Source: an uncultured Verrucomicrobiota bacterium (GTDB lineage Bacteria > Verrucomicrobiota > Verrucomicrobiia > Limisphaerales > UBA9464). Taken from it: a DNA stretch of 64,000 nucleotides. Where the stretch lies: positions 9,261-73,260 of the forward strand of contig CAIWAH010000141.1 of assembly GCA_903910585.1 (NCBI GenBank). The letters run 5' to 3'. The first letter of the stretch is position 1, and every line of letters begins with the position of its first letter. Of the stretch, positions 1 to 64,000 are shown one piece after another. The notes beneath the pieces are model-generated. The model had not been told where the DNA came from. It did not search any database and worked only from the letters and a program-made list of their open reading frames with translations. Made by a program: the position numbers and the translations under genes.

Positions 1-900
1 GCGCAGCATTCCGGCGTCGTTGGCCCAGGCGCCGCCGTCCGGATGGGGGGCCAGGTCACGGATGCTTTGGAACCATGCGTTGGTGCCCCGGCCATCCTGG
101 AAGGGCGGCGGCGCGGGAAATTCTCCGGCCCGATTCGGAAACGGCAGGGTGCTTACCGAGCCGCTGTGGAGCCGGCGCACCTGGTTGCCCGTCTGGCCTT
201 CGACCCACCACAGTTCGTTGGCCCCGAGGAAGGTCAGGGAACGCACCTGGCCGGCGATGACGCTGGCCGGGTTGGGCGGGATCACCGTCAGTCCGCCGTT
301 GTGCTGCCAGACGGAACCGTTGCCGTCGCCCGTTGGCGGCCTCACGTATTGGCTCGGCGCCAGAGTTTCGATGCGCTGGCCGGGAATCAGCCGCCGTAAC
401 CCGGCATCATCGGCAAACCAGATTGTGCCGTCCGGCGCGGCCGCCAGGGCGGTCACGGCGCGGATTTTCGCCACCCCGAGCGGACCGTCGGGCGATTCCA
501 GCGATTCCCAGGAAGGCACGCCGGTGACCACCGTCTGCACCACGCCATGCGGGCTCACCGTCCGGATGCGAGAGGGCAACGGATTCACGATGCTGGTCGA
601 AACATCCCAGCCATCGGCGACCCAGATCGTGCCATCGGGCGCCACGGTGATCGCATTGAGCCGGCTGAAGGAAACCTCCTTGCCCACGCCATCGGTCTGG
701 CGCGGCAGGCCGTCCGGAAACGTCTTGCCGCCCGCCAGCACATGCACCGGCACGCCCGGCCAGGCATAGGTGAAGCGGGAGAACTCCTCGGGCGCGGAGA
801 CGAGATCCGGCCGGCCGCGGGGCGGAATCAGCTGGGCCCAGGCCGTCAGTTGGGCCACGGCGAACAGGACGAGGACGGCGAGCAGGCGGCAGGGTTTCAT
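1..900 (-). CDS. secreted beta-propeller repeat protein (NHL/SMP-30-like), C-terminus cut by window edge
   Basis: Absent from the ORF track because it runs off the window. Reverse-strand ATG at 898-900 gives MKPCRLLAVLVLFAVAQLTAWAQ (signal-peptide-like), then repeated APDGTIW(V/F)AD motifs. The frame stays open to base 1. Confidence 0.6.
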   Translation of the reverse strand, partial: MKPCRLLAVLVLFAVAQLTAWAQLIPPRGRPDLVSAPEEFSRFTYAWPGVPVHVLAGGKTFPDGLPRQTDGVGKEVSFSRLNAITVAPDGTIWVADGWDVSTSIVNPLPSRIRTVSPHGVVQTVVTGVPSWESLESPDGPLGVAKIRAVTALAAAPDGTIWFADDAGLRRLIPGQRIETLAPSQYVRPPTGDGNGSVWQHNGGLTVIPPNPASVIAGQVRSLTFLGANELWWVEGQTGNQVRRLHSGSVSTLPFPNRAGEFPAPPPFQDGRGTNAWFQSIRDLAPHPDGGAWANDAGMLR

Positions 901-1106
901 GCAGGTCTGGAAGGTTTTCGGACCGCGCGGGCCAGACTTGAGACCCACCCCCCCGGACGAGTTCCGCCGTCCGGCCCGCGCGGAGCGATGGAACTGCAAT
1001 TCCGCTTCCATTCGCAGGGCGGCCGGCTCCGGGAAAACCCGGAGGCGGGCGGAAGGAAGACGCCGGCTGCGGCTGCTTCTTGGGCCCGGCGATTGGCCCC
1101 GCAGGG

Positions 1107-1748
1107 TCAGCGAACGGCCGGTTGGGTCACGAGCCATCCGCCGGTCCAGGCCCGGCTGATGAGTTCGGCGACATTGCCGGCGCCCAGCTTGATGAACAGG
1201 CCCTTGCGATACGTCTCCACCGTCTTGCCACCGACCCCGAGCGCAGTGGCGATTTCATCGGTCGTTCGACCTGCGGCCAGGAGACGCAGCACTTCGAGCT
1301 CGCGCGGGCTCGGTGGCAGCGATGCCAGCGCGTCGCGCAGTTCCGCCGGGTCCAGGGTCGGGCTCAGAAAGGTGTCGCCGGCGAGCACCTGGCGAAGTCC
1401 GTCCACCAGGTCGGTGAAGGCGTCTTCCTTCACCAGCCAGCCGTTGGCGCCCGCCCGCAGCGCCTCGGCCACCAGTGATGGGGCGCCGTAGGAACTCAGC
1501 AGGACGATTGGCACCGCGTCGCCCACGGCCCGCCGTTCCCGCAGCAGTTCCAAGCCGGTCGCGTCGGGCAGGTGGTAATCGAGCAGGGCGAGGTCCACGC
1601 CGCCGGCCGCCAGCGCAAGGCGGGCCGACGCGCCGTTGGCACAGGCGGGAAGCAGGGTAACGCCGGCTTGCTCGCGCAGCAGCGCGGTCAGCCCCTCGCG
1701 GAAGAGGGCGTGGTCATCGGCGAGCAGCAGGCGCACGGGCGGATTCAT
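1107..1748 (-). CDS. two-component response regulator, NarL/FixJ (LuxR HTH) family
   Basis: Receiver motifs (LLADDHALFREG, DLALLDYHLPD) and a C-terminal LuxR-type HTH (SPRELEVLRLLAAGRTTDEIA..GKTVETYRKG). ATGA overlap with the kinase gene at 1745-1748. Confidence 0.92.
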   Translation of the reverse strand: MNPPVRLLLADDHALFREGLTALLREQAGVTLLPACANGASARLALAAGGVDLALLDYHLPDATGLELLRERRAVGDAVPIVLLSSYGAPSLVAEALRAGANGWLVKEDAFTDLVDGLRQVLAGDTFLSPTLDPAELRDALASLPPSPRELEVLRLLAAGRTTDEIATALGVGGKTVETYRKGLFIKLGAGNVAELISRAWTGGWLVTQPAVR

Positions 1749-3610
1749 GGGGTGGCAGCGCAGGGGCAGGTGACTTCGAGGCGTGTGCCCCGGCCGGGTT
1801 CGCTGGTGAGACGCAGTTCACCGCCGCACAGTTCGGCCCGGTCCCGGAGAAACCGGAGGCCAAGCCGGCCGGGAGTGACCTCCCGGGGATCGAAACCCCG
1901 GCCGTCATCACTCACGGAAAATCTGGCCGCGCCCGCCTGGGCCTGCAATTCGACGCGGATGACGCGGGCTTCGGCGTGACGTCTGGCGTTGCGGACGGCT
2001 TCCTGGGCGATGCGGTAAAGGTTCTCGCGCTGCGGTCCGGTGAGGCCGGGCGGTTCTTCGCCGGTGACCTCGACCTGCGGCGGATCGCCCGCATGGGCGA
2101 ACCGCTTCAGCGCCTCGATGAGCGTGGTCTGCTGCAACGCCAGCGGCTGGAGGTCGTGGGCGAGGCCTCGGACCGCCCGGAGGCTGCCCCTGAGTTCCTC
2201 GGCGATCTGTCCGACCTTGGCTGCCGCTTCGGGGGAAGCCTGCCGGCCGAGCAGTTGGAGGCGCAGACGGGCCGCGTCGAGATCCTGGGCGACCGAGTCG
2301 TGAAGTTCCCGGCCGATGCGGCGCCGCTCCTCCTCGTGGGCCGTGAGCACCCGGGCGCGGAGTTGGGCCTCCTGTCGCTGGGCTGTCAGGGTCTGCCGTA
2401 GCGCGATGCCGCCCAGCACGAGCACCCAAACCACCGGAACCACGTCGGAACCCCAAAGTGGCAGGGCCGCATACGGTATGAAGTCGCACCAGACCGGCAA
2501 CAGTTGGGAAAGATTCACCGCCGCGACGAGGAGCCAGCCGTGGAGCAACGGGCCGGCCCGGCGGTCGCCCTCCCGGCGCGCCCGGTCGGCCAGCCAGACC
2601 TGCGCTCCCGTGAGGACCAGCAGGTAGGCCCCGTAGAGCCCGGCGACCGGCGCCGGGCCGAGCTTTCGCAGCGGGCTGAACAGCCCCAGCAGCAACAGCA
2701 ACGCCGCCCCCGCCAGCCAGTCGGTGCGCCGCCGCCGGTCCGGGAATACGCCGCGAAAGTAGCCGTAAAACGCCAGGGGCACCGTGAGGTTGAAGAATCC
2801 TTCCCACCACGACACCCAGCCCAGCGGCAGATCGGAATCCGCCAGCCATTGGGAACGGACCAGGCGATGCCCGGCCAGCAGCAGGGTGGGGGTGACCGAA
2901 CCGGACAGTTCCCGGATCTCCGTGCCGGCCCGGCGCCACAGGGCGAGCAATCCGGCCCACGCCAGGCAGATCGCAATGGTTCCGCCCCGCACGGTTTCCC
3001 GGAACAGTTCGGAATGGCGTTTGATCCGGGCTGCTTCCTCGGCCGGGAATACTCCCCACGGACCGCGCAGCAGTCCGCCGGCGCCGGAAAAATTGCCGAC
3101 CCGGACCGCCAGGAAATTGGTTTGCTCCGGCCGCAGCCACGCCGGAGTGAGGGGCACGACCAGCATCGTCCCGGCGGTGGGAATCTCCGGCGGCGTGAAG
3201 CGCCCGTGAACCGTCAACCGACGTCCATTGAGCCAGACCTCGGCGGAGTTTCCCACCCTCCCCAGCACCAAGCCCAAGGGCTGCGTTTCCGCCACCGGAG
3301 GCAGGGAGAACTCAAGGGCATACCAGCCATGCTGTCCCACACCGGGCCAGCCCTGTTGCTGGAGCGATTGTCCCAGTTTCACTGGCTTGGCCTGATCCCA
3401 AACTTCGGGCGGCTGTTCCCGGGCGGTGGCCAGGTAGCGAACCGAATGCAGTTGCCACGTTAGGCCGGAGGCAAGGGCGGGTTCGCCCGCTTGAATTGCA
3501 TCTCCTGTCAGCAGCTTCCACAGGAGCCCCAGAACGGCCATTTGCCCCAGCCGTTGCCACCTGGCGCAGAGCCCGGAGTAGAAACCGTCGGTTGGCTGCG
3601 GCCATCTCAT
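1745..3610 (-). CDS. sensor histidine kinase (HisKA_3/HATPase_c) with multi-TM region and periplasmic sensor domain
   Basis: H-box HEEERRRIGRELHDSVAQ and an ATPase region (SVSDDGRGF..GLRFLRDRAELCGGEL). Several hydrophobic helices follow a periplasmic domain resembling 7TMR-DISM-type receptors. The ORF-track extension to 4099 is R/P-rich and overlaps the next gene, so the start is placed at ATG 3610 (alternative 3541). Confidence 0.85.
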   Translation of the reverse strand: MRWPQPTDGFYSGLCARWQRLGQMAVLGLLWKLLTGDAIQAGEPALASGLTWQLHSVRYLATAREQPPEVWDQAKPVKLGQSLQQQGWPGVGQHGWYALEFSLPPVAETQPLGLVLGRVGNSAEVWLNGRRLTVHGRFTPPEIPTAGTMLVVPLTPAWLRPEQTNFLAVRVGNFSGAGGLLRGPWGVFPAEEAARIKRHSELFRETVRGGTIAICLAWAGLLALWRRAGTEIRELSGSVTPTLLLAGHRLVRSQWLADSDLPLGWVSWWEGFFNLTVPLAFYGYFRGVFPDRRRRTDWLAGAALLLLLGLFSPLRKLGPAPVAGLYGAYLLVLTGAQVWLADRARREGDRRAGPLLHGWLLVAAVNLSQLLPVWCDFIPYAALPLWGSDVVPVVWVLVLGGIALRQTLTAQRQEAQLRARVLTAHEEERRRIGRELHDSVAQDLDAARLRLQLLGRQASPEAAAKVGQIAEELRGSLRAVRGLAHDLQPLALQQTTLIEALKRFAHAGDPPQVEVTGEEPPGLTGPQRENLYRIAQEAVRNARRHAEARVIRVELQAQAGAARFSVSDDGRGFDPREVTPGRLGLRFLRDRAELCGGELRLTSEPGRGTRLEVTCPCAATP

Positions 3611-3663
3611 CAACGGACCGATTCTGCGGGTCCGGTGGGGCGGCGACAATTCTGTTCCCCGAG

Positions 3664-4440
3664 TCAGCGGGAGAATCCCATCCAGCGGCGGACCGCCGCG
3701 ACGGAGCCCTCCGCGTCCGTGGCCAGCACGACGTGGTCGGCCCGGCGGCGGACGTCGGTGCCGCGGTAGCCGGGACATTTCTCCCGCAGCCAACCGCGGA
3801 CCGCCCACCACGGCACCACGGGATCCCACCGTCCGGTCAATTGCCACACCGGGAGGTCCAGTGTGCGGACGGTAGCTTGGAAGTCCGCCAGTTCGATGAG
3901 CCGGAGCCGGTGGATGAGCGCGGCGTGGTCGGCGGGCTGCCGGCGGCGCTGCACGAAATCGGGCACGGCTGCGACGACTTCCGGAGCGTGCCGATACGCG
4001 ATCCGGGCCCAGAGCGGATATACGTGGAACAACGGACCGACTGCGGCCGGGGGAAGCCCGCCGAGCAGCCGCCGGGTCAGCGTCACCGCCCACAGCCAAG
4101 GATGGCGGACGAATCCGCCGGCGAGGATGACTCCGTTCACCGGGCGGGGAACCGCGGCCGACAGCATGGCCCAGGCGACCTGTGAGCCGAACGATTCCGC
4201 CAACAGCCAGACCGGCCCGGGCGTGGCCTTGGTCACCGCCTCCCAGATGGCTGCCGCATGGTCGGCCAGGTTCCAGCTGTGCCCGGCAGGATACGAGACG
4301 GCGAGCAGACGAACGTCGTCGCCGAGCCGCGCGCGGAAAGAACCCAGCAATGTGGCGTCGCCATGCACTCCCGGAAGGTAAACGAGGACGGGCCCCGCCG
4401 GGTCACCCTGGACTTCGAGGCGGACCTCCGGCGCGTTCAT
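3664..4440 (-). CDS. alpha/beta hydrolase fold protein
   Basis: MNAPEVRLEVQGDPAGPVLVYLPGVHGD.. with a nucleophile-elbow-like LLAESFGSQVAW. The start ATG at 4440 overlaps the upstream stop (ATGA). The rest of the 506-aa track ORF is R/P-rich junk. Confidence 0.75.
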   Translation of the reverse strand: MNAPEVRLEVQGDPAGPVLVYLPGVHGDATLLGSFRARLGDDVRLLAVSYPAGHSWNLADHAAAIWEAVTKATPGPVWLLAESFGSQVAWAMLSAAVPRPVNGVILAGGFVRHPWLWAVTLTRRLLGGLPPAAVGPLFHVYPLWARIAYRHAPEVVAAVPDFVQRRRQPADHAALIHRLRLIELADFQATVRTLDLPVWQLTGRWDPVVPWWAVRGWLREKCPGYRGTDVRRRADHVVLATDAEGSVAAVRRWMGFSR

Positions 4441-4886
4441 TGGGTCCGGGCTTCCGGGTCGCCGGCGATCGGTGCAGGCGCGACCCGGGCGATCACGGTC
4501 GCGAGCAGCAACATCGGCCATTGCCACACCGGGATGAAGATCAGGGCGAGCGAGTTCATCGCGTTGGGCACCTTGGGGACCAGGCCGGCGAAGTGACCGA
4601 GGAAACCGAGGGCCGCGGCCAGCACGGTGAGCACCAGAACCATTCCGCGCGAGAACGGCCGGCGGGCGATCCGGGCCGCGACCGGCGGGAGGACGAAGGG
4701 CAGCACGCCCCACAGCACGAGCATCATGAGCGCGGCGCCCGAACGCTGGTTCGCGCCGGCGCCCCGCAGCAGCGCGAGCAGCGGCTGCGCCGCGCCAAAC
4801 AGCGACAGTCCCGCGCACAGGCGGAACCACGCGGGCGAACCGGCTGGGGACGCGGGACCGGACTCGGAACTCATGGGCCGGAACAT
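4437..4886 (-). CDS. hypothetical integral membrane protein
   Basis: 149-aa ORF with about 4 hydrophobic helices, translationally coupled (ATGA) to the hydrolase gene. Confidence 0.55.
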   Translation of the reverse strand: MFRPMSSESGPASPAGSPAWFRLCAGLSLFGAAQPLLALLRGAGANQRSGAALMMLVLWGVLPFVLPPVAARIARRPFSRGMVLVLTVLAAALGFLGHFAGLVPKVPNAMNSLALIFIPVWQWPMLLLATVIARVAPAPIAGDPEARTQ

Positions 4887-5023
4887 GGTGGCCCCGCCCC
4901 GGTCCCGCCAGCGGGCAGTTGCCGACGCGGACCGATGTCGGTGATGGGGCGTTCGGCGGTGCGCGGAATCTCCCCTGCCGGCTTGGTTCTTTGGCGGTTC
5001 CGCAGTAAAGCGGGCGCGGCAAC

Positions 5024-6391
5024 ATGCTCACAAAGGACACGATTGCGGCGGTGGCGACGCCCCTGGGGGAAGGGGGGCTGGCAGTGATCCGGATCTCCGG
5101 TCCGGGGGCGCTGGCAGTGGCAACCGCAGTGTTCCGCCCGGTCAACCCGAAGGCTCTGGCGCCGGCCGACGCGCCGACGCACACGGTCCATTACGGACAT
5201 GTCGTGCGCGCCGGACAGCGGGTGGACGAGGTGTTGCTCACGGTGCTGCGCGCGCCGCGGACCTTCACCCGGGAAGATACGGCGGAGATTTCCTGCCATG
5301 GCGGGGTGCTCGTCACGCGGTTGGTGCTGGAAACGGTGCTGGCGGCCGGCGCGCGCCTGGCGGAGCCGGGGGAATTTTCCCAGCGGGCGTTTCTCAATGG
5401 CCGGCTGGACCTCACCCAGGCCGAGGCGGTTGCCGATCTCATCCATGCCCGCACGGAGCTGGCTCTGGATGCCGCCCACGAACAGCTGGCCGGCAAGCTG
5501 GCGGATCGCATCCGGTCCCTGCGCGACGACCTGATGAACGCCCTCGCGCACATCGAGGCGCACATCGACTTCCCGGACGAGGACATTGCGCCCGACACGC
5601 AGGCCGCCCTGCTGGGCCGGCTGGAGCGCGCGGTCGCGCAGATGCGGGAGCTGCTGCGGACGGCCCGGGAGGGCCAGATCCTGCGGCGCGGTCTGCGGGC
5701 GGCGATTGTGGGCCGGCCCAACGCGGGCAAGTCATCGCTCCTCAATCAGCTGCTGGGCCACGAGCGGGCGATCGTTTCGCCGGTCGCCGGCACGACGCGC
5801 GACACGGTCGAGGAGACGGCCAACATCCGCGGCATTCCGGTTGTCTTCGTGGACACCGCGGGGCTGCGTGACACCGCCGATGCCGTCGAGGCGGAAGGTG
5901 TGAAGCGGAGCCGCGCCGCGCTGGAAGCGGCGGAACTCATCCTGCACGTCCTCGACCATTCGGCGCCGCTGGCTCCGGAAGACGTGGCGTTGGCCGGAGA
6001 ACTCGCGGGCCGGCCGCGGCTGCTTGTGCTCAACAAGCATGATCTGGAGCCGCGGCTCGCGCTCCCGGCGGGCTGGGAGGGGATTCCGGTGAGCTGTTCG
6101 ACCGGAGCGGGGCTGGAAACCCTGAAGGAGGCGATCCAGCGGGTGGTCTGGTCGGGAGCGATCGCCGGCGAACCGCATCAGCTGACCGTCAACGCCCGTC
6201 ACGCGGATGCGCTGCGCCGCGCCGAGGCCGCCGTGGCGCAGGCAAAGGACACGTTGGTCGGGGGGAAGTCCCTGGAGTTGGTGGCGTTCGAACTGCGGTC
6301 CGGGGTCCAGGCTGTCGGCGAGATCGTCGGGGCGACGGCGACAGACGATTTGCTCGATTCGATCTTCCGCCAGTTCTGTCTCGGGAAATGA
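5024..6391 (+). CDS. mnmE: tRNA modification GTPase MnmE (TrmE)
   Basis: N-terminal DTIAAVATPLGEGGLAVIRISG, G-domain GRPNAGKSSLLN / DTAGLR / NKHD, and the C-terminal CLGK tetrapeptide typical of MnmE. Confidence 0.96.
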   Translation: MLTKDTIAAVATPLGEGGLAVIRISGPGALAVATAVFRPVNPKALAPADAPTHTVHYGHVVRAGQRVDEVLLTVLRAPRTFTREDTAEISCHGGVLVTRLVLETVLAAGARLAEPGEFSQRAFLNGRLDLTQAEAVADLIHARTELALDAAHEQLAGKLADRIRSLRDDLMNALAHIEAHIDFPDEDIAPDTQAALLGRLERAVAQMRELLRTAREGQILRRGLRAAIVGRPNAGKSSLLNQLLGHERAIVSPVAGTTRDTVEETANIRGIPVVFVDTAGLRDTADAVEAEGVKRSRAALEAAELILHVLDHSAPLAPEDVALAGELAGRPRLLVLNKHDLEPRLALPAGWEGIPVSCSTGAGLETLKEAIQRVVWSGAIAGEPHQLTVNARHADALRRAEAAVAQAKDTLVGGKSLELVAFELRSGVQAVGEIVGATATDDLLDSIFRQFCLGK

Positions 6392-6425
6392 CCGCGGCCC
6401 GGCCGCGTGGCTGGTGGGTCGGAGA

Positions 6426-7637
6426 TCATTTGCCCTTCAGCAGCTTCAGCCGGGGCGCGAGCAGAGAGGCGGTGCGGGCGAAAACCTCCGGCGGCACGCC
6501 CAGTGCCTGTTTCAATTCCACGTCGCGGTCCCATGGATTGCCGATTTGGGCGAGCCGGCTCATCTCCGCCTTTTCCAAGTGCAGGCCGAACAGCCAGGGC
6601 GAAACCAGCGCGGTGTTGATCAGCGGGAAATCGGAACCGTAGGCGAGCCGGCCGGCGAATTCAGGACGGGTGAGCGCTTCCTTCAGGTAGCCGGGCTTGT
6701 TCACCTGCGTGAGCGAGGAGATTTCCGAGTGCAGGTTGGGGAACTCCTTCATGAGGCGGGCGAGCCGGTCGGTATCCCGTTCGCCGCCATTTTCACCGGT
6801 CGAGGCAATGTGCGCGGCGATGACGGTGACGCCGAGTCGCAGGGGCAGGCGCAGGCGTTCGGGATCGGCGAGGCGGTCATCGGCATGCGTGAAGGACCGT
6901 TCCTGGCCGGCGTGGGTCAGCAGGGGAAGCTGGTGAAAGTTGAGCCGCTCGTAGAACGGAATGAGCCGCTCGTCAGCCGGATCGATGTGCATGATGCTGG
7001 GGATCCACTTCACCAGCACGGCACCGTTGGCCGCGCACCAGTCGAGCCGGGCCAGCGCATCGCGGCGGAGGGGATTCACCGAGGCGCCGAAGAGGAGGTT
7101 GGGGTGCCGGGCGGTTTCGCGGGCGACGAATTCGTTCGGCACATGGACCTCGGTGGCCGTGCGGTCGAGCTCGCCCGCGGCATCCACCGCGCCGTCCATC
7201 GCGAGGATGACGGCGTGGCTGACGTGCCGGCTGGCGGCGACCTGGGCGGCGATGCGGTCCACCAGCGAGGCGTCGCCCTGCGCGGTGAGTTCAGCGCGGC
7301 TGGTGCCGAAGGACTTGAGGTAGATGTTGAATTTCCAGCTCTGCTCCAGCTCGCGGGAAATGAAACAGCCGCTGCCGCCCGCGCCGATGCCGGCGGTGTG
7401 GACGTGCAGGTCAATGAGGCGCGTCGGAGGCAAAGGCGCCGGTGTGCGGTAAGGCCCGGAAAAGAACAGCACGCGGCCGACGACAAGCGAGAGGAGTCCG
7501 GCGGCGAAGAGGCCGAGGAGCCAGCGAAGCGCGCGTCGCCAGCGAGCGGAGCGCGGACGGTCACGTCCGCCAGGAGGCTTGGCGCTGACGCTGAATTCGT
7601 TGGTTGGCATGGCTTGTTTCGGCGCGAGGCCAATCAC
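6426..7637 (-). CDS. membrane-anchored metal-dependent amidohydrolase (TIM-barrel, amidohydrolase_2-like)
   Basis: N-terminal TM anchor (LRWLLGLFAAGLLSLVVG), metal motif IDLHVHT, and C-terminal AYGSDFP. GTG start at 7637; alternative ATG at 7610. Last gene of the 12992-6426 operon. Confidence 0.75.
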   Translation of the reverse strand: MIGLAPKQAMPTNEFSVSAKPPGGRDRPRSARWRRALRWLLGLFAAGLLSLVVGRVLFFSGPYRTPAPLPPTRLIDLHVHTAGIGAGGSGCFISRELEQSWKFNIYLKSFGTSRAELTAQGDASLVDRIAAQVAASRHVSHAVILAMDGAVDAAGELDRTATEVHVPNEFVARETARHPNLLFGASVNPLRRDALARLDWCAANGAVLVKWIPSIMHIDPADERLIPFYERLNFHQLPLLTHAGQERSFTHADDRLADPERLRLPLRLGVTVIAAHIASTGENGGERDTDRLARLMKEFPNLHSEISSLTQVNKPGYLKEALTRPEFAGRLAYGSDFPLINTALVSPWLFGLHLEKAEMSRLAQIGNPWDRDVELKQALGVPPEVFARTASLLAPRLKLLKGK

Positions 7638-7644
7638 TGGCTGT

Positions 7645-8346
7645 TCACGCGGACGTGACCGTCCGCGCCCCGGCGCGTTGACGGAAGCGCCACACGGCGA
7701 AACCGACCAGGGCCAGCGAAGCGAATTGGTAGCCCGACAGCCCGAGTGCGATCCGCGGCGTGTCGCGCCAGAACTCGTGCGCGAACCGGAACGCGCCGTA
7801 GCCGGCGAGGTAGAGATGGAAATGCTGCCCCGGCCAGCGCCGCTGCCGGCGCAACAGGGCGAACGTCACCAGCGCGACGACGTTGAACCCGATCTCGGCG
7901 GGCACTGCGGGCCAGCGTGGATGACCGTGGCGGTCGGCGAGCGTCCACCAGGCCGGGTGTTCGCAGGCGGCCCCGAGGCAACAGCCCTGAAGCAGGCAGC
8001 CGACGCGGCCGAGGATGATGCCGACCGGCGCCACGCTGGCGAACAAGTCGCCGGTGGCCTGCGGGTAACCGACCCAGCGCTTGGCCAGCTCCACGCCACC
8101 GTAGCCGCCGGCCAGCGCGCCGAGCACGGTTTTACCCGTGGCCCAGCGCAGCCATTGGTCAGCCTGGCCGTAGTCGAGCCAGCCTTCCGCGAGGAGGTAG
8201 AGCAGCTTCGCGCCTAGGGCCGCGCCGAAGAGGCCGCCGAGGTAAATGGGCAGCAGCCGCGCATCACGTCGGGCGAGGCGATACCAGAGGAACAGGCTCA
8301 CGCCGATGCCGGCGAGCATGAGCCAGCGGTAGGGAGAGGATTGCAT
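7645..8346 (-). CDS. lgt: prolipoprotein diacylglyceryl transferase family protein (short Lgt-like form)
   Basis: Multi-TM protein whose conserved blocks align by eye to E. coli Lgt: GRVGCLLQGCCLG vs GRLGNFINGELWG, PAVPAEIGFN vs HPSQLYE, YLAGYGAFRFAHEFWR vs FLIGYGAFRIIVEFFR. Start overlaps the upstream stop by 1 nt. Confidence 0.7.
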   Translation of the reverse strand: MQSSPYRWLMLAGIGVSLFLWYRLARRDARLLPIYLGGLFGAALGAKLLYLLAEGWLDYGQADQWLRWATGKTVLGALAGGYGGVELAKRWVGYPQATGDLFASVAPVGIILGRVGCLLQGCCLGAACEHPAWWTLADRHGHPRWPAVPAEIGFNVVALVTFALLRRQRRWPGQHFHLYLAGYGAFRFAHEFWRDTPRIALGLSGYQFASLALVGFAVWRFRQRAGARTVTSA

Positions 8347-8561
8347 CAGAGACTCGAACAGGCCCCGTAAACGAGTGCCAACAGAAGGGTCACAACTGCG
8401 AGCGGAACCACGAAGAGCCTTACTGCGACTTCAAGCAGCCCAGCCATGAAAGTTTTCGGCCGCCAAGCGCACTGTGGACAAATGACGGTTCCCGTATCGG
8501 TGCTCTGGTTGCTTGCGCCGCAGGCTGGGCAGGTCCACGGCGTTGGTAGGGGTCCGTTCAT
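8346..8561 (-). CDS. small zinc-ribbon protein with C-terminal TM helix
   Basis: MNGPLPTPWTCPACGAS..VICPQCAWRP (CxxC..CxxC) followed by a hydrophobic helix ending ..LVYGACSSL. Start chosen at ATG 8561, 7 nt after the radical SAM stop. Confidence 0.55.
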   Translation of the reverse strand: MNGPLPTPWTCPACGASNQSTDTGTVICPQCAWRPKTFMAGLLEVAVRLFVVPLAVVTLLLALVYGACSSL

Positions 8562-8568
8562 GGGAGAT

Positions 8569-10137
8569 TCACGGGATTGGGGGCGAATCGGCGAAGCCGG
8601 AATAATAGCGGCAGAACGAATCCAGCTTTCCGTCGGGGCGGATGACGTGGGTGCAGCAGCGGTCAATGCGGTCCTGATCCCAAGTCCACGCGTCCATGAA
8701 CGGCTTCACCATGAGACGGAAGGCGACGCTGCCTTTGAGTTCAAGATCCTTGAGCAGGGCGCCAAGCGGTTCGGTTTCGCAGCCGCAGCGGGCGAGGTCG
8801 GCGACGGTGTATTGGATCTTGTTCTGGAGGAAGCCCTGCAACCGGGCGAAGTCGAGGAACTCGCTCACGGAATGCACCTGGCCATTCAGGCGGAGCAGGT
8901 AGCCGATGATCGCGCAGTTCGGATCGCCGCAGGGCAGGGGCGTGAAGTCGTCGCGCTTCAGCCGGCCGGCGCTTTGGGCGAGCGCGGCGAGAAGGATGTC
9001 CGCGGCGTTGAGCCGTTCACCGGCGTCGAGGACAGCGCCCGGAACCGTCCCCGGGCGCAGTGCCTGGACCCCCTCTCCGCCATCCGATGGGGGAGAGGGT
9101 TGGGGAGAGGTGGTGTTCCGTGCGGCCGTTAGGTTCGGAGGCGGCCCCTCTCCCCGGCCCTCTCCCCGCTCGTGCCTCGCGGGGCGAGGGAGAACAGGCG
9201 CGCCAGCGTCCGGCCGCCGGCCGCTGCGGAACATGGGCTGGAAGGTGATGCCGTGGACGATGGGGCGGGCGAGGCCGAACTCGATGGCTTCCCAGACGTG
9301 CGGCAGGTTGTCGGGCGTGACGGTCATCGCGAGTGTCACCGGCAAGTCCATCTCGGCACAGACCGCGAGGGCGCGTTCGCGGGTGCTCCGGAGATCGGCG
9401 CCCCGCAGGAAGTGCTGGGCCGCGGCCTGCACGCCGTCGAACTGGAGGTAGAGCTGGAGTTTGCGGCGTTTGGCCGCGACCGCGAGTTGGGCGGCGAATT
9501 CGGCGTCGTGGGCGATCCGGACGCCGTTGGTGTTGATCAAGGCGTAGTCGATATGCGGATGGCTTTGGACCCATGCGAGCAGTTCCAAGAAGTCCGGGTG
9601 CAGCGTCGGCTCGCCGCCGGAGAGCTGGAGGATTTCGATCTTACCCTTGCGGGCGACGACGCTCTCGATGCGCGCCTTGAGTTCGGGCAGCGGCACGGCG
9701 TCCACCTTGCCGCCGGTGCCGAGCGGCGAGTTGGCGTAACAGGTCGGACAGCTCAGGTTGCAGGAACGGACGATTTCGATCAGCGCGAGGCAGGTGGACA
9801 GCGTCTCGAACGGCTGATCGCCGTGTCCGGCGGCGTTCCGGCCCAGCGAGGCCGGCGCGGAACCTTCGGCGGAACAGCAGCCGGAGCCGGGCGCGCAGCA
9901 GGCGTTGTCCGGATTGCCCTGGGCGAGCCAGTAAAAGTGCGCATCGGTGGCGAGGCAGGCCGACGATTCGCCGTGCTGTGGGCAGGTGCGGCGGAGCACT
10001 ACGCGGCTCGGTGCGACGCCTTCCTTCCAGACTTCGCCCGGGACGGCGGCGTGGCAGACGGGGCAACGGGTTTGGGTGTGCTTGAGGAGCTGGCGCGAAG
10101 GTTGGAGGCTGATGGGGGGCATGAGATCAATGCGCAT
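8569..10137 (-). CDS. radical SAM enzyme, COG1964-like (family of archaeal tetraether synthase Tes/GDGT-MAS, MJ0619)
   Basis: CNLSCPTC (CX3CX2C) radical SAM motif and SGGEPTL. N-terminal rubredoxin-like CPVC..TCPQHG. C-terminal PLPCGDPNC, CGC, and KPFMDAWTWDQDRIDRCCTHV..DGKLDSFCRYY. Start placed at ATG 10137, overlapping the upstream stop by 1 nt (alternative 10122; track start 10236). Confidence 0.85.
   Translation of the reverse strand: MRIDLMPPISLQPSRQLLKHTQTRCPVCHAAVPGEVWKEGVAPSRVVLRRTCPQHGESSACLATDAHFYWLAQGNPDNACCAPGSGCCSAEGSAPASLGRNAAGHGDQPFETLSTCLALIEIVRSCNLSCPTCYANSPLGTGGKVDAVPLPELKARIESVVARKGKIEILQLSGGEPTLHPDFLELLAWVQSHPHIDYALINTNGVRIAHDAEFAAQLAVAAKRRKLQLYLQFDGVQAAAQHFLRGADLRSTRERALAVCAEMDLPVTLAMTVTPDNLPHVWEAIEFGLARPIVHGITFQPMFRSGRRPDAGAPVLPRPARHERGEGRGEGPPPNLTAARNTTSPQPSPPSDGGEGVQALRPGTVPGAVLDAGERLNAADILLAALAQSAGRLKRDDFTPLPCGDPNCAIIGYLLRLNGQVHSVSEFLDFARLQGFLQNKIQYTVADLARCGCETEPLGALLKDLELKGSVAFRLMVKPFMDAWTWDQDRIDRCCTHVIRPDGKLDSFCRYYSGFADSPPIP
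9069..9199. repeat. GC-rich hairpin-forming repeat element inserted in frame in the radical SAM CDS
   Basis: 9071-9099 ccctctccgccatccgatgggggagaggg folds as a ~14-bp stem with 1 mismatch. A second imperfect palindrome lies around ccccgc(9164-9169)..gcgggg(9179-9184). The region translates as ..RGEGRGEGPPP..SPQPSPPSDGGEGV... Confidence 0.7.
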
Positions 10138-10421
10138 CAGTGAGGACGCATGAGCATCCATCCGACACTTTGAAGAAGCACCGAGGCCACAAAGCTGGCA
10201 AAAGACCAAAACCATGCCCGCACATACGGTCGCCAAGGTGATTCAGGCAGGCCGCGAACAATGTGAATGGCTGCCAAGGTAGAGAGAATTGGTGAAGTTG
10301 CCCCAAAGAGCAGCACGATAACCTTAAGATGGGAGGCGGCTCCAACGAGCACGCCAACCGCCGGTGCGACAGTCAGGCTGACCGGCAGGTGCCACCGGTA
10401 AGGGCGACGGGGCGCATTCAT
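10137..10421 (-). CDS. small hypothetical membrane protein (94 aa, about 3 TM)
   Basis: Hydrophobic ORF in operon register, with its stop coupled to the radical SAM start. Local GC is lower (a hand-counted 60-nt line is 57%). Confidence 0.5.
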   Translation of the reverse strand: MNAPRRPYRWHLPVSLTVAPAVGVLVGAASHLKVIVLLFGATSPILSTLAAIHIVRGLPESPWRPYVRAWFWSFASFVASVLLQSVGWMLMRPH

Positions 10422-10452
10422 GGCAAGCGTGGCCGGCTTGGCGGGAAAGTTT

Positions 10453-10749
10453 TCAATGGAAGTTCGGTTGGTAGCCGCTAAGGGAGCAGCCGGTCAGTTG
10501 CAGCCCGAGGGAAAAGATGCCGCAAACGATGGTCCAGCCGAGGGAGTGAAGAACATCCTTTCCCGGAGTTCTGCCGGTGTGCAGGCCCAAGAGGATTCCT
10601 GCCGCCAGGCTTGCAAACGGCCAAAGCATCAGAGCGATTCCCACCGCAGGTTCGGCTCCGCTCAGCGCAAGGAATCCGGGCAGTGCAGTAAGCGCCAGCG
10701 CCCACCAGACTTTGGCGTTTGAACGCGGTTGAGGATCGGTCGGTTCCAT
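10453..10749 (-). CDS. small membrane protein, paralog B (98 aa), C-terminal lipobox-like LTGC
   Basis: MEPTDPQ.. start at ATG 10749. Three predicted TM helices. Shares GILLG..TG..HSL.W..SLGLQ..GC with the neighbouring 98-aa ORF. Confidence 0.6.
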   Translation of the reverse strand: MEPTDPQPRSNAKVWWALALTALPGFLALSGAEPAVGIALMLWPFASLAAGILLGLHTGRTPGKDVLHSLGWTIVCGIFSLGLQLTGCSLSGYQPNFH

Positions 10750-10762
10750 GAGGTGGGGAAAC

Positions 10763-11059
10763 TCAGAAACGATAGTTGACCGCATTGCACCCCATGAACT
10801 GAAGCCCCAAGGAAACCCCGAACGCACCCAGCGCCCAGAGCAGGCTGTGCAAGGCCTTCTCGCCTACCGAGTCGCCGGTGCGGAAGCCGAGCAGAATTCC
10901 CGACACCAAGGACAGTGCGGGAGAGAGAATGAGGTTGGCGATGGTGAACTGCTCGGAGTTGGACATCGTGCCGAGGAGGGCACCGAGGCCCGGGCCGATG
11001 GCGAGCAGGATCGCGATGACGACCGGAGCAGTGCTGCGGGGCGAAGGGCTGGTTTCCAT
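10763..11059 (-). CDS. small membrane protein, paralog A (98 aa), C-terminal FMGC motif
   Basis: METSPSPRS..; same length and conserved C-terminal block as 10453-10749. Confidence 0.6.
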   Translation of the reverse strand: METSPSPRSTAPVVIAILLAIGPGLGALLGTMSNSEQFTIANLILSPALSLVSGILLGFRTGDSVGEKALHSLLWALGAFGVSLGLQFMGCNAVNYRF

Positions 11060-11066
11060 GGGAATT

Positions 11067-11243
11067 CTACTTGTGTCGCCAAATCCGCCAGAGGATCGCG
11101 CTCAGGAGCGTGCCGCTTCCGGCGTAGAAAACGTGCCAGGCGTTCGGGAAAGGCCACTCGAAGCTGGCGAGGAATCCATAGGCACAGAACGTCGCCAGCG
11201 CCGCCAGGGGCAGAGATGCAAAAACCCGGGAGAACGTTGTCAT
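11067..11243 (-). CDS. small hypothetical membrane protein (58 aa)
   Basis: Below the ORF-track size cutoff. Hand translation: MTTFSRVFASLPLAALATFCAYGFLASFEWPFPNAWHVFYAGSGTLLSAILWRIWRHK*. It exactly fills the gap between two operon genes (6-7 nt spacers). Confidence 0.4.
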   Translation of the reverse strand: MTTFSRVFASLPLAALATFCAYGFLASFEWPFPNAWHVFYAGSGTLLSAILWRIWRHK

Positions 11244-11249
11244 GGGAGG

Positions 11250-11801
11250 TCAGGGACTCTGCTTCTTCATCGCCTCGGCATACTTCACGCCGTCGAGGTA
11301 AACTTCGCGGATGATGCCTTGGCCGGAACTGGGAATGGCGACGTCCACGGTGAGTTTGCCGCGGGGATTGCCCGTGCCTTCCCGGACGTAGAAGCGTTCG
11401 AGGCCGTATTCGACCCGGAGGTGATCGGGACTGGCGGACGACCAGGACCATGACGTTTCCGATTTGCCCCGCAGCACGGGATGGTCCGCGTCGGCGGGCA
11501 ACTCGGTGAAGGCGGCCTCGATGGCCCGGTGGAACTCGCCCTGGCGTTCCAGCTTCACGAACACGGGCGTGCCGGCGGGCGGCCGGTTGGTCAGGCCATC
11601 GGTGAAGAGCTTGGCGTCGAGCGTGCTGAGCTCGTAGTTGAGGATCACGTAGTCGCCCCGCAGCAGGTCGCGCGGGTCCACGGGCCGGGTTTCGAGCCGG
11701 ACGACGGTTCCCTGGCTGAGTTTGGCTTCCTGCAGGATGACGGTGCCGATGACCCAGAGCACTTGCAGGCCGACGACGAGGCTGAGGAGTTTCGTTTTCA
11801 T
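11250..11801 (-). CDS. GDYXXLXY domain-containing protein
   Basis: N-terminal TM anchor and the literal motif RGDYVILNY; typical partner of DUF2157 proteins. Confidence 0.8.
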   Translation of the reverse strand: MKTKLLSLVVGLQVLWVIGTVILQEAKLSQGTVVRLETRPVDPRDLLRGDYVILNYELSTLDAKLFTDGLTNRPPAGTPVFVKLERQGEFHRAIEAAFTELPADADHPVLRGKSETSWSWSSASPDHLRVEYGLERFYVREGTGNPRGKLTVDVAIPSSGQGIIREVYLDGVKYAEAMKKQSP

Positions 11802-11807
11802 GGCGGT

Positions 11808-12992
11808 TCAGGCGGGCTGAGGTTCGATGACGGCGAACCGGCGGATCAGGGAGCGGCGTTTGCGTTCCAGATAAACGGCGAGGCCGATGAGGAAGAGGCC
11901 GGTGACGACAAACATCATGCCGGTGGTCTGCATGGAGCCGAACAACTGGAAGTAGGCGGTGACGATGTGCAGGCCGAGGAAGACCATCGCGAGGTTCACC
12001 AGCCACTTGCTCCGCCGGAGCAGTCCCACCTGTGCCTGCAGCAGGCAGAAGGCGAACAGCACCGGCACGGCGATCCAGTGCGGCCCGACCAGACGGTGGG
12101 TTTCCCAGCTTTCGTAACGGCCCTTCAAGGTCAGGCCGAACCACGCGAGTCCAACGAGGCCAAGCTGGGCCACGGTCCACACCCAGCGCCACTGGCGGTC
12201 CGGAATCACACCCAGTCGCGGGACCGCCAGCAGCCACACGGCCACGGTCGCGACGGTCAGCCCGCCGGTGATTGCCCAGGCGGCCGGGGCGACGGCGTCG
12301 GAGCCATAGAACACGCCCAAGGTGAGCGGATAGGAGGCAATGTGCGTGGCCAGCAGGCCGAACTTCTCCGTGGGCGGCCCGAATTCCGGGAACTTCGACT
12401 GCCCCAGCCACAGGCCGAGTCCGGCGAAAAGAATCCCGAGCAGGGCATACAGCATGAATTGGCGGCCTTCCCCGGCGAAGTAGAGCCAACTGTCCTGCTG
12501 ATTGAGTTCCAGCCCCAGCCAGACGCCGAAGATCGTCAGGGCGAGGATATGCTGGGCTTTGGAGCGGAGAATCCACGCCAGCGGCGCAACGCCGGCCAGC
12601 CAAAGCAGAATCGCGTTTGGCGGGCGGGAGGACAGGTTGTAGATCTGGCCGACGAGGGCGATGTTGGCCAGGAACAGGCCGGAGCCAATCAGGTGCAGCA
12701 CCTCCGCCAGCACCGGGTGCCGGCCCGACCGGGCCAGCGCGATCCCACCCACGTGACTGCCGACCAGCAGGCTGACGGCCACCCCGAGCTTCAGCATCCG
12801 CGGGATGTCGTTCCAGTTCGACGCGATCAGCAGGATGATGCCCGCACTGACCAGAATGGCGCCGAGGATGCCGACAATGGTCAGGAAGCGGTTGCTCTCC
12901 CGGTCGAGCCTGAAGTGCTCGACGATGGCGTGCTCCTGCGCCTCGTTGATGAACCCGGCCTCGCGCAGCTTCCGGATGTCGGTGGCGTTCAT
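11808..12992 (-). CDS. DUF2157-type polytopic membrane protein
   Basis: N-terminal soluble segment (LREAGFINEAQEHAIVEHF) followed by about 10 TM helices. Classic pairing with the GDYXXLXY gene, 6 nt downstream. Confidence 0.75.
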   Translation of the reverse strand: MNATDIRKLREAGFINEAQEHAIVEHFRLDRESNRFLTIVGILGAILVSAGIILLIASNWNDIPRMLKLGVAVSLLVGSHVGGIALARSGRHPVLAEVLHLIGSGLFLANIALVGQIYNLSSRPPNAILLWLAGVAPLAWILRSKAQHILALTIFGVWLGLELNQQDSWLYFAGEGRQFMLYALLGILFAGLGLWLGQSKFPEFGPPTEKFGLLATHIASYPLTLGVFYGSDAVAPAAWAITGGLTVATVAVWLLAVPRLGVIPDRQWRWVWTVAQLGLVGLAWFGLTLKGRYESWETHRLVGPHWIAVPVLFAFCLLQAQVGLLRRSKWLVNLAMVFLGLHIVTAYFQLFGSMQTTGMMFVVTGLFLIGLAVYLERKRRSLIRRFAVIEPQPA

Positions 12993-13067
12993 GGCGGCAG
13001 CCTGCCCGAGGCAGCCGTGAGAGCGTGAATTGATTTTCGCGATGGGGACATCACTCGCGGCGTGCCT

Positions 13068-15311
13068 TCAGGTTGTGGCCGCAGTCGCCTTCAGCCGGCT
13101 TTGCAGCTCCCGGTGGTTCACTTTCCCAGTGCCCAGCTTGGGGATCTCCCGCACGACCATGACCTCGCGCGGGACGCAGAGGTTGGTCATGCCCTTGCCG
13201 CGGATGACGCTGCGGATGTCCTCGAGGGTGAGCTTGGGCTGGTCGGTGACGGCGATGAGTTTCTCGCCCTTGTCCTCGTCGGGCACGGCGATGACCGCGA
13301 TCTCGCACTTGAGGCCGAGGTGCGGGAACGCGCCGGCCAGCGCGTCCTCGACGGCGGTGAGGCTGACCATTTCGCCGCTGATCTTCGCGAAGCGCTTCAG
13401 GCGGCCGAGAATGTGGACGAAGCCCTCGTCGTCCACCTTGACCATGTCGCCGGTGTCATACCAGCCGCCGAGCGCCTGGAACTTGGCGTTGGCGTCGGGA
13501 TTCAGGTAGCCGCGCATCACGTTCGGGCCGCGCACGAACAGCTTGCCGCCCTCGGCGACGCCCTCGATGGGCTCCAGCTTCCATTCCATGCCGGGCAGGA
13601 AGCGCCCGACGGAGCCGGACTTGGGTTCCAGCCGTGAGTTGATGGTGATGGCCGGGCTGCACTCGGTCGCGCCGTAGCCTTCGAGGATGCGCACGCCGAA
13701 CTTCTTCGCCCAGGTCTGCACCGTGGCGTCCTGGATCTTCTCGGCGCCGGCGACGAGGAATTTCACCGAGTTGAAGTCGTAGGGATTGGCCCGGCGCGCG
13801 TAGCCGTTGAGGAAGGTGTTCGTGCCGAGCATGACCGTGCAGGCCTTGTCGTAAACGGCGGCGGGAACGACGCGGTAGTGCAGCGGCGACGGGTAGAGGA
13901 AGGTGTAGAAGCCGTTGGTCAGCGGCACGACGAGTCCGGCCATGAGCCCGAAGCTGTGGAAGAGCGGCATGGCGCTGAAGAACCGCTCGTGATCGGTCAC
14001 GTCGAGCACGCCCATGAGTTGGCGCATGTTCGCGAGTAGATTGCCGTGGGTGAGCTCGACGCCCTTGGGCACGCCTTCGGAGCCGGAGGTGAAGAGAATG
14101 ACGGCGGTGGCCGACTGCGGATTGCGGATTGCGGATTGCGGATTGAGTCCCGCGCCGCACGCGAGGGTGTGCTTCACCAGCTTGGTAAGCTTGGTCAGGC
14201 CGGAGACGCCCGCGCGGACGTCTTCTAGGAAGATCAGTTCGATGCCGGCGTCGAGGAACGGCGTGAGTTCCAGCTTCGCTTTCTGGGCGAAGACCCGCGA
14301 CGTGATGACCTGCTTAAGCCCGGCCAATTGGGCGCATTGCAGCATCGTGGGGATGCCGGTTGAGAAGTTCAGGATCGCGGGAACGCAGCCGACCGCCCAG
14401 AGGCTGAGCAGGGTGACGGGCGTGCCGTTCACGTTGGGCAGCAGCACGCCGACGTTCATCGTAGGGCAGGCTGCCAGCCTGCCCGAGGTGTTGGCATTCG
14501 TTGCGCCCGAACTCGCAGACCCGGCGGGCAGGCTGGCAGCCTGCCCTACGTTGAGCCGCTTGCGCCATTCGCCGGCGAGCACGTCCACGCCGACCATCAG
14601 ACGGCGGTAGGTGAGTGCGGTGAAGGAGACATCCTCGAAGATGATCTTCCGGGGCAGCAGGGCGGCGGTTTCGACCACGGCGCTGAGGACATTCTGCGCG
14701 CCGAATTCCATCTCCGCCTCGAACTGTTGCCGGACCATCATGTCGCGCAGCCAGGTCGTGCGGCGCTGGCGGGCGACGCTGTTGGAGGTGCCGTCGGGCA
14801 GCGCCGGGGCGGTCAGGACGTCGCTGAAGTGGGCGCTGACGCGGGGCCGCCAGTGGGTCCAGCCGGTGTGCCGCACGAAGGGCACGCGGCGGGCGTTGCG
14901 CAGGTAGCAGGTGATGACCTTGGCGCCGGTCTTGTGGATCAGGAAACCGGTGCCGTCGAAGAGCTTCATCAGGGAGCCGGTCAGGGTGATGCGGCCCTCG
15001 GCGAACAGCACCAGCCGGCCGCCGGTGGCGAGAAACTCCGCCATGCGTTTGGCGGCGTAGGGCGACGAGGTGTCCACCGGAAAGGTGCGGCGGTTCACCA
15101 TCATCTTTTTGTGCACCCACGTCGTCTCGGCGGTCGTGGCGCTGGTGACGAATTTCCAGTCATCATCCAGCACGGCGTAGAGGAACAGCCAGTCGAGCCA
15201 GGAGACATGGTTCGGGATGAGCAGCACCGGGCCGGGTGTCTTCAGCACCTCGGTATTGAAGGCGCGGAAGCGGAACCAGAGCCGGGCGAACAGAAGGCAG
15301 ACGAGTTTCAT
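13068..15311 (-). CDS. aas: bifunctional 2-acylglycerophosphoethanolamine acyltransferase / acyl-ACP synthetase (Aas-like)
   Basis: N-terminal PlsC-type HX4D (NHVSWLD) and C-terminal AMP-binding core (LFTSGSEGVPKGV, YGATE, GWYDTGD). Carries two in-frame repeat insertions (see repeats). Confidence 0.88.
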   Translation of the reverse strand: MKLVCLLFARLWFRFRAFNTEVLKTPGPVLLIPNHVSWLDWLFLYAVLDDDWKFVTSATTAETTWVHKKMMVNRRTFPVDTSSPYAAKRMAEFLATGGRLVLFAEGRITLTGSLMKLFDGTGFLIHKTGAKVITCYLRNARRVPFVRHTGWTHWRPRVSAHFSDVLTAPALPDGTSNSVARQRRTTWLRDMMVRQQFEAEMEFGAQNVLSAVVETAALLPRKIIFEDVSFTALTYRRLMVGVDVLAGEWRKRLNVGQAASLPAGSASSGATNANTSGRLAACPTMNVGVLLPNVNGTPVTLLSLWAVGCVPAILNFSTGIPTMLQCAQLAGLKQVITSRVFAQKAKLELTPFLDAGIELIFLEDVRAGVSGLTKLTKLVKHTLACGAGLNPQSAIRNPQSATAVILFTSGSEGVPKGVELTHGNLLANMRQLMGVLDVTDHERFFSAMPLFHSFGLMAGLVVPLTNGFYTFLYPSPLHYRVVPAAVYDKACTVMLGTNTFLNGYARRANPYDFNSVKFLVAGAEKIQDATVQTWAKKFGVRILEGYGATECSPAITINSRLEPKSGSVGRFLPGMEWKLEPIEGVAEGGKLFVRGPNVMRGYLNPDANAKFQALGGWYDTGDMVKVDDEGFVHILGRLKRFAKISGEMVSLTAVEDALAGAFPHLGLKCEIAVIAVPDEDKGEKLIAVTDQPKLTLEDIRSVIRGKGMTNLCVPREVMVVREIPKLGTGKVNHRELQSRLKATAATT
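14116..14145. repeat. heptanucleotide tandem repeat (TGCGGAT) x4.3 inside aas
   Basis: tgcggat tgcggat tgcggat tgcggat tg read directly. Encodes NPQSAIRNPQSA on the minus strand. Confidence 0.95.
14460..14550. repeat. 91-nt element with perfect 25-bp terminal inverted repeats, in frame inside aas
   Basis: cgtagggcaggctgccagcctgccc (14460-14484) is the exact reverse complement of gggcaggctggcagcctgccctacg (14526-14550). Each arm is itself internally palindromic. Confidence 0.95.
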
Positions 15312-15377
15312 CGAGTGGCGGGAGAAGAGGCGGGTTGAAGGGGCAAAGTGTTGAAGGGGGAAGCGGTGCGGAGGTGG

Positions 15378-15523
15378 GCGCTAAGCGTCTTGGAGTGCGG
15401 CAGCGGAGCGAAGCGAAGCTGCCGCTTTGGCTGTTGGCCGACAGGGAGTGAAGCGTGGAAGTCCGGCGGGACGTTCATTCCGAAAAGCGGTGGCAAGCCA
15501 CACGCACTCCAAGACGCTGGCGC
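15378..15523. repeat. intergenic nested inverted-repeat (REP/MITE-like) element between lnt and aas
   Basis: The 16-bp core agcgtcttggagtgcg (15384-15399) pairs with cgcactccaagacgct (15503-15518). An inner 8-bp hairpin is gcggcagc(15398-15405)/gctgccgc(15418-15425). Confidence 0.85.
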
Positions 15524-15525
15524 GT

Positions 15526-16986
15526 TCACCGGGCCTCCTTTTGTTTCCGGCGCGGACGCCAGCCGGTTACGGCGAGCCACAGCATCACTCCCCCAGTCGT
15601 CCAGGTGCAGGCGGGGGCGAGCCACGCATCGAGGGGCACGGTGCCACCCTTGCCGGACCAGCGCAGTCCGCCGGCGATTAGTTCGCCTTGGCCGGGGAAA
15701 GGGGCGGTGGCCTGCTCCCGTCCGTCGCGGTCGATGATTTGCGAGATGCCGGAACTGGCCACGCGGAAAACGGGCACGCGGTGTTCGACAGCGCGGATCC
15801 GGGCCATGCGGGCGTTGAGGCGATGCTGATGTTCGCCCCATTCCTGCACATCCATCGTGGGGATGAGGAGCGCCACGGCACCTTGCCGGACGAGTTCATC
15901 GGTCACCTGCCGGTAGCTGGCGTCGTAACAGATGCAGATGCCAAGCTTGCCCCATGGCGAATCCCAGACGCGCTGCGAAGGCGCCGGCTCGCCGTCGGCG
16001 AAGAACTGGATGGGCCGCGACTTGGCTTGCGTGAACACCACTTCGCCGTTGGTGCTGATGACGAAGGCGGTGTTGTAGAACCGCGCCTTCGTAGCCGCCG
16101 ACGTTAGGAGGCGGAGCGGAGCGGGGGCGGAGGAATCCGCCTCGTCACCTCGGCGGCTACCGGGCTCGATGGGCTGCTTGCCACCGACGACCAGCCACTT
16201 GCCGTTCCGCCTGCACCACTCTCTAACGGCCCGCGGCGGCGGCCCGTCGGCGAACGTGTATTCGCTGAGCATCAGCAGCTCGGCGTCGGGATGTGCCTTG
16301 GCCAGTTTGTCGAGGCCGGTAAGCACATCGGGGACGGCGGGGAATTCGAGTTGGAGGCCGGCGACTTTTAACGCAGGTCGTCTTTGCGGCACGGCCATTA
16401 GCGGAGGAAAAGCCAACGCTCCAAGTATTGCCGCGGAGAGTGCATAGATTGTGAGGTTTAATCTCCGCTTCAGTGAATTGGTGGCCAAGAAACCAAGGCC
16501 AACGAATCCCAACAAACCAAAGCCAATTCCGTAAACGCCCAGAATCGCCGGAAGCGCAAGGATGGTGTCCACGAGTGAGCTTCCCGCCGTGAACCACGCA
16601 AACCGCAGCCACCAGACTTCGCTCCGGAAATACTCGATCCCACACCAGAGCACCGGCGCGAGGATCACGGCCCACTTCGTTCCCAGCCGGAACTCGACGC
16701 GGTTCAGCGTCAGCAAGAAGGCGGCGTGGAACAACGCGAGGATCAGCCACAGCGGAATCGCGGCCGCCTGGAAGATGGTCCACAGAAAGCCCATCTGCGG
16801 CACGAACACGCCGAGGCCGATCGCAAGTCCGATGTAGAATGCCTGCCGCGCCGTCGCCAGCCGCCGCAACGCGAACAGGCAACCCAGATACCCCAGCACC
16901 AACCAGCACAGCGCCGGCACCAGAAAGGCGAGGTGAAACAAGCCGACGGCCCCCAAGGCCAGCAGCGCGGCGGACTTGGCGGTCAT
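15526..16986 (-). CDS. lnt: apolipoprotein N-acyltransferase
   Basis: About 7 N-terminal TM helices, then a CN-hydrolase domain with MLSEYTF (Glu) and GICICYDASY (Cys). ATG at 16986; an upstream in-frame GTG at 17040 is also possible. Confidence 0.85.
   Translation of the reverse strand: MTAKSAALLALGAVGLFHLAFLVPALCWLVLGYLGCLFALRRLATARQAFYIGLAIGLGVFVPQMGFLWTIFQAAAIPLWLILALFHAAFLLTLNRVEFRLGTKWAVILAPVLWCGIEYFRSEVWWLRFAWFTAGSSLVDTILALPAILGVYGIGFGLLGFVGLGFLATNSLKRRLNLTIYALSAAILGALAFPPLMAVPQRRPALKVAGLQLEFPAVPDVLTGLDKLAKAHPDAELLMLSEYTFADGPPPRAVREWCRRNGKWLVVGGKQPIEPGSRRGDEADSSAPAPLRLLTSAATKARFYNTAFVISTNGEVVFTQAKSRPIQFFADGEPAPSQRVWDSPWGKLGICICYDASYRQVTDELVRQGAVALLIPTMDVQEWGEHQHRLNARMARIRAVEHRVPVFRVASSGISQIIDRDGREQATAPFPGQGELIAGGLRWSGKGGTVPLDAWLAPACTWTTGGVMLWLAVTGWRPRRKQKEAR
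16091..16160. repeat. 70-nt imperfect palindromic element in frame inside lnt
   Basis: The 11-bp arms gtagccgccga (16091-16101) and tcggcggctac (16150-16160) are perfect complements. Inner aggaggcgg/ccgcctcgt pairs partly. Translates as ..RRGDEADSSAPAPLRLLTSAATK... Confidence 0.85.
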
Positions 16987-17188
16987 TGGGCGACCGCAAG
17001 GTGGGGAGGCGGACTCGGCGGTTGGTTGTTCGGGTGACACGGGGCGGCGGTCAGGTCGGGAATTCGATGGTCAGCACGGGATGGCTATGACATGGCGCCG
17101 CGGAATTGGCCGAATTGAAAATCCGAATCGGGCCATTGGCCAAGGCAATAGCCCGACGGTTGGACCGGCCGCGGGCGGCACCGGCATG

Positions 17189-17223
17189 AAAAAACGCCGG
17201 CTTCCACGCGGAAGGCCGGCGTT
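17189..17223 (-). terminator. rho-independent terminator after ilvD
   Basis: On the minus strand: aacgccggccttcc-gcgt-ggaagccggcgtt (one bulge) followed by TTTTTT, 18 nt after the ilvD stop. Confidence 0.75.
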
Positions 17224-17240
17224 GATATGGCCACGTGAGG

Positions 17241-18965
<1,725 letters not shown>

Positions 18966-19049
18966 GTGACGGGCGGAGTTTGGGGAAGCGGGCGTTGCCG
19001 CAAAGGGGAAAGTGGCTGACAAGAGAACTCGGTTTGGTTGTCCAGGCGG

Positions 19050-21656
19050 TCACTCGGGAGAGTTCCAAACCCAGCCACCAACAACTTCTCGCGGCGCAGC
19101 GTTTCCCAGTTGTCCCCGCGAATGGCTGCCCCATGACCAAAGCGTTCCGTCCGCCCTGATGGCGATCGAATGGTATTCTCCGCCTGCGGATGCTTTCCAG
19201 TCATTGGCAAGTCCGATCTGCCGAGGCGGGGCCACGCCCGCGTTGCCGGAGCTTCCCAAGCCGACTTGGCCATCAGAATTCCAACCCCAAGCCCAAAGCG
19301 TTCCATCGGTCCGAACTCCAAGTCCATGCGCTTCCCCGGCGGCGATGGAGGTCCAGTTCGTATCTGCGGAGACAAGCAACGGAATCCGCCCCGAGAGCAG
19401 GGTGTCAGACAGGCCAAGCTGTCTGCCGGAATTGGCTCCCCAACCCCAGAGTGTTCCGTCTGCTTGGATTCCGAGTGTGAAGACGCCGTCGAGGGCCACG
19501 GTTTTCCAAACTGTCCCAGGGGCAACCAGTGTCGGTGTCAGGCGTCCTTGGTCGCGATCGGTTCCGGTCGCTCGACTCAGGCCCCAGCCCCACAGGCTGC
19601 CGTCGAGTTGGATGCCCATGGAGTGGACACCCCCGATGTGAATCTCCCGCCATTGGATGTTAGTCCCGATCTGAATTGGCGAAGGCCGGGTCAGTTGTGT
19701 TCCGTCGCCCAGCCCATACGAGCCATTACCCCAAGCCCACAGGGACCCGTCAGCTCGAATGGCCATCGTCCGAAACCCGCCAGCGGTCACCTGAACCCAA
19801 GTGGAGCCCGGCTGGATTTGAACGGGCGTCGGTGAGGCCTTAAATGAACCGAGTCCAAGCTGTCCGCCCGCGTTGGAACCCCATGCCCAGAGCGATCCAT
19901 CGGTTTTCAGCCCGACAGTGTGGTAGTCGCCCGCCGCCACCTGCTTCCAGTCGGAGGCTGTTCCGACTTGGGTGGGGAAGAATCTCGCGAAGTCAGACCG
20001 GCTGCTCAGGACGATTCCCAGTTGGTTTGAAGAGGCGGAACCCCAAGTCCACAGCGTTCCGTCCGAGCGGATTGCAGCCGAGTGATATTCGCCAGCGGCG
20101 ACCGAGTTCCAATTGGTGTCCATGCCCACCCGTTGGGGCACGAGCGGATTGAAGGCTTCCCCCGTTCCCAGCTCACCCGCCGAGTTCGCACCCCATCCCA
20201 ACAGCGTGCCATTTCGATTGAGAGCCATTGTATGCTTGGTTCCCGCAGCGGCCGAACTCCAACTGCGGCTGTCAACTTGGGTGAACTCCGGATTGACCGG
20301 GCGGACGCCAGCGCCAGTGGCACCGGATGCGTTGTCTCCGACGCCCCATAGGAAACCTCCAGAGTCGATGGCGATGGCATGTGCGCTGCCGGCAAAGACC
20401 TGACGCCAGTGGGTTCCGGGAGCGATTCTATTGGGCGACGATGCACCGCCGAGCAGAGGGTATTTCCCCCACCCCCAGATCGAACCGTCGCGTCTGAGCG
20501 CGAGGCTGTAGCTTCTTTCGTAGTTCACCCCCTTGTAGGTGCCTGTTCCTGCGGATATGGCTCGCCAATCCCGGTCATGCCCCACACGGGTCGGCTCATC
20601 GACGGTCGATGTGTTTGTGAGAATCAGCCCGAGCGCTCCCTCCCAATTCCAGCCCCAAGCCCACAGGGTTCCGTCGGTTTGGAGCGCCAGGGTGTGATAA
20701 GCTCCGGCTGAAATCCGGAACCAGTTGGTAGCGGTCCCGATTTGGACGGGCTCGGCGGTCCTTTGCACATCCGGACGGCCCATTCGTCCAGCCAAGTTTT
20801 CGCCCCACCCCCACAGTGTGCCGTTCTCGTGGATGGCCATGGTGTAGTTGACACCTGCCGTAACCCACTTCCATCTGCCGGTTCGGACCAGTTGAGGGTT
20901 GGACTTGTTGTCAAAACTCCCGTCGCCCAGTTCGCCGAATTGGTTGTTGCCCCAGCAAAAAATCAAGCCGTCGGCATTGATGGCAGCGGCGTGGCTGATG
21001 CCCGCGGCAACCATGGCCCAATTTGTTGCGGAACTGATCTGCTGAGGGGTCACCTTGAAGCCTTTGCTGTCGTCACCTGCCTGCCCAGCCCGGTTGTCTC
21101 CCCATGCCCAGAGCGTTCCATCCTCTCTTATGGCGATCGTAAAACCGTTTCCGCAGGCCAGGCGTGGCGGGCGCATGGTCACGCCTTCGTCCGGTTCGGG
21201 GATCGTCGGATCTGAATCCGCCAGAAATTCACTCGAGTTAACCCGGCCATCCCCGTCGAAATCGAGTGATGCATCCGCCGGATTGGCGGGATCGAGCCGT
21301 GGAAAATGCGTCAGCTCATACCAGTCAGGCATGCCGTCACCGTCCGAATCAGTGGTGGCATCCAGCGGGAGAGTCTCGACCCGATAGAAGCGCACATCCG
21401 CTTCGGCCACTTGGGCTTTCAGTTCAGGTGTGCCGCCATTTGGAACCCAAACGTCCTCCGGGGTGAACTTCCCGTCCGGGGCAGGGGCAGACAGCAGACG
21501 AAAATAAGCCCCGTTGGTTTCCGCGGAGAACCTGACCAGAAACACGTTTGATTCGGTCAGGTTAAAGCTGGTGATCGTGAGGGATTGTGCGCCCAGGCTG
21601 CCGGAGATCAATGCGGTCGCCAGTATGGTGGTGGCAGCTTTGAGGAACTTGATCAT
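19050..21656 (-). CDS. secreted RCC1-repeat (beta-propeller) protein with TSP3-like calcium-binding motifs
   Basis: Signal peptide MIKFLKAATTILATALISGSLGAQS, then DSDGDGMPDWYE / DFDGDGRVN, then 14 repeats ending in xLW(A/G)WG(x)N. Everything upstream of ATG 21656 in the 1165-aa track ORF is R/P-rich. Confidence 0.85.
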   Translation of the reverse strand: MIKFLKAATTILATALISGSLGAQSLTITSFNLTESNVFLVRFSAETNGAYFRLLSAPAPDGKFTPEDVWVPNGGTPELKAQVAEADVRFYRVETLPLDATTDSDGDGMPDWYELTHFPRLDPANPADASLDFDGDGRVNSSEFLADSDPTIPEPDEGVTMRPPRLACGNGFTIAIREDGTLWAWGDNRAGQAGDDSKGFKVTPQQISSATNWAMVAAGISHAAAINADGLIFCWGNNQFGELGDGSFDNKSNPQLVRTGRWKWVTAGVNYTMAIHENGTLWGWGENLAGRMGRPDVQRTAEPVQIGTATNWFRISAGAYHTLALQTDGTLWAWGWNWEGALGLILTNTSTVDEPTRVGHDRDWRAISAGTGTYKGVNYERSYSLALRRDGSIWGWGKYPLLGGASSPNRIAPGTHWRQVFAGSAHAIAIDSGGFLWGVGDNASGATGAGVRPVNPEFTQVDSRSWSSAAAGTKHTMALNRNGTLLGWGANSAGELGTGEAFNPLVPQRVGMDTNWNSVAAGEYHSAAIRSDGTLWTWGSASSNQLGIVLSSRSDFARFFPTQVGTASDWKQVAAGDYHTVGLKTDGSLWAWGSNAGGQLGLGSFKASPTPVQIQPGSTWVQVTAGGFRTMAIRADGSLWAWGNGSYGLGDGTQLTRPSPIQIGTNIQWREIHIGGVHSMGIQLDGSLWGWGLSRATGTDRDQGRLTPTLVAPGTVWKTVALDGVFTLGIQADGTLWGWGANSGRQLGLSDTLLSGRIPLLVSADTNWTSIAAGEAHGLGVRTDGTLWAWGWNSDGQVGLGSSGNAGVAPPRQIGLANDWKASAGGEYHSIAIRADGTLWSWGSHSRGQLGNAAPREVVGGWVWNSPE

Positions 21657-21869
21657 GGGGCGGGCGAAGTGTGCCGGACAGCCGTTGCTGGCAAAGCCAA
21701 ATGTCGAGCTGGGGATTGGCTGCCAGCTGGTTTGCGAGGTCGCAAAACCGGCAAGGCCGTGATTACGATCGCCCTTCACTGTTTGCCGGCCCATCTGGCG
21801 TCGTTGACTGATTCCTTGAGGACTGGTTGCCGAACCCGGGAAGGACAGTAGCGTCGGGGGCGCGGCGTT

Positions 21870-22364
21870 TTGAAAATGTCGCCGTCCGCCATGCCTGTCC
21901 ACACGCTCGAACGAATCCAGGTGTTTCCCGCCACCTTGGCGCAAGCCTGGGAGTTTTTCTCCAGTCCGCGAAACCTCGAACGCATCACCCCGAAGGCACT
22001 CGATTTCCAGATCCTGAGCAACCTGCCGCCGCGCATGTATGCAGGCATGATGATCCGCTACCGGGTGCGGCCTTTGCTGGGCATCCCGCTGACGTGGGTA
22101 ACGGAGATCACGCACATCGAGGAAGGGGTCCGGTTCGTGGATGAACAGCGGGTGGGTCCTTACCGCATGTGGCATCACGAGCACCATTTCCGCGAGCTCG
22201 ACGGCGGACGGATCGAGATGCTGGACCGCGTGACCTATCAGCTTGCGGGCGGTTGGCTGAGTGAGCCGGTGCATGCCCTGGTCGTCCGGTCGCAGTTGGC
22301 CAAGATCTTTGAATTCCGGACCGAGGCGGTGAGCCGCCTGTTTCCAGTCCCGACCGGATCGTGA
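21870..22364 (+). CDS. SRPBCC (START/Bet v1-like) ligand-binding family protein
   Basis: Motifs FFSSPRNLERITP, GPYRMWHHEHHF. TTG at 21870; internal ATGs at 21876 and 21891 are alternative starts. Confidence 0.75.
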   Translation: MKMSPSAMPVHTLERIQVFPATLAQAWEFFSSPRNLERITPKALDFQILSNLPPRMYAGMMIRYRVRPLLGIPLTWVTEITHIEEGVRFVDEQRVGPYRMWHHEHHFRELDGGRIEMLDRVTYQLAGGWLSEPVHALVVRSQLAKIFEFRTEAVSRLFPVPTGS

Positions 22365-23113
22365 ATGCCGCGCCGGCATCCGTGGCGTTGTCCCGGCGTT
22401 TGGCCGAAAGGGATCGGCCATCGACGCGTCCGGTGGGATTCCAGCGCTGGAGCGAGCTTCTGTTCCTGCACTGGGAGGTTCCCCGCCAGCAGGTGCAGGC
22501 GACCTTGCCGGCCGGGCTTTTCGTGGACACGTGGGAAGGTCGCGCATTTGTGGGTGTCGTGCCGTTTTTCATGGAACGAGTGCGACCGGCCGGCCTGCCG
22601 TCCTTGCCCTGGCTGTCCTGGTTCCACGAACTCAATGTGCGGACCTACGTCGTGGATGCGCACGGGCGCCCCGGGGTCTGGTTCTACTCGCTGGACTGCG
22701 ACCAGCCGATCGCGGTTTGGCTCGCCCGGCGGTTGTTCCATCTGCCCTATCAGCACGCGCGGTTCAGGTCATCCCGCGTGGGCGGTGAGGTGACCTGCGA
22801 GGCGCGGCGACCGACTCTTGGGATGGCGGACCGGTTCCGATGGAAGCGCTGCGGGGACGTCCGTCTGGCGGAACCGGGCAGCCTGGAGTTCTTCCTCGTC
22901 GAACGGTATCGGCTGTTCGCGGCGAATCGGCGCGGAGAACTGTTCACCGGGCGGGTTCATCATGTCCCTTACCCGGTCTGTGCTCCGGAGGTAACTGCCG
23001 AGGCACCGGCCGTTGGGCGGGCAGCGGGGTTTCAGATGACGGGTCCGGCGCCGCTGCGGCATGCGGTAGCGGGTGTGGATGTGGCGATTCACCCGCTGGA
23101 AGCGGTCCGGTAG
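22361..23113 (+). CDS. DUF2071 (YqjF-like) family protein
   Basis: QRWSELLFLHWEVP..LPAGLFVDTWEGRAFVGVVPFFM..NVRTYV. GTG start overlaps the upstream stop (GTGA). Confidence 0.75.
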   Translation: MNAAPASVALSRRLAERDRPSTRPVGFQRWSELLFLHWEVPRQQVQATLPAGLFVDTWEGRAFVGVVPFFMERVRPAGLPSLPWLSWFHELNVRTYVVDAHGRPGVWFYSLDCDQPIAVWLARRLFHLPYQHARFRSSRVGGEVTCEARRPTLGMADRFRWKRCGDVRLAEPGSLEFFLVERYRLFAANRRGELFTGRVHHVPYPVCAPEVTAEAPAVGRAAGFQMTGPAPLRHAVAGVDVAIHPLEAVR

Positions 23114-23171
23114 GGCCGCCGATTTGCGCAGTCGGGTTCCGCGATTAGCCTCCCGGGCCCGTTTGAAATCC

Positions 23172-23822
23172 ATGAAGACGCTCGCCTCCAACGAACTGAT
23201 CGACGCGCTCAACTGGCGCTATGCCACCAAGAAATTCGATGTTTCGAAGAAGATCCCCGCAGAAACCTGGGCCGCGCTGGAGCAGGCCCTGGTGCTGAGC
23301 CCGAGTTCTTTTGGCATCCAGCCGTGGCAGTTCCTCGTGGTGAACGACCCGGCGGTGCGGGAGAAGCTGGTGCCCGTATCGTGGGGCCAGACCCAGCCGA
23401 AGGACGCGTCGCACTTCGTGGTATTCGCCGTGCGGAAGGATCTGCCCGAAGCCCACATCGACCGTTACGTGGCCCGCACGGCCGAACTCCGCGGTTCCAC
23501 ACCCGAGGCTTTGGCGCCGTTCAAGAAGATGATGATGGGCAGCCTCGAAGGCGCCCGGGCGAAGGGGTTCCTCGACACGTGGCAGACCCATCAGGTTTAC
23601 ATCGCGCTGGGGCAGTTCATGGCCAGCGCAGCGGTGCTCGGCGTGGACACCTGCCCGATGGAAGGGCTGGAGCCAGCCAAGTATGACGAAATTCTCGGCC
23701 TGGCCGGCACCGGTTACGCGACGGTGGTCGCCTGTGCAGCGGGTTATCGGGCGGGCGACGACAAGTATGCGACCCTGCCCAAAGTCCGCTTCCCGGCTGC
23801 GGAAGTGATCCGGCACATCTGA
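23172..23822 (+). CDS. NAD(P)H nitroreductase family protein
   Basis: LNWRYATKKFD..PSSFGIQPWQFLVV..GFLDTWQTHQVYIALG..CPMEG; typical NfsB/FRase-type nitroreductase blocks. Start at ATG 23172. Confidence 0.88.
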   Translation: MKTLASNELIDALNWRYATKKFDVSKKIPAETWAALEQALVLSPSSFGIQPWQFLVVNDPAVREKLVPVSWGQTQPKDASHFVVFAVRKDLPEAHIDRYVARTAELRGSTPEALAPFKKMMMGSLEGARAKGFLDTWQTHQVYIALGQFMASAAVLGVDTCPMEGLEPAKYDEILGLAGTGYATVVACAAGYRAGDDKYATLPKVRFPAAEVIRHI

Positions 23823-23826
23823 AGCC

Positions 23827-24303
23827 GTGGATGCCGTCCATCTCCATCTGGCGCTGAACCACGTCCCGGTGCTGGGCTCAGTCTTCGTTGCCATTGCGCT
23901 GGCAGTGGCCTGGAGGCGGAAGAGCGCCGAGTTTGACCGGCTCAGCCTCTGGGCAGCCGCACTGCTCGCGGGTGTTTCCATTGCGATCAAGTTCACCGGC
24001 GACGCGGCGTGGGAAGATCTGCGTCCGTGGCCGCAGCCCTACGAGGGAAGCCGGGTGGAACGCCACGAGTCGGCGGCTGATCAGGCTACGACTGCAATCT
24101 TTGCGGCTGGCGCCGCAGCGGCGGTGGGGTTGTTTCTCGCCCGCCGCCGTCCGGCGGTTTCCGTGGCGGCCGTGGGAATCGTGTTGGCCCTGCTGCTGGT
24201 CACGTTCCTCCTGATGGCGCGCACGGCGAACCTCGGTGGCCAGTTGCGGCATCCCCAGTTGCGCGGGGACAATGCCGGTGCGGTTTCGCCCAATTCCCGG
24301 TAA
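23827..24303 (+). CDS. hypothetical membrane protein
   Basis: 158-aa ORF (GTG start) with 4 hydrophobic helices; high third-position GC consistent with coding. Confidence 0.5.
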   Translation: MDAVHLHLALNHVPVLGSVFVAIALAVAWRRKSAEFDRLSLWAAALLAGVSIAIKFTGDAAWEDLRPWPQPYEGSRVERHESAADQATTAIFAAGAAAAVGLFLARRRPAVSVAAVGIVLALLLVTFLLMARTANLGGQLRHPQLRGDNAGAVSPNSR

Positions 24304-24353
24304 GCCGGTGCTTGAATTGGCGCCCCGGTGTCCCGTCTTATCCCCGGGCCACC

Positions 24354-25349
24354 ATGAAAGCTGCCGTTCTCACCGGGATCAATGCCCTCGGACTCGACCA
24401 CGTCGCCAAGCCCACTCCGGGCGTCGGCGAAGTGGTCGTGCGGATCAAGGCGGCGGCGCTGAACCACCGCGACGTGTGGATCAAGACCGGCCAATATGCG
24501 GGCCTGAAGTTTCCGCTGACGCCGGGTTCCGACGCGGCCGGGGTTGTTCATGAGGTCGGCCCCGGGGTGGACCCGGAATGGCGCGACCAAAAAGTGGTCA
24601 TCAACCCGTCCTTCGACTGGGGCCACCACGAGAAGGCGCAGGAACCCAAGTTCAGCATTTTGGGCCTGCCGCGGAACGGCACGCTTGCCGAATACATCAG
24701 CGTGCCGGCGAGCCAGCTCGCGCCGAAGCCGGCGCACCTCAGCTGGGAAGAGGCGGCGGCATTGCCCCTCGCCGGCCTGACCGCCTACCGGGCGCTGTTC
24801 AGCAGGGCCCAATTGCAGGCCCATGAAAAGGTGCTGATCACCGGCATCGGTGCGGGCACGGCCCTGTTTGCCCTGCAGTTCGCGGTCGCGGCCGGTGCTG
24901 TTCCGTTTGTGACTTCCAGTTCCCCGGAGAAGCTGGAGCGGGCGCATCAGCTCGGCGCCCGGCACGGCACGCTTTATACGACCCACGGCTGGGCAAAGGA
25001 GTTTGGCGACCAATACGGCAATTTCGACGTGATCGTGGACAGTGCGGGCGGCCCCGGCTTCGGTGATCTTGTGGACTTGGCTGCTCCCGGCGGCCGGATC
25101 GTTTCCTTCGGTGCGACCCGCGGAAACCCCCATGAGCTGCCGATGCGGAAGATTTTCTGGAAGCAGATCAGCCTGCTCGGGACCACCATGGGCAGCCCGG
25201 CTGATTTCAAGGCGATGACTGAACTGGTGGCCTCCAAAGCGATCCATCCGGTCGTGAGCGAGGTCTTCCCGTTCGACCGTGTGGCCGACGCTTTCAATCT
25301 CATGGAACGCGGCGGGCAGTTCGGCAAGATTGTCGTCTCGATCGGCTGA
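24354..25349 (+). CDS. zinc-type alcohol dehydrogenase / quinone oxidoreductase (MDR superfamily)
   Basis: MKAAVL..GEVVVRIKAAALNHRD..PGSDAAGVV, and a Rossmann segment VLITGIGAGTALFALQFA. Confidence 0.88.
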   Translation: MKAAVLTGINALGLDHVAKPTPGVGEVVVRIKAAALNHRDVWIKTGQYAGLKFPLTPGSDAAGVVHEVGPGVDPEWRDQKVVINPSFDWGHHEKAQEPKFSILGLPRNGTLAEYISVPASQLAPKPAHLSWEEAAALPLAGLTAYRALFSRAQLQAHEKVLITGIGAGTALFALQFAVAAGAVPFVTSSSPEKLERAHQLGARHGTLYTTHGWAKEFGDQYGNFDVIVDSAGGPGFGDLVDLAAPGGRIVSFGATRGNPHELPMRKIFWKQISLLGTTMGSPADFKAMTELVASKAIHPVVSEVFPFDRVADAFNLMERGGQFGKIVVSIG

Positions 25350-25376
25350 ACGGCCCGGGTTCCCGGGCTGGCCGCA

Positions 25377-26669
25377 TCAACGGGCTTTTCCCAGATCCTC
25401 CCAACGGCCAATGCCGATGATCGGCAGTGCGAAGCGAAAGGCCGGTTCCCACTCTGGCGTGTCCGCCAAACGGAACGCTTCGTAGCTCGCCTTGCGGCGG
25501 TCGGGTTCCGACACGGTTCCCGGGCGATGCGTCCACAGGCCCAGCATCAGGCCGCCCTCTTGGGCGTGGTCCACATGCCGGTGCAGGATGAACGAATCGA
25601 TGCCCGGTTGCCGCTCGACCTGTTTCCACGCATAGCAATAGGCCGCAGCCTGAACCTGTTCGCCGTCCGCGCCCTTCGGCGTGTGAAAGCCCTGCTCGCT
25701 GAGAATGACGTGGCGCGGACGGTAATCGCAGAGGAGTTCCGGCAGTGCGAGGTAGGCGCCGAGCTGCTCCAGATTGCGAAACGTGATCCGCGGGGTGGTG
25801 CGCCAGTCGGGTTGAGCCGATTGGTCGTTCCAACTGCGCGGTTCAAAGAGGTTTTCCGGATACGGATGAAAGGCGACGTGCCAGTCAAAGTCGCCGGCGG
25901 CCTTGGCGCGCAGGTTGAACCAGTCGAGAAACGGCCGGGCTGGAAATGCCTGCGTGGCGTCGCCGCCGGGATAACGGAGGTTCCAGTGGTGTTCCAGCGA
26001 CACGTAAACCCGGGCGTGCTCTGAGGCCTTGCGCACCGCCGTGTGCGTTAGCCGAACGGTTCGCAGGTAATCTTCGGCGAAATCCTCCATCGTCACCGGC
26101 CCGACGTTCGCCCAGAACCAGTGCGAGTTGACCTCATTGCCCACGATCCAGTTCCAAACCCGGCCGAATTTCTGGTCCGGGCGGGACCAACGGTCCGCGA
26201 GGAATTCCATGCTGGCGGCATACCAAGCCCGTCCCTCGGCCGTCACCGTGTTGAAGGCGCTCAGGTGATTCGGGCAGCGGGCATCGTAGCGGGGATGCAG
26301 CAGCAGGCGGCGAATCTCAGGATCGCCGCTCTCGTAATTGAGGAGAATGAGCGAGACGACGACGCCGTGTTGCGAGAGCGGCCGGATCTGGCGGTCCAGT
26401 GCCTCCAGATAGCCGCGCTGAAAGCGGTAGGTCCGGCCTTCGAAGGCCCACGCCGGATTGTTCGTGTCGCCCCGGGGATCCACAAGTTGGGCGAGATTGA
26501 AGTTCAGGGCGGCGTGCTTCACGCCGAGGGCCAGCGCGTCGTCCACCATCTGGACCTGCAATCCCTTCTTGGAGGTCGGAGTGGGGAAGGGTTCCGGGTT
26601 CGGTGCCGCCAGCAGACGAGTCAGGGCGGCAACGACAAAGACCCAGGATAACGGGCGGAACCGGAACAT
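25377..26669 (-). CDS. secreted glycoside-hydrolase-like TIM-barrel protein (DUF5722-like)
   Basis: Signal peptide; IVGNEVNSHWFW block typical of GH5-like/DUF5722 proteins. Exact family assignment is tentative. Confidence 0.65.
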   Translation of the reverse strand: MFRFRPLSWVFVVAALTRLLAAPNPEPFPTPTSKKGLQVQMVDDALALGVKHAALNFNLAQLVDPRGDTNNPAWAFEGRTYRFQRGYLEALDRQIRPLSQHGVVVSLILLNYESGDPEIRRLLLHPRYDARCPNHLSAFNTVTAEGRAWYAASMEFLADRWSRPDQKFGRVWNWIVGNEVNSHWFWANVGPVTMEDFAEDYLRTVRLTHTAVRKASEHARVYVSLEHHWNLRYPGGDATQAFPARPFLDWFNLRAKAAGDFDWHVAFHPYPENLFEPRSWNDQSAQPDWRTTPRITFRNLEQLGAYLALPELLCDYRPRHVILSEQGFHTPKGADGEQVQAAAYCYAWKQVERQPGIDSFILHRHVDHAQEGGLMLGLWTHRPGTVSEPDRRKASYEAFRLADTPEWEPAFRFALPIIGIGRWEDLGKAR

Positions 26670-26708
26670 GCGCGGAGCATTCCGCGGCGCGCACCGGGCG
26701 GCAATAGC

Positions 26709-26741
26709 GGGTCCGCCGGAAGGGGGGAGTCCGGCGGACCC
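26709..26741. repeat. isolated perfect 12-bp stem hairpin
   Basis: gggtccgccgga-aggggggag-tccggcggaccc, 40 nt upstream of the 25377-26669 gene start. No U-tract. Confidence 0.6.
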
Positions 26742-26762
26742 GGAGCGCAGCGTGTGCGTGGC

Positions 26763-26987
26763 TCAGGCGCAGCCCGGCGGCACCCGTGGTGGAGGACGGC
26801 GCAACAGGGCATCTTCAAAGGCGTCAAAAACGAACTCCAAGGCGAGCCGCTGGATGTCGGGCTCCAGCTCCTTGAGGCTCGCCACCACCCGTTCGGCGCC
26901 GAGCATGACCGCTTCAGCCTTGCGACGGCCGTGGGTGGAATTGAGCCAGAGGATGCTGCGGAGCGTTTTTTGGGGGCAGGCTTGCAT
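26763..26987 (-). CDS. possible small hypothetical protein
   Basis: 74-aa ORF with high third-position GC and a helical-looking segment (VVASLKELEPDIQRLALEFVFDAFEDALL). No family recognised. Confidence 0.25.
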   Translation of the reverse strand: MQACPQKTLRSILWLNSTHGRRKAEAVMLGAERVVASLKELEPDIQRLALEFVFDAFEDALLRRPPPRVPPGCA

Positions 26988-27216
26988 GGGGAGGGCAGGG
27001 CAGTGCCGGGATCCTGCGCGACGGATGCCGGCCGTTTTCCCGAATCCAAGCGGATTCGGTCGGACAATCCACCGCCGCAGCCTGCGCCTCCGGGAAGTTG
27101 ATTGTCTCCATTGCGAAACCTTTAAGCAGGCCGGCTGCCAATCTCATCGCGATGGAAGATTCGCTCGGGAAAGGAAAAGAAATCTGAACTGCCCCGAACG
27201 CTCCGGACACCGCGAG

Positions 27217-28503
27217 TTACAGCCCGCGCAACACCTTCGCGGCCGTGGCGACCGTGGTTTCAATGTCCGCCGGGGTGTGGGCGGTGGAGATGAAGCCGGC
27301 CTCGAATTGCGACGGCGCCAGGTAGATTCCGGCCGCCAGCATGCCGTGGAAAAACTTCGCGAAGCGGCCGCGGTCGCTGTGCAGCGCATCGGCCAGATTC
27401 CACACCGGCCGATCGGTGAAGTAACCGCAGAACATGGAACCGATCCGTTTCCACTGCACGGCCACGCCGACGGATTTCGCCGCGGCGACCATGCCCGCCT
27501 CGAGTTGCTCGCCGAGCGTTTCGAGCCGCGCATAGCCGTTCGAGCCGGCCAGTTCGTCCAGCGCTGCCAGGCCCGCCGCCATAGCCAGCGGATTTCCGCT
27601 CAGGGTTCCGGCCTGATAGACCGGTCCGAGCGGCGCCAGATAGTCCATCACGTCCGCCCGGCCACCGAAGGCGCCGACAGGCAGCCCGCCGCCGATGATC
27701 TTGCCGAACGTGCTCAGGTCCGGCGTCAGTCCGAAGCGTTCCTGGGCGCCGCCCTTCGCCAGCCGGAAACCGGTCATCACCTCGTCGAGGATGAACAGCG
27801 CTCCGTGCTCGCGGCAGAGCCGGGCGATGAGTTCGTAGAAGCCCGGTCGCGGCAGGTAGAGTCCGGCGTTGGCGGGCACGCCCTCGACGATGACGGCGGC
27901 GAGCTCTTGGCCGTGACTGGCGAAGATGGCCTTCAGCGCCTCGGGATCATTGAAAGGCAGCACGAGCGTGTGCTTGGCGAAGTCGGCCGGCACCCCGGCG
28001 CTGTCCGGATTGCCGAGGGTCAGCGCTCCGGAGCCGGCCTTTACCAGCAGCGAATCCGCGTGGCCGTGGTAGCAGCCGTCGAACTTCACGAGCTTGTCGC
28101 GCCGGGTGAAACCGCGGGCGAGCCGGATCGCCGACATGCAGGCCTCGGTGCCGGAGTTGCAAAAACGCACCTTCTGCACGCTTGGCACGAACTCCTTCAC
28201 GCGGAACGCGAGCGCCACTTCCGCCGGATTCGGCACGCCAAAGCTGGTGCCCCGGTCCGCGGCGTCCTTCACCGCCTGGATGCTCTTCGGATGCGCGTGA
28301 CCGAGAATTGCCGGACCCCAGGTGCCCACGTAATCGAGCAATTCGTCCCCGTCCACGGTCCGCAATCGCGCGCCGGCGGCGGACTCGACGAAGAACGGAT
28401 TGCCGCCCACCGCGCGAAAGGCGCGCACAGGCGAATTCACCCCGCCGGGCGTGTGTTCGAGGGCGGCGGCAAACAGGGCTTCAGACTTGGACCGCGAAAG
28501 CAT
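27217..28503 (-). CDS. hemL: glutamate-1-semialdehyde 2,1-aminomutase
   Basis: [23 protein letters not shown].., [11 protein letters not shown], and the PLP-lysine region [16 protein letters not shown]. Start at ATG 28503. Confidence 0.95.
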
Positions 28504-28579
28504 GCGGAAAGCGTAGGCCCGGCCTGGCGGCGGAAACAGCACGAAGCGCTTCCGCGCGGGCCGGTTGCCACGACGACGC

Positions 28580-28608
28580 TTGACGTGTAACTACCTCGGT
28601 AGTATTAC
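28580..28608 (+). promoter_or_regulatory. candidate sigma70-like promoter with embedded dyad operator upstream of the BlaI-type repressor gene
   Basis: TTGACG (28580-28585), a 17-nt spacer, then TATTAC (28603-28608). The dyad ACTACC-TC-GGTAGT (28590-28603) occupies the spacer. The ATG at 28626 leaves a very short leader. Confidence 0.4.
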
Positions 28609-28625
28609 CGTGGTCGTCAATCGCT

Positions 28626-29012
28626 ATGCCCGCACCTCCCCTCCGCCTTGGCGACCTGCAGCTCCGCATTCTCGAGGTTCTCTGGGAACATCCCGATGCG
28701 GGCGTGGGTGCCGTTCACGAGGCGCTCAAGCCCGAACGGGACCTCGCCTACACCACGGTCGCCACGATGCTGCGCAAGATGGAGGCGCGCGGACTGGTCA
28801 CGCACCGGGAGGAAGGGCGCAGCTTCCTTTACCGTGCGGCGGTGGCGGCCGACGACGTGAACCGCAGCGCCGGTGACCACTTTGTCGAACGCCTGTTCGA
28901 GGGCAGCCTGGCCGACGCCGTCAGCCATCTGCTCACGACCCGCGAGGTCAGCCGGGGAGAGCTCGAGCAGTTGGAAAAGCTCATCCGCGAAGCCAAACGG
29001 AGGGCCAAATGA
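28626..29012 (+). CDS. BlaI/MecI/CopY-family transcriptional repressor
   Basis: Winged-helix block LQLRILEVLWE..YTTVATMLRKMEARGLV and the usual ~125-aa size. ATGA overlap with the M56 gene. Confidence 0.9.
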   Translation: MPAPPLRLGDLQLRILEVLWEHPDAGVGAVHEALKPERDLAYTTVATMLRKMEARGLVTHREEGRSFLYRAAVAADDVNRSAGDHFVERLFEGSLADAVSHLLTTREVSRGELEQLEKLIREAKRRAK

Positions 29013-32000
29013 TTCCCGATCTCGCGTGGTGGGGACGGCTGATCGGACTGCTCGCGGCTGAGGCGGCGCTGCTGGTCGCCGTGGCGACCGCGGCCTCATG
29101 GCGGGTGCGCTCGGCTCAGTGGCAACGGCTGGTCTGGCAGTCGGCGTTTCTGGCCGTGCTGCTGGTCTGGAGCGCCGAGCTCGCCGGGGGGCGCGCTTGG
29201 ATCGCCCGTTTTCGTCCGGAACTGGAACTGTCCCGAAGGGTCACGGCGCGGGTGATTGGGGAAATTCCGGTGCGCGGAGAAGAAGTGGCCTTCGAGTTCC
29301 CGGGGGACGTCCCGAGCGCCCCGGCAACCTTGCCGCCAGAATTGCCGCAAGCCCGGTGGTGGCCGGGTGCGTTCTGGCTCACCGGTCTCGTGGTGATGCT
29401 CTTGAGGACAATCGGAAGCCGAGCGTGGGTGGCTTGGCGGTTCCGTCGCAGCCGCCGTCAGGAGGCCCTAGCTGAAGTTGGCCAGCGCCGGTCGGAAGTC
29501 GGGAGCCCACAAGGGGGCGTCACTTCGGCTCCTACGCAGGAGGTGGTTGGGCGGCTCCGCGCCCGGTTGGGCCTGGGCGCAGTGCGCGTCGTCGTGTGGC
29601 CGCGGCTGTGCGGGCCAGTGGCCTTCGGCATTTTCCGACCAACGGTGGCGGTGCCGGCGGACTTCGCGGAGCGGTTCCCGCCGGCGCAACGCGAGGCGAT
29701 GCTGGCGCACGAGTTGGGCCACCTCGCGCAGCGTGATCCCCTGTGGCTGCTTGTGGCCGAACTCGTATGTGCGTTCGCATGGTGGCATCCGGCCGTGTGG
29801 TGGGCGCGGCGGCAGTTCCGGGCGGCCTGCGAGGCGGCGGCGGACGAGGCAACGGCGCTCGTGCCCGGCGGTCGGGTGGCGCTCGCGGAGGCGCTGGTGA
29901 GCGTCGGCCGTGAACTCACCGCGCCCGGCGGTGTCGGCGTCGGCGGCAGCGGGTTGAAGTCGGAACTCGCCCGCCGCGTGCAGGCACTGGTGGAACATCC
30001 TGGCGACGGGGGCGCGGTGCGGGGAGCCGGTCGTTGGTTGTTGCGGACGGGTATCGCCGCAGTGCTGGTCGCGTTGCTGTTCGCGCCGTGGCCCGGTGAT
30101 CGCAACGGCTTGGGAACAGTGTTGGCTGCGGTGCAGGCGGAGACGGCTCAATCCGCCTCCCAAGCCGGCAAGCGGCTCCAGACAATCTCCGACGTGCTGG
30201 CCGACCCGCAATTCCGTGAAGTGGTGAAGGCGCTGGAAGCCGCCGCGGGGGATTCGCCTCCCAGAGCGCAATCGCCGGCTGACCTTTTTGCGGCGGATAA
30301 GCGGCCTTCGTTGGAATCGGTGGTGCACGAGGGCATCCCGGTGGCAGGAATCGGCTACGACAAAAGACCGATGCTCGGGGAGACAAATGCGCTCCACCCG
30401 CTCCCACCAGAGACCTTCACGAACCCGCGGGACTCGCGGAAGCGTGCCTCGGCCGTGGAATCGTTGAAGGCCGCCAAACAGGCGCTGGATGAAGCTGCGG
30501 CACTTCACGGCCGGACTTCGCTGGAATGGACCAATGCCTTCAACCGTCTGCTCGCTGCCGATCGCACCTTGGCCGGACTGATGCAGGCTAATCCGGGAAA
30601 CTTGGCCGACGACCCCAACCGCAGCCGCCTGCTGGCCGCCTTGGAGACGCTGGTGGTCCCCGGCTTTGAGGCGAACCGCGAACGGCTAGATGCCGTGGTG
30701 CGGCGCCTGGAATCCGCAGCCAAGTCGGCAGATCCAGAGGGGAAGGGTTTGAACTTCATCATCAATGAACCTGACGACGCCGGGGCCTTGTCCGCGACTG
30801 TCATCAACGTGCCGACACTGCGTGGGGCCAGGCTCATGGATGTGGTTTTTAATGTGGTCACCGGGGCGGAGCCGCCGATTGCGGCCGCCGTGGAGAGCTA
30901 CGCCGTGGTCTTTTCCGTGCGCCCGCCGGTGACCGTGCAACTGCATACCCGCCAGTTCCGGCTGTCGGCGCCGGACTTCGCCCGTCACCTCCAACCGTTC
31001 TTGCCGGTGGGCGAAACCAACTCGGCAAAAGCGTTCCAGCTCGCCGTCCGCGCCTTCTGTGCGGCCAACGGCATCGAGTTCCCAAGCGCAATCACCATTG
31101 CCCAGGGCAGCACGCCGCCGCCGGACCAGTCCGCGATCTTCTACAACGACCGCACGGGACAGCTCTTCGTCCGGGCGACGCTGGAGAATTTGGAGCGAAT
31201 CGAGCAGGCGCTCCAAAAACTGGACCTCCCACCCGCCCAGGAAGCGAAGCCACGGGCCGAACTGGAAGCCCAACTGCGCGCCTCGGGGAATACCCTCGCG
31301 GAACTGCGCTCCCGCTACCGTGAGCGACACCCTCGCGTGGTCGAAGCGCAGACGCAGCACGACGACTTGCTGGCCCGGCTCCGGGTGCTGTCCCAGACCA
31401 AGGCTTTGACTAACGCAGCGGTGGTCATCTCATCACCAGCGCCCACGCCGCCGCTCCTCACTCGGCAGTTCCGGGTGGATTCCGGCAATTTTTCCGCCCG
31501 AGTGCTGGCAGCTTTCGATCCCGTGGCGGAGGTCGCCCGCAAGTTGGATGCATTGCCCAATCGCGAACTGATTGCCTCCGATGTGGGCGCCTCGGTGTCG
31601 CGCACCGCGCTGCCCGCGTCGGTTCCATCGACGCCGTTGCCCGGCGTTTCTGGGAAGGGCGATACCAAAGATCAGCAGCTCGGAGGTGCGATTCATGCGT
31701 ATTTTCGGAAGCACGGTGTGGAGTTCCCAACGCCAACATCGCAGGTCACCTCAGGTTCCGAGGCGCAGGAACGTCCTGCGCTCTTTTTCAAACCCGATTC
31801 GGGAATCCTCTTTGTCCGCGCCTCGCTGGAAGACATGGCGACGGTGGAGCGGGCCTTGGAGGGGCTTGAACCGACGGATCAGATGCCGCAGGTGGAACTC
31901 GCCGTCACCCTTGTCGAGATCGCCGATGGCGGGCCCGACGACGTGGGGCTCGACTGGCTGTTTGGCCAGGCGGCGACGAACAATCCGCCCGTGGTGTCCG

Positions 32001-32713
32001 CGCTCGCCACGAACCTGCCGGGCGTGGCCGGCGCCTTGCAGGGCGACCGGCTACGGGTGGACCGGCTGGCCGTGGCTGGCCAGTCAGCGGTGCTCAGCGC
32101 GGAGCAGTTCGCAGCCTTGGAAGGCCGCCTCAAGGAGCGCCACAGCGTGGATTTCCTGTCGGCGCCCAAGGTCATCACGCTGTCCGGCCGGCAGGCACAG
32201 GTGTCGGTCGGCGAAATCCGCACGCTCGTGACCGGCGCGGTGGCGACCGACGGTTCGAAGACCAACGAGGCGGGCATCCAGTATCTCACCGACCAGGTGC
32301 CCGTCGGTCCCGTGGTGGACCTGTTTCCGACAGCCAGCGAAGGCGCCTGGCAGGTGAAGGTGGTGGCATCCGTCACCGAGTTCCTCGGCTATGACGACCC
32401 TGGCAAAACCAACCGCGTGCAGGCCGCGACGGCGGAAGGCAAACCGCTGAAGGGCACGCCGCCGCTGCCCCGGCTGCGGGTCCGCGAAACGCAGTCCACG
32501 GCCTCGGCGAAGGCGGGCGAAGTCATCGCGCTGCGCGGGCCGCTGGCGGAGAACGTGGTCCGCTTCAAGGACAAGGTGCCGGTGCTGGGCGACGTGCCCC
32601 TGCTTGGCCGGCTTTTTCGCAGCGAAAGCCAGCAGACCCGCCGCACCCGCCTCTATGTGTTCGTGCGGCCGGAAACGGTGGACGCCCAAGGAAATCGTCC
32701 GGCCGCAAAGTAA
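29009..32713 (+). CDS. M56 (BlaR1-like) membrane metalloprotease fused to periplasmic N-domain-like repeats and a C-terminal secretin domain
   Basis: TM helices plus HELGH (29708-29722) and a further TM (GIAAVLVALLF). C-terminal secretin hallmarks: QVELAVTLVEI, LSAPKVITLSGRQAQVSVG, and KVPVLGDVPLLGRLFRSE (core 32576-32620). Confidence 0.85.
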   Translation: MIPDLAWWGRLIGLLAAEAALLVAVATAASWRVRSAQWQRLVWQSAFLAVLLVWSAELAGGRAWIARFRPELELSRRVTARVIGEIPVRGEEVAFEFPGDVPSAPATLPPELPQARWWPGAFWLTGLVVMLLRTIGSRAWVAWRFRRSRRQEALAEVGQRRSEVGSPQGGVTSAPTQEVVGRLRARLGLGAVRVVVWPRLCGPVAFGIFRPTVAVPADFAERFPPAQREAMLAHELGHLAQRDPLWLLVAELVCAFAWWHPAVWWARRQFRAACEAAADEATALVPGGRVALAEALVSVGRELTAPGGVGVGGSGLKSELARRVQALVEHPGDGGAVRGAGRWLLRTGIAAVLVALLFAPWPGDRNGLGTVLAAVQAETAQSASQAGKRLQTISDVLADPQFREVVKALEAAAGDSPPRAQSPADLFAADKRPSLESVVHEGIPVAGIGYDKRPMLGETNALHPLPPETFTNPRDSRKRASAVESLKAAKQALDEAAALHGRTSLEWTNAFNRLLAADRTLAGLMQANPGNLADDPNRSRLLAALETLVVPGFEANRERLDAVVRRLESAAKSADPEGKGLNFIINEPDDAGALSATVINVPTLRGARLMDVVFNVVTGAEPPIAAAVESYAVVFSVRPPVTVQLHTRQFRLSAPDFARHLQPFLPVGETNSAKAFQLAVRAFCAANGIEFPSAITIAQGSTPPPDQSAIFYNDRTGQLFVRATLENLERIEQALQKLDLPPAQEAKPRAELEAQLRASGNTLAELRSRYRERHPRVVEAQTQHDDLLARLRVLSQTKALTNAAVVISSPAPTPPLLTRQFRVDSGNFSARVLAAFDPVAEVARKLDALPNRELIASDVGASVSRTALPASVPSTPLPGVSGKGDTKDQQLGGAIHAYFRKHGVEFPTPTSQVTSGSEAQERPALFFKPDSGILFVRASLEDMATVERALEGLEPTDQMPQVELAVTLVEIADGGPDDVGLDWLFGQAATNNPPVVSALATNLPGVAGALQGDRLRVDRLAVAGQSAVLSAEQFAALEGRLKERHSVDFLSAPKVITLSGRQAQVSVGEIRTLVTGAVATDGSKTNEAGIQYLTDQVPVGPVVDLFPTASEGAWQVKVVASVTEFLGYDDPGKTNRVQAATAEGKPLKGTPPLPRLRVRETQSTASAKAGEVIALRGPLAENVVRFKDKVPVLGDVPLLGRLFRSESQQTRRTRLYVFVRPETVDAQGNRPAAK

Positions 32714-32731
32714 GCGGGCGTCTGGCTTCCC

Positions 32732-33700
32732 TCACTTCTGGCGCGCCTTGGCGATCACCTCGGCCAAGGTCACCTCGGCGCCGCCGCGGCGTTTGCTTTC
32801 GTCGGCGGCTTCCATGAAGGCGAAGATCTCGATTGTCTCCTGCGGCGAGACCGGGGCGATGCCGGTTTCGTAGAACTTCACGACGGCGGCGACCAGCGGG
32901 GCGTAGCCGTCGTAGGCGCCGACATCCATCGCGCCCTTGGTGCCTTCCGCACGACCTTTGTAACCCTCGACTTCACGGAAGGTGCCGGTCCGGCCGCCAG
33001 TCCATTTGCCGACGACCTCGATCTTGCCATCGGCGGTCGTGCCGCGTTTGACCGAGAGACAGCCGGTGCCCATGATGGTGAAGAGCGATTCGCAGCCGTG
33101 GACGCCATACCAGAACAGGTCCGGGTGCGTCTTCTCGAGGTGAGCCGGGCTACCGCACCAGGCATTGGTCACGGTGCCGATGGCGCCACCGCGGACGGCG
33201 AGGGTGTTCTTGGCGAACCGCAGCGATGACGCGCTGAACACGGGCACCCGCGCCTCGTTCGCAAGCCGGAAGACTTCCAGTGCGTCCCGCAGCGTGCCCG
33301 CGACCGGTTTGTCGATGTAAACGGGCTTTCGCGCGGCCAGGACCGGCCGGAGCTGTTCGAGATGCGGCCGTCCGTCCACGCTTTCGATCATGACCACATC
33401 CACCTGGCGGCTGAGTTCCGGGATGGTGTCGTAGATCGTCACGCCGAACTTCTCGCGGAGCGTTTTGGTGTATTCCTCGACCCGCGACCAACTGGACTCG
33501 ATGTCCGGGCTGCCGCCCTTGAAGCCGGCCACGACCTTGGCGCCGGGGACGAAGTCCTTGGCCTTGGGATCGTTCAGAATGCCGGTGAAGGCGGTGACGT
33601 GCGACGTGTCGAGGCCGATCAGGCCGACCTTGAACTCGGCGGCGGCGAGGGACGACACGAGGCAGGAAGCCAGCAGGGGCAGCAACGAGCGGATGGTCAT
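32732..33700 (-). CDS. Gfo/Idh/MocA-family oxidoreductase with signal peptide
   Basis: MTIRSLLPLLASCLVSSLAAA then a FKVGLIGLDTSHV Rossmann start. The track N-terminal extension is rejected as R/P-rich. Confidence 0.8.
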   Translation of the reverse strand: MTIRSLLPLLASCLVSSLAAAEFKVGLIGLDTSHVTAFTGILNDPKAKDFVPGAKVVAGFKGGSPDIESSWSRVEEYTKTLREKFGVTIYDTIPELSRQVDVVMIESVDGRPHLEQLRPVLAARKPVYIDKPVAGTLRDALEVFRLANEARVPVFSASSLRFAKNTLAVRGGAIGTVTNAWCGSPAHLEKTHPDLFWYGVHGCESLFTIMGTGCLSVKRGTTADGKIEVVGKWTGGRTGTFREVEGYKGRAEGTKGAMDVGAYDGYAPLVAAVVKFYETGIAPVSPQETIEIFAFMEAADESKRRGGAEVTLAEVIAKARQK

Positions 33701-33824
33701 GGGAGATTCTGGCCACGACGACCGGCGCCTTGGCAATCCGCAGAAACAGGGCAGGCAAGCGGCGGGCGCGTTCGCTGATTGCCAGTTTAGTGGCATCGGC
33801 GCCTCGCCGGTGGCAAGTCCACCG

Positions 33825-33860
33825 GGCGCCCTCGCCCGGTGAACAGCAGGCGAGGGCGCC
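33825..33860. repeat. isolated perfect 12-bp stem hairpin
   Basis: ggcgccctcgcc-cggtgaacagca-ggcgagggcgcc, in the 5' region of the Gfo/Idh/MocA gene. Confidence 0.6.
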
Positions 33861-33947
33861 TGCCGCACTCGTGACAGCCGAGGCGGCTGTCCCACTGGGG
33901 TGGAGAATGCCGGTCGTGGAATCGTGACTTTCGAGCCAATCTGTGGG

Positions 33948-33981
33948 GAAAAGAAACCGCCCGGCGGGTGGGCCGGGCGGT
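33948..33981 (-). terminator. rho-independent terminator after the pseudopilin gene
   Basis: Perfect 10-bp stem accgcccggc/gccgggcggt with a 6-nt loop, then TTTCTTTT on the minus strand. Confidence 0.7.
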
Positions 33982-34005
33982 TGGCGAACGCGAAAGGAAT
34001 ACGTC

Positions 34006-34413
34006 TCAGTTTTCGTCCAAGGTCACTTGGCCGCCGGCTTCGATGGCTTTCTTGGCCATCTTCAGGCGCGACGGCAGCGTGGCGGTAGGATTCTGGCCGC
34101 AGGGATTGATGTTGTAGGTCTCGCCCATCACGGAGGTGGGGAATTTGCCGCTGTTGAAGTAAGGCGCGAGGTCCGATTCGGTCGGCGTGTCGCTGTCACC
34201 CTTCTTGTTCTCCGCCATCCAGAGCTGCTTCTGGTTTTGGATCACCCGCAGGTTGTTGATGATCGAGTTGTAGCGGGCGGTGGCCATCGAGTTGCCCACC
34301 GCGGGGATCGCGATCATCGCCAGCAGGCCGATGATCATGACCACGATCATGATTTCGATAAGCGTGAAACCGGCCCGGCGGGCGGCGCGTGAGGAGTTGT
34401 GGCGGACGTGCAT
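34006..34413 (-). CDS. prepilin-type N-terminal cleavage/methylation domain protein (pseudopilin-like)
   Basis: AGFTLIEIMIVVMIIGLLAMIAIP class-III signal peptide motif; 135 aa from ATG 34413. Confidence 0.85.
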   Translation of the reverse strand: MHVRHNSSRAARRAGFTLIEIMIVVMIIGLLAMIAIPAVGNSMATARYNSIINNLRVIQNQKQLWMAENKKGDSDTPTESDLAPYFNSGKFPTSVMGETYNINPCGQNPTATLPSRLKMAKKAIEAGGQVTLDEN

Positions 34414-34630
34414 GGTCGAAAGCGTTGTGTTTGCGCGGACGTCACGGGAAACACCGGCAACCGAGAATGGTTGCAGGGCCTGCGCCTGCGGAATTGCGGG
34501 AAAGGTAGAGGCTCGCCGGGCCGGTTCAACGCCGAATCCGCCCGAAGACAGCTTCGAAGCCCGATTCCAAATGGAAACGGCCGCCGGGAAGTGCAACTTC
34601 GCGGCGGCCGTCGGAAACGGGAATGGGGCC

Positions 34631-35875
<1,245 letters not shown>

Positions 35876-36073
35876 GTTCGCAAAAGCGGGCGCGAGTGAA
35901 CGGCAGCCAATCGGGCCGGGGAAGGGGAAACTTTGCGGCGCGGCGAGCGGCCGGTTGGGCGCAGGGAGGGGCGGAAATCCCATTGCGTGGGGGCGGTTGC
36001 CAACATGAAGCTTGCCCCTCGACGCTGGGTGCGTCATGCTTTGTTTAACAAGTTTAGCAACTAACTTAGGATT

Positions 36074-37777
36074 ATGTCCGAAGCCGCTGGCAGTGCTGCC
36101 CCCGCCGAAAAGGCGCTTACTCGCAACGAGAACCTGAAGATTGCCGTGCCCACGCTGGCCGGAAACATCGCGGCCACGCTGGCGGACCCGAATGCGGACT
36201 GCTTTTCGCCGGACGATGAGCAGTTCCTGAAGTTCCATGGCATCTACCAGCAGGATGACCGCGACCGCCGCAAGCAGGGCAAGACGCATATCATGATGAT
36301 CCGCGGGCGCATTCCCGGCGGCGTGCTGTCCGCGAAGCAGTGGATCACCTTCGACAACCTCGCGACCCAATACGCCAACAACACGCTGCGCATCACGACG
36401 CGCCAGAGCGTGCAATTCCACGGCGTCGCCAAGTCTGGTCTGGGCGCGCTGATGAAGGGTCTCAACCAGGCGATGGTGGACACGCTTGCGGCCTGTGGCG
36501 ACGTGAACCGCAACGTGATGGCGGCGCCGACGCCGGCCAGCACCCGGGCACGCCAGCAGGTTTACGAACACTCCAAACTGGTTTCCGAGGCGTTGCTGCC
36601 CAAGACCAAGGCCTACCATTCCATCTGGCTCGACGGCGTGCAGCTGAACCTTGAAGCGCCCGAGAACAAGGATTTCGTGGATCCGCTCTACGGCCGGCAA
36701 TACCTGCCGCGCAAGTTCAAGGCGGCCTTCGTCATTCCGCCGGTGAATGACATGGACATCTTCACCAACTGCCTGGGTTTCATCGCCATCGTCGAAAACG
36801 ACCAGGTGATCGGCTACAACCTGACGGTTGGTGGCGGCATGGGCCGGAGTCATGGCAACGCCGCCACCTATGCGCGGTTGGCAGATGTCCTTGGCTTCAT
36901 CACGCCGGACCAACTGGTTCCCGTCTCCAAGGCGGTCCTGACGGTCCACCGCGATTTCGGCGACCGCACCGATCGGAAACATGCCCGGCTGAAATACGTT
37001 CTCCAGGAGCGGGGCGTGGAGTTTGTCCGGGCCGAAGTCGAGGCGCGCGCCGGCATCAAGTTCGGACCGGCGCGTCCCTACGGATTCAGCACCACGGGTG
37101 ACCGCTACGACTGGCAGCGGGCGCTCGACGGATCGTGGTATTGCACGCTGTTCGTCTCGATGGGCCGCGTGAAGGACGCCGACGGATGGCAGATGAAGAC
37201 GGCGCTGCGGCGGGTCGCGGAACGGTTCCCGGGGGTCGAATTCCGCCTGACCGGCAACCAGAACGTCATGCTCGCCAATGTCGCGGACACGGACCGTGCG
37301 GCGGTGACCGCGCTGCTGTCGGAACACGGCGTGAAGACCGAAAAACAGGCGTCGGTGCTGCACGCGGCGGCGATCGCCTGTCCGGCCTTGCCGACGTGTG
37401 GTCTATCACTGGCGGAGTCGGAGCGTTATCTGCCGAGCCTGCTGACCCAGATCGAGGGACTCTGCGGGGAAGTGGGGCTGGGCGGTGAGGAGATCGTCAT
37501 CCGCATGACCGGCTGTCCGAACGGATGCGCCCGCCCCTACATGGCCGAGATCGGCTTTGTCGGCAAGGCGCCCGGTCGTTACCAGGTCTGGCTCGGTGGC
37601 AACGCCAACGGCACCCGGCTGAACCGTGTCTGGAAGGAAATGGTGAAGGATGCCGACATCCTGAACGAACTCCGGCCGCTGCTGACCCGGTTCAAAAATG
37701 AACGCACGGTTGGCGAGCGCTTCGGCGACTGGGCGGCCCGGTCGGTTTGGACTGAACAGGTGCCGTCCGCCAATTGA
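36074..37777 (+). CDS. cysI: assimilatory sulfite reductase hemoprotein (CysI/Sir type)
   Basis: [21 protein letters not shown], and siroheme/4Fe-4S cysteines [11 protein letters not shown] and [10 protein letters not shown]. Confidence 0.92.
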
Positions 37778-37794
37778 TTTCCGCGAATTGACGA

Positions 37795-37828
37795 AGAAAA
37801 AAGCCAGCCCCGGACCGGGCTGGCTTTC
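37795..37828. terminator. bidirectional terminator between convergent sulfite reductase and peroxiredoxin genes
   Basis: Perfect 9-bp stem agccagccc/gggctggct with loop cggacc, flanked by an A-run (37795-37802) and TTT. Confidence 0.6.
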
Positions 37829-37846
37829 GAACATCTGAAAGTGACC

Positions 37847-38455
37847 TCAGCCGTTCAACGCCTCGTAGACCTTGCCCACCATCTTTTCGTTGGGAGCAAG
37901 GGTCTTGGCGCCGGGCTTCCACTTGGCCGGACAGGCTTCCGCCGGGTGGTTGATCAGGTAGGCGTTGGCTTCCATCTTCCGAAGCAGTTCGCCGGCATCG
38001 CGGCCGACGTTGTAGAAGTTGATCTCGGAGCCCACCAGCACGCCGCTCGGGTTGATGATGAAGGTGCCGCGCAACGCCAGCCCGGAGCCCGGATCATACA
38101 CCCCGAACAGTCGGCTGACTGCTCCCGTGGGGTCGGCCGCGAGGGGATATTGGACATTGGCCAGCAGTCTCTCGGAACTGCGCCAGGCAAGGTGGGAGAA
38201 CTTGGTGTCCGTGGAGACGCCCGCGACCGTCGCCCCCAGATTGACCAAGGCCGCATGTTTGTCGGCCAGGTCGGCAAGTTCCGTCGGGCAGACGAAGGTG
38301 AAGTCGGCCGGGTAGAACACCAGGATCGTCCATTTTCCCGCGGCCTTTTGCGCGGCCAGCGAGAGCTTGCCGAACTGCCCGGACGCCGGGTCGTAGGTTT
38401 CCATCTCAAAATCGGGGACAGACTGTCCCACGCGAATTGCACAGGTATCGCTCAT
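37847..38455 (-). CDS. typical 2-Cys peroxiredoxin (AhpC/Prx1 family)
   Basis: FYPADFTFVCPTE peroxidatic Cys motif and resolving Cys in EACPAKW. Start at ATG 38455. Confidence 0.92.
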   Translation of the reverse strand: MSDTCAIRVGQSVPDFEMETYDPASGQFGKLSLAAQKAAGKWTILVFYPADFTFVCPTELADLADKHAALVNLGATVAGVSTDTKFSHLAWRSSERLLANVQYPLAADPTGAVSRLFGVYDPGSGLALRGTFIINPSGVLVGSEINFYNVGRDAGELLRKMEANAYLINHPAEACPAKWKPGAKTLAPNEKMVGKVYEALNG

Positions 38456-38553
38456 AGAGTCAGCCGGGAAGTAACTGCCGGAATGCGGCGGCGCAAGCCG
38501 GGCGTTGCCACAGTCCGGTCGTCGTCTGCCAACACCGTCCGCCACTGCCCATC

Positions 38554-38781
38554 ATGAACGAGAAACCCTACCGCAGCCTCGTCAAGGCCATCTCCTGGCG
38601 CGTGACCGGCACGTGTGACACCATCCTCATCTCCTTCCTGATCACCGGGAAGGTGAGCCATGCGTTCAGCATCGGCTTTGTGGAACTGTTCACCAAAATC
38701 GCCCTGTATTACGCCCACGAACGGATCTGGAACCGTCTCTCGTTCGGCCGGATCAAGGGCAAGGACGACTTCAACATCTGA
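38554..38781 (+). CDS. DUF2061 small membrane protein
   Basis: RSLVKAISWRVTGTCDT..YYAHERIWN matches my recollection of the DUF2061 signature; such genes often sit in sulfur-assimilation clusters. Confidence 0.7.
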   Translation: MNEKPYRSLVKAISWRVTGTCDTILISFLITGKVSHAFSIGFVELFTKIALYYAHERIWNRLSFGRIKGKDDFNI

Positions 38782-38798
38782 AACTGAACCGCTTCTTC

Positions 38799-39464
38799 AT
38801 GACTCCCGAAAAAATCGCCCTGGCCAACGCCGATCTCCGGAACAAGTCCGCCCTCGACATCGTGAAGTGGGGCTTCGCCCAAGCCGGTGGTCGCGCCATC
38901 GTCTCGACCAACTTCCGACCCTACGAGGCCGTCATCTTGCATCTGGTCACGCAGGTGCAGCCCGACATCCCGGTGCTGTGGGTGGACCACGGCTACAACC
39001 GGCCTGCCACCTACAAACACGCCGAGGATCTCAAGGCCCGCTTGAAGCTGAACATCAAGCCCTACCTCCCGAAGCTCACCGCCGCCCACTACGACGCCGT
39101 CTTCGGCGGCATGCCGGAGCCAACGCCGGAGAATGAAGAGCGCATCAAAGCCTTCAGCACCGCGATGAAGCTGGAACCCTTCCAGCGTGGCATGAAGGAA
39201 CTGGCGCCGACCGTCTGGATCACCGCCCTGCGCAAGGTGCAGAACCCGAACCGTGCCGGCCTCGACATCGTTTCGCCCGACGGGAATTTCAATTCCCTCA
39301 AGCTCAGCCCCGTCTTCCACTGGAGCGACGCCGAGATGGAAGCCTACCTCAAGCAGCACAACCTGCCCAACGAGTGGGACTACTTCGACCCCGCCAAGGC
39401 CGACGAGAAGCGCGAGTGCGGCCTGCACGCCGCCTGGGGCGGCAAAGCCGTGGCCCAAGCCTGA
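38799..39464 (+). CDS. cysH: phosphoadenosine phosphosulfate (PAPS/APS) reductase family protein
   Basis: PAPS_reduct fold with C-terminal catalytic ECGLH. This is the only Cys in the protein (no CC..CxxC Fe-S motif). Confidence 0.85.
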   Translation: MTPEKIALANADLRNKSALDIVKWGFAQAGGRAIVSTNFRPYEAVILHLVTQVQPDIPVLWVDHGYNRPATYKHAEDLKARLKLNIKPYLPKLTAAHYDAVFGGMPEPTPENEERIKAFSTAMKLEPFQRGMKELAPTVWITALRKVQNPNRAGLDIVSPDGNFNSLKLSPVFHWSDAEMEAYLKQHNLPNEWDYFDPAKADEKRECGLHAAWGGKAVAQA

Positions 39465-39494
39465 AGTTTCTTTCTCCGGTCAAGAGTCCCCCCC

Positions 39495-40433
39495 ATGAGC
39501 AGCTATCATCTCGATCACCTCCAGTATCTGGAGACCGAAGCGATTCACATCATGCGTGAAGTTGCGGCGGAATTTGAGCGGCCCGCCCTATTGTTCTCCG
39601 GCGGCAAGGATTCCATCTGCCTTCTCCGTCTGGCCGAGAAAGCCTTCCGCCCTTCGGACATTCCGATGCCGTTCCTCAACGTCGAGACCGGCCACGAGTT
39701 TCCCGAGCTGATCGAGTTTCGCGACCGTCGCGCCAAGCAGCTCGGTGCGAAGCTCATCGTCCGCTCCGTGGACGAGGGCATCGCCAAGGGCTTCGTCACG
39801 CCCACGCCCGGCCAGATCAGCCGCAACCAGCTCCAGATCCCCGTCCTGCTGAACGCCATCGAGGAGTTCCGCTTCGACTGCGCCATCGGCGGCGCCCGGC
39901 GCGACGAGGAGAAAGCCCGCGCCAAGGAACGCTTCTTCAGCTTCCGCGACGCCTTCGGCCAATGGGACCCGAAGAACCAGCGTCCCGAGATCTGGAACCT
40001 CTACAACGCGCGCCTGAACCAGGGCGAAAACATGCGCGTCTTCCCGCTCTCCAATTGGACCGAGATGGACGTCTGGGAATACATCCGGCAGGAGAAGCTG
40101 GAGGTGCCCAACATCTATTTCAGCCACACCCGCGACGTCTTCCGCCGCGCCGGCCAATGGCTGCCCGTGCCCCCGCCGCACACCGATTCGACCAAGCCCG
40201 ATCCCTTCGCCGGCGGCCGTCCGAAGCCGAACGAGCCGATCCAGTCGATGGTCTGCCGCGTCCGCACCATCGCCGACATGATCAGCACCGGCATGATCGA
40301 CAGCCCGGCGACGACCGTGGACGACATCATCGGCGAAGTCGCCGCCGCCCGCGTCACCGAACGCGGCACCCGCGCCGACGACAGGGCGAGCGAAGCCGCG
40401 ATGGAAGACCGCAAAAAGGCTGGGTATTTCTGA
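39495..40433 (+). CDS. cysD: sulfate adenylyltransferase subunit 2
   Basis: LLFSGGKDSICLLRLA PP-loop, ..GGARRDEEKARAKERFFSFRD.., WNLYN; canonical CysD. Confidence 0.95.
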   Translation: MSSYHLDHLQYLETEAIHIMREVAAEFERPALLFSGGKDSICLLRLAEKAFRPSDIPMPFLNVETGHEFPELIEFRDRRAKQLGAKLIVRSVDEGIAKGFVTPTPGQISRNQLQIPVLLNAIEEFRFDCAIGGARRDEEKARAKERFFSFRDAFGQWDPKNQRPEIWNLYNARLNQGENMRVFPLSNWTEMDVWEYIRQEKLEVPNIYFSHTRDVFRRAGQWLPVPPPHTDSTKPDPFAGGRPKPNEPIQSMVCRVRTIADMISTGMIDSPATTVDDIIGEVAAARVTERGTRADDRASEAAMEDRKKAGYF

Positions 40434-40483
40434 GCTAAAGCCTACTTACCGTGATTCGATCGCAGATCCTGCGTTTCTGCTCT

Positions 40484-40963
40484 ATGACCAACTTGCGCTT
40501 CAACGTCCGAGCCAAAACCAAGAAAGCGGACATTGCCATGATCGCGAGGTTCGAGGCATTGATCGGCTGCCGGTTGCCTCCCGAGTATTCTGCCTTCCTG
40601 CAGGCTCAAAACGGGGGGGAACCGCGGCCGAGAGAATATGTTCGTGTTTCCGACGGGGAAAAGAGCGCGGTTGATTTTTTCTATCACTTGGGAAGCGGAA
40701 TCTGGTCGCTCCAGTCTATCGCAAGATTAAGTTGGAGGGAGAAGACCGTTCCAAAGGATTTCCTGCCGATCGCGCGTGACTTTTTTGGCGGAGATATCTG
40801 TATGCCGCTTAGTGGCATTGAAGTCGGGAGAGTCAGATATTGTCCGGATGACTTGGGTTTGCTCGAATTCGGAACGGATGGGTTCCCGGCTGAATCGTCC
40901 ACAGTGTTGATTGCCAACTCGCTGAATGGCTTTTTGGAAAGCTTCCACGAACTCGACGGCTAA
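40484..40963 (+). CDS. SMI1/KNR4 (SUKH-1) family immunity-like protein
   Basis: IARFEALIGCRLPPEYSAFLQAQNGG.. and ..FLPIARDFFGGDICM.. are typical SUKH-1 blocks. About 50% GC in hand-counted lines. The track ORF starts at 40451; ATG 40484 is preferred. Confidence 0.75.
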   Translation: MTNLRFNVRAKTKKADIAMIARFEALIGCRLPPEYSAFLQAQNGGEPRPREYVRVSDGEKSAVDFFYHLGSGIWSLQSIARLSWREKTVPKDFLPIARDFFGGDICMPLSGIEVGRVRYCPDDLGLLEFGTDGFPAESSTVLIANSLNGFLESFHELDG

Positions 40964-40994
40964 GGTTGCACTGAGACCAATCGTGGACATCGCG

Positions 40995-41231
40995 ATGAAC
41001 CCCGAATTCCAGCCCTTGGCTGACTCGCTCTACTGGGAGCGCGTTGAGCGAGCTCGTCGGCTGACGCCGGAGCAGCGGCTCATGGCCGGGCCGGAGCTGT
41101 TCGACTACGCCTGCACCATCACCCTGTCCGCGCTCCGTGAGCAGATGCCCGAGGCCAGTGAAGCCCAGTTGCTGGAAGCGTTGCGTCGTCGCTTGGCGGT
41201 GAAGCGCAACGTGGAGGACATCGCCGCCTAA
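40995..41231 (+). CDS. small hypothetical helical protein
   Basis: 78-aa ORF from ATG 40995 (MNPEFQPLADSLYWERVERARRLTPEQRLMAGPELF..). No family name recalled. Confidence 0.45.
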   Translation: MNPEFQPLADSLYWERVERARRLTPEQRLMAGPELFDYACTITLSALREQMPEASEAQLLEALRRRLAVKRNVEDIAA

Positions 41232-41277
41232 AGCGGCGGGCTTGAGATTCATGTGATGTCAGCGCACCATCCATCGT

Positions 41278-41478
41278 GTGATCGACCCCGAGGACATCGT
41301 TTCAGCCGAGCAGGCTGCGTGGTATCGGCTCACGCCCTTGGAGCGTCTGCGCGAGACGGAGAAGCTATGGGCGCACTACCTGTCGATCGGAGGTGAACTT
41401 GATCCCGAACCTGATCCCCAAAGTCCGTTCTTCGATCCCGCTGATCCGTATCTGCGATCAAGCGGAACGCCCTGCTAA
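41278..41478 (+). CDS. small hypothetical protein
   Basis: 66-aa ORF, GTG start (..EQAAWYRLTPLERLRETEKLWAHYLSIGGELDPEPDPQSPFFD..). No family name recalled. Confidence 0.4.
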   Translation: MIDPEDIVSAEQAAWYRLTPLERLRETEKLWAHYLSIGGELDPEPDPQSPFFDPADPYLRSSGTPC

Positions 41479-41558
41479 GTTTCCTCCGAAGTTTTCCGTT
41501 ACCCACGAGTGGCAGGCAACGGAGTGCGTTCCAATTTTCCTCAGCTAGACGATTTCCC

Positions 41559-42875
41559 ATGTCCGCCAATCACCCCATCGAACTCCTCCGATTCAACACC
41601 TGCGGCAGCGTTGACGACGGCAAGTCCACGCTCATCGGCCGGCTCCTCTACGACTCCAAGTCGATCATGGAGGACCAGATGGAGGCGCTGGAGCGTTCCG
41701 CCGACATCACCGGCGGCGGCCAGATCAACCTGGCCAACCTGACCGACGGCCTCCGCGCCGAACGCGAGCAGGGCATCACCATCGACGTCGCCTACCGCTA
41801 CTTCGCCACCCCGCGCCGGAAGTTCATCGTCGCGGACACCCCGGGGCACGTGCAATACACCCGCAACATGGTCACGGGCGCCTCCACGGCGAACCTCTCC
41901 ATCGTGTTGGTGGACGCCCGCATGGGCGTGATCGAGCAGACCCGCCGCCACACCTACATCGCCGCGCTGCTGGGCATTCCCCATCTCGTCATCGCGGTGA
42001 ACAAGATGGACCTCGTGGACTGGAGCGAGGCCCGCTTCACGGAAATCCGCGACGAGATCGAAGGCTTCCTGCCGAAGCTGTCGTCGTTCAAGGATGTGAA
42101 GTTCATCCCCATCAGCGCGCTCAACGGCGACAATGTCGTGGAGCCGTCCAAGCACACGCCGTGGTATGTCGGGCCTTCACTGCTGGGGCATCTGGAGACT
42201 GTCCATATCGCCAGCGACTGGAACCTGAGCGCGCTGCGTTTCCCGGTGCAGTGGGTGAACCGGCCGAACAACCCGACCAACAAGGAATTGCACGACTTCC
42301 GCGGGCTGAGCGGCCAAATTGCGAGCGGTATCGTGAAGGTGGGGCAAAAGGTCATGGTGCTGCCGAGCGGCATGAAGAGCACGGTGAAGGAGATCTGGAC
42401 CTTCGACGGCTCGCTGCCAGAAGCCTTCTGCCCGCAGAGCGTCACGCTCCAGCTCGCCCATGACTTGGACATCAGCCGGGGCGACATGATCGTGGGACTC
42501 GAGGGATTGCCCGGCATGGGCACTGACCTCCACGCGCGCGTATCCTGGATGAACCAGCGTCCGCTCCAGCGCGGAAAGAAATACTTCCTCAAACACAGCA
42601 CCCAGACCGTCCAGGCGATGGTGACCGCGCTGGAAAGCCGGATCGACATCCAGACCTACGACGAGCTGCCCGAGCCGGCGGAACTCGCGATGAACGACAT
42701 CGGGGTGATCCGCCTGAAAACCGCCAAGCCCCTCATCTACGACGGTTACGGCATCAACCGGCTGACCGGCGCGTTCATCCTCGTCGAGCAGGGCACCAAC
42801 GCGACGATCGCGGCCGGCATGCTGTATCCCGCCCTGGAAGCGGTGAAGCCCGAGTATAACGACTTCGCGATCTGA
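41559..42875 (+). CDS. cysN: sulfate adenylyltransferase subunit 1 (GTPase), no fused APS kinase domain
   Basis: CGSVDDGKSTLIGRLL, DTPGH, NKMD. At 438 aa it lacks a CysC domain. Confidence 0.95.
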   Translation: MSANHPIELLRFNTCGSVDDGKSTLIGRLLYDSKSIMEDQMEALERSADITGGGQINLANLTDGLRAEREQGITIDVAYRYFATPRRKFIVADTPGHVQYTRNMVTGASTANLSIVLVDARMGVIEQTRRHTYIAALLGIPHLVIAVNKMDLVDWSEARFTEIRDEIEGFLPKLSSFKDVKFIPISALNGDNVVEPSKHTPWYVGPSLLGHLETVHIASDWNLSALRFPVQWVNRPNNPTNKELHDFRGLSGQIASGIVKVGQKVMVLPSGMKSTVKEIWTFDGSLPEAFCPQSVTLQLAHDLDISRGDMIVGLEGLPGMGTDLHARVSWMNQRPLQRGKKYFLKHSTQTVQAMVTALESRIDIQTYDELPEPAELAMNDIGVIRLKTAKPLIYDGYGINRLTGAFILVEQGTNATIAAGMLYPALEAVKPEYNDFAI

Positions 42876-43016
42876 TGGCAGTCGTCAACGGCGGCGTCCG
42901 AATGGATACTCCGGCCGGGAAATGAAGGCTAGACACCGGAGAGGGCTCACCTTAGCTTCTGTGCCTCGATAAACGGAAATACGGGGCGGTGAAGTGCTGC
43001 CCGACACCGAATCAAC

Positions 43017-43274
43017 ATGGTCAACAAAGCTAAAGTAATCACCGAGAACCGCACTCACGACAAGGACACGGGATCACCCGAGGTCCAAATTGCGCTTCTC
43101 ACCAACCGCATCAACAGCCTTTCGGAACACCTTGCCAAGAACAACAAGGACCACGCCTCGCGGCGCGGCCTGCTGATTATGGTGAGCAAACGCCGCCGCC
43201 TGCAGCAGTATTTGCAGCGCACCGATGGGGAACGCTATCAGGCGCTCATCAAGCGGCTCGGTCTCCGCAAGTAA
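43017..43274 (+). CDS. rpsO: 30S ribosomal protein S15
   Basis: [45 protein letters not shown]. Confidence 0.95.
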
Positions 43275-43284
43275 GCTTTCTGCC

Positions 43285-43307
43285 ACGCCGGGCCTCGCGC
43301 CCGGCGT
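43285..43307 (+). terminator. stem-loop after rpsO (terminator/attenuator or processing hairpin)
   Basis: Perfect 9-bp stem acgccgggc/gcccggcgt, 10 nt after the rpsO stop. Only a weak T-tract follows, so partial read-through into pnp is plausible. Confidence 0.4.
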
Positions 43308-43558
43308 CGCATTTCGGCCGGAGCGGAATTCGAGATGGGCCTTCGCCCATTGAAGAAGTCCGCGACGCCTTCCAAAGGACGCAACAGGGTGTCCCCGGCC
43401 GAATCCGAAACAGATCCGTTGCGTCCGCAACATAATCGCTTCGCCCGCCTCCGGGTGATTTCACTCAGCGACCCCGCGCTGCCGCGGTCTGTTTCTCAGG
43501 CCGCATTTCGGGGTGTTTGACTGAAGTTCCTCGTGGGGTGGGCGGGCAAATACCGCAC

Positions 43559-46255
43559 ATGCCAGAACAAGTAACCGTCAATGTTGGCGGCCAGGACATC
43601 ATCATTGAATCCGGCCGCTATGCCCGTCAGGCCGACGGGTCCGTCACCGTCCAACTGGGCGAAACCGTCATCCTCACCGCCGCCGTCGGTGCCTCCAAGG
43701 CCAAGGAAGGCCAGGAATTCTTTCCTCTCACGGTCGACTATCGTGAACGCGCTTCCGCCGCGGGCAAATTCCCCGGTGGCTACTTCAAACGCGAAGGCCG
43801 GCCAACCGAGAAGGAAATCCTCACCAGCCGTCTGACTGACCGCCCCATCCGGCCGCTCTTTCCGAAGGGTTGGTATAACGAGGTGCAGGTGCAGACGATC
43901 CTGCTTTCGACCGACGGACAGAATGATCCCGACATCCTGAGCATCGTCGGCGCTTCGGCGGCGCTGATGGTTTCCGACATTCCTTTCGACGGTCCCATCG
44001 GCGCGGTTCGCGTCGGCCGGGTGAACGGCGAGTTTGTCGCCAACCCCACCCACGAACAGCAGGCCGAGTCCGACCTCGACCTTGTTTATGTGGGCAACGC
44101 CACCGACGTCGTGATGTATGAAGGCGCCGCCGACGAGATCAGCGAAGCCGACTTCATCAAGGCGCTCGAATTCGGCCAGCAGGCCATCCAACCCCTGATC
44201 ACGGCGCAGAAGGAATTGGCCGCGAAGATCGGCAAGCCCAAGCGCCAGATCACGGTCAAGGTCGTGCCCGAGGAGATCCTCGCCGAGGCCAAGGCCCTGG
44301 CTGGCGACCGGATCGTGCCGGCGCTGCTGACGGTCCAGAAGCTGGCCCGCGAAGCCGCTGTCAACGCCGTGTTCGCCGACGTCGGCACGAAGCTGGTGGA
44401 AAAGTTCGGCGCTGAAAAGGTGACCGCCTTCGTCCTCAAGGACATCCAGTATTACCTCCAGAAGGAAGCGGTCCGCGCGCTGATCCTCGACCACAGCAAA
44501 CGCCTTGATGGTCGATCTTTCGATGCCATCCGGCCGCTGAACAGCACCGTCGGCTTCCTGCCCCGGACGCATGGTTCCGCCATGTTCCAGCGCGGCGAAA
44601 CTCAGTCTGTCTGCGTCGCGACGCTCGGCACCAGCGACGACATCCAGGAGTTCGACGCCTACACCGGTGGCGAGACCAAGAAACAGTTCATCCTGCACTA
44701 CAACTTCCCGAACTTCTCGGTGGGCGAAACCGGCCGGATCATGGGCCCGGGCCGCCGCGAGATCGGCCACGGCGCCCTCGCCGAACGCAGCGTGCGTCCG
44801 GTGGTGCCGAGCGACGACTATCCTTACGCGATCCGCGTGGTGTCCGAGATCCTCGAGTCCAACGGCTCCAGCTCGATGGCCTCGATCTGCGGTGCGACCC
44901 TCGCGCTGATGGACGCCGGTGTGCCCCTGAAACGGCCCGTGTCCGGCATCTCCATCGGCATCTGCACCGAATACGGTGCCGACGACCAGATCAGCCGCTA
45001 CCAGCTCCTGACTGACATCATCGGCTGGGAAGACGCGTTCTGCGATATGGATTGCAAGATCGCGGGCACCGCCAACGGCATCACGGGCTTCCAGCTCGAC
45101 CTGAAGCTGCGAGGGCTGCCGCTCCCGATCATGGCCGAGGCGATTGAGAAGGCCCGCATTGCGCGCCTCGAAATCCTTGTGCACATGGCCGCGACGATTG
45201 CCGAGCCGCGCGCCGACATCTCCAAGTATGCGCCGCGCATCCTCGTCCTGAAGATCAACCCCGAGAAGATCGGTGCGTTGATCGGGCCGGGCGGCAAGAA
45301 CATCAAGCGCCTCGTGGACGAGTCGGGCTGCGAAATCGACATCGAGGACGATGGCACGGTGAAAATCTTCTCCGTCACGCCCGAGGGCATGGAAATTGCC
45401 CGTAAGGAAGTCGAGGGACTCAGCGCCGAGATCGAACTCGACAAGATATACCAAGGCCGCGTCGTCACGATCAAAGAGTTCGGCGCTTTCGTTGAAGTCT
45501 TCCCGGGACAGGATGGCCTGGTCCACGTCAGCGAACTCAGCGACAAGCGTGTCGCCCGGGTCGAAGACGTGGTGAAGATGGGTGACTCCATCTGGGTGAA
45601 GTGCATCGGCGTGGACGAGAAGGGCCGCGTGAAGCTCAGCCGCAAGGCGGCGATGATTGAGCGCGGCGAGATGGTGGCGACGCTTTCCGAAGCCGGGAGC
45701 GATGAGGCTCCTGCCGAGCGTCCGGAACGTGCCGACCGTGGTGAGCGTCGGGATCGGGGGGAGCGACGTGGTCGGGGAGAACGTGGCGATCGTGGCGAGC
45801 GTTCTGATCGCGGTGACCGCGGTGAGCGGTCGGAACGGCCTCCTCGCGCCGAGGGCGACGACAAGCCGAAGAACAAGCGGGAAGGTTCTCCCGAAGACAA
45901 GGCCCGTGCCGCCTCCGCCGCTGAACCCGGAAAGATCTATCGGGCCAAGGTTGTTTCGATCAAAGACTTCGGGGCGTTCGTTGAGTTCTCGCCCGGAGCC
46001 GAGGGGCTCGTCCATGTCAGCGAATTGGCCAACTTCCGGGTCAAGAAGGTCGAGGACATCGTCCGCTTGGGCGATGAGATCACCGTGAAGTGCCTCGGTG
46101 TGGACGAAAAGGGCCGCGTCCGCTTGAGCCGCAAGGCGGCCTCGGAAGAACGCGAGGCGCAGGAAAACGGCGGTCCGGCTCCGGCCGAATCCGCCGCTCC
46201 CGCGGCTGAAGCGCCGGCTCCGGACGCCGCTGTCGGTGAGGCACCGCAGGCATAA
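43559..46255 (+). CDS. pnp: polynucleotide phosphorylase with duplicated C-terminal S1 domain
   Basis: Two RNase PH cores ([16 protein letters not shown].., [12 protein letters not shown]), KH ([12 protein letters not shown]), an S1 domain, an Arg/Glu/Asp-rich repeat linker and a second S1 domain. Start at ATG 43559. Confidence 0.93.
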
Positions 46256-46276
46256 CCGGGTGATTCACTGAAAACG

Positions 46277-46307
46277 AAAAACGGCGGGCGCTACGCCCGC
46301 CGTTTTT
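46277..46307. terminator. bidirectional rho-independent terminator between pnp and the polyprenyl synthase gene
   Basis: AAAAA-cggcgggc-gctac-gcccgccg-TTTTT; the perfect stem is flanked by A and T runs. Confidence 0.85.
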
Positions 46308-46325
46308 GCTTTTGTGAGTCGCGTC

Positions 46326-47231
46326 TTACCGGTCGCGTTCCAGCAGATATTTCGCGAGCGCTTCCAGCGCGACCGCCCGTCCTTTGAAAGGCTTCAGGGC
46401 AGCGAAGGCTTTGTCGGTGAGTTCCCGGGCGATCCTCTTGGACTTTTCCAGACCAACGAGGCGGGGATAGGTCGCCTTCTGGGTCGCGACATCTTTGCCG
46501 GCGGTCTTGCCCAAGGTCTCGCTGGTCTGGGTCACATCCAGAATGTCGTCAATCACCTGGAACGCTAGCCCGACATGGTAGCCGAAATCCGTAAGCGCCT
46601 TGAGTTGGGCTGGCGTGCAGTTGGCGCTCATGCCGCCCAGACGGACGGAGCAGCAAAGGAGGGCGCTGGTCTTCCGCTCATGGATGTAACGGAGCTGGGG
46701 GACGGACAGCCCCTTGCCCTCTCCCTCGAGATCCGCAACCTGTCCGGCGATCAGCTGCAACGACCCCGAAGCGACCGCCAAATCCAAGATCACCGCGCGC
46801 AGATCGTAGCGCGGCCAGGTCCGGCACTGGGCCGCAATTTCGAACGCCTGGGTCAGCAGGGCGTCACCGGCCAGCACGGCGATGCCTTCGCCAAACACCT
46901 TGTGATTGGTCGGCTTCCCGCGGCGGAAGTCGTCGTTGTCCATCGCCGGCAAGTCGTCGTGGATCAGCGAATAGGTGTGGATGCACTCGACGGCGCATGC
47001 GAGGGGCATCGCCTCGTCCGCCTTCCCTCCGCAGGCTTCGGCCGCGGCGAGCACCAAGGCCGGTCGCATGCGTTTGCCGCCGGCGAACAGCGAGTAGCGC
47101 ATCGCCTTGTGGATGGTCGCAGGCTTTGCGGAAGGTTTTGGCAGGAACATGTCCAAGGCGCGGTCCACGGCCTTGGCCTGGGCATTGACCCATACTGACA
47201 GATCGAACGGGGCGGATTTCTTGGCTGGCAT
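46326..47231 (-). CDS. polyprenyl diphosphate synthase (FPP/GGPP synthase, IspA-like)
   Basis: First and second Asp-rich motifs LIHDDLPAMDNDDFRRG and FQVIDDILD. Start at ATG 47231. Confidence 0.9.
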   Translation of the reverse strand: MPAKKSAPFDLSVWVNAQAKAVDRALDMFLPKPSAKPATIHKAMRYSLFAGGKRMRPALVLAAAEACGGKADEAMPLACAVECIHTYSLIHDDLPAMDNDDFRRGKPTNHKVFGEGIAVLAGDALLTQAFEIAAQCRTWPRYDLRAVILDLAVASGSLQLIAGQVADLEGEGKGLSVPQLRYIHERKTSALLCCSVRLGGMSANCTPAQLKALTDFGYHVGLAFQVIDDILDVTQTSETLGKTAGKDVATQKATYPRLVGLEKSKRIARELTDKAFAALKPFKGRAVALEALAKYLLERDR

Positions 47232-47392
47232 CTCGGGGCGTGTTTCTAGCGGCAAGCCGGCGGGAAGCTCAAAGCCCAAAGTGATCAAAGAAGAGAATTT
47301 GGGCGCTTCAACGCGCTGGCGGACGACGTTTTCCAAGTTGGCACTTGCTCGCCGCCGACGGGCGCACTAGAGGGATCGCTGGAGTTTGGAAG

Positions 47393-47851
47393 ATGTCCCG
47401 GTCCCCCCTCTTGGAACGTTACGCCGAACGCCTCCGAATTACCCCTGAGGAGGCGCGCAGCCGGCTGTTCTATGAGTGCGTCCCCAACTGGAAACGCGGA
47501 TTGGTCCGGATACATCGCGTGGTTCGGCCGGGACTCTACCAGATGGATGTCCGCTTGGTGGATGAGGCCAGCAAGGCCACGAGTTATCAGGCCGTTCTCG
47601 ATGCGCTGGACCGGTGGAATCACCGCATGCCGGCGGTTCGGTCAATGGCGAGAATCCGATGGCATTGGCGGGTGTCTGGCCGGCGGCTGCTGACTTTGGC
47701 GCTGGCGTTGTTCCAAGATCAGACCGCGGTGGAAGAGCCCCATTCTACGTTGCCGCCGGACGCCCCGGGGGCCCCGGCTCCGGCAAAAAAGCCTCCGGTG
47801 CCTTCGCGTTCCAATCCGACTGTGGCGGATGTGGTGCGGGCGCACGGCTGA
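47393..47851 (+). CDS. hypothetical protein
   Basis: 152-aa ORF from ATG 47393 with a Pro/Ala-rich tail. No motif recognised. Confidence 0.4.
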   Translation: MSRSPLLERYAERLRITPEEARSRLFYECVPNWKRGLVRIHRVVRPGLYQMDVRLVDEASKATSYQAVLDALDRWNHRMPAVRSMARIRWHWRVSGRRLLTLALALFQDQTAVEEPHSTLPPDAPGAPAPAKKPPVPSRSNPTVADVVRAHG

Positions 47852-47919
47852 ACCGGGGGCGAGAATTTCCGTTCCTGTCCTTTTCGCCGGCGCAGCGAGC
47901 CGCTTAGGCTGGCGCCGCG

Positions 47920-49185
47920 ATGCCGTTGCCGGAGCTCATCGAAGTCCAGCCTTTGTCACGCCCTGTCCGGGCCGAAATCACCGTGCCCGGTTCCAAAAGC
48001 ATCACCAACCGCGCACTCGTGCTGGCGGCCTTGGCGGACGGTGTGACCGTGCTCAAGGGGGCGTTATGGAGCGAGGACACCGAGGTGATGGTCAACTGCC
48101 TCCACCGGCTCGGATTCGACGTGGCGGTGGCGCAGGATCCGGTCGAGCCCGCCAATCGCACGATGACGGTTCATGGCCTCGGGGGACGAATTCCTCGCGG
48201 CGGAACCGCCGCTGAGCCGCTCGAGCTGCACGTCGGAAATGCCGGCACGGCGGCGCGTTTTCTTGCGGCGATGGTATGCTTGGGAAGCGGTATCTTCGGG
48301 CTGAGCGGCGTGGCGCGGATGCACGACCGTCCTCAGTCAGCGTTGCTCGACGCACTCCGATCCCTCGGCTACCGGATCGATTCAAGCAACGGCTGCCTTC
48401 CGGCGGTCATTCACGGAGACGGCCGACGCCCCGGAACGGTCTGTGTCAGCGTTGAGGAGAGCTCCCAGTTCGCTTCGGCCCTGCTGCTGTCAGCCCGGCA
48501 CGGCGGTTGGGACGTTTCGGTGGCCGGAGCCAATCCGGAAGAGCTGCCCTACGTGGAAATGACCCGGCAACTGGTGGCGGCTTTCCCCCGTTCTGGAGGC
48601 GAGTTTCAGATTGAACCGGATGCGTCCAGCGGCAGCTATTTTTGGGCTGCCGGCCAGCTGCTGGACGCTCCGGTTTCGGTGCGGGATTGGCCGAGTTCCG
48701 GGTGGCAGATTGATGCCGAGTTTCCCCGGCGGTTGCCTTTGCCTGCGGTGCTGTCCCGGGAGAGTGATCTGGGTGACTCCATCATGACGGCAATCGTCCT
48801 CGGGGCCTTTGCCGGTCACGAAGTTCACTTCACTGAACTCGGCCGGCTGCGCGTGCAGGAATGCGAACGCGTGTCCGCGTTGCGGACCGAATTGACCAAG
48901 TGCGGGGCGAACATCACTGAGGTGGGGGACACGCTGGTGGTTCAACCGGGCCCGCTGCACGGCGCGGAAATTGAGACCTATCGCGATCACCGGATGGCGA
49001 TGTGTTTCGCCATCTTGGGCCTGCGGGTTCCAGGGATGCGGTTGCGCAATCCCGCCTGCGTGAAAAAGACCTTTCCCAACTTTTTTGCCAAACTGGCCGC
49101 GCCACCGCCGCATGGACTGGGAGCCTCGATCACCGAGGTCGGGTCCGGACGTCGTCTGGCCGGAGACGAACTTCTTGCCGACTGA
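47920..49185 (+). CDS. aroA: 3-phosphoshikimate 1-carboxyvinyltransferase (EPSP synthase)
   Basis: PGSKSITNRALVLAALADG, GNAGTAARFL, and DHRMAMCFAILGL at the C-terminus. Confidence 0.95.
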   Translation: MPLPELIEVQPLSRPVRAEITVPGSKSITNRALVLAALADGVTVLKGALWSEDTEVMVNCLHRLGFDVAVAQDPVEPANRTMTVHGLGGRIPRGGTAAEPLELHVGNAGTAARFLAAMVCLGSGIFGLSGVARMHDRPQSALLDALRSLGYRIDSSNGCLPAVIHGDGRRPGTVCVSVEESSQFASALLLSARHGGWDVSVAGANPEELPYVEMTRQLVAAFPRSGGEFQIEPDASSGSYFWAAGQLLDAPVSVRDWPSSGWQIDAEFPRRLPLPAVLSRESDLGDSIMTAIVLGAFAGHEVHFTELGRLRVQECERVSALRTELTKCGANITEVGDTLVVQPGPLHGAEIETYRDHRMAMCFAILGLRVPGMRLRNPACVKKTFPNFFAKLAAPPPHGLGASITEVGSGRRLAGDELLAD

Positions 49186-49907
49186 TGCCCGCAGCCAAAT
49201 CCAAATCGCCAGCCGAAAAGCCAGGCTCGCGTTCCATGAAACTACCACAGGTCGTCGCCATTGATGGCCCCAGCGCGTCCGGCAAGGGCACCCTGTCCCG
49301 GCGCTTGGCGAAGGAGCTTGGTTACTACTACGTCGATTCCGGGGCGATGTATCGCACGCTCGCGTGGCAATGCCTGCGGAAGGGCGTGCCCGTGCCGGCG
49401 GAACCGAAGCTCCTGAACCGGGACACGGAGAAGCCCATCCTGGCCGAGCTCCGTCGGTGGAAGACGGAACTGCGGGAGGTGGAAGGGGCGCTCTGGCTGC
49501 ACGTGGACGGATATTTCCCGAAGTCGGAGATCCGCACCAACGATGTGGAGAAGACCGTCCCGATCATCGCCCAGATCGGAAAAGTCCGTGACTGGATGGT
49601 CGCCAAGCAGCGGGAGTGCTCCACCTTGGGGGCGCTGGTGATGGAAGGCCGCGATATTGGCACCGAAGTGTTCCCGCTGGCGCCGGTGAAGTTCTTCCTG
49701 GATGCCAGTCCCGCGGCCCGGGCGGCACGACTCGAAGGACGTGGCAACGTGGCGGACACCAAGCGCGACGAATACGACGAGAAGCGCAAACAGGGAGCAC
49801 TGATTCCCGCCATTGACGCGATTCGGGTCGACAACACCGGACAGTCTCCGGACGAAACCTTTGCCGTGCTGATGATGCACGTCCGGACGCGCCTGAAGTT
49901 GAACTGA
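49185..49907 (+). CDS. cmk: cytidylate kinase
   Basis: VVAIDGPSASGKGTLSRRLAKELGYYYVDSGAMYR. ATG 49185 overlaps the aroA stop (TGATG); alternative ATG at 49236. Confidence 0.9.
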   Translation: MPAAKSKSPAEKPGSRSMKLPQVVAIDGPSASGKGTLSRRLAKELGYYYVDSGAMYRTLAWQCLRKGVPVPAEPKLLNRDTEKPILAELRRWKTELREVEGALWLHVDGYFPKSEIRTNDVEKTVPIIAQIGKVRDWMVAKQRECSTLGALVMEGRDIGTEVFPLAPVKFFLDASPAARAARLEGRGNVADTKRDEYDEKRKQGALIPAIDAIRVDNTGQSPDETFAVLMMHVRTRLKLN

Positions 49908-49910
49908 TCC

Positions 49911-51668
49911 GTGTCTTCAGGCGTCTGGATACCAAGCTGCCGAATGAAACCCTGCCTGTCCCTCCGGAAGTCCGTCGTCCTCCGATGGTGCCTTGTTTGC
50001 GGCTGGTTGGTGGCTGGCAGCCGGGCGTGGGGAGACGGGGGCGACGTCGTGCTGCTGTTCAACCGCCGGGTTCCCCAGTCGCTGGAGGTGGCCCGGCACT
50101 ATGCGGAAAAGCGGCTGGTGCCGACCAATCAGATCCTTGGTTTTGAATTTCAGGATCAGGTTGCCATCACGCGCCAGGATTACATGGCGTTTGCCGAGGA
50201 CTTTTTGATCAAGGAACTCGAGCGCCGCGGGTTGGCCCGGTTCCGGAAGGAGATCGTGCCGATGCAGGCCGGTCGGCCGGGACGCGTGAAGTATCACCTG
50301 ACCGAGTCCAAGGTCCGCTACCTCGTGCCGACCTATGGTGTTCCCTGGCAGATTCGCGAGGCCCCGGGTTGGGGCGAAGCCCCCACGCCCGGCATGCCGG
50401 CGGCCGTGAAACGCAACGAGGCGTGTCTCGACAACGAATTGGCCGTGCTGCCGCGGCATGGCCAATGGCCGTTCGACGGTCCGCTGCGCAACGTCTGCTT
50501 CTCCCGCACGAACGCCGCGGAAATCCACCCCACACAGGGCGTCTTCATCGTCAGCCGGTTGGACGGACCCAGCCCGGAGATCGCGAAAGCGCTGGTCGAC
50601 AAGGCGCTGGTCGCCGAACAGGAAGGTCTCTGGGGGCGGGCCTATTTCGACCTCCGCAACATCACCAACGGCGCCTACGCTCCCGGCGACCGTTGGATCA
50701 CCAACGCCTCCACGGTTGCCCGTGATGTGGGTTTCGAGACCGTGGTGGACAACCGGCCGGCCGTGTTCAACAACGCCTTCCCGATGAGCCAGATCGCGCT
50801 CTACTTCGGCTGGTATGAGGGCACGGTAACGGGGCCGTTCGCGCTGTCGTCGGTCGAGTTCGGTCCGGGGGCGCTCGCCTACCATCTGCATTCCTTCAGT
50901 GCCGGGAACCCACGCAGTTCGACCGCGAACTGGGTCGGCCCCTTCCTCGCCAAGGGCGTGACGTTCACCATGGGATGCACCGCGGAACCCTATCTCGGCT
51001 TCACGCCGCAGGTGGATGTCTTTGCGGAGAGCCTGCTGAAACTCGGATTCACGGCGGGCGAAGCGGCCCACAACTGCCTGCCGGTCCTGTCGTGGCAGAC
51101 GGTGGTGGTGGGCGATCCGCTCTACCGGCCCGGAGTGAAGAATCCCATCGAATGGGCGGACGAACTTGGGGCCCGCAACAGTCCGCAGCAGGACTGGGCC
51201 GAGCTGCGCAAGGTCAACCTGCACCTGCGCGCCGGACGCGATCCCGAAGTGCTGCGGGAATACCTGATCCAGCTTCCCTTCGCGCGGAGCAGTGCGGTGA
51301 TCTGCGAGAAAGTGGCAGACCTGTTCGCCGACAAGGGCTCCTACGACGCGGCTACGGAATGGGCGGGGCTGGCGCTGAAGGCCGGCGGCACGCCGCAGCA
51401 ACGGGTGCGCGTTTTGCGGACGCTGGCCGAGTGGCAACGACTCTACGGGCAGCCGGCGGATTCGCTCAACAGCCTGAACCAGTTCACGCTGGAGTTCCCC
51501 GGCCATCCCGACCTGCTGGCGGTGCGTCGGGAACAGCTTCGTCTGGCCAAAGAACTGGGCCGGACCGAACAGACCCAGTTCCTGCAGGAGGAAATTCTCC
51601 GGCTTGATCCGCCGAAAACAAACGCTGTTCCGGCAACCAACGTCACCGTGAAACCCTCCGGGAAATGA
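49911..51668 (+). CDS. TIGR03790-like conserved hypothetical secreted protein with helical-repeat C-terminus
   Basis: VVLLFNRRVPQSLEVARHYAEKRLVP.. and ..GCTAEPYLGFTP..LSWQTVVVGDPLYRP match my recollection of that family. GTG at 49911; alternative ATG at 49944. Confidence 0.6.
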   Translation: MSSGVWIPSCRMKPCLSLRKSVVLRWCLVCGWLVAGSRAWGDGGDVVLLFNRRVPQSLEVARHYAEKRLVPTNQILGFEFQDQVAITRQDYMAFAEDFLIKELERRGLARFRKEIVPMQAGRPGRVKYHLTESKVRYLVPTYGVPWQIREAPGWGEAPTPGMPAAVKRNEACLDNELAVLPRHGQWPFDGPLRNVCFSRTNAAEIHPTQGVFIVSRLDGPSPEIAKALVDKALVAEQEGLWGRAYFDLRNITNGAYAPGDRWITNASTVARDVGFETVVDNRPAVFNNAFPMSQIALYFGWYEGTVTGPFALSSVEFGPGALAYHLHSFSAGNPRSSTANWVGPFLAKGVTFTMGCTAEPYLGFTPQVDVFAESLLKLGFTAGEAAHNCLPVLSWQTVVVGDPLYRPGVKNPIEWADELGARNSPQQDWAELRKVNLHLRAGRDPEVLREYLIQLPFARSSAVICEKVADLFADKGSYDAATEWAGLALKAGGTPQQRVRVLRTLAEWQRLYGQPADSLNSLNQFTLEFPGHPDLLAVRREQLRLAKELGRTEQTQFLQEEILRLDPPKTNAVPATNVTVKPSGK

Positions 51669-51686
51669 GGCCGAGGGCACCGCGGT

Positions 51687-53729
51687 TCACTTCTTGACCG
51701 GCTCTCTTGCGGCCAATGTGGACACCAGCCGGAACAGTTCATCTTCGCTGAGTTGTTCATTGTGCTCGGTGAACTTGTCCGCAAATCCAAGGGCCTGATA
51801 GCTGTCCTTGATCCAACCGGTGTCGAATCGTCCTGCGGTCTGGGTGAGCACAAGCTTTTTGGGGGCAACCAAGGCGGCGCAGACCGGCAGTCCGCCGGAG
51901 AGCAGGGCACCCGGAAAGAACCGGCTCGGTTGCATCAGGCGATCGGTTGCGTTCGGATTGGCCGCCTCGCAGTCCGCGATCGTGGCATCCACCATGTTGC
52001 CGGCCATCATGGTCCACGCGCCGGCTTCGCCAAAGCCGAGGAGGATTTTCTTTCGCCCGGTGACAAACTTGGCCGCAAAAGCGCAGGCGGTGCGAGTGTC
52101 CTGAACGCGCTCCTGGAAGATGGTCCGGTTGTAGGTGGTGTAGTGGTTCTCGAACAGCGGCGGAAGCTCCCTCCGGTTGCGGCCGGTTTCGTAGGCATCG
52201 AAGGCCAACACCGCGTAACCGTCGCGCACCAGTCGGGCGGCAAAGGTGCTGAGTTTGCCGCCCTTCTCGATCACTGCTTTGCCGTCCGGATGAGCGATGA
52301 TGATCACCGCATCCAGCCATCCCTCGTCATTCGGCATCAGCAAGGTCTTCTCAATCCGGTCGCCTTTGCCCGGGCGCCCAAAGGCACCGAACGGCATCAC
52401 GTCCCACTCCGAACCGTCGAGGGCCAAAGTGTGTCGCTGGAGCACACGCTGGATGTTCATGAAATTGGTGAACGACGCGGCGTCGGTGGGCCGCAGCCGG
52501 TCGAGGGCTGCCTGGCGGGCTTTGGTCCATTCCGCGATGAAATCGGCTTCTCCCAGCGCGGTGGGGGGAGACTTTCCGTCCGGAAAAACCTGCAAGTCGG
52601 CATCCGGTTCCTTGGAATACGCTTTCTCGGGTGTGGCGGTGCCGGCGGGTTTGCCCAACATCCATTGGCCGGCCCACGAATAGACCTGTTCGCGCGTGGC
52701 GCGATTGTAGTTGTGGGGGAAATCCAGCCGGACCGAAGCGAAGTTGGTCGGCCGATCGATCAGTTTGTAGACACCCGCGATGGCCGGGCCTTCAACTTCC
52801 AGGGTCGCCTTTGTCCAGTCGCCGGTCGCCCCCACCAGCAACTGGGGCTTGGGGGCCGCTGCGGCGGCAAAGTCCACGTTGAAGTGCCGGATGCGGAGGC
52901 CGGGTGCATTTTCGCACCAGCAGCCGCCCTGCATCGTGTGGGACACCATCACGATGGGGGCCGTGAATCGGACGCGTTCCTCCACCGCGGCCAGCAGGAA
53001 AGTCTGGGTGCCGCCGCCGGATTCGCCGGTGCAGCCGATGGCGCGTGAATTCACGTCAGGCAGTGCCGCCACAAAATCCACCGCCCGCATCGCGTTCCAC
53101 AGCTGGAGGCCGAGCAGATTCAGATTCCAGAGCTGGTTCGTCGGGTCTCGGAACAGGGCGACGTGATTGTCGTAGAATTTGGGTTTGATCAGCTTGCCTT
53201 CGCTGTCCCGAGCCGAGAACTGGGCGGTGTCGTTGTAGCCCAGCATGTCCCACGAAAACGCCACCATTCCCATGCGGGCGAACTGGATGCACCGCGCCGC
53301 CGTGCTGAAGGTGGCATCGTCGGTGAGCCGGCCGAATTCCGAGTGCCCGTGGGGATTGAGCATGGCCGGGAAGGGGCCCTTTCGGCCGAGCGGCCGATAG
53401 AGATTGCCGGCGACGAAAAGGCCGGGAAACGACTCGAACTGCACCTTTTCGACCGTGTAGCCGTCCCGCTCGATCCGGCCGCTGATCTGGGCGTTAAGCG
53501 GCGTGCGGGTTGGCAGCGGCCACAGCCCGGCGCTCACGAGGATTTGGTTCCGGGCGTCGGCCTGTTGCCGCCACCACTGGTTCGAATTGGTGTAGGTGCC
53601 GAAAGTTCGCGGGGTGTTCAGTGTGACCGGCGTCCGCCCGCGCCGATCCTGTTCGGGAAAAGTCGGTTGGGCCGTCGCGCGCCACGCGGTCAGCAAAAAG
53701 AAAACCCCCATGAACCATTGGCGATACAT
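51687..53729 (-). CDS. secreted alpha/beta hydrolase (acetyl-xylan-esterase/dienelactone-hydrolase-like), two-lobed
   Basis: Signal peptide MYRQWFMGVFFLLTAWRATAQ, AMLNPHGH, and nucleophile elbow GCTGESGGG. Start at ATG 53729 (track GTG 53759). Confidence 0.75.
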   Translation of the reverse strand: MYRQWFMGVFFLLTAWRATAQPTFPEQDRRGRTPVTLNTPRTFGTYTNSNQWWRQQADARNQILVSAGLWPLPTRTPLNAQISGRIERDGYTVEKVQFESFPGLFVAGNLYRPLGRKGPFPAMLNPHGHSEFGRLTDDATFSTAARCIQFARMGMVAFSWDMLGYNDTAQFSARDSEGKLIKPKFYDNHVALFRDPTNQLWNLNLLGLQLWNAMRAVDFVAALPDVNSRAIGCTGESGGGTQTFLLAAVEERVRFTAPIVMVSHTMQGGCWCENAPGLRIRHFNVDFAAAAAPKPQLLVGATGDWTKATLEVEGPAIAGVYKLIDRPTNFASVRLDFPHNYNRATREQVYSWAGQWMLGKPAGTATPEKAYSKEPDADLQVFPDGKSPPTALGEADFIAEWTKARQAALDRLRPTDAASFTNFMNIQRVLQRHTLALDGSEWDVMPFGAFGRPGKGDRIEKTLLMPNDEGWLDAVIIIAHPDGKAVIEKGGKLSTFAARLVRDGYAVLAFDAYETGRNRRELPPLFENHYTTYNRTIFQERVQDTRTACAFAAKFVTGRKKILLGFGEAGAWTMMAGNMVDATIADCEAANPNATDRLMQPSRFFPGALLSGGLPVCAALVAPKKLVLTQTAGRFDTGWIKDSYQALGFADKFTEHNEQLSEDELFRLVSTLAAREPVKK

Positions 53730-53755
53730 GGGGGCAGAGTAACGGTGGCGGCGAA

Positions 53756-55597
53756 TCACGCCAGCACGCGCTCCAGCAGCGTGTTCATCCGCTTCAGCAG
53801 GGCGCGGGGATCTTCCATCACTCCTGCCGCCACGCGGGCCTGGTCCAAGATCGTGGCGGCGACGTCGCCCGCGAAGGCGAGATCCTTATGCCGGGCGGCT
53901 TCCAATCGGACGATGATGGGGTGGGCCGGATTGATCTCGAGGTCGAGCTTGGTCGGGCTGACAGCGTCCTCGTCCTTCTTCAGGGCTTTCAGCATCCGGC
54001 GCATGCTGTTGGTCATGAACTTGTCGGCGTCCACGACGACGGCCGGACTGTCCACGAGACGCTGCGACACACGGACCTCATTGATCTGGTCGCCGAGCGT
54101 GGACTTAAGCCATTCGGCGAGCGACTTGCCGGTGGCTTCGTCGAGGGCACCGTCCTTCTTAGGGGCGTCGAGGTTGAGGTCGGCCTTTTCCGCGGACTTG
54201 AGCGGTTTGCCGTCAAATTCCCGCAGGTGTTCCATGACGAATTCGTCCCAGGCGTCGTAGAGGAACAGCACCTCGAACTTGCGCTCGCGGAAAACCTCGA
54301 AATACGGGCTGGCTTCGGCCGCCTCGCGGTTTGGCGCCATCAGGCAGTAAATCTCCTTCTGCTCGGACGACATGCGTTTCACGTAGTCCGCGAGCGAGGT
54401 CGTCTTGCCCTTCTCGGTGTGGGATGACTCGTAACGGACCAATTTGCCGAGGGCTTCCTTGTGCGTGAAATCGGTGACGATGCCCTCCTTCAGGAAGCGC
54501 TGATACTCGGCGTAAAACTTCTCGTAGGTCTCGGGCTCCTTCTCGGCCGTCTCATCGAGGAACTTCAGGAAGCGGGTGGTGAGCACCTTGTTCAGCTTCT
54601 GCATCAACGATGTGTCCTGCATCGTCTCGCGGGAGATGTTCAGGGGGAGGTCCTCGCTGTCCACGACTCCCTTCAGGAAGCGCAGCCACTCGGGGAAGAG
54701 TCCCTTGGACTTGGCCTGGATGAGCACTTTCCGGCAGTAGAGGTTCACCTCCGATTCCACGCGGCCCATGCCCATCGTCTCCCAGTTCTTCTGCGGCACG
54801 AACAGCAGCGACTGGATCGCCAGCGGGGCGTCGGCATTGAAGTGAAGGCGCAGGAGCGGCGTCTCGTGGTCGTGCCCGATGAACTGGTAAAACTCGTCGT
54901 ATTCCTCCGGCTTGATCTCGCTTTTGCTGCGGGTCCACAGCGCCTGAACGGTGTTCACCTTGTCGCCGTTCAGCTCGATCGGGAACGGCACGAAGCTGGA
55001 GTAACGCTTGATGATCCGTTCGATTGCGGACTTTTCCGCGAACTCCTTGGCCTCGTCCTTGAGCTCCAGCGTGATCTTCGTTCCGCGGGCAACGTCGCCA
55101 CCCGCCGGGGCGATTTCGTAGCCGCCTGCGCCCTCGCTGGTCCACACCCATGCGGGTTCGCCGCTGGCCGACCGGCTTTCCACGGTGACCCGCTTGGCCG
55201 CCATGAATGCGGCGTAAAAGCCCACGCCGAACTGGCCGATCAGACCCACATCCGGCTTCTTCTCCTCGGCCAACTGCTTGAGGAACGCCTTGGTGCCGGA
55301 ATGCGCGATGGTTCCCAGGTTCTTCACCAGCTCGTCGTGGGTCATGCCGATGCCGGTGTCCGTGATGGTCAGCGTGCCCGCCTTGTCATCGGCGGTGAGC
55401 GAAATCGTCGGCGCGATTTCCGCCTGGTGCACGGCTGCTCCTGACGCCTGGGTGAAGCGCAATTTTTCGCAGGCGTCGGCGGCATTGGAAATCAGCTCGC
55501 GGACGAAGATCTCCTTGTCGGTGTAGAGCGAGTGGATGACGATGTTCAGCAACTGCTGAATCTCGGCCTGAAACGAATGCTTTTCGGGTGCGTTCAT
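53756..55597 (-). CDS. htpG: molecular chaperone HtpG (Hsp90)
   Basis: FQAEIQQLLNIVIHSLYTDKEIFVRELISNAADA and GQFGVGFYAAFM. Start at ATG 55597. Confidence 0.95.
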   Translation of the reverse strand: MNAPEKHSFQAEIQQLLNIVIHSLYTDKEIFVRELISNAADACEKLRFTQASGAAVHQAEIAPTISLTADDKAGTLTITDTGIGMTHDELVKNLGTIAHSGTKAFLKQLAEEKKPDVGLIGQFGVGFYAAFMAAKRVTVESRSASGEPAWVWTSEGAGGYEIAPAGGDVARGTKITLELKDEAKEFAEKSAIERIIKRYSSFVPFPIELNGDKVNTVQALWTRSKSEIKPEEYDEFYQFIGHDHETPLLRLHFNADAPLAIQSLLFVPQKNWETMGMGRVESEVNLYCRKVLIQAKSKGLFPEWLRFLKGVVDSEDLPLNISRETMQDTSLMQKLNKVLTTRFLKFLDETAEKEPETYEKFYAEYQRFLKEGIVTDFTHKEALGKLVRYESSHTEKGKTTSLADYVKRMSSEQKEIYCLMAPNREAAEASPYFEVFRERKFEVLFLYDAWDEFVMEHLREFDGKPLKSAEKADLNLDAPKKDGALDEATGKSLAEWLKSTLGDQINEVRVSQRLVDSPAVVVDADKFMTNSMRRMLKALKKDEDAVSPTKLDLEINPAHPIIVRLEAARHKDLAFAGDVAATILDQARVAAGVMEDPRALLKRMNTLLERVLA

Positions 55598-55660
55598 GAT
55601 TGTCGGTTTGTTTAGAGGCCACCGGACGTTCGTCAAGTAGGCCGGGAAGTCATTGTCGAT

Positions 55661-55849
55661 TCAGTCGAAGTCCGAACAGCTCATGAAATAGTGGCAGCGG
55701 GGACAGCGGAGCTTGCAGCCCTGGTTGTGCAGTTCGTGGCCGCAGCGCGGACACCATCGCCAATGTTCGCCCACGGAGTTATCCGGCGCATTTTCCGTGG
55801 GGGCTTCGGAATCCGGACGGGGCACGGGTGAATTTGGTGACGATTCCAT
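55661..55849 (-). CDS. small zinc-ribbon protein
   Basis: 62 aa from ATG 55849; WCPRCGHEL..CKLRCPRCHYFMSC (CxxC..CxxC). Confidence 0.45.
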   Translation of the reverse strand: MESSPNSPVPRPDSEAPTENAPDNSVGEHWRWCPRCGHELHNQGCKLRCPRCHYFMSCSDFD

Positions 55850-56037
55850 GTGCCGGATGATTGAAAATCCCGGGCCTCCGTAAAGGTGGCATCGGCGGAA
55901 TTGAACATTCGAAGGCGTCGTCGGTCCTCCCGATGGCGGCGGCGGACGGGCCACGGAACCCTTGACGGGTCAATTTGGCCCATTATCTCTAACGCCCCGT
56001 CAGATACATAAACAGCTTCGGGCAGCGCATTGTCAGC

Positions 56038-56766
56038 ATGATTACCGTCGAAAATCTGCACAAAGAGTTCGGCCCCAAGAAGGCCGTGAACGGCATTTCG
56101 TTCAGCGTCAAGAAGGGCGAGATCCTCGGATTCCTCGGCCCCAACGGTGCCGGCAAATCCACCACCATGCGAATGATCACGGGCTTCATCCCCCCGACCT
56201 CGGGCCGGGTGACCGTGGGTGGGCATGACATCGCCGAGAACCCGATCCCGGCCAAGAAATTGATCGGTTACCTGCCGGAAAGCGCTCCGTGCTACAGCGA
56301 CATGACCGTGCACGGGTTCCTGAGCTTCGCCGCCGAGGTTCGCGGCCTTCACGGCACGGTGCGCGAAGATGCGATTCGCCGCGTCGTGGGGCAGTGCTTT
56401 CTGGAGGCGGTGCTCCATCAGTCGGTGGACACCCTCTCCAAAGGCTACCGGCACCGCACCTGCCTCGCCCAATCCATCATCCACGATCCTGAGGTGCTCA
56501 TCTTGGACGAACCGACCGACGGTTTGGACCCCAACCAAAAGCACGAAATCCGGCAGTTGCTCAAACGCTTCGGCAAGGACAAGGCCATCATCTTTTCGAC
56601 CCACATCCTCGAAGAAGTGGACGCCGTGTGCGACCGGGCCATCATCATTGATCGCGGCCGCGTAGTGGCCAGCGGCACACCGACGGAACTACGCGGTGGC
56701 CATGCCCGGCTGGATGAATTCTTCCGCAGTGTGACCGTGTCCGACACGGCGCGGCGGGCCGACTGA
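56038..56766 (+). CDS. ABC transporter ATP-binding protein (ABC-2/GldA-like)
   Basis: Walker A GPNGAGKST, signature LSKGYRHR, Walker B LILDEPTDGLD. Confidence 0.92.
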   Translation: MITVENLHKEFGPKKAVNGISFSVKKGEILGFLGPNGAGKSTTMRMITGFIPPTSGRVTVGGHDIAENPIPAKKLIGYLPESAPCYSDMTVHGFLSFAAEVRGLHGTVREDAIRRVVGQCFLEAVLHQSVDTLSKGYRHRTCLAQSIIHDPEVLILDEPTDGLDPNQKHEIRQLLKRFGKDKAIIFSTHILEEVDAVCDRAIIIDRGRVVASGTPTELRGGHARLDEFFRSVTVSDTARRAD

Positions 56767-56805
56767 ACCTGAACCGACCCTGAGAACGACTACGAATCTG
56801 TTCCC

Positions 56806-57555
56806 ATGACTTCCGAATCACTTCGCAACATCTGGACCATCGCGAAGCGCGAACTGGTGGGTTACTTCAACTCGCCGGTCGCCTACGTGTTCATTGTCAT
56901 CTTCCTGCTGCTGAATGGTTTCTTCACCTTCATGCTCGGTGGCTTCTTCGAGCGCGGGGAGGCCAATCTGAATGCCTTCTTCACCTGGCATCCGTGGCTT
57001 TACCTGTTCCTGGTGCCCGCGGCTGGCATGCGCCTCTGGGCGGAAGAACGTCGGGTCGGCACGTTGGAATTGCTCCTGACCATGCCCATCGCGGCGTGGG
57101 AGGCGATCGTCGGCAAATTCCTCGCCTGCTGGGCGTTCCTGGCGTTGGCGCTGGCGCTGACCTTCCCGGTGGCAACCACCGTCTGTTACCTCGGCGACCC
57201 TGACATCGGCGGCATCATCGCCGGCTACGTCGGCAGCCTGCTGCTGGCCGGAGCTTACCTGGCGGTCACCGTGATGACGTCGGCGCTGACCCGGAATCAG
57301 GTCATCAGCTTCATCCTGTCGGTCGTCATCTGCTTCTTCCTGATTCTCGCCGGCTGGGAGCCGGTCACCAACCTGCTGGTGCGCTGGGCCCCGGACTGGT
57401 TTGTGAATGTCGTGGCCTCGTTCAGCGTGATGCCGCATTTCGCCGGCTTCCAACGGGGCGTGCTCGATCTGCGTGACCTGCTGTTTTTCGTCAGCGCGAT
57501 GGTGTTCTGCCTGTTCTCAACCAGTGTGATTCTCCGCGGCCTCCGCGGCGCCTGA
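56806..57555 (+). CDS. ABC-2 type permease (GldF-like)
   Basis: IAKRELVGYFNSPVAYVFIVIFLLLNGFF and 6 TM helices. Confidence 0.85.
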   Translation: MTSESLRNIWTIAKRELVGYFNSPVAYVFIVIFLLLNGFFTFMLGGFFERGEANLNAFFTWHPWLYLFLVPAAGMRLWAEERRVGTLELLLTMPIAAWEAIVGKFLACWAFLALALALTFPVATTVCYLGDPDIGGIIAGYVGSLLLAGAYLAVTVMTSALTRNQVISFILSVVICFFLILAGWEPVTNLLVRWAPDWFVNVVASFSVMPHFAGFQRGVLDLRDLLFFVSAMVFCLFSTSVILRGLRGA

Positions 57556-57574
57556 ACCTGTCTTTCTGCGAACC

Positions 57575-59470
57575 ATGAAGAATTCCAAGTTCCAGACGCT
57601 TCTCTACTCTACCGCCGGCGTGGCGCTGGTGTTCATCGCCGTCGTCGGTGCCAACCTGATCTTCAGCCCGGTGCGCGCCCGCGTGGACCTGACCGCTGAC
57701 CGGTTGCACACGCTGTCGGACGGCACCAAGGCAATCCTCACCAAGCTCGATGCGCCGATTCAGGTCCGGCTCTACGTGAGTCAGGGCAAGGACCGCATGC
57801 CGAGCGCCATCCAACCCTACGTGCAGCGGGTGGAGGATTTGCTCGCCGAGTTCAAAGCCCAATCCAAGGGCAACCTCGAGATCAAAAAGTTCGATCCGGA
57901 ACCGGATTCCGAGACCGAAGATTCGGCCAAGCTGGACGGCATCGAGCCCATCAGCCTGCAGCAGATGAGCGCGGAGCCGTTCTACCTCGGGCTGGCCATC
58001 GAGTATGCCCCGCAAAAGGTCGCGATTCCGTTCCTGTCGCCCCAACGGGAGAAGCTGCTGGAATACGATCTCGCCCGGGCCATCACCCAGGTGCTGTCCA
58101 CCAACAAGCCCGTCATCGGCGTGATGTCTCCCCTGCAGGTCATGGGCGGGTTCAACCCCATGGCGATGCAGATGGGCCGGCAGCCGCAGCAAAGCGAACC
58201 CTGGGTGTTCGTGAACGAGCTGAAGCGTGATTTCGACGTCCAGGCCTTGGGCATGGACGTGGACAAGATTGACGACAACATCAAGGTGCTGGTCGTCCTG
58301 CATCCCAAGGACATCACTCCCAAGGCCGAGTTCGCGATTGATCAATTCGTGCTGCGCGGCGGCAAGCTGGTGGCTTTCCTCGACGCCCTCTGCCTCGCCG
58401 ACAACCGGAATCCCAATCCGATGGGTTTCAATCTCGGCGGCGGTTCGACCTTTCCAAAACTGCTGAAGCACTGGGGTTACGAGTTCGACACGTCCAAAGT
58501 GGTCTCGGACACCGACTACATGCGGCAGTTGCAGGGGCGCGACGGCCGGCCCCAGTTGGTGCCGTCCTTCCTGTTCCTGAACGCGAATGCCATCAACAAG
58601 GACGATGCCGTGACCGGCCAACTTGATGACGTTTGGCTGCCGTTCGCCGGCGCGTTCACGGGCAAGGCTGTCGACGGTCTGAAGGCGGACGTGCTGTTCC
58701 ACTCGTCCAAGAATTCCCAACTGACCGACGGCGTCACCTCGCAGTTGAACGGCGGCAAGGTCGTGGACGAATTCAAACCGAGCGGAGTCGAGTATTCGCT
58801 GGGCCTGCGCCTGACCGGCAAGTTCAAGAGCGCGTTCCCGGATGGCAATCCGTCTGACACCAACTCGGTCGCGGGCGCGACCAACGCTCCGGCTGGCGGA
58901 TTCCTGAAGGAGGCGACTGCTGAGGGCGCGGTTTACCTCGTCGGCGACGCAGACCTGCTTTCTGACCAGTTCAGCGTGCGTGTGGACCAGATGTTCCGGA
59001 TGGCCTATCCGCTGAACGGCAACCTGACGTTCATGCAGAACCTCATCGAACAGGCGACGGGCGATGCCAACCTCATCACCGTCCGCAGCCGCGCCTCGCT
59101 GCGCCGGCCGTTCACGGTAGTGCAGGAGATGGAAAGCAAGGCGCGCATCGCCTATCAGGCCAAGATCGAGTCGCTCGACAAAAAGCTGCAGGACCTGCAG
59201 TCCAAGCTGAACGACTTCCAGATCAAGAAGGAGGGCAACACGGCCAAGATCATCCTGTCGCCCGAGCAACAGCAGGCGCTCAAGCAAGTCAACGAGGAGC
59301 AGGCCAACACCCGCAAGGAGCTCCGCAAGGAACGGCGCAACCTGCGGCTGGAGGTCGAGTCCCTCGAAAACCGGCTGAAGTGGCTGAACATCGCCGCCAT
59401 GCCGCTCCTGGTGACCGCGACCGGCATCGGGCTCGCCGTGACCCGGCGCAAGCGCACTTCGGCCCGCTGA
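57575..59470 (+). CDS. GldG-like ABC transport auxiliary protein
   Basis: N- and C-terminal TM anchors, a large periplasmic domain, a coiled-coil tail, and position after GldA/GldF-like genes. Confidence 0.75.
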   Translation: MKNSKFQTLLYSTAGVALVFIAVVGANLIFSPVRARVDLTADRLHTLSDGTKAILTKLDAPIQVRLYVSQGKDRMPSAIQPYVQRVEDLLAEFKAQSKGNLEIKKFDPEPDSETEDSAKLDGIEPISLQQMSAEPFYLGLAIEYAPQKVAIPFLSPQREKLLEYDLARAITQVLSTNKPVIGVMSPLQVMGGFNPMAMQMGRQPQQSEPWVFVNELKRDFDVQALGMDVDKIDDNIKVLVVLHPKDITPKAEFAIDQFVLRGGKLVAFLDALCLADNRNPNPMGFNLGGGSTFPKLLKHWGYEFDTSKVVSDTDYMRQLQGRDGRPQLVPSFLFLNANAINKDDAVTGQLDDVWLPFAGAFTGKAVDGLKADVLFHSSKNSQLTDGVTSQLNGGKVVDEFKPSGVEYSLGLRLTGKFKSAFPDGNPSDTNSVAGATNAPAGGFLKEATAEGAVYLVGDADLLSDQFSVRVDQMFRMAYPLNGNLTFMQNLIEQATGDANLITVRSRASLRRPFTVVQEMESKARIAYQAKIESLDKKLQDLQSKLNDFQIKKEGNTAKIILSPEQQQALKQVNEEQANTRKELRKERRNLRLEVESLENRLKWLNIAAMPLLVTATGIGLAVTRRKRTSAR

Positions 59471-59539
59471 GTCCTCCGAGTCTTCACCGAAACTTCCAGA
59501 ATCACCTGCGGCCCCCGAGCCGCACTTTTTGAGACGACG

Positions 59540-60730
59540 ATGAAATCGAAACAATTGACCCTTCTGGTGCTTGCAGCCGTGGTCCTTGGCGGCGGCGGAC
59601 TGCTGGTCCTCAAGAACCGCCAGTCGGAATTCGCCGACGCCAAGACGAACGTGGGCGGCCTGCTTCTGGGCTCCTTCGACGTCACCTCCGTTGCCGGCCT
59701 GCGCATCACGCAGGGCTCCAACTCCGTCAACGTGGTCAAGTCCGGCGACGACTGGGTCGTGAAGGAGCGCGGCAGTTACCCGGCGAACTTCGACGAGGTT
59801 CGCTCGCTGGTCCGCAAACTGTCCGAACTCAAGGTCACCCAACCGGTCAAAGTGGGCCCCTCCCGGTTGCCGATGCTGGAACTGACCAAGGAAGCCGGCA
59901 CCCAGGTCGAGCTGCTCGACAAGGATGGCAAGGCTCTGAAGTCCCTCACCTTGGGCAAACAGCTCACCGCGGGCGGCAATGACAATTCCCCGTTTGGCGG
60001 CGGAGGAATGCCCAACGGCCGCTACGTGCAGACCGGCACCGGGGCCGACAACATCTCGGTCGTCAACGACCCGCTGAGCTCCGCCAAGACCGATGGCTCG
60101 GAGTGGATTGCCAAGGAGTTCATCAAGGTCGAGCAGCCGATCGGCGTGGTCGTGGCAGGCAGCTCTCCCACCAACAGCTATTCACTGGCCCGCACCAACG
60201 AATTTGCCGACTGGACCCTCGCCGATGCCACGGCGGGCGAACAGCTCGACAAGAACAAGCTCTGGAGTTTCAACAGCCTGCTGAGCTCACCCAGCTTCAA
60301 TGACCTCGTGCTCAATCCGGACCCGGCCAAGCTGGGCCTCGACCAGCCGACCAAGGCCACGATCCGCACCGCCGGTGGATTCGTCTACGAGGTGAAGCTC
60401 GGCAAACCCGACGGCGACAACTACCCGCTGCAGGTGTCGGTCAGCGCCGAGCTCAAAAAGGAGCGTGAGGCGGGCAAGGACGAGAAGCCGGAGGACAAGG
60501 CGAAGCTCGACAAGGAGTTTGCCGAAAAACTGGCGAAGCAGCAGGAGAAGCTGAAGGCCGAACAGGCGTTCGGGAAATGGACCTACACCGTGAGCAAATG
60601 GACCGTTGATGCCCTCCTCAAGGGACGTGCCGAGCTGCTGGCCGACAAGAAGGCCGAGGAAAGCAAGCCGGCCGGTTCGGCCACGGAATCGCTGGGCATC
60701 GAGCTGCCGAAGATCCCGGGTGCCCAGTAA
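59540..60730 (+). CDS. DUF4340-like periplasmic protein
   Basis: N-terminal anchor MKSKQLTLLVLAAVVLGGGG and the usual position after GldG-like genes. Lys/Glu-rich C-terminus. Confidence 0.6.
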   Translation: MKSKQLTLLVLAAVVLGGGGLLVLKNRQSEFADAKTNVGGLLLGSFDVTSVAGLRITQGSNSVNVVKSGDDWVVKERGSYPANFDEVRSLVRKLSELKVTQPVKVGPSRLPMLELTKEAGTQVELLDKDGKALKSLTLGKQLTAGGNDNSPFGGGGMPNGRYVQTGTGADNISVVNDPLSSAKTDGSEWIAKEFIKVEQPIGVVVAGSSPTNSYSLARTNEFADWTLADATAGEQLDKNKLWSFNSLLSSPSFNDLVLNPDPAKLGLDQPTKATIRTAGGFVYEVKLGKPDGDNYPLQVSVSAELKKEREAGKDEKPEDKAKLDKEFAEKLAKQQEKLKAEQAFGKWTYTVSKWTVDALLKGRAELLADKKAEESKPAGSATESLGIELPKIPGAQ

Positions 60731-60762
60731 ATCCAGTGGGGCAGCCGCATCTCCCTGACTCA

Positions 60763-60792
60763 CCCGCCGACAGCCTGGCTGCGGCGGGTTTT
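60763..60792 (+). terminator. rho-independent terminator after the DUF4340-like gene
   Basis: cccgccgacag..ctgcggcggg stem (10 bp, one bulge) followed by TTTT. Confidence 0.65.
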
Positions 60793-60950
60793 CTGTGCCA
60801 ATGGGTGCAGGCGGCAGAATCGAGTTCCGCCAGCCAATCGGGTCCGGACAACCGTGAAGGGGATTCATCGTCGCCGGAGGATTTGCGCCTGACACGTCAG
60901 GTGGAACCCTGACCTTCGGAACCGAGGTTGGTCATTGCCGAATCACGAAC

Positions 60951-62228
60951 ATGTTCACCCGAAACTCCATCGAAGAACGCGTCCGCATCTCCTACACGAT
61001 TCTCGAGCGACTGCGGCGCCCCAACGGCGGTTACGTGGCGAGTCCGTATTCGGCGGAGGACGGGTCCGGCGACGCCTACAACGTATTCTGGATCCGGGAC
61101 ATCATGTTCGCCACCTACGCGAACGAGTATCTGGGGTGCTTCGACCGGATGATCGAGAGCTTCCGGCTCGTCCTGGACATCTTCAAACGCTACCACCTGC
61201 GCATCATCCGGGCCTCGATCGTGAAGCCCGACGTCAACTACCAGCGCGGCGACTTCATGCCGGCTCGGGTCCACCCGACCACGCTGGAATCCATCACGGA
61301 CGACTGGGGGCACCACCAGCTCGATGTGTTCGGGCTGTTCATGTATAAGATGGGTGACCTCATCCGGAAGGGCTACGGGTTCCGCTTCACGCGCGAGGAC
61401 TACATGCTCATCAGCCACATCCGGAACTACATCTACAATCTCGGCTTTGAGCCGGACTTCGGCATGTGGGAGGAAGGGCCGGAAGAGCACGTCAGCAGCT
61501 ATGGCGCGGTGCTCGGCGGCCTCATGATGTGGCACGACCGCGGCTACTACGATTACAAGTATCGGCAGAAGATCGAGATCGGCCTCCACGTGCCGGTCAG
61601 CGAGCGGATGATTGCCGATGGCCGCGCAGCGCTTGCCCGGCTGTTGCCCCGGGAGTCTCCCAGCCGGCCGTGCGATCTCGCGCAGCTCAGCCTGATCTGG
61701 CCTTACAGCATCGTGGACTACGACACCAAGCTGCTGCTCCTGCAGCAGGTGGAGAAGCATCTCGTCGGGGAACGGGGCGTGAGCCGTTATCCGGGTGACG
61801 TCTATTGCGGCAAGGGGCTGGTTCCCCACCACGGCGAAACGGCCCAGTGGCCGCTTGGGTTTGCGTGGCTGGCCATCTGCTATGCGAAGTTCGCGGAACA
61901 CGGTTTCGGCTACCGCGCCGACCGGAGCTCGTTCCCGTTGAGCTGGGAGGTGCGGCAGGAATACTTTTCCAAGGCCGTCCACTACTTCATGCGCCTCGAA
62001 TCGGTGATGACTCCGGAAGGCTACGTTCCGGAAATGTATGTGGGCGAACAGATGGGCCATAACACGCCCCTCGCATGGGCGCAGAGCTTCCACATCATCG
62101 CCGCGCAGATGCTGCTGAATCTCAGCCATCGGCACCCGCAGCAGTTCAGGCTTCCGGCCGAACTGCGTTTCGGAAAGCCGGGGCGGGCGGTATCCACCCC
62201 GACGCTGGGCGAGTCGCACCTGGGCTAG
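60951..62228 (+). CDS. glycoside hydrolase family 15-like (glucoamylase / phosphorylase-kinase-like) protein
   Basis: FWIRD, HHQLDVFGLF, GMWEEGPEEHVSSYGAVLGGL, and a C-terminal PLAWAQSFHI; typical (alpha/alpha)6 GH15 blocks. Confidence 0.75.
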   Translation: MFTRNSIEERVRISYTILERLRRPNGGYVASPYSAEDGSGDAYNVFWIRDIMFATYANEYLGCFDRMIESFRLVLDIFKRYHLRIIRASIVKPDVNYQRGDFMPARVHPTTLESITDDWGHHQLDVFGLFMYKMGDLIRKGYGFRFTREDYMLISHIRNYIYNLGFEPDFGMWEEGPEEHVSSYGAVLGGLMMWHDRGYYDYKYRQKIEIGLHVPVSERMIADGRAALARLLPRESPSRPCDLAQLSLIWPYSIVDYDTKLLLLQQVEKHLVGERGVSRYPGDVYCGKGLVPHHGETAQWPLGFAWLAICYAKFAEHGFGYRADRSSFPLSWEVRQEYFSKAVHYFMRLESVMTPEGYVPEMYVGEQMGHNTPLAWAQSFHIIAAQMLLNLSHRHPQQFRLPAELRFGKPGRAVSTPTLGESHLG

Positions 62229-62247
62229 CCAGCGGTTGCGGACCGAC

Positions 62248-64000
62248 TCAGTCGCCGTCGCCGTCTGACTTGCGCTCCCATTTTCGCAGGGCGCGCTCCG
62301 GCAGGCTGCGGTCGGCGATGGCGGAATACGTTCCGTCACCGAACGCTTCGGTCAGTGCGGTCTCGAACTCCACCGACGGTGCGACCGTGAAGTGGTTGTT
62401 GGGTTCCAGGTAGGCGATTTCCCCGCCCGGGAACCGCAGCGCGAGGAACAGCGGCACCGGACCACGGTGGGCCTCCACCAGCGACCGCACCGACTCCAGC
62501 TTCGCGCGGTCCAGCTTCGCGATGTCAAAGCGGAGCCGCACCTGTTTGGTGAGCTTACGGGGGGCGTCGTTGAGGCGCAGGATGTCCTGGGGAAACAGCT
62601 TGGGCTTGTCCTCGCCGGTGCTGACTTCGGAAGTGATCAGCAGGGCCTCGTTGGGGGCAAAGAGAGGTCGGAACTTCTCGTAGTTCTCGTTCATCGCGAG
62701 GATCTGCACTGTCCCGGTCAGGTCCTCGATGGTGACCATGGCGTATTTCTTGCCGGACTTCTTGCTGAAGCCGTCCTGCACGCCGGTGACCAGCCCGGCC
62801 ACGCGGGCCATGCCGCGGTTGGGGACGCTCGCCAATTCCTCGATGGTGTGGGTGGCGTAGCGTTCGGCGAGTCTGAGGGACGGCTGGAACGGATGGCCGC
62901 TGACATACATGCCGAGCAGTTCCTTCTCGTAGCTGAGGCGCTCGGAAGTCGGCCATTCGGGCAGAACCACGGGCTTCTCCACCTTCTTTTTGGGCGCGGC
63001 GTCGAAGGCGTCGAAGAGCGAGCTCTGGCCCTTTGCCTTGTCGGCGGCGAGCGACGAGGCGCGGGCCAGCGACTGATCCAGCAGGGCCATCAGGGTGGCG
63101 CGGTTGGGTCCGAGCGCGTCGCAGGCGCCGGCCTTGATGAGGCATTCGAGCACCTTTTTGTTCACCGCCCGGGTGTCGATCCGTTCGCAAAGGTCGGCAA
63201 GCGTGGCGAATCGCCCGCCGGCCTGGCGGGCTTCAAGGATGCTTTGAACGGCTACTTCACCGACGCCCTTGATGGCGGCGAGGCCGAAGCGGATGCGTTC
63301 GCGAGGTGGGCGGCCAGCCTGGCCGTCACGTAGTTCGGGCAGCTTGCCCGAATCCGTTCCCGGCAGGCTGGCAGCCTGCCCTACTTTGACGGGCGAGCCG
63401 CCCGTCCTGCTGAGCGACGCCGGTGCGAAGCTCACGTCGGATTCGTTCACATCCGGTCCGAGCACCTCGATGCCGAAGCCCTTAGCCTCGGCGATGTATT
63501 GCGCGAGCTTCGCCAGGTCAGCCTGGTCGTTTGTCATCATCGCGCAGAGGAACTCCACCGGATGGTTGGCCTTCAGATAGGCCGTCTGGTAGGCGACGAT
63601 GGCATAGGCGGCGGCATGGGACTTGTTGAAGCCATAGCCGGCAAATTTCTCCAGCAGGTCGAAAACCGAGTTCGCGTCCTTGGCGTTGATCTGATTCTTC
63701 TCGGCGCAGCCTTTGACGAAGGCTTCGCGCTGCTTCTGCATCTCCTCGACCTTCTTCTTGCCCATCGCGCGCCGGAGCAGGTCGGCGCCGCCCAGCGTGT
63801 AGCCGGCGAGGATCTGTGCCGCCTGCATGACCTGCTCCTGGTAGATGAGGACGCCGTAGGTCTCCTTGGAGATCGGCTCCAGCAGCGGATGCGGATACTC
63901 GACCTCCTTGCGGCCGTGGCGGCGCTCGATGAAGTCCGGAATCAGGTCCATCGGCCCCGGGCGGTAGAGCGAGACGAGCGCCGTGATGTGCTCGACGGAC
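62248..64000 (-). CDS. dnaE: DNA polymerase III alpha subunit, C-terminal part (N-terminus beyond window)
   Basis: The frame continues upstream of the track ATG through ..SVEHITALVSLYRPGPMDLIPDFIERRHG... Also QEQVMQAAQ, FNKSHAAAYA, and the OB-fold region. Confidence 0.93.
   Translation of the reverse strand, partial: SVEHITALVSLYRPGPMDLIPDFIERRHGRKEVEYPHPLLEPISKETYGVLIYQEQVMQAAQILAGYTLGGADLLRRAMGKKKVEEMQKQREAFVKGCAEKNQINAKDANSVFDLLEKFAGYGFNKSHAAAYAIVAYQTAYLKANHPVEFLCAMMTNDQADLAKLAQYIAEAKGFGIEVLGPDVNESDVSFAPASLSRTGGSPVKVGQAASLPGTDSGKLPELRDGQAGRPPRERIRFGLAAIKGVGEVAVQSILEARQAGGRFATLADLCERIDTRAVNKKVLECLIKAGACDALGPNRATLMALLDQSLARASSLAADKAKGQSSLFDAFDAAPKKKVEKPVVLPEWPTSERLSYEKELLGMYVSGHPFQPSLRLAERYATHTIEELASVPNRGMARVAGLVTGVQDGFSKKSGKKYAMVTIEDLTGTVQILAMNENYEKFRPLFAPNEALLITSEVSTGEDKPKLFPQDILRLNDAPRKLTKQVRLRFDIAKLDRAKLESVRSLVEAHRGPVPLFLALRFPGGEIAYLEPNNHFTVAPSVEFETALTEAFGDGTYSAIADRSLPERALRKWERKSDGDGD
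63312..63384. repeat. composite GC-rich palindromic repeat in frame inside dnaE; 23 nt identical to the aas element arm
   Basis: ggcaggctggcagcctgccctac (63362-63384) equals 14527-14549. It is preceded by the palindromes ggccagcctggcc (63312-63324) and ttcgggcagcttgcccgaa. Confidence 0.85.

What the first reader, a model, noticed from the sequence alone, without database searches (positions are those of the whole stretch)
6426..12992. Gap-free ten-gene operon linking a Tes-like radical SAM enzyme, an Lgt-family transferase, an amidohydrolase and six membrane proteins of unknown function
Read directly: ten minus-strand ORFs run from 12992 to 6426. The nine junctions are spacers of 6, 6, 7, 13 and 31 nt, a 1-nt overlap, a 7-nt spacer, a 1-nt overlap and a 7-nt spacer. 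Gene order:
- DUF2157 membrane protein
- GDYXXLXY protein
- 58-aa TM protein
- two paralogous 98-aa TM proteins
- 94-aa TM protein
- radical SAM enzyme
- zinc-ribbon/TM protein
- Lgt-like protein
- TM-anchored amidohydrolase

The same strand carries lnt and aas immediately upstream, with 75 nt between aas and the first operon gene.

From established knowledge, Lgt, Lnt and Aas all act on membrane glycerolipid acyl chains or lipoprotein cysteines. The COG1964 radical SAM family includes the archaeal tetraether lipid synthase, which couples lipid tails.

Inference: this could be one envelope lipid or lipopeptide modification module. I know of no characterised pathway with this composition.
Basis: partly seen in the sequence, partly recalled or inferred. 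Interest (0 to 1): 0.8.

Follow-up and report, generated by a model that had tools for sequence, protein, structure and literature searches.

The report
Radical-SAM/Lgt cassette with Cys-tailed miniproteins
Inside a real but composite ten-gene array lies an undescribed, widely conserved Verrucomicrobiota cassette: small membrane proteins ending in a lipobox-like "F-x-G-Cys" tail, a tetraether-synthase-like radical SAM enzyme and a special Lgt-family lipid transferase, which probably make an unusual lipid-anchored protein or lipopeptide.

Summary
Ten minus-strand ORFs lie at 12992-6426 with exactly the stated junctions, and the family labels hold.

The ten genes are not one conserved module. 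In about 160 related loci, only three things recur together:
- a Tes/GDGT-MAS-like radical SAM enzyme (g7);
- an Lgt-family protein with the invariant signature GRxGCxxxGCCxG (g9);
- one to five small membrane proteins beside them (g4, g5, g8; g6 is a Cys-less paralog).

The small proteins are the new finding. They are very divergent, yet all end in a hydrophobic helix, then F-[AV]-G-C, then a 2-16 aa tail. Gly-Cys are the only invariant residues. Such ORFs make up 61% of nearby membrane ORFs against 1.9% of background (p≈1e-43). The association holds starting from each of the three partners.

DUF2157, GDYXXLXY, the amidohydrolase, the 58-aa ORF, lnt and aas accompany the cassette only in close relatives. 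An aas-like gene is weakly enriched elsewhere.

Most likely mechanism (inferred): the Lgt paralog S-lipidates the C-terminal Cys at the outer membrane face, and the radical SAM enzyme remodels lipid tails. I found no description in the literature or in family libraries.

The parts
10763..11059 (-). g4: 98-aa small membrane protein of the 'GC-tail' family. It ends ...LQFMGC-NAVNYRF; the F-M-G-C box is at 10787-10798.
   Evidence: ORF. Family member by jackhmmer. Orthologs at 73% identity in L004 and L005. Motif coordinates.
10453..10749 (-). g5: 98-aa GC-tail protein and paralog of g4. It ends ...LQLTGC-SLSGYQPNFH; the L-T-G-C box is at 10486-10497.
   Evidence: At the C88 column 131 of 133 family members have Cys, and at the G87 column 126 of 134 have Gly.
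10137..10421 (-). g6: 94-aa paralog of the GC-tail family in which the invariant Cys is replaced by Trp (...LQSVGW-MLMRPH, 10158-10169). It is probably a degenerate or non-substrate copy. Its stop overlaps the radical SAM start by 1 nt.
   Evidence: (the single W in the Cys column).
8569..10137 (-). g7: Tes/GDGT-MAS-like radical SAM enzyme (522 aa). Features:
- rubredoxin-like CX2C...CX2H at 9973-10065;
- CX3CX2C at 9739-9762;
- C-terminal RCCTH at 8647-8661;
- family-specific extra Cys LPCGDPNC at 8914-8937 and CGCE at 8776-8787;
- a variable low-complexity linker (aa 306-372) holding a palindromic insertion at 9085-9172.
   Evidence: Pfam and NCBIfam results. Invariant Cys in alignment A1. 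7TOL match by sequence and by fold. Palindrome.
8346..8561 (-). g8: 71-aa protein with an N-terminal CxxC...CxxC zinc ribbon, one TM helix and the C-terminal ...LVYGAC-SSL (box at 8358-8369). It is a GC-tail protein of the 'Zn-ribbon + 1 TM' type. It sits between the radical SAM and Lgt-like genes, where other loci also carry GC-tail genes.
   Evidence: (weak zinc-ribbon hits). Homologs only in the closest relatives L089 and L099. In L004 a different GC-tail protein fills this slot.
7645..8346 (-). g9: Lgt-family integral membrane protein (233 aa, 7 predicted TM helices, reduced head domain). It carries the invariant signature GRVGCLLQGCCLG (7972-8010) and YGAFRFAHEFWR (7765-7800). Its start overlaps the g8 stop by 1 nt.
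   Evidence: Pfam LGT 80 bits; NCBIfam lgt 27 bits against a cut-off of 119. Profile versus 5AZB gives 1.7e-14. Invariant residues. AF2 model pLDDT 86. The signature is present in 65 of the 73 Lgt-family ORF hits in the first loci set (none of the other 8 canonical) and in 79 of 80 loci in the second.
6426..7637 (-). g10: membrane-anchored Amidohydro_2-family metal hydrolase (DLHVH at 7398-7412). It is a lineage-specific neighbour and not part of the conserved cassette.
   Evidence: No direct Pfam hit. 29 of 32 homologs are PF04909 and the profile hits 3IRS at 1.7e-6. Linked to the cassette only in L004 and L089.
11808..12992 (-). g1: DUF2157 membrane protein. It is a lineage-specific upstream neighbour and not part of the conserved cassette.
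   Evidence: Present next to the cassette only in L004, L006 and L089.
11250..11801 (-). g2: GDYXXLXY protein. It is a lineage-specific neighbour that travels with g1.
11067..11243 (-). g3: 58-aa hydrophobic ORF. It is unverified as a gene, has no GC tail and has no homolog in any fetched locus.
   Evidence: Absent from L089, where GDYXXLXY is followed directly by a 98-aa gene.
13068..15311 (-). Aas-like acyltransferase/acyl-ACP synthetase. It lies 75 nt upstream and is weakly associated with the cassette across lineages.
   Evidence: NCBIfam 707 bits, below the equivalog cut-off. An aas-like gene lies in the flanks of 9 of 81 loci against 0.2-0.6 expected.
15526..17040 (-). Lnt-like apolipoprotein N-acyltransferase family protein. 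It is a lineage-specific neighbour.
   Evidence: TIGR00546 gives 84 bits against a cut-off of 133. Near the cassette only in L004, L006 and L046.

Best explanation
The ten-ORF array is a composite. Its functional heart is g4-g9, a three-component cassette conserved in Verrucomicrobiota:
- (i) One to five small, fast-evolving membrane proteins. Their last helix ends in a lipobox-like F-[AV]-G-C followed by a 2-16 residue tail.
- (ii) A cytoplasmic radical SAM enzyme with the full four-cofactor architecture of the archaeal tetraether/macrocyclic-archaeol synthase.
- (iii) A dedicated Lgt-family membrane transferase.

Proposed mechanism:
- The miniproteins insert N-in/C-out. This places the invariant Cys at the outer face of the cytoplasmic membrane, where a lipobox Cys sits.
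- The Lgt paralog retains the phosphatidylglycerol-binding and catalytic Arg/Tyr/Glu residues. It transfers a diacylglyceryl group onto that Cys as a thioether.
- The Tes-like enzyme performs radical chemistry on lipid tails, either of the donor lipid or of the attached anchor. Examples would be tail-to-tail C-C coupling to give a macrocyclic or membrane-spanning anchor.
- The conserved tail may stay attached. Alternatively, cleavage before the Cys (signal peptidase II-like) would release it as a short lipopeptide.

What is shown: the cassette, the motif, the homologies and the conserved residues.
What is inferred: the topology, the substrate-enzyme assignment, the chemistry and the order of steps.

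DUF2157/GDYXXLXY, the amidohydrolase, lnt and aas are neighbours acquired in this lineage.
For: Co-location:
- In the first set of 81 non-redundant loci the Lgt-like gene lies downstream of the radical SAM gene on the same strand in most loci; most apparent absences are contig ends.
- Nothing else is conserved in more than 11 of 82 loci, window included.
- Reverse test from GC-tail proteins: 3 of 3 lie in the cassette.
- Reciprocal test from Lgt-like genes in metagenomes: the radical SAM gene is upstream in 29 of 30 loci, and a GC-tail ORF is present in 30 of 30.

Motif:
- 113 of 184 nearby TM-containing ORFs carry it, against 4 of 212 in the background (odds ratio 83, p=9e-44).
- In the whole 64-kb window only g4, g5 and g8 match.
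- In a homology-defined family, 131 of 133 members have Cys and 126 of 134 have Gly.
- G and C are the only invariant residues at 22% mean identity.
- Position -1 is G in 88% and -3 is F in 59% of members.

Topology:
- 36 of 115 members have an N-terminal double CxxC zinc ribbon.
- K+R count is 2.6 before the last helix against 0.65 in the tail.

Lgt-like protein:
- The equivalents of E. coli Y26, D129, R143, G154, Y235, R239, E243 and R246 are invariant.
- N146C and E151C variants occur in Lgt proteins, at least one with partial activity (PMC13251419).

Radical SAM enzyme:
- Full-length match to GDGT-MAS 7TOL, a lipid-tail C-C coupling enzyme that also binds bacterial phospholipids.

Accessory hints:
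- An aas-like gene is enriched nearby.
- An ICMT/PEMT-family methyltransferase lies immediately after the Lgt-like gene in three lineages.
Against: - No biochemical data exist. Lipidation of the Cys is inferred only from the motif, the topology and the neighbour.
- Only 11 of 115 boxes fit the strict lipobox; Phe at -3 is atypical.
- The Lgt-like protein lacks the H103 and N146 equivalents, which are essential in E. coli, and most of the head domain.
- The GC-tail genes are most tightly linked to the radical SAM gene. They stay beside it in loci where the Lgt-like gene is absent or 6 kb away (L013, L018, L019, L033, L034, L075, L070/71). This could mean the radical SAM enzyme acts on the protein directly.
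- The radical SAM enzyme is cytoplasmic while the Cys is predicted to be periplasmic, so its target is unclear.
- The enzyme has four extra invariant Cys (C403, C408, C451, C453). Two of them (C403, C408) align to non-Cys residues in GDGT-MAS and the other two lie in an unaligned stretch, so its substrate pocket may differ.
- Six of 81 loci show no GC-tail gene nearby.
Confidence: 0.45

Rival explanations
1. RiPP-like pathway. The GC-tail proteins are precursors that the radical SAM enzyme modifies directly at or near the invariant Cys or the conserved tail. Possible chemistry is a thioether or C-C crosslink, or radical attachment of a lipid tail to the Cys sulfur. Modification happens before the C-terminal helix inserts post-translationally. 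The Lgt-like enzyme then lipidates or processes the product, and a short modified (lipo)peptide is the end product.
For: - One to five tandem, rapidly diverging small genes lie immediately upstream of the radical SAM gene, often overlapping it.
- They remain with the radical SAM gene when the Lgt-like gene is not adjacent.
- The tail subfamilies are conserved, for example ...GC[LAIM][AV][GS]G[YF][QN]xN[FM][HR].
- The radical SAM core resembles peptide maturases such as SkfB and anSME at the core level.
- The extra 4-Cys site not matched in GDGT-MAS (two of the four align to non-Cys residues, two fall in an unaligned stretch) suggests an altered substrate site.
Against: - The full-length architecture is that of the lipid enzyme GDGT-MAS. 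Peptide maturases match only the core (TM about 0.29).
- No SPASM/twitch or RRE domain, and no conserved protease or exporter, was found in the neighbourhood.
- The 'leader' would be a 1-4 helix membrane domain, which is unprecedented.
- The predicted periplasmic position of the Cys is out of reach of a cytoplasmic enzyme after insertion.
Confidence: 0.22
2. Pure lipid pathway. The radical SAM and Lgt-like enzymes make or transfer a modified membrane lipid, for example a tail-coupled/membrane-spanning lipid or a diacylglyceryl transfer to a non-protein acceptor. The small proteins are structural subunits, membrane tethers or carriers for the radical SAM enzyme and are not end substrates.
For: - The Tes family acts on lipids, and bacterial Tes homologs have been proposed to make membrane-spanning lipids.
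- The Lgt fold binds phosphatidylglycerol.
- The radical SAM enzyme has no TM segment, so it needs membrane recruitment.
- Six loci lack GC-tail genes nearby.
Against: - An accessory subunit would not be expected to vary from 1 to 5 copies, to turn over among close relatives, or to conserve only Gly-Cys at the C-terminal helix end.
- The lipobox-like context of the Cys next to an Lgt-family enzyme is hard to explain by chance.
Confidence: 0.17
3. All ten genes, plus lnt and aas, form one envelope lipid or lipopeptide modification module.
For: - Gap-free packing of the genes.
- The array is conserved in L004, L006 and L089.
- The aas-like gene is enriched near the cassette in a second clade, and both lnt and aas are present in L046.
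- g10 is a membrane-anchored hydrolase that could in principle trim the tail (inference).
Against: - DUF2157, GDYXXLXY and the amidohydrolase were found next to the cassette in none of the other fetched loci outside the window's clade.
- g3 is not conserved at all.
Confidence: 0.1
4. g9 is simply the housekeeping lgt, and its position is coincidental.
For: - It has a Pfam LGT domain.
- No second lgt was found in the 64-kb window.
- N146C variants can be genuine Lgt enzymes.
Against: - In the reciprocal scan 29 of 30 loci have the radical SAM gene directly upstream.
- It scores 27 bits against the 119-bit lgt equivalog cut-off.
- Its head domain is reduced and H103 is replaced by Leu.
- The exact signature is found in 79 of 80 loci of the scan seeded with this family, and there almost always with the radical SAM gene upstream.
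- Untested: whether a canonical lgt exists elsewhere in the same genomes.
Confidence: 0.04

Closest known systems
Bacterial lipoprotein pathway (Lgt, then LspA, then Lnt) acting on the N-terminal lipobox [LVI][ASTVI][GAS]C
   Same: - An Lgt-family enzyme with conserved Y26, R143, G154, Y235, R239, E243 and R246 equivalents.
- A Cys preceded by Gly at the outer end of an N-in/C-out hydrophobic helix.
- lnt and aas lie next door in this genome.
   Different: - The box is at the C-terminus of 1-4 helix miniproteins, not in a cleavable N-terminal signal peptide.
- Phe dominates position -3.
- The enzyme has the Cys-rich signature GRxGCxxxGCCxG, no H103 and a reduced head domain.
- It is always paired with a radical SAM enzyme.
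- No lspA or lnt is conserved in the cassette.
Archaeal tetraether synthase Tes / GDGT-MAS (PDB 7TOL)
   Same: - The same four-domain layout: rubredoxin-like CX2C...CX2H, an N-terminal Cys cluster region, the CX3CX2C radical SAM core and a C-terminal CC...C cluster motif.
- Full-length structural match (TM 0.64/0.67).
   Different: - Only 19-20% identity, and below the NCBIfam Tes cut-off (142 against 450 bits).
- Four extra invariant Cys (C403, C408, C451, C453), not matched in GDGT-MAS where alignable (C403 and C408 align to non-Cys residues).
- A bacterial host that, to my knowledge, is not reported to make tetraethers.
- Obligatory genomic pairing with an Lgt-family protein and Cys-tailed miniproteins.
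Radical SAM RiPP cassettes (sactipeptides, ranthipeptides, SCIFF, mycofactocin)
   Same: - Tandem small, fast-evolving genes with a conserved Cys or C-terminal motif immediately upstream of a radical SAM gene.
- Translational coupling between the genes.
   Different: - No SPASM/twitch or RRE domain.
- The 'precursors' are integral membrane proteins.
- No conserved peptidase or exporter.
- The partner enzyme is a lipid transferase.
Eukaryotic CAAX processing (Cys prenylation, Rce1/Ste24 tail removal, ICMT methylation)
   Same: - A Cys near the C-terminus followed by a short tail.
- A thioether lipid is the presumed modification.
- An ICMT/PEMT-family methyltransferase gene follows the Lgt-like gene in three lineages.
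   Different: - The resemblance is analogy only.
- The enzyme families differ, the tail is 2-16 aa, and the Cys is predicted to be extracytoplasmic.
- The ICMT-like gene is not part of the core.
Archaeal lipoprotein lipidation enzymes AliA/AliB (PMC12462473) and bacterial membrane-spanning lipid synthase Mss (PMC13159169)
   Same: - AliA/AliB show that alternative enzymes attach thioether lipids to lipobox Cys.
- Mss shows that bacterial radical SAM enzymes couple acyl tails.
   Different: - No homology to either was tested or claimed here.
- Neither system combines a lipid-tail radical SAM enzyme with an Lgt paralog and dedicated miniproteins.

Membership tests
Canonical Lgt (prolipoprotein diacylglyceryl transferase; PF01790 / TIGR00544) | Pfam LGT domain above the gathering score | tested here: met
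   79.8 bits against a cut-off of 24.9. Profile versus E. coli Lgt 5AZB gives E=1.7e-14.
Canonical Lgt (prolipoprotein diacylglyceryl transferase; PF01790 / TIGR00544) | Score at or above the NCBIfam lgt equivalog cut-off | tested here: not met
   TIGR00544 gives 27.2 bits against 118.9. NF000778 gives 50.4 against 334.
Canonical Lgt (prolipoprotein diacylglyceryl transferase; PF01790 / TIGR00544) | Essential or conserved residues Y26, R143, G154, R239 (plus Y235, E243, R246, D129) | tested here: met
   Y6, R114, G125, R187, Y183, E191, R194 and D100 are invariant in 27-61 orthologs and align to these positions. Residue roles are from PMC13251419.
Canonical Lgt (prolipoprotein diacylglyceryl transferase; PF01790 / TIGR00544) | H103GGL motif and signature G-R-x-G-N146-F-x-N-x-E151-x-x-G | tested here: not met
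   H103 is replaced by Leu, N146 by C117 and E151 by C122, giving the invariant GRxGCxxxGCCxG. N146C and E151C are known in distant Lgts, so this lowers 'canonical' status but not the transferase chemistry.
Canonical Lgt (prolipoprotein diacylglyceryl transferase; PF01790 / TIGR00544) | Periplasmic head domain between TM4 and TM5 | tested here: not met
   The protein is 233 aa against 291 aa. E. coli residues about 158-179 have no counterpart in the profile alignment. The corresponding loop (121-146) is short and of low confidence in the model.
Canonical Lgt (prolipoprotein diacylglyceryl transferase; PF01790 / TIGR00544) | Transfers diacylglyceryl from phosphatidylglycerol to a lipobox Cys | not testable with these tools
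   Needs biochemistry or mass spectrometry.
Tes / GDGT-MAS tetraether synthase | Rubredoxin-like CX2C...CX2H, the CX3CX2C radical SAM motif and the C-terminal cluster Cys motif | tested here: met
   C25, C28, C52, H55, C126, C130, C133, C494, C495 and C509 are invariant. RCCTH...FC aligns to 7TOL. Cofactor sites are from PMC9433317.
Tes / GDGT-MAS tetraether synthase | Full-length fold like GDGT-MAS | tested here: met
   Foldseek against 7TOL gives E=5.6e-26, TM 0.64/0.67 over 554 columns. The next hits cover only the core. Model pLDDT is 73.
Tes / GDGT-MAS tetraether synthase | Score at or above the NCBIfam Tes equivalog cut-off | tested here: not met
   141.7 bits against 450, and only the N-terminal 290 residues match.
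Tes / GDGT-MAS tetraether synthase | Couples lipid tail termini (C-C) to give membrane-spanning or macrocyclic lipids | not testable with these tools
   No lipid data are available. Extra Cys at C403, C408, C451 and C453 (C403/C408 align to non-Cys residues in GDGT-MAS) hint at a modified substrate site.
TrsS radical SAM (seleno)protein (NF045646) | Score at or above the equivalog cut-off | tested here: not met
   This is the best NCBIfam hit, but at 201.5 bits against a cut-off of 490.
Radical SAM RiPP maturase cassette | Small precursor genes adjacent to the radical SAM gene, often in several copies | tested here: met
   1-5 copies per locus, at a median of 105 nt from the radical SAM ORF, all on the same strand.
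Radical SAM RiPP maturase cassette | SPASM/twitch auxiliary domain or RRE, and a conserved protease or exporter | tested here: not met
   No such Pfam domain. NCBIfam SPASM families match only the core region. No other conserved neighbour was found.
Bacterial lipoprotein substrates (lipobox) | [LVI][ASTVI][GAS]C motif | tested here: inconclusive
   The strict pattern is met in 11 of 115 members. A relaxed pattern with an aromatic residue allowed at -3 is met in 91 of 115. G at -1 in 88% and F at -3 in 59%.
Bacterial lipoprotein substrates (lipobox) | Motif at the end of an N-terminal signal peptide | tested here: not met
   The motif lies 2-16 residues from the C-terminus, after the last of 1-4 helices.
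Amidohydrolase superfamily (PF04909 Amidohydro_2), for g10 | Family HMM match and metal-ligand pattern HxH...H...D | tested here: inconclusive
   g10 itself has no Pfam hit. 29 of 32 homologs match PF04909, the profile hits 3IRS at 1.7e-6, and D76, H78, H80, H276 and D336 are invariant.

The most novel reading that the evidence does not exclude
The cassette is a new kind of post-translational lipidation. A dedicated Lgt paralog attaches a glycerolipid to a C-terminal, lipobox-like Cys of polytopic miniproteins. A tetraether-synthase-like radical SAM enzyme then couples the lipid tails, or couples a lipid tail to the protein. The product would be a protein-bound macrocyclic or membrane-spanning lipid anchor. 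After cleavage it could instead be a family of ribosomally encoded lipopeptides with radical-remodelled lipids. Either outcome would be the first functional assignment for a bacterial Tes homolog and the first C-terminal lipobox system.
Probability: 0.3. Interest if true: 0.92.

Novelty: new variant of a known kind. Interest (0 to 1): 0.78.

Why it matters
- Bacterial homologs of the archaeal tetraether synthase have been known since 2022 without any demonstrated function. They are widely used to infer brGDGT producers. This cassette shows that a large verrucomicrobial clade of them is wired to protein-lipidation machinery and to dedicated Cys-tailed miniproteins, not to bulk-lipid genes. The clade comprises 495 hits in species-representative genomes and 274 metagenome hits.
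- That warns against reading every bacterial 'Tes homolog' as a tetraether marker.
- It extends the lipobox/Lgt paradigm to a C-terminal site and to an Lgt paralog with a Cys-rich active-site signature.
- It gives a compact system of three or four genes with clear predictions, testable by heterologous expression and mass spectrometry. Isolates such as Verrucomicrobium sp. BvORR106 and BvORR034 carry it.

Tried and rejected
- **Fold search for the Lgt-like protein.** Foldseek of the AF2 model against the PDB gave no significant hit, not even E. coli Lgt. I attribute this to the limits of structure search on all-helical bundles. I relied on the profile-sequence match instead.
- **Fusions.** Radical SAM ORFs that looked N-terminally extended are stop-to-stop artefacts or low-complexity inserts. 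They give no Rosetta-stone or topology information.
- **A canonical lgt near the cassette.** None was found in the window or in about 1 Mb of loci. Only one different variant appeared, in L049.
- **Transcription and RNA signals.** The promoter/terminator scan found no promoter-like sites and fewer terminator-like sites than in shuffled sequence. Rfam and tRNA scans found nothing.
- **Family libraries.** Pfam and NCBIfam searches of the GC-tail proteins gave only weak generic zinc-ribbon hits.
- **Database search with the GC-tail profile.** It returned only 31 hits, all named 'hypothetical'.
- **jackhmmer drift.** The search pulled in one unrelated TM ORF (window 23809-24300), which I rejected.
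- **Literature.** Searches for TrsS, for Lgt plus radical SAM plus lipobox, for bacterial Tes homologs and for GDYXXLXY found no description of this cassette.
- **The Cys signature as proof of paralogy.** I considered and rejected this after reading PMC13251419.

Full report
**1. Observation**

Ten minus-strand ORFs run from 12992 to 6426. The junctions are 6, 6, 7, 13, 31, -1, 7, -1 and 7 nt. The aas gene lies 75 nt upstream, lnt a further 214 nt upstream, and mnmE converges on the other strand.

Family searches confirm most labels:
- g1 is DUF2157 and g2 is GDYXXLXY.
- g7 is a radical SAM enzyme with an HMPTM-type zinc ribbon.
- g9 carries a Pfam LGT domain.

g10 hits no model itself. An exhaustive search found 1362 relatives. 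Of 32 aligned members, 29 are Pfam Amidohydro_2. Their profile hits amidohydrolase-fold structures, and D76-x-H78-x-H80, H276 and D336 are invariant. The label 'amidohydrolase' therefore holds.

g4 and g5 are paralogs (43/102 identical), and g6 is a more distant third paralog. g3 has no homolog anywhere, not even in relatives whose radical SAM/Lgt-like proteins are 87-90% identical to the window's. It remains a bare ORF.

**2. What is conserved**

The radical SAM protein has thousands of relatives. Where sources name them, they are Verrucomicrobiota.

*Scan of species-representative genomes.* A scan seeded with its alignment found 495 encoding stretches, and I fetched 80 loci. I then searched all window proteins against six-frame ORFs of those loci.
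- The Lgt-like gene lies downstream on the same strand in the great majority. Most exceptions are contig ends.
- DUF2157, GDYXXLXY, the amidohydrolase and lnt appear only in L004 and L006, whose radical SAM proteins are 83-90% identical to the window's.

*Unbiased clustering.* I clustered all ORFs within ±9 kb. No further family is present in more than 11 of 82 loci, window included.

*Reciprocal scan of metagenomes.* This scan was seeded with the Lgt-like alignment and gave 274 relatives, of which 80 loci were fetched.
- 79 of 80 have the same active-site signature.
- 29 of 30 loci with enough upstream sequence carry the radical SAM gene upstream.
- DUF2157, GDYXXLXY and the amidohydrolase again occur only in one close relative (L089).

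The ten-gene array is therefore a lineage-specific composite around a much older core.

**3. The small proteins are the key**

Reading the ORFs that flank the radical SAM gene showed a common ending: a hydrophobic helix, then Gly-Cys, then a short tail. Window examples are:
- g4 ...LQFMGC-NAVNYRF
- g5 ...LQLTGC-SLSGYQPNFH
- g8 ...LVYGAC-SSL

*Enrichment.* Among TM-containing ORFs of 45-260 aa on the radical SAM strand next to the cassette, 113 of 184 have this ending. Among such ORFs more than 3 kb away, 4 of 212 do (odds ratio 83, Fisher p=9e-44). At least 68 of 81 loci have one or more, and about 75 do under relaxed criteria. In all six frames of the 64-kb window, only g4, g5 and g8 qualify.

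*Control for circularity.* I defined the family by homology alone, using jackhmmer from g5 with no motif filter. This gave 146 members in 75 loci.
- At the Cys column 131 of 133 are Cys. The single Trp is window g6.
- At the preceding column 126 of 134 are Gly.
- In a 26-member alignment with 22% mean identity, Gly and Cys are the only invariant residues after Met1.

*Motif profile.* Anchored on the Cys, the consensus is F(59%)-[A/V]-G(88%)-C. The tail has a median length of 8 residues (range 2-16) and often ends in His or Arg. Only 11 of 115 members fit the strict lipobox.

*Gene organisation.*
- Copies number 1-5 per locus, always on the radical SAM strand, at a median of 105 nt from it.
- They turn over quickly. 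g8's slot in L004 holds a different GC-tail protein, and L089 has two upstream copies where the window has three.

*Reverse test and annotation.* Three database proteins found with the family profile all sit in [GC-tail ×2-3]-radical SAM-Lgt clusters with unrelated flanks. No Pfam or NCBIfam model describes these proteins, and every source name is 'hypothetical'.

**4. Topology (inference)**

About a third of the family (36 of 115) starts with a double CxxC zinc ribbon, which is a cytoplasmic module. It is followed by one or three helices. The segment before the last helix carries 2.6 Lys+Arg on average, against 0.65 in the tail. The last helix therefore most likely runs in-to-out. That places the Cys at the outer face of the cytoplasmic membrane, the position of a lipobox Cys and of the Lgt active site.

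**5. The Lgt-like enzyme**

*Conserved residues.* A profile of orthologs matches E. coli Lgt (5AZB) at E=1.7e-14. The equivalents of Y26, D129, R143, G154, Y235, R239, E243 and R246 are invariant.

*Differences from canonical Lgt.*
- H103 is replaced by Leu.
- The signature GRxGN146FxNxE151xxG is replaced by the invariant GRxGCxxxGCCxG, usually followed by a fourth Cys.
- Most of the periplasmic head domain is missing. The protein is 233 aa against 291 aa. The AF2 model has pLDDT 86.
- It scores 27 bits against the 119-bit lgt equivalog cut-off.

*Interpretation.* A 2026 study reports that N146C and E151C/D occur in distant Lgts. Leptospira Lgt with N146C partly complements E. coli, and the second M. 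smegmatis homolog carries N146C (PMC13251419). The Cys signature is therefore compatible with diacylglyceryl transfer. By itself it does not prove paralogy. The evidence for a dedicated role is the near-obligatory pairing with the radical SAM gene.

**6. The radical SAM enzyme**

*Similarity to GDGT-MAS.*
- It matches GDGT-MAS (7TOL) by sequence at 1.4e-28, covering the N-terminal 290 residues plus the C-terminal CC motif.
- An AF2 model (pLDDT 73) matches it over the full length (E=5.6e-26, TM 0.64/0.67). All other radical SAM structures match only the core.
- The rubredoxin-like CX2C...CX2H, CX3CX2C and RCCxH...FC motifs are invariant. They correspond to the cofactor sites described for GDGT-MAS, an enzyme that couples inert lipid-tail carbons and co-purifies with E. 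coli phospholipids (PMC9433317).

*Differences.*
- It is below the NCBIfam cut-offs for both Tes (142 against 450) and TrsS (202 against 490).
- It has four additional invariant Cys (C403, C408, C451, C453); C403 and C408 align to non-Cys residues in GDGT-MAS and the CGCE pair lies in a stretch that does not align.
- It has no TM segment and no fusion partner.

**7. Mechanism**

The best-supported reading has two steps. First, the Lgt paralog S-lipidates the invariant C-terminal Cys of the miniproteins. Second, the Tes-like enzyme performs radical chemistry on lipid tails, either of the donor lipid or of the attached anchor.

Shown by computation:
- the three-way genomic coupling;
- the invariant Gly-Cys;
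- the conserved transferase residues;
- the GDGT-MAS-like architecture.

Inferred:
- the topology;
- who acts on whom;
- the chemistry;
- whether the tail stays attached or a lipopeptide is released.

Two observations argue for caution.
- The GC-tail genes are more tightly tied to the radical SAM gene than to the Lgt-like gene. They persist where the Lgt-like gene is absent or 6 kb away.
- A cytoplasmic radical SAM enzyme cannot reach a periplasmic Cys after insertion.

The rivals are these:
- A RiPP-like route, in which the radical SAM enzyme modifies the C-terminal segment before its post-translational insertion.
- A pure lipid pathway, with the miniproteins as tethers or carriers.

Accessory hints favour a lipid/lipoprotein theme:
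- An Aas-like gene lies within the flanks in 9 of 81 loci, against 0.2-0.6 expected, in two different arrangements.
- An ICMT/PEMT-family methyltransferase immediately follows the Lgt-like gene in three lineages. This recalls CAAX processing, but only as an analogy.

**8. Comparison with known systems, and novelty**

The system works like a lipoprotein-lipidation pathway grafted onto a Tes-type lipid radical enzyme, with RiPP-like genetics. It is not a canonical member of any of these; the membership table gives the details.

Full-text searches found no description of the cassette. These included a 2026 review of lipid-modifying radical SAM enzymes and the papers on bacterial Tes homologs. Neither Pfam nor NCBIfam has a model for the miniproteins.

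I rate it a new variant of a known kind, conservatively, because the product is unknown. There is a substantial chance that the chemistry is new.

**9. Verdict**

A lipid-related module does exist, but it comprises g4-g9, not all ten genes. Its defining feature, the Cys-tailed miniproteins, was missed.
- Interest is high because the result bears on two questions: the unresolved function of bacterial Tes homologs, and the assumed N-terminal exclusivity of lipobox lipidation. The system is also small enough to test directly.

Noticed in passing
window 9085-9172 (inside g7, aa about 322-351): An imperfect palindrome lies in-frame in the variable, low-confidence linker of the radical SAM gene. Its arms are 9085-9110 and 9147-9172 (26 nt, 85% complementary, GGGGAGAGGG-type). 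It is the only copy in the window. L020 has a similar 'EREGRGEG...SPQPSPP' insert at the same place, which suggests repeated in-frame insertion of a REP-like element.
   Followed up: partly
L084 7390-9799 (same as L035 and L085); L039 7616-8845; L048 14078-15157: In three lineages an ICMT/PEMT-family methyltransferase fused to DUF4395 (about 357 aa) lies immediately downstream of the Lgt-like gene. L035/L084/L085 also carry a second, more distant Tes-like radical SAM gene between them. This may be a hint of carboxyl methylation of a lipidated C-terminal Cys, by analogy with CAAX processing.
   Followed up: partly
window 10137-10421 (g6), motif at 10158-10169: g6 is a member of the GC-tail family, but the otherwise invariant Cys is Trp (the only W among 133 sequences). 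It may be a decaying copy or a non-lipidatable regulator or decoy.
   Followed up: partly
L003, L021, L024, L039, L046, L054, L057 (+3 to +10 kb); window 13068-17040: Aas-like genes recur near the cassette in a second clade, on the same strand and downstream. In L003 the gene is fused to an MFS (LplT-like) domain. lnt also appears in L046. This is far more than chance but could be clade-level synteny.
   Followed up: partly
L049 152-937: This locus has a different Lgt-family variant (signature GRIGCFLAGLHDG) 1.8 kb upstream of the radical SAM gene. It has no Cys-signature Lgt-like gene and no GC-tail gene. It may be an alternative partner.
   Followed up: no
L061 6820-7852; L063 11961-12461: Here the small membrane proteins lie downstream of the Lgt-like gene and end in ...A-x-M-C-C-G-x(1-5), a variant of the box with Met-Cys-Cys.
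   Followed up: no
L005, L017, L030, L032, L035, L039, L046, L054, L059 (record titles): Several contigs with this Verrucomicrobiota-type cassette belong to MAGs titled Bifidobacterium, Bifidobacteriaceae, Klebsiella, Saccharimonadales or Kapaibacterium. The likely causes are mis-binning or placeholder names in the source records.
   Followed up: no
L072 and L080 (both MAG SJ352): One MAG carries two nearly identical copies of the cassette on different contigs. This could be a duplication or strain heterogeneity.
   Followed up: no
window 15526-17040 and 13068-15311: The lnt-like gene (84 bits against a cut-off of 133) and the aas-like gene (707 bits against a cut-off of 1349) both fall below the NCBIfam equivalog cut-offs. 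They are divergent versions of these enzymes.
   Followed up: no
window 7610-7637: g10 may start at the in-frame ATG (Met10, nt 7610) rather than the GTG at 7637. In that case the g9-g10 spacer would be 34 nt, not 7.
   Followed up: no

Follow-up and report, generated by a model that had tools for sequence, protein, structure and literature searches.

A Tes-like radical SAM protein encoded beside an altered Lgt-family membrane protein in Verrucomicrobiota: a candidate module for lipid or protein-lipid modification

Does a bacterial gene with the cysteine pattern of archaeal tetraether synthase (Tes, GDGT-MAS) belong to that enzyme family, and would its product make free membrane-spanning lipids or act on the lipid tails of something else? 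Since 2022, homologues of Tes in bacteria have been regarded as possible producers of membrane-spanning lipids; to our knowledge, none has been assigned a function and surveys just count them. The brGDGTs are used as palaeoclimate proxies. We know of no membrane-spanning or macrocyclic lipids in Verrucomicrobia. The gene analyzed here lies in a 64,000-nucleotide stretch of DNA from an uncultured Verrucomicrobiota bacterium (the window).

The radical SAM protein and its relation to tetraether synthase

The gene and its cysteine motifs are located as follows:

8569..10137, minus strand: radical SAM protein of the Tes/GDGT-MAS family (rSAM), 522 aa, assigned from profile, alignment and fold evidence
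nt 9973-10065, minus strand: rubredoxin-like C25/C28/C52/H55 of rSAM (C25-P-V-C28, 23 residues, C52-P-Q-H55-G)
nt 9739-9762, minus strand: RS motif C126x3C130x2C133 of rSAM (C126-NLS-C130-PT-C133)
nt 8611-8931, minus strand: C-terminal cysteine set of rSAM, C403 to C509

We placed the start of rSAM at the ATG at 10137 (MRIDLMPP...), which overlaps the stop of the upstream gene (TGATG). An alternative TTG start at 10236 is possible and is supported neither by the N-termini of homologues nor by the upstream gene. All the cysteine motifs listed in the initial annotation were found in the 522-aa minus-strand reading frame, including the C-terminal motifs (PLPC403GDPNC408, C451-G-C453, DRC494C495THV and SFC509RYY) and the linker N78-A-C-C-A-P-G-S-G-C-C-S89. 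Conservation was scored on an alignment of 26 homologues (56-91% identity), in which C25, C28, C52, H55, C87, C116, C126, C130 and C133 are invariant, as are C403, C408, C451, C453, C494, C495 and C509 in the C-terminal part; the motifs are therefore not due to chance. The CC..CC linker held for its second pair (C87 invariant, C88 kept in at least 90% of the homologues) but not for its first, C80 and C81 showing no conservation across the 26 sequences.

rSAM truly belongs to the superfamily of Tes/GDGT-MAS (MJ0619, COG1964-type). It carries the Pfam domains PF23545 Zn_ribbon_HMPTM (residues 18-63) and PF04055 Radical_SAM (residues 120-287), its top solved relative by sequence is 7TOL, which with 7TOM is a PDB entry of M. 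jannaschii MJ0619 (E-value 1.4e-28 with the single sequence, 1.1e-41 with a profile), and Foldseek aligned it with 7TOL over the whole length (E-value 2.7e-23, TMq 0.61, TMt 0.65), whereas other radical SAM proteins, SkfB and anSME among them, were matched on the core only (TM about 0.28). Likewise, the mycofactocin, NirJ, PqqE and sactipeptide-type models matched residues 116-290 or so and nothing else (E-values 3e-11 to 1e-4). The initial annotation had been ready to give up its reading for a SPASM or cofactor clade; the best relative by both sequence and fold is 7TOL. The two proteins have in common the order of a rubredoxin-like Zn ribbon, the radical SAM core and a Cys-rich C-terminal domain, along with the motifs CxxC...CxxH and CX3CX2C, the GGEP SAM motif and the FMDA...RCC.H...FC.Y block. 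The Tes mononuclear Fe site (C9x2C12x20C33x2H36) aligns with C25x2C28x23C52x2H55 of rSAM, and the radical SAM CX3CX2C motif is matched by C126, C130 and C133. The C-terminal block KPFMDAWTWDQDRIDRCC..FC.YY, said in the initial annotation to resemble MJ0619, indeed aligns with residues 458-493 of the M. jannaschii GDGT-MAS chain in 7TOL, with C494, C495 and C509 falling on the CC...C of MJ0619 (native C455, C456 and C470 by tag offset).

Several features nonetheless separate rSAM from Tes. Identity to GDGT-MAS is only 19% in the Foldseek structural alignment, and the NCBIfam Tes model (NF045702) scored 141.7 bits against a cut-off of 450, in two stretches of the N-terminal 290 residues only. 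The [4Fe-4S]N ligands of Tes (C73x3C77x2C80 plus a His) have no aligned Cys in rSAM, whose clade conserves in this auxiliary region only C87, C88 (90%) and C116, with no conserved His after them; an N-terminal cluster held by other ligands is conceivable from the sequence. The [4Fe-4S]C site of GDGT-MAS comprises three Cys and the labile Met439, which aligns with Lys478 of rSAM, the preceding Cys aligning with Val477. Tyr459, strictly conserved in about 1000 archaeal Tes homologues (PMC9433317), is replaced by Val498, invariant in the clade, and its position holds V, F or I in distant Lgt-associated relatives. In the other direction, the invariant C403, C408, C451 and C453 (PCGDPNC, CGC) have no counterpart in the aligned MJ0619. 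Of the Tes cysteine architecture proposed at the outset, the rubredoxin-like and RS motifs and the aligned CC/C cysteines are conserved, but not the N-terminal auxiliary motif, and four of the seven C-terminal Cys lie outside it. Judged by its sequence, rSAM is a relative of Tes and not a Tes orthologue.

Among the NCBIfam models the best-scoring was TrsS (NF045646; 201.5 bits, cut-off 490), and ten spread representatives of the superfamily also fell below both the Tes and the TrsS cut-offs. TrsS-like relatives have the C-terminal Cys columns in common with rSAM. The gene of one TrsS-like protein scoring 446 bits (P0374) has corrinoid methyltransferase genes as neighbours and no Lgt gene beside it. 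Mss, a bacterial radical SAM protein from Thermotoga/Thermoanaerobacter with a proposed role in acyl-tail coupling (Sahonero-Canavesi 2022), was set beside rSAM by description only; two papers describe it as structurally similar to Tes (PMC13274423) and as just remotely related to Tes (PMC13159169), and it differs from rSAM in having no reported Lgt partner.

The Lgt-like partner and the small membrane proteins

Directly around rSAM, on the same strand, are the following genes:

7645..8346, minus strand: membrane protein of the Lgt family (PF01790) with an altered active site, G113-R-V-G-C117-LLQG-C122-C123-LG (Lgt-like)
8346..8561, minus strand: ZnTM, 71 aa, zinc ribbon at the N-terminus (CPAC...CPQC), a single TM helix and the C-terminus ...LVYGACSSL
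10137..10421, minus strand: smC, 94 aa, three-TM paralogue of smA and smB with Trp at the place of the conserved Cys (...LLQSVGWMLMRPH)
10453..10749, minus strand: smB, 98 aa, three TM helices, C-terminus ...LGLQLTGCSLSGYQPNFH
10763..11059, minus strand: smA, 98 aa, three TM helices, C-terminus ...LGLQFMGCNAVNYRF

PF01790 matched Lgt-like with an E-value of 2.6e-22 (residues 6-219, model positions 14-236 of 240), and the TIGR00544 model gave 27.2 bits for a cut-off of 118.9. The AF2 model has seven long helices (pLDDT 85); a Foldseek search of it against the PDB yielded no significant match, 5AZB included, which is uninformative because the protein is an all-helical membrane protein. We compared the family with E. 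coli Lgt (5AZB) and found the equivalents of Tyr26, Gly104, Asp129, Arg143, Gly154, Tyr235, Arg239, Glu243 and Arg246 to be invariant, those of the PG-binding or catalytic Arg143, Arg239, Tyr235 and Glu243 being present in 62/62 Verrucomicrobial and in six distant sequences, throughout which the GRxGC motif is also invariant. In contrast, Asn146 and Glu151 are both Cys in all 62 Verrucomicrobial sequences (GRxGCxxxGCCxG), the change of Asn146 extending to every Lgt-like sequence examined, the six distant ones included; His103 is replaced by Leu, Thr or Val; and the periplasmic head domain is absent. The Lgt signature (G142RLGNFINGELWG154, and the HGGL with His103) is accordingly missing, with GRVGCLLQGCCLG in its place. 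As mutation of His103 inactivates E. coli Lgt (PMC4728403), and as His103, Asn146 and Glu151 are all absent here, canonical diacylglyceryl transfer to Cys by Lgt-like is doubtful.

A further difference from E. coli Lgt is that Lgt-like is encoded beside, or fused to, a radical SAM protein. Among Verrucomicrobial loci with enough flanking DNA, Lgt-like adjoins rSAM in 65/71, directly downstream on the same strand in 64 and upstream in one (L048); two further loci have partial copies at contig ends, and in six none was found within 5.7-8 kb downstream. The pairing was also present in all six distant relatives sampled (L084, L089, L090, L094, L096 and L097; about 30% identity, loci of 35-70% GC), and no Lgt-like gene was found beside two radical SAM relatives from outside the subfamily. 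In two proteins, P0269 and P0320, the Lgt and radical SAM parts are fused, and 88 of the best 120 clusters related to P0269 combine LGT, Zn_ribbon_HMPTM and Radical_SAM in one chain, on contigs as long as 737 kb; a source is named for a few of them, and it is Planctomycetota. Isolates with the pair include Verrucomicrobium sp. BvORR106 and BvORR034, Pedosphaera parvula and Chthoniobacter, and a Pirellulales strain has the fused form. The Lgt domain is N-terminal in these fusions, in agreement with the cytoplasmic C-terminus of the 7-TM Lgt fold (PMC4728403). Such an obligate-looking partner, in a bacterial protein, is not described for archaeal Tes, and our literature search returned nothing relevant on a pairing of a radical SAM or Tes protein with Lgt and no description of the module. 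A motif scan detected the rSAM subfamily in 459 GTDB species-representative genomes, the best 80 matches being nearly all Verrucomicrobiota. A large Tes-like subfamily is in this way tied to a specialised Lgt-fold protein, by adjacency and, in relatives, by fusion.

The small genes are closely packed with this pair. ZnTM starts 8 nt past the stop of rSAM, the start of Lgt-like overlaps the stop of the small gene upstream of it (TGATG), and overlapping or 8-nt junctions run along smC, rSAM, ZnTM and Lgt-like. To cluster all ORFs of the loci, we masked the rSAM and Lgt regions (high-GC DNA with alternative-frame ORFs). The small proteins are characterised by a last TM helix ending in [F/G]-x-G-(x)-C followed by a tail of 5-13 residues, a motif whose frequency is 19.5% among ORFs upstream on the same strand, 14.6% among those between rSAM and Lgt-like, and 0.6% among the remaining ORFs, which makes it about 30-fold enriched beside the pair. 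It occurs in 64/81 loci, often as 2-4 tandem copies. When Gly was left out of the pattern, position -1 was still Gly in 51/63 and position -3 was Phe in 37/63. The window holds four small membrane proteins of this set, one of them (smC) with Trp for Cys; the ZnTM architecture recurs in other loci, and a G[FY]G.C tail is also present beside distant pairs. No such proteins were seen near L084 or near the fusion loci L087 and L088, and Pfam and NCBIfam searches assigned the small proteins to no family, giving only sub-threshold zinc-ribbon matches. The conserved Cys is predicted to lie on the outer side of the membrane, since the zinc ribbon and positive residues are inside and the number of TM helices is odd (1 or 3) in the proteins inspected.

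Proposed function and alternatives

This conserved context points to a possible pathway of lipid or protein-lipid modification for which we found no description. We tentatively propose, with a probability of about 0.45, that the Tes-like rSAM is the radical SAM subunit of a conserved membrane module of two enzymes, itself and an Lgt-fold protein, which together would couple lipid tails. Lgt-like would bind a glycerophospholipid within the membrane, and the cytoplasmic rSAM, tethered at the C-terminus of Lgt-like, would take hydrogen from the termini of the acyl chains. Coupling would follow the Tes mechanism, for which Lloyd et al. 2022 (PMC9433317) is the template: a 5'-dA radical, a C-S intermediate on the C-terminal cluster and then a C-C bond, the product being a macrocyclic or tail-to-tail linked diacylglyceryl unit. 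The glycerolipid substrate may be attached to the cysteines of the small proteins: in Verrucomicrobia and several other lineages, these proteins would probably be the acceptors, receiving the unit on their conserved Cys either ahead of coupling or after it. That Cys marks the predicted outer end of a signal-anchor-like helix and has lipobox-like surroundings (F-[VAG]-G-C). How rSAM could act directly on a lipoprotein anchor in the outer leaflet is difficult to envisage, because an Fe-S radical SAM protein must be cytoplasmic, whereas the active site of E. coli Lgt faces the periplasm (PMC4728403) and the Cys of the small proteins is predicted outside. The module would combine diacylglyceryl transfer of the lipoprotein type with a radical reaction that couples lipid tails by C-C (or C-S) bonds, which may be new chemistry, and as a compact operon of 3-7 genes it is open to expression and mass spectrometry.

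Between the two activities raised in the initial annotation, action on the acyl chains of a lipoprotein or lipopeptide would fit the sequence evidence better than free tetraether synthesis. In its full form this would be a new protein-lipidation pathway of Verrucomicrobia and several metagenomic lineages, with the Cys-variant Lgt S-lipidating the Cys at the C-terminal TM end and the Tes-like rSAM coupling the tails, which as a whole we consider unlikely. If true, a tail would be joined to another tail of the same anchor or to one of a second lipid, giving macrocyclic or membrane-spanning protein-bound anchors or, once cleaved, very small lipopeptides such as C(lipid)-SLSGYQPNFH, and the bacterial 'Tes homologues' of this subfamily would not be free-tetraether synthases.

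A somewhat unlikely alternative is that rSAM is a plain counterpart of Tes or Mss that joins bulk phospholipid tails into free membrane-spanning or macrocyclic lipids (diabolic-acid or brGDGT-type precursors). In that case Lgt-like would only dock the enzyme at the membrane or feed it substrate, and the small proteins would be unrelated or regulatory. The superfamily and overall fold are those of GDGT-MAS, which binds ester phospholipids of E. coli (PMC9433317); a role as brGDGT synthases has been put forward for bacterial Tes homologues (Zeng 2022, PMC8941075; Lloyd 2022, PMC9433317); the core of the module is rSAM plus Lgt-like, some loci having no small proteins; and the Lgt fold offers lateral clefts and two PG sites (PMC4728403). 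However, rSAM is far below the Tes cut-off, and bacterial Tes homologues have no confirmed function (PMC11868695), with Tes homologues in only 3/14 iso-diabolic-acid-producing Acidobacteria and none in producers of diabolic or iso-diabolic acid outside that phylum (PMC13159169). Bulk-lipid coupling would also leave unexplained both the enrichment and deep conservation of the Cys-tailed proteins and the invariant Asn146-to-Cys change of Lgt-like. For metagenomic surveys of lipid potential, the caution is that genes of the rSAM subfamily should not be taken for tetraether synthases.

It is very unlikely that rSAM is instead a RiPP-like maturase that places a thioether or other cross-link at the Cys or tail of the small proteins while Lgt-like lipidates independently. 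Tandem variable small proteins with only a C-terminal motif in common are typical of precursor peptides, the Tes chemistry itself has a C-S bond stage (PMC9433317), and the subfamily has the extra conserved C403, C408, C451 and C453. Those cysteines, however, occur too in relatives with neither an Lgt partner nor small proteins, no signature of an RRE or of SPASM/twitch is present (matches to SPASM families are confined to the radical SAM core, E-values 1e-5 to 1e-11), the fold matches GDGT-MAS over the whole length, the target Cys is predicted on the periplasmic side, and such peptides are absent near the two sampled fusion loci. A cofactor-biosynthesis role, after the earlier label of MJ0619, '7,8-dihydro-6-hydroxymethylpterin dimethyltransferase', which survives in JGI names of many homologues and in the Pfam domain name (HMPTM), is hardly credible, as Lloyd et al. 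failed to reproduce pterin methylation and found MJ0619 to be a lipid synthase (PMC9433317), and the context here is one of membrane proteins without pterin or methanopterin genes.

Other neighbouring genes and an insertion in rSAM

The remaining features of the locus are:

6426..7637, minus strand: the last gene on the same strand, encoding 403 aa with a TM helix at the N-terminus and an HxH-like motif (LIDLHVHTAG)
9022..9213, minus strand: in-frame insertion of about 60 aa in rSAM (..ARHERGEGRGEG..SPQPSPPSDGGEG..), in a variable surface loop

We did not count the 403-aa protein, a doubtful member of the module, because Pfam, NCBIfam and PDB searches returned no match and it is not conserved with the pair, adjoining it elsewhere only in the closest relative (L003). 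The upstream Lnt, Aas-like, DUF2157 and GDYXXLXY genes were rejected as functional partners because they are syntenic only in the closest relatives (L003 and L005); the lipoprotein and lipid gene context noted initially therefore persists in the conserved Lgt-like gene, whereas Lnt and Aas are incidental. A promoter and terminator scan of positions 6200-11400 gave nothing useful, and an Rfam scan of the window gave 0 matches.

Besides the protein of the window, P0001 and P0002 carry the insertion; P0003, at 94% identity in the part that aligns, lacks it. In the predicted structure the insertion has a pLDDT below 50. Its DNA contains an inverted repeat (9090-9110 and 9147-9167, of the GGGGAGAGGG/CCCTCTCCCC type), and a 50-nt piece of it was found also in L056 and L019.

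The gene and its superfamily

The gene for the Tes-like radical SAM protein (rSAM) lies in a row of minus-strand genes whose junctions are overlapping or 8-nt.

Gene row around rSAM
10763-11059, minus strand: smA, three-TM paralogue of about 95 aa
10453-10749, minus strand: smB, three-TM paralogue of about 95 aa, in tandem with smA and smC
10137-10421, minus strand: smC, three-TM paralogue of about 95 aa, translationally coupled to rSAM
8569-10137, minus strand: rSAM, ATG start (MRIDLMPP...), 522 aa
8346-8561, minus strand: 71-aa protein, zinc ribbon plus a single TM helix
7645-8346, minus strand: Lgt-family gene
6426-7637, minus strand: 403-aa orphan, TM helix at the N-terminus, amidohydrolase-like motif LIDLHVHTAG

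The start of rSAM overlaps the stop of the upstream small gene (TGATG, with the A of ATG common to both). Every motif listed in the initial annotation was located in the ORF and assigned positions.

Cysteine motifs of rSAM
N-terminal motif pair: C25PVC28, 23 residues, C52PQH55G
CC..CC linker: N78ACCAPGSGCCS89
Radical SAM (RS) motif: C126NLSC130PTC133
Seven C-terminal cysteines: PLPC403GDPNC408; C451GC453; DRC494C495THV; SFC509RYY

A homologue search returned more than 4600 relatives, and the source-named entries among the best 120 were Verrucomicrobiota without exception. In an alignment of the window protein with 25 homologues taken from this search (56-91% identity), C25, C28, C52, H55, C87, C116, the three RS cysteines and the seven C-terminal cysteines were invariant and C88 near-invariant. 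The first CC (80-81) varies. From this conservation, the cysteine pattern is real and under selection.

An in-frame insertion of about 60 aa (9022-9213, minus strand; ARHERGEGRGEG...SPQPSPPSDGGEG), shared by the window protein and its closest relatives, sits in a loop whose length varies across the family. Its DNA holds an internal inverted repeat (9090-9110/9147-9167) of the kind typical of repeat elements of GGGGAGAGGG/CCCTCTCCCC type; P0003, a homologue with 94% identity, is without the insertion, a 50-nt piece of it also occurs in two other loci (L056 and L019), and no second copy of the element was found in the window.

Pfam identified in rSAM the 'HMPTM N-terminal zinc ribbon' (PF23545) and Radical_SAM domains. 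By sequence, the sole strong match to a solved structure was GDGT-MAS of M. jannaschii (MJ0619, 7TOL/7TOM), the archaeal enzyme coupling lipid tails; the E-value was 1.4e-28 when the single sequence was searched and 1.1e-41 with the family profile. Using Foldseek, the AlphaFold2 model (pLDDT 67.7, pTM 0.72) matched 7TOL over its whole length (E-value 2.7e-23, TM 0.61-0.65), and SkfB, viperin, MoaA and anSME over a core of about 190 residues only (TM about 0.28). All three comparisons agree with the kinship first proposed and none favoured a SPASM or cofactor clade; rSAM is a member of the Tes/GDGT-MAS superfamily. Assignment as a Tes orthologue was rejected (NCBIfam 141.7 bits against a cut-off of 450), as was assignment to TrsS (201.5 bits against 490).

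We compared metal ligands using the numbering of Lloyd et al. 2022 (PMC9433317), correcting for a 20-residue tag in the PDB chain. The rubredoxin-like and RS sites of GDGT-MAS are conserved in rSAM, whereas the [4Fe-4S]N motif (C73x3C77x2C80 plus His) is not, the clade retaining just C87, C88 and C116. The labile Met439 of MJ0619 pairs with Lys478 of rSAM, the PCGDPNC pair lies opposite a part of MJ0619 that has no Cys, and CGC falls in a region that is unaligned to MJ0619.

Pairing and fusion with an Lgt-like protein

In GTDB species representatives, scanning for the motif identified 459 genomes that encode relatives. Nearly all of the best 80 belong to Verrucomicrobiota, among them Verrucomicrobium sp. 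BvORR106 and BvORR034 as well as MAGs labelled Pedosphaera, Chthoniobacter and Prosthecobacter. After setting aside 8 truncated loci and two more with partial Lgt copies at contig ends, an Lgt-family (PF01790) gene adjoined rSAM in 65 of the 71 loci that could be assessed. Of these, 64 have it directly downstream on the same strand (median gap tens of nt; 200-900 nt in about a third of loci) and one (L048) has it upstream; in six loci it was absent from the 5.7-8 kb of downstream DNA. Distant representatives that retain PC..P.C and CGC, at roughly 30% identity to the window protein, had an immediately adjacent Lgt-family gene in 6/6 sampled cases, usually upstream, in loci spanning 35-70% GC; the pairing is much older than the Verrucomicrobial clade. 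Two relatives outside the subfamily had no adjacent Lgt-family gene: the neighbours of one are DsbD_TM and methyltransferase genes, those of the other, TrsS-like, corrinoid methyltransferase genes.

Two homologues, P0269 (L087:2684-4699) and P0320 (L088:803-3004), are natural fusions of an N-terminal LGT domain, the zinc ribbon and rSAM. A search with P0269 found all three in one chain in 88 of the 120 best clusters (613-748 aa, contigs up to 737 kb). Source names were available for four fusion clusters only (Planctomycetes, Pirellulales, Thermoguttaceae; Planctomycetota), whose public annotation reads merely 'prolipoprotein diacylglyceryl transferase (family protein)'. Such fusions are classical Rosetta-stone evidence for joint action of rSAM and the Lgt-like protein. 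The Lgt link extends beyond the window's subfamily, since P0320 has both an Lgt domain and an auxiliary motif of Tes-like form, CPFDCGLCPAH. At L087, the fusion gene overlaps at its end with a gene for a 459-aa rhodanese-domain protein. In the distant pair of P0266, the gene directly upstream of rSAM (L084:4326-4928) encodes an FMN_red/flavodoxin-like NAD(P)H-dependent reductase, a plausible electron donor for the cluster.

We aligned 62 Verrucomicrobial Lgt-like partners with E. coli Lgt. Tyr26, Gly104, Asp129, Arg143, Gly154, Tyr235, Arg239, Glu243 and Arg246 are kept, Cys occupies the Asn146 and Glu151 positions in 62/62 (motif GRxGCxxxGCCxG), His103 is replaced by Leu, Thr or Val, and the head domain is deleted; with six distant partners added, GRxGC, Tyr235, Arg239 and Glu243 were still invariant. 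In E. coli Lgt, His103 substitutions are inactivating, and Asn146 and Glu151 belong to the signature motif and an H-bond network (PMC4728403). Because these three positions are altered, the partner is no conventional Lgt; it is an Lgt-fold, probably PG-binding protein of changed chemistry. Its AF2 model is confident (pLDDT 85, seven long helices), and Foldseek with this model was uninformative. Since the Lgt N-terminus contributes to the periplasmic head (PMC4728403), seven TM helices would leave the C-terminus cytoplasmic; the domain order of the fusions fits this topology, with the Fe-S enzyme placed in the cytoplasm.

Further upstream of smA lie Lnt-like, Aas-like, DUF2157 and GDYXXLXY genes, and a convergent MnmE gene lies downstream. 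The Lnt, Aas, DUF2157, GDYXXLXY and 403-aa genes are shared with the closest relatives only, and for this reason the lipoprotein character of the wider context, invoked in the initial annotation, is incidental. The 403-aa protein had no match in Pfam, NCBIfam or PDB, and its gene stands beside the pair in the closest relative (L003) only. The DUF2157 membrane protein (394 aa) and then the GDYXXLXY protein (183 aa), of unassigned function, are encoded directly upstream of the small-protein genes (11250-12992, minus strand), with synteny in close relatives only. An Aas-like acyltransferase/acyl-ACP synthetase fusion (747 aa) adjoins the Lnt-like protein (13068-17040, minus strand), which scored 83.8 bits against the lnt equivalog cut-off of 132.9 and matched the CN_hydrolase domain only partly.

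Cys-tailed small membrane proteins

We searched small ORFs for a C-terminal end made of an uncharged helix followed by G-(x)-C and no more than 16 further residues. This pattern occurred in 94/483 same-strand ORFs up to 1.5 kb upstream of the pair and 13/89 ORFs between the two genes, against 36/6293 remaining ORFs of the same loci; 64 of 81 loci had such ORFs, often in 2-4 tandem copies. With the Gly left free in the search, position -1 is Gly in 51/63, -3 is Phe in 37/63, and -2 is V, A or G. Tails measure 5-12 residues, with His or Arg often the last residue. A frequent architecture, found immediately upstream in 25 loci, combines a CPxCQ...CPFCG zinc ribbon with three TM helices and a ...CFGC tail; a second type, in which the zinc ribbon is joined to a single TM helix, includes the window's 71-aa protein (…LVYGACSSL). 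The same ending occurs beside distant pairs (…GFGACTANFIILFS, …GFGACLLLLWGIGSQV, …GFGTCVANIQLGNF, …GFAVCVYTLSNAW, …GTFCLSAAGLGVF). No Pfam or NCBIfam model covers these proteins. They are not universal beside the pair, as none was seen in L084, L087 or L088.

Because the zinc ribbon is cytoplasmic, the charge distribution positive-inside and the TM number odd (1 or 3 in proteins inspected), the Cys is predicted to end the last helix on its outer side, where a lipobox Cys is placed. With Phe at -3, F-[VAG]-G-C agrees with the pattern given for the lipobox, [L/V/I]-[A/S/T/V/I]-[G/A/S]-C (as quoted in PMC12462473). In smC, a Trp (TGG) stands at the conserved Cys of smA, smB and most members (...SVGWMLMRPH), and smC may be a degenerate or non-modifiable copy. 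In 16 Verrucomicrobial loci (e.g. L045:2542-2964), a gene lying some 540 nt upstream of rSAM encodes a four-helix membrane protein of about 140 aa (…LGLWGCALVSLGCGYFVAA…), which is absent from the window.

Proposed function and related clades

The radical-generating and rubredoxin-like sites of rSAM are conserved in the alignments, as are the CC/C cysteines of the C-terminus, the partnership or fusion with an Lgt-fold protein is conserved, and Cys-tailed small proteins are enriched. We propose that the Lgt-like partner would bind a glycerolipid from which rSAM abstracts hydrogen and whose tails it couples in the manner of Tes, and that in many lineages the diacylglyceryl unit would end on the small-protein Cys. 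We give this lipid-tail and Lgt-module reading a probability of about 0.45. Its main difficulty is topology, the Lgt site and acceptor Cys facing outward and rSAM lying inside; rSAM might modify an inner-leaflet donor lipid ahead of transfer, or join the tail of an inner-leaflet lipid to that of the outer-leaflet anchor. A plain Tes- or Mss-like role on free lipids is rather unlikely, a peptide-modifying role is improbable, and the obsolete pterin-methylase annotation is very improbable. There is a small chance that the subfamily marks a new kind of protein lipidation.

Bacterial Tes homologues of unknown role were noted by Zeng et al. 2022 (PMC8941075) and Lloyd et al. 2022 (PMC9433317). As cited in PMC13159169, Sahonero-Canavesi et al. 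2022 reported that most diabolic-acid producers are without Tes homologues and use Mss instead. A survey of the Black Sea from 2025 recorded 110 Planctomycetota MAGs with Tes homologues and made no functional test of them (PMC11868695), and a 2026 review of lipid-modifying radical SAM enzymes mentions no Lgt link. Full-text literature searches gave no description of the pairing, and we count the window protein's group as a distinct Lgt-coupled subfamily of Tes-like enzymes.

An exhaustive profile search of the superfamily, clustered at 50% identity, yielded 441 representatives at E<=1e-30 and 1732 at E<=1e-10. Ten representatives spread over that range all (10/10) scored under both the Tes and TrsS NCBIfam cut-offs, so the superfamily holds many unnamed bacterial clades. 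Almost all aligned representatives share C116, C403, C453, C494, C495 and C509, all but one have C408 and most have C451; the multi-Cys C-terminus is thus a trait of the sampled bacterial representatives, nothing special to the window's clade. The TrsS-like relative without an adjacent Lgt-family gene, P0374 (446 bits against the cut-off of 490; L092/L093:1-9362), neighbours URO-D/MtaA-like methyltransferases, a B12-binding protein, CobW, DUF169 and a second radical SAM gene, a context quite unlike that of the window's subfamily.

Follow-up and report, generated by a model that had tools for sequence, protein, structure and literature searches.

Small membrane proteins ending in Gly-Cys and a short tail, a divergent Lgt paralog and a Tes-like radical SAM enzyme form a Verrucomicrobial cassette that hints at C-terminal protein lipidation

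We document a C-terminal module of small membrane proteins (a transmembrane helix, a Gly-Cys pair and a short tail), its conservation, its predicted topology and its linkage to two enzyme genes, those of a divergent paralog of prolipoprotein diacylglyceryl transferase (Lgt) and of a radical SAM enzyme related to Tes and GDGT-MAS. Together the small GC proteins and the two enzymes make up a conserved Verrucomicrobial cassette that is apparently undescribed and that hints at a novel route for joining lipid to a protein's terminus. Our best reading, which we hold tentatively and at somewhat less than an even chance, is that the cysteine of the small proteins is lipidated by the Lgt paralog. In the literature we found no description of a cassette pairing Lgt with a Tes-like enzyme, or of a C-terminally placed lipobox; where the papers retrieved speak of a 'C-terminal lipobox', they mean the last part of an N-terminal signal peptide. 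In the window (the whole stretch of 64,000 nucleotides analysed here, in which no tRNAs were found) the operon and its upstream neighbours are arranged as follows:

15526-17040, minus strand: Lnt-family N-acyltransferase (Pfam and NCBIfam).
13068-15311, minus strand: Aas-type acyltransferase/acyl-ACP synthetase (Pfam and NCBIfam).
11808-12992, minus strand: DUF2157 membrane-protein gene (Pfam).
11250-11801, minus strand: GDYXXLXY membrane-protein gene (Pfam), directly upstream of the region of the small-protein genes.
11067-11243, minus strand: two-helix ORF of 58 aa without terminal Cys, between the GDYXXLXY gene and paralog B; gene status uncertain.
10763-11059, minus strand: paralog B, three-helix membrane protein of 98 aa (ORF and translation), ending ..GLQFMG-C91-NAVNYRF.
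10453-10749, minus strand: paralog A, three-helix membrane protein of 98 aa (ORF and translation), ending ..GLQLTG-C88-SLSGYQPNFH.
10137-10421, minus strand: paralog C, 94 aa, divergent family member (family HMM E 2.7e-9) in which Trp replaces Cys (..LLQSVG-W-MLMRPH).
8569-10137, minus strand: 522-aa radical SAM enzyme (start ATG at 10137) that falls in the Tes/GDGT-MAS/TrsS clade (Pfam, NCBIfam and PDB 7TOL match).
8346-8561, minus strand: zinc-ribbon plus single-TM protein of 71 aa (ORF), ending ..LLLALVYGA-C-SSL, with a stop codon that runs into the start codon (ATG) of the Lgt-paralog gene.
7645-8346, minus strand: divergent Lgt paralog of 233 aa with seven predicted helices and the signature motif altered to GRVGCLLQGCCLGAAC (Pfam LGT, 79.8 bits).
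6426-7637, minus strand: membrane-anchored protein of 403 aa, the last gene of the operon (no Pfam or NCBIfam match).

The initial annotation had reported A and B as tandem 98-aa paralogs; both lie on the minus strand, and its coordinates, its quoted loop sequences and the ending that it gave for the zinc-ribbon gene all proved exact. The two proteins share 43% identity over 95 residues (BLASTP E 8e-20), are separated by a 13-nt spacer and are recovered by the family HMM with E-values of 1.5e-35 (A) and 4e-32 (B); neither has a Pfam or NCBIfam match. The three helices ascribed to each agree with prediction, and the AlphaFold2 model of A (mean pLDDT 84.8) places them at model residues 11-28, 32-57 and 61-90. 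The cysteine stands close to the end of each protein (88 of 98 in A, 91 of 98 in B, 68 of 71 in the zinc-ribbon protein); the '8-11 residues after the cysteine' first given for the paralogs are right if Cys is counted (8 in B, 11 in A), the residues that actually follow it numbering 7 and 10. All nine close homologs of A (67-96% identity) retain GLQLxGCSxSGYQPN[FI]H, and B-type orthologs ending in ..QFMGC[NT]AVNYRF were found in loci L001, L003, L008 and L015. Paralog C had been overlooked in the initial annotation: its nearest relatives are a third-paralog lineage in L015 and L003 that ends in ..LLQGAGC.., and its stop codon runs into the start codon of the radical SAM gene (TGATG, as read in the sequence). 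The 58-aa ORF has only weak similarity to the family and is missing from the same position in L001. A, B, the zinc-ribbon protein and (in decayed form) C belong to a superfamily of small inner-membrane proteins that has the C-terminal module in common.

Gly-Cys is the sole invariant pair across 32 family representatives (19-74% identity) and is invariant also in the nine close homologs; this conservation of the cysteine supports the proposal of the initial annotation. Within the window, an ending made of a TM helix, [GAS]C and a short tail occurs in 3 of the 746 six-frame ORFs, all three in this operon. For a broader census we used 80 metagenomic loci (65 distinct) retrieved via the radical SAM gene, and scored as module ORFs those with a TM helix followed by [GAS]C and 2-14 residues. 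The cassette regions contain 122 such ORFs on their coding strand and 3 on the opposite one, and the density is 4.7 per 10 kb within cassettes versus 0.6 outside; 47 of 52 distinct loci (after dereplication) have at least one, with 1-5 per locus. By BLAST single-linkage, 113 of the 125 module sequences (the 122 ORFs and the three from the window) fall in one group; hence, an independent origin of the module in different families is not demonstrable. A chance by-product of hydrophobic composition (i.e. ordinary small membrane proteins or spurious ORFs that carry no special signal) might be entertained, as short hydrophobic ORFs are common at the window's GC content of 64.6% and its small proteins lack Pfam and NCBIfam matches, but this explanation is effectively refuted by the invariant Gly-Cys in homologs at 19-96% identity, by the strand bias and by the conserved position and synteny in the 65 distinct loci; with the confident model of A also against it, we assign it a negligible probability.

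The typical module, as drawn from 106 non-identical C-termini, is an uncharged helix of about 23 residues, F-x-G-C and a tail of 3-13 residues: Phe occupies position -3 in 73 of them and Gly position -1 in 93, the mode of the uncharged helix is 22-23 residues, the segment before the helix has a net charge of +2 (averaging +2.4) and the tail one of 0 or +1 (averaging +0.3). Tails beyond the cysteine are conserved within subfamilies and vary across the superfamily; in the three-helix family they follow the pattern xxxG[YF]x-hydrophobic-N-[FI]-H, with Cys and the aromatic residue at +5 conserved, and the N-terminal part (P23 and the G50/G54/G58 glycine series) is conserved as much as the tail.

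Lipidation by bacterial Lgt is textbook chemistry of the N-terminus. The cassette proteins resemble the lipobox signals of the Lgt-LspA-Lnt pathway (signal peptidase II, SPII) in layout: a segment that is on average charged precedes an uncharged helix and x-x-G-C, and the cysteine is predicted at the periplasmic leaflet. Unlike those signals, theirs is carried C-terminally on a polytopic or single-pass protein, with 3-13 residues behind the cysteine, and their consensus is F-x-G-C after a helix of 22-23 residues, where the canonical L-[AS]-[GA]-C follows an h-region that is short. The lipobox match announced for the paralogs holds under the strict consensus [LVI][ASTVI][GAS]C for A (L-T-G-C), and fails for B (F-M-G-C) and for the zinc-ribbon protein (Y-G-A-C). 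None of the three has its motif within the first ~40 residues of the precursor, where an SPII lipobox lies, and when checked as lipoprotein signals all three fail the core patterns of both PROSITE PS51257 and G+LPP (Q at -4; F-M or Y-G at -3/-2), the former being found in 76 and the latter in 4 of the 106 C-termini. The helix is also at or over the upper limit of the h-regions usual in lipoproteins (7-22 residues). This non-canonical lipobox counts against lipidation of the cysteine.

As to topology, at least two CxxC motifs precede the helix in 30 of the 106 members, and several family members have an N-terminal zinc ribbon that is expected to be cytoplasmic. The F-x-G-C/charge pattern (by the positive-inside rule), these CxxC N-termini and the three-helix AlphaFold2 model, taken together, would set the cysteine at the periplasmic end of the last helix, so that the predicted C-terminus is not cytoplasmic, as the lipoprotein-like model of the initial annotation needed. 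The active site of Lgt lies at the same interface (PMC4728403). The loop before helix 3, first described as positively charged in both paralogs, is so in A (+1) and in the wider family on average; in B its net charge is 0.

The Lgt-family assignment of the downstream gene stands, with the Pfam match (gathering threshold 24.9 bits) covering positions 14-236 of the 240-position profile PF01790. Its scores against the Lgt equivalogs fall far below the cut-offs (TIGR00544, 27.2 vs 118.9; NF000778, 50.4 vs 334), and from its scores and residues we take it not to be the housekeeping enzyme; the pipelines' label 'prolipoprotein diacylglyceryl transferase' is probably misleading. The paralog has 937 homologous clusters, the named ones coming from Verrucomicrobiota or Chthoniobacter. 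Mapped onto E. coli Lgt over 44 orthologs, Y26, D129, R143, G154, Y235, R239, E243 and R246 are retained in 43-44 of the 44, which counts for lipidation; R143 directly binds the donor phosphatidylglycerol (PG) in E. coli Lgt (PMC4728403). Unlike Lgt, the paralog has only part of the full set of functional residues: H103 is replaced by L or T, N146 by C (44/44) and E151 by C (43/44). In the E. coli enzyme every H103 mutant tested and E151A/Q were inactive, H103 being part of the HGGL motif (a proposed binder of the lipobox peptide) and E151 of the first PG site (PMC4728403), and N146 lies in the hydrogen-bond network of the signature motif. Since all three are replaced, the paralog may not be a diacylglyceryl transferase at all, and this too weighs against the lipidation reading; the H103 and E151 changes would nonetheless suit a changed acceptor motif and perhaps also a different donor. 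Four invariant cysteines stand in the active-site loop, at the periplasm-facing signature motif, and could mean other chemistry, e.g. disulfide formation or metal binding. The AlphaFold2 model of the paralog (pLDDT 87, pTM 0.85) has seven long helices and a head region that is ~20 residues shorter and falls below pLDDT 50. A Foldseek search of the PDB with this model gave no match with E <= 0.001 (5AZB was not listed and E. coli Lgt was not recovered); the fold-level similarity of the paralog is thus unconfirmed, a further point against lipidation.

The radical SAM enzyme had been left unweighed in the initial annotation, whose model does not account for it. Its zinc ribbon, of the HMPTM type, is N-terminal, its cluster motif reads CNLSCPTC and its C-terminal motif RCCTH..FC, which together is the architecture of Tes/GDGT-MAS (a CX3CX2C core, the HMPTM zinc ribbon and a C-terminal Cys motif for an auxiliary cluster). 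Pfam recovered Radical_SAM (55 bits) and Zn_ribbon_HMPTM (46 bits), with Fer4_12 also matched, and the alignment with GDGT-MAS (PDB 7TOL, E 1.6e-28) spans residues 20-296 and 458-493. Although it shares the radical SAM core, zinc ribbon and Cys motif with this group (in which the comparison set includes uncharacterised bacterial homologs, among them the TrsS selenoprotein family), the enzyme stays under both equivalog cut-offs (TrsS, NF045646, 201 bits vs 490; Tes, NF045702, 141 vs 450). Its companions are an Lgt paralog and small GC-tailed membrane proteins, and for Tes we found no report of such a setting. Orthologs at 59-88% identity were found in the 80 loci, and a metagenome scan gave 432 ortholog stretches. 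The low-complexity insert of the enzyme has no second copy within the window, and PADLOC returned no defence-system match apart from generic radical SAM similarity.

The small proteins might alternatively be RiPP-type precursors of this enzyme, in which the enzyme would modify the C-terminal peptide ahead of membrane insertion or in its course (e.g. by linking Cys to the aromatic residue through a thioether or C-C bond). The radical SAM gene is indeed preceded immediately by several tandem precursor-like genes with translational coupling to it, and the conserved pairing of Cys with an aromatic at +5 in the three-helix family would suit such a crosslink. We nevertheless consider this improbable: the enzyme belongs to the lipid-coupling Tes/GDGT-MAS clade, no SPASM/twitch or RRE/PqqD domain was matched by Pfam in it or in an adjacent gene (SPASM-family NCBIfam models reached 21-43 bits, on the generic core only), prediction puts the cysteine and tail in the periplasm, away from the cytoplasmic Fe-S enzyme, the tails show no conservation across the superfamily beyond the Cys, and the equally conserved Lgt paralog would get no role.

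The most constant and most tightly linked neighbour of the small proteins is the radical SAM gene: five of seven distant family representatives that were looked up lie directly upstream of an ortholog of it. The Lgt paralog follows the radical SAM gene in 35 of 38 loci (28 of 31 distinct), and in 16 of 35 other loci the HMM recovered a small ORF ending in ..FFFGC plus tail between the two, in the place of the zinc-ribbon gene. The minimal cassette consists of one small GC protein, the Tes/GDGT-MAS-like enzyme and the Lgt paralog (three genes in L101, four in Chthoniobacter L096), with overlapping stops and starts. Unlinked copies of the small proteins occur in L010 and L011, and a genome scan with the family alignment yielded two Verrucomicrobiota MAG loci only.

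Of the two partners first named, Lgt and lnt, the former is linked as just given, and the latter, on the same strand here, recurs in 2 of the 29 long loci, in close relatives only; we rejected it as a core component. Genes of the Aas type (Aas or LplT-Aas, for lysophospholipid re-acylation) are near the cassette in 6 of the 29, distant loci included, and count for the lipidation reading; PlsY and fatty-acid hydroxylase genes are also near it in some loci. The search for an LspA partner came back empty, with no homologue in 730 kb of the window and related loci (phmmer, E. coli LspA query). The cassette thus differs from Lgt-LspA-Lnt in having no linked LspA, Lnt in one lineage only and a radical SAM partner.

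These neighbours bear on the route proposed at the outset, by which a housekeeping-type pathway (Lgt-family enzyme, LspA, Lnt) would release di- or tri-acylated lipopeptides of 4-14 residues, e.g. acyl-C(DAG)SLSGYQPNFH, with the polytopic N-terminal part as a RiPP-like disposable leader. The prevalence of Gly at -1 suits signal peptidase II, the tails are conserved inside subfamilies, lnt and aas share the operon in the window and in close relatives, and Aas/LplT-Aas genes, which would repair the lysolipid left by Lnt-type acyl transfer, recur in distant loci. We still regard such a release as unlikely, given that LspA is missing from the 730 kb and Lnt from most loci, that the leader (P23, the glycine series, the zinc ribbons) is as conserved as the tail, unlike in RiPPs, that the helix exceeds typical SPII h-regions and that no role is left for an obligate radical SAM enzyme; the release of free 8-11-residue lipopeptides in particular is purely conjectural.

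In the reading that we favour, the positively charged cytoplasmic stretch, the ~23-residue uncharged helix ending in F/L-x-G-C and the periplasmic tail of 3-13 residues would together be the signal by which the divergent Lgt paralog, a dedicated enzyme of the same cassette, recognises its acceptor. At the outer face of the inner membrane the paralog would attach a glycerolipid to the Cys thiol by alkylation, which is what Lgt does with lipobox cysteines; here, though, the target would lie at the C-terminal end of a protein already embedded in the membrane, and the motif recognised would be an altered one. The radical SAM enzyme would be the third obligate component, cytoplasmic and translationally coupled to the small proteins, and would most likely act on hydrocarbon tails (of the donor or of the protein-bound lipid) and not on peptide; this step, and whether the tail gets cleaved off, are speculative. 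The 1-5 copies per cassette, the tandem paralogs, the Cys-less decayed copies and the unlinked copies look like the behaviour of substrates and not of fixed subunits.

The tight coupling of stops and starts between the small proteins and both enzymes fits stoichiometric subunits as well, and simple lipidation leaves the role of the radical SAM enzyme unexplained; both points count against our preferred reading. The small proteins might be structural or regulatory subunits (anchors, adaptors or electron donors) of a radical SAM plus Lgt-like lipid-remodelling complex, perhaps one making membrane-spanning or modified glycerolipids, with the terminal Cys and the Cys-rich loop of the paralog contributing jointly to a disulfide or metal site. 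A soluble Tes-type enzyme must be held at the membrane, the members with CxxC..CxxC domains (30 of 106) could be rubredoxin-like, the four invariant cysteines of the paralog are placed exactly at its periplasm-facing motif, lipid-metabolism genes are nearby in some loci, and bacterial Tes homologs are already suspected of coupling lipid tails and forming membrane-spanning lipids (PMC8941075). The variable copy number and Cys-less paralogs, the unlinked copies in L010 and L011, and the sharing by dissimilar small proteins of a signal-like n-h-GC module instead of an interaction surface all speak against it, and we hold it to be a doubtful alternative, albeit one to be taken seriously.

A bolder extension of C-terminal lipidation, to which we give a rather low probability, is that the cassette couples lipids on a protein template. 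In this scheme, diacylglycerol would be added by the Lgt paralog to the periplasmic Cys of a small helix whose length is fixed, and the Tes-like enzyme would be recruited by the helix's cytoplasmic end. The enzyme would then link an inner-leaflet lipid to the tail of the outer-leaflet lipid that the Cys carries, giving a protein-linked (or later released) membrane-spanning lipid. If true, bacteria, in this case Verrucomicrobia, would have a route to brGDGT- or diabolic-acid-like lipids, and proteins would be lipidated C-terminally in a way that forms a new class.

Short motifs combined with a C-terminal TM helix, found in several paralogs and served by a dedicated membrane enzyme, are known from PGF-CTERM/archaeosortase A, PEP-CTERM/exosortase, GlyGly-CTERM/rhombosortase and MYXO-CTERM, and processing of PGF-CTERM leads to lipid anchoring. 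The cassette module resembles these signals in joining a short motif to a TM helix at the extreme C-terminus of several paralogous proteins. The order differs: motif (outside), TM helix and basic cluster in CTERM signals, against basic cluster, TM helix, G-C and tail here. So do the partners, which are sortases there and Lgt-like and radical SAM enzymes here (no sortase-type gene was noticed in the cassettes in an incidental look); the cassette proteins thus lack the order of a sortase-type signal, and A, B and the zinc-ribbon protein match no NCBIfam CTERM model. CaaX S-prenylation offers a likeness of another kind, as the predicted lipidation Cys is a few residues from the C-terminus, some cassette tails have exactly three residues (C-SSL, C-AAL, C-AFH), and the loss of H103 with the Cys cluster of the paralog invites a speculative comparison with Zn-activated thiol alkylation. 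CaaX modification is, however, cytosolic, uses soluble prenyltransferases and isoprenoid diphosphates and has no preceding TM helix, while most cassette tails have 5-13 residues.

An Lgt paralog acting near the C-terminus of membrane-embedded proteins would, if true, be a new topology with a new recognition motif (F-x-G-C), and the cassette would give a bacterial Tes homolog its first functional context. Such homologs are suspected producers of brGDGT or of other membrane-spanning lipids, which are used as palaeoclimate proxies. With as few as three genes, and abundant in soil and peat Verrucomicrobiota, the cassette makes the hypothesis directly testable.

Several further candidates were set aside. 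Two cases in which a GC protein seemed to be fused to the Lgt paralog were rejected as Rosetta stones, that of L009 being an in-frame deletion that removes the radical SAM gene and the first Lgt helix, and that of P0168 a frameshifted read-through. DUF2157 and GDYXXLXY were rejected as functional partners, being confined to close relatives (L001-L005, L008, L009 and L015) and absent from other radical SAM loci. The 403-aa protein, present in L001, L003, L008, L009 and L015 (5 of 29 long loci), is an accessory mainly of this lineage.

On the minus strand of the window (GC content 64.6%), a closely packed operon begins with an Lnt-family gene and ends with a 403-aa protein. From DUF2157 to the downstream end its spacers are 4-31 nt, with one-base TGATG overlaps in two places (paralog C/radical SAM gene and zinc-ribbon gene/Lgt gene). 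Related contigs are labelled Verrucomicrobiota.

Genes of the operon, from first to last
17040-15526, minus: Lnt-family gene
15311-13068, minus: Aas-type acyltransferase/acyl-ACP synthetase
12992-11808, minus: DUF2157
11801-11250, minus: GDYXXLXY
11243-11067, minus: 58-aa ORF with two helices
11059-10763, minus: paralog B
10749-10453, minus: paralog A
10421-10137, minus: paralog C, a third paralog of 94 aa (family HMM E 2.7e-9)
10137-8569, minus: radical SAM enzyme
8561-8346, minus: zinc-ribbon/single-TM protein
8346-7645, minus: Lgt-family protein
7637-6426, minus: 403-aa protein without family match

Paralogs A and B (98 aa each, 43% identity, E 8e-20) had no match in Pfam, NCBIfam or PADLOC, and their C-termini read exactly as quoted in the initial annotation, which had proposed that they end in a lipobox preceded by a positive loop. 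This description holds for A, whose L-T-G-C fits the strict four-residue lipobox and whose loop before helix 3 has a net charge of +1, and fails for B (no strict lipobox, net charge 0); the PS51257 and G+LPP core patterns are matched by neither of them, nor by the zinc-ribbon protein. The AlphaFold2 model of A (input of 32 family sequences, pLDDT 84.8) has three helices, the third spanning G-C. Paralog C, which the initial list did not include, has Trp at the invariant-Cys position (..LLQSVGWMLMRPH), with the codon TGG, a single-base change from TGC/TGT. Its stop codon overlaps the radical SAM start ATG, which places the true start of that gene at 10137 and not at the TTG at 10236. The 58-aa ORF may be a remnant, as its similarity to the family is marginal; its position is taken by an additional family paralog in two related loci, L008 (where it is Cys-less) and L003.

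The motif GLQLxGCSxSGYQPN[FI]H is kept in 9/9 close homologs (67-96% identity). When 1.84 billion representatives were searched exhaustively with a profile, 33 proteins were recovered, and in the alignment of 32 of these (19-74% identity to A) G and C are the sole invariant columns, so the Cys proposed as the lipidation site is conserved. Members of the wider family (100-135 aa) have a Pro-rich N-terminus (in some with a CxxC..CxxC zinc ribbon), helices 1 and 2 (helix 2 being glycine-rich), a loop such as LGRRxGKT, and a helix 3 that ends in x-x-G-C and is followed by a tail, typically xxxG[YF]x-hydrophobic-N-[FI]-H. Because of the charge distribution (net charge +2.4 in the loop leading into helix 3, +0.5 in the segment that precedes helix 1, +0.3 in the tail), and with the N-terminal zinc ribbons taken as cytoplasmic, the predicted topology is N-in, C-out, which agrees with the earlier proposal in keeping the C-terminus out of the cytoplasm. 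One 4551-aa protein from the profile search (P0024), with 21 partial matches to family-profile positions 43-85 (E 1.6e-5), is probably a repetitive Gly/hydrophobic protein.

Close-homolog loci (L001-L006, L008, L015) keep the order DUF2157, GDYXXLXY, two to three paralogs, radical SAM gene, small gene, Lgt, and in L003 other genes already stand in place of Lnt/Aas. Distant representatives lie directly upstream of a radical SAM ortholog in 5/7 cases (all except L010 and L011), the Lgt gene coming next where the contig permits. With the radical SAM gene as anchor, orthologs turned up in 432 stretches of JGI metagenomes, of which the best 80 (65 distinct at 97% nucleotide identity) were taken. 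Among these best 80, the Lgt paralog lies 3' of the radical SAM gene in 35/38 loci whose sequence continues for 1.5 kb or more past that gene (28/31 distinct loci); the linkage of the small proteins to an Lgt-family gene hence extends beyond the window. L015, apparently Lgt-less, proved a labelling artefact. DUF2157 and GDYXXLXY were present in the closest of the anchored loci only, and Aas-type genes in 6/29 long loci, one of them a full LplT-Aas fusion above the NF006386 cut-off. Lnt, suggested initially as a partner, occurs in 2/29 long loci and is thus not conserved, and the search for an LspA partner found none in any locus. These two results, and a 'leader' conserved as well as the tail, speak against the first version of the lipidation idea, in which LspA and Lnt would process the protein and free tiny lipopeptides; as a sub-case of lipidation we judge it improbable.

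The cassette can be as small as three genes (L101: a 107-aa protein ending in TM helix, G-C and short tail, then radical SAM and Lgt genes) or four (L096, from a Chthoniobacter sp. MAG), where two such proteins are interspersed in the order 67-aa protein (..VIAGC-SAAGGKMDFK), radical SAM, 103-aa protein (..SGFLGC-ASLLADNKFH), Lgt; in both cassettes stops and starts overlap. In L009 (Verrucomicrobia MAG CAIJLV010000145.1, 9977-10921) a family member (..LQLAGCSL) is fused in-frame to the Lgt paralog (WHRLARRD...). The junction lacks the tail, both intervening genes (radical SAM and zinc-ribbon) and helix 1 of the Lgt protein, and it probably reflects a natural deletion or a collapsed assembly rather than a functional fusion.

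A family HMM member was found within 2 kb upstream of the radical SAM gene in 40/63 loci. As HMM-negative loci still held small ORFs with TM helix, G-C and short tail, we scanned directly for the motif (at least 15/17 hydrophobic/small residues before Cys, the last 14 uncharged, [GAS]C, and 2-14 residues to the stop). Cassette regions contained 122 motif ORFs on the coding strand (65/80 loci) versus 3 on the opposite strand, and their density was 4.7 per 10 kb versus 0.6 outside, where 5/15 actually lie between radical SAM and Lgt genes; a chance origin of the pattern is excluded. At least one motif ORF is present in 47/52 dereplicated loci (1-5 in each complete cassette), and in the 64-kb window the motif is found in 3/746 ORFs: A, B and the zinc-ribbon protein. 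Across 106 non-identical C-termini, position -3 is F in 73 and position -1 is G in 93, the uncharged stretch before Cys has a mode of 22-23 residues, the ten-residue segment up to and including the last charged residue ahead of this stretch has a net charge of +2, the tail (3-13 residues) has a net charge of 0 or +1, and 30/106 have at least two CxxC motifs N-terminal to the helix. The carriers, ranging from single-pass zinc-ribbon to three-helix proteins, have this module of ~45 residues in common, and BLAST clustering linked 113/125 motif-bearing sequences. Like a lipoprotein signal peptide, the module consists of n-region, h-region and x-x-G-C; unlike it, it has a different consensus, a full-length helix and almost nothing after the Cys.

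The best-supported reading, which we hold tentatively and short of calling it probable, is that the module serves as acceptor signal for a dedicated Lgt paralog, with A and B among the substrates. The paralog would S-lipidate the module Cys on the outer side of the inner membrane, with the lipid moiety as the target of the Tes-like radical SAM enzyme. Such a role is suggested by the signal-like architecture common to otherwise different small proteins, the suitable predicted topology, the near-obligate three-gene linkage, the recurrence of lysophospholipid-recycling genes nearby, and the substrate-typical variable copy number, with unlinked and decayed Cys-less copies (paralog C, P0034, a third paralog in L008). 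Against it count the replacement, in the Lgt paralog, of residues essential for E. coli Lgt activity, and the radical SAM step, which it does not explain.

The Lgt paralog scores above the Pfam LGT threshold and below the lgt equivalogs, in a family of at least 937 clusters (pipeline annotation: prolipoprotein diacylglyceryl transferase) whose named members are all from Verrucomicrobiota or Chthoniobacter MAGs. When 44 orthologs were aligned to E. coli Lgt, Y26, G104, D129, R143, G154, Y235, R239, E243 and R246 were kept in 43-44/44; H103 is replaced by L or T, N146 by C (44/44) and E151 by C (43/44). In E. coli Lgt, R143 binds the donor PG, E151 is part of the first PG site, and H103 is essential, the HGGL motif being the proposed lipobox-peptide site (PMC4728403). 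The Lgt signature motif GRLGNFINGELWG becomes GR.GC...GCC.G..C, whose four invariant Cys (C116, C121, C122 and C127 in the window protein; residues 112-127, window 7990-8010, minus) replace polar signature residues at the predicted periplasm-facing active site. This mapping of kept and replaced residues indicates a retained phosphate-binding core with acceptor and donor-selection sites both rebuilt, as expected for another acceptor motif; the rebuilding could equally reflect a different chemistry. The Cys cluster could be disulfide-bonded or provide a metal (Zn) site that activates thiols. Under the main rival to the acceptor-signal reading, which we consider unlikely, the small proteins would belong to a lipid-remodelling complex as subunits or adaptors, their Cys engaging the Cys cluster of the enzyme. 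The periplasmic head is ~20 residues shorter than in E. coli Lgt, and the AF2 model (pLDDT 87, seven long helices) is of low confidence there, right after the Cys cluster (model residues 123-130 and 137-141). Foldseek of this model against PDB gave no significant match, not even to 5AZB, which we take as a sensitivity failure.

The radical SAM enzyme belongs to the Tes/GDGT-MAS/TrsS clade (PDB 7TOL match E 1.6e-28, C-terminal Cys motif included) and carries the HMPTM zinc ribbon, with TrsS and Tes scores under the cut-offs. Bacterial Tes homologs, known from bioinformatics only, are proposed makers of membrane-spanning lipids (PMC8941075, PMC13159169, PMC13459092). No SPASM or RRE element marking a peptide maturase was found in the enzyme, and a peptide-modifying role appears very improbable. 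We found no account in the literature of such a cassette or of a lipobox-like signal at the C-terminus. Each component comes from a known family, but neither their combination nor where the signal sits nor its consensus is known. On the acceptor-signal reading the cassette would be a form of Lgt-type protein lipidation; should the radical SAM enzyme couple lipid already bound to protein, it could turn out to be something categorically new.

At ~8990-9210 (minus) the radical SAM gene has an in-frame low-complexity insert of ~45 aa (..RHERGEGRGEGPPP..TTSPQPSPPSDGGEGVQALRPGTVPG..), common to the window clade (L001, L003, L008) and missing in distant orthologs (L007, L014, L099); a second copy was not found in the window. 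Some cassettes have a second Tes/TrsS-like radical SAM gene directly after the Lgt paralog (L069/L071 9281-10645; L078 8758-10122; L086 5487-6851; L090 5584-6948), scoring 337 bits with the TrsS and 292 bits with the Tes model, both under cut-off. The Lgt paralog has an Aas-type gene after it in some distant loci (L065, L036, L083, L089), that of L065 (8474-11983) being an MFS(LplT)-acyltransferase-acyl-ACP synthetase fusion above the NF006386 equivalog cut-off. A membrane protein of ~140-160 aa with the motif VWVQVGIARGxLECxLG....QQAGFG, which has no Pfam match and is absent from the window, recurs upstream of the small G-C proteins in 32/80 radical SAM loci (e.g., L007 2832-3263; L099 7020-7436) and may be an additional accessory component. 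PlsY, a fatty-acid hydroxylase and a FeeM-like gene lie just upstream of the cassette on the P0140 contig, and a DUF6580 + Metallophos_2 gene pair adjoins the cassette in two different arrangements, on this contig and in L003 (1231-2371).
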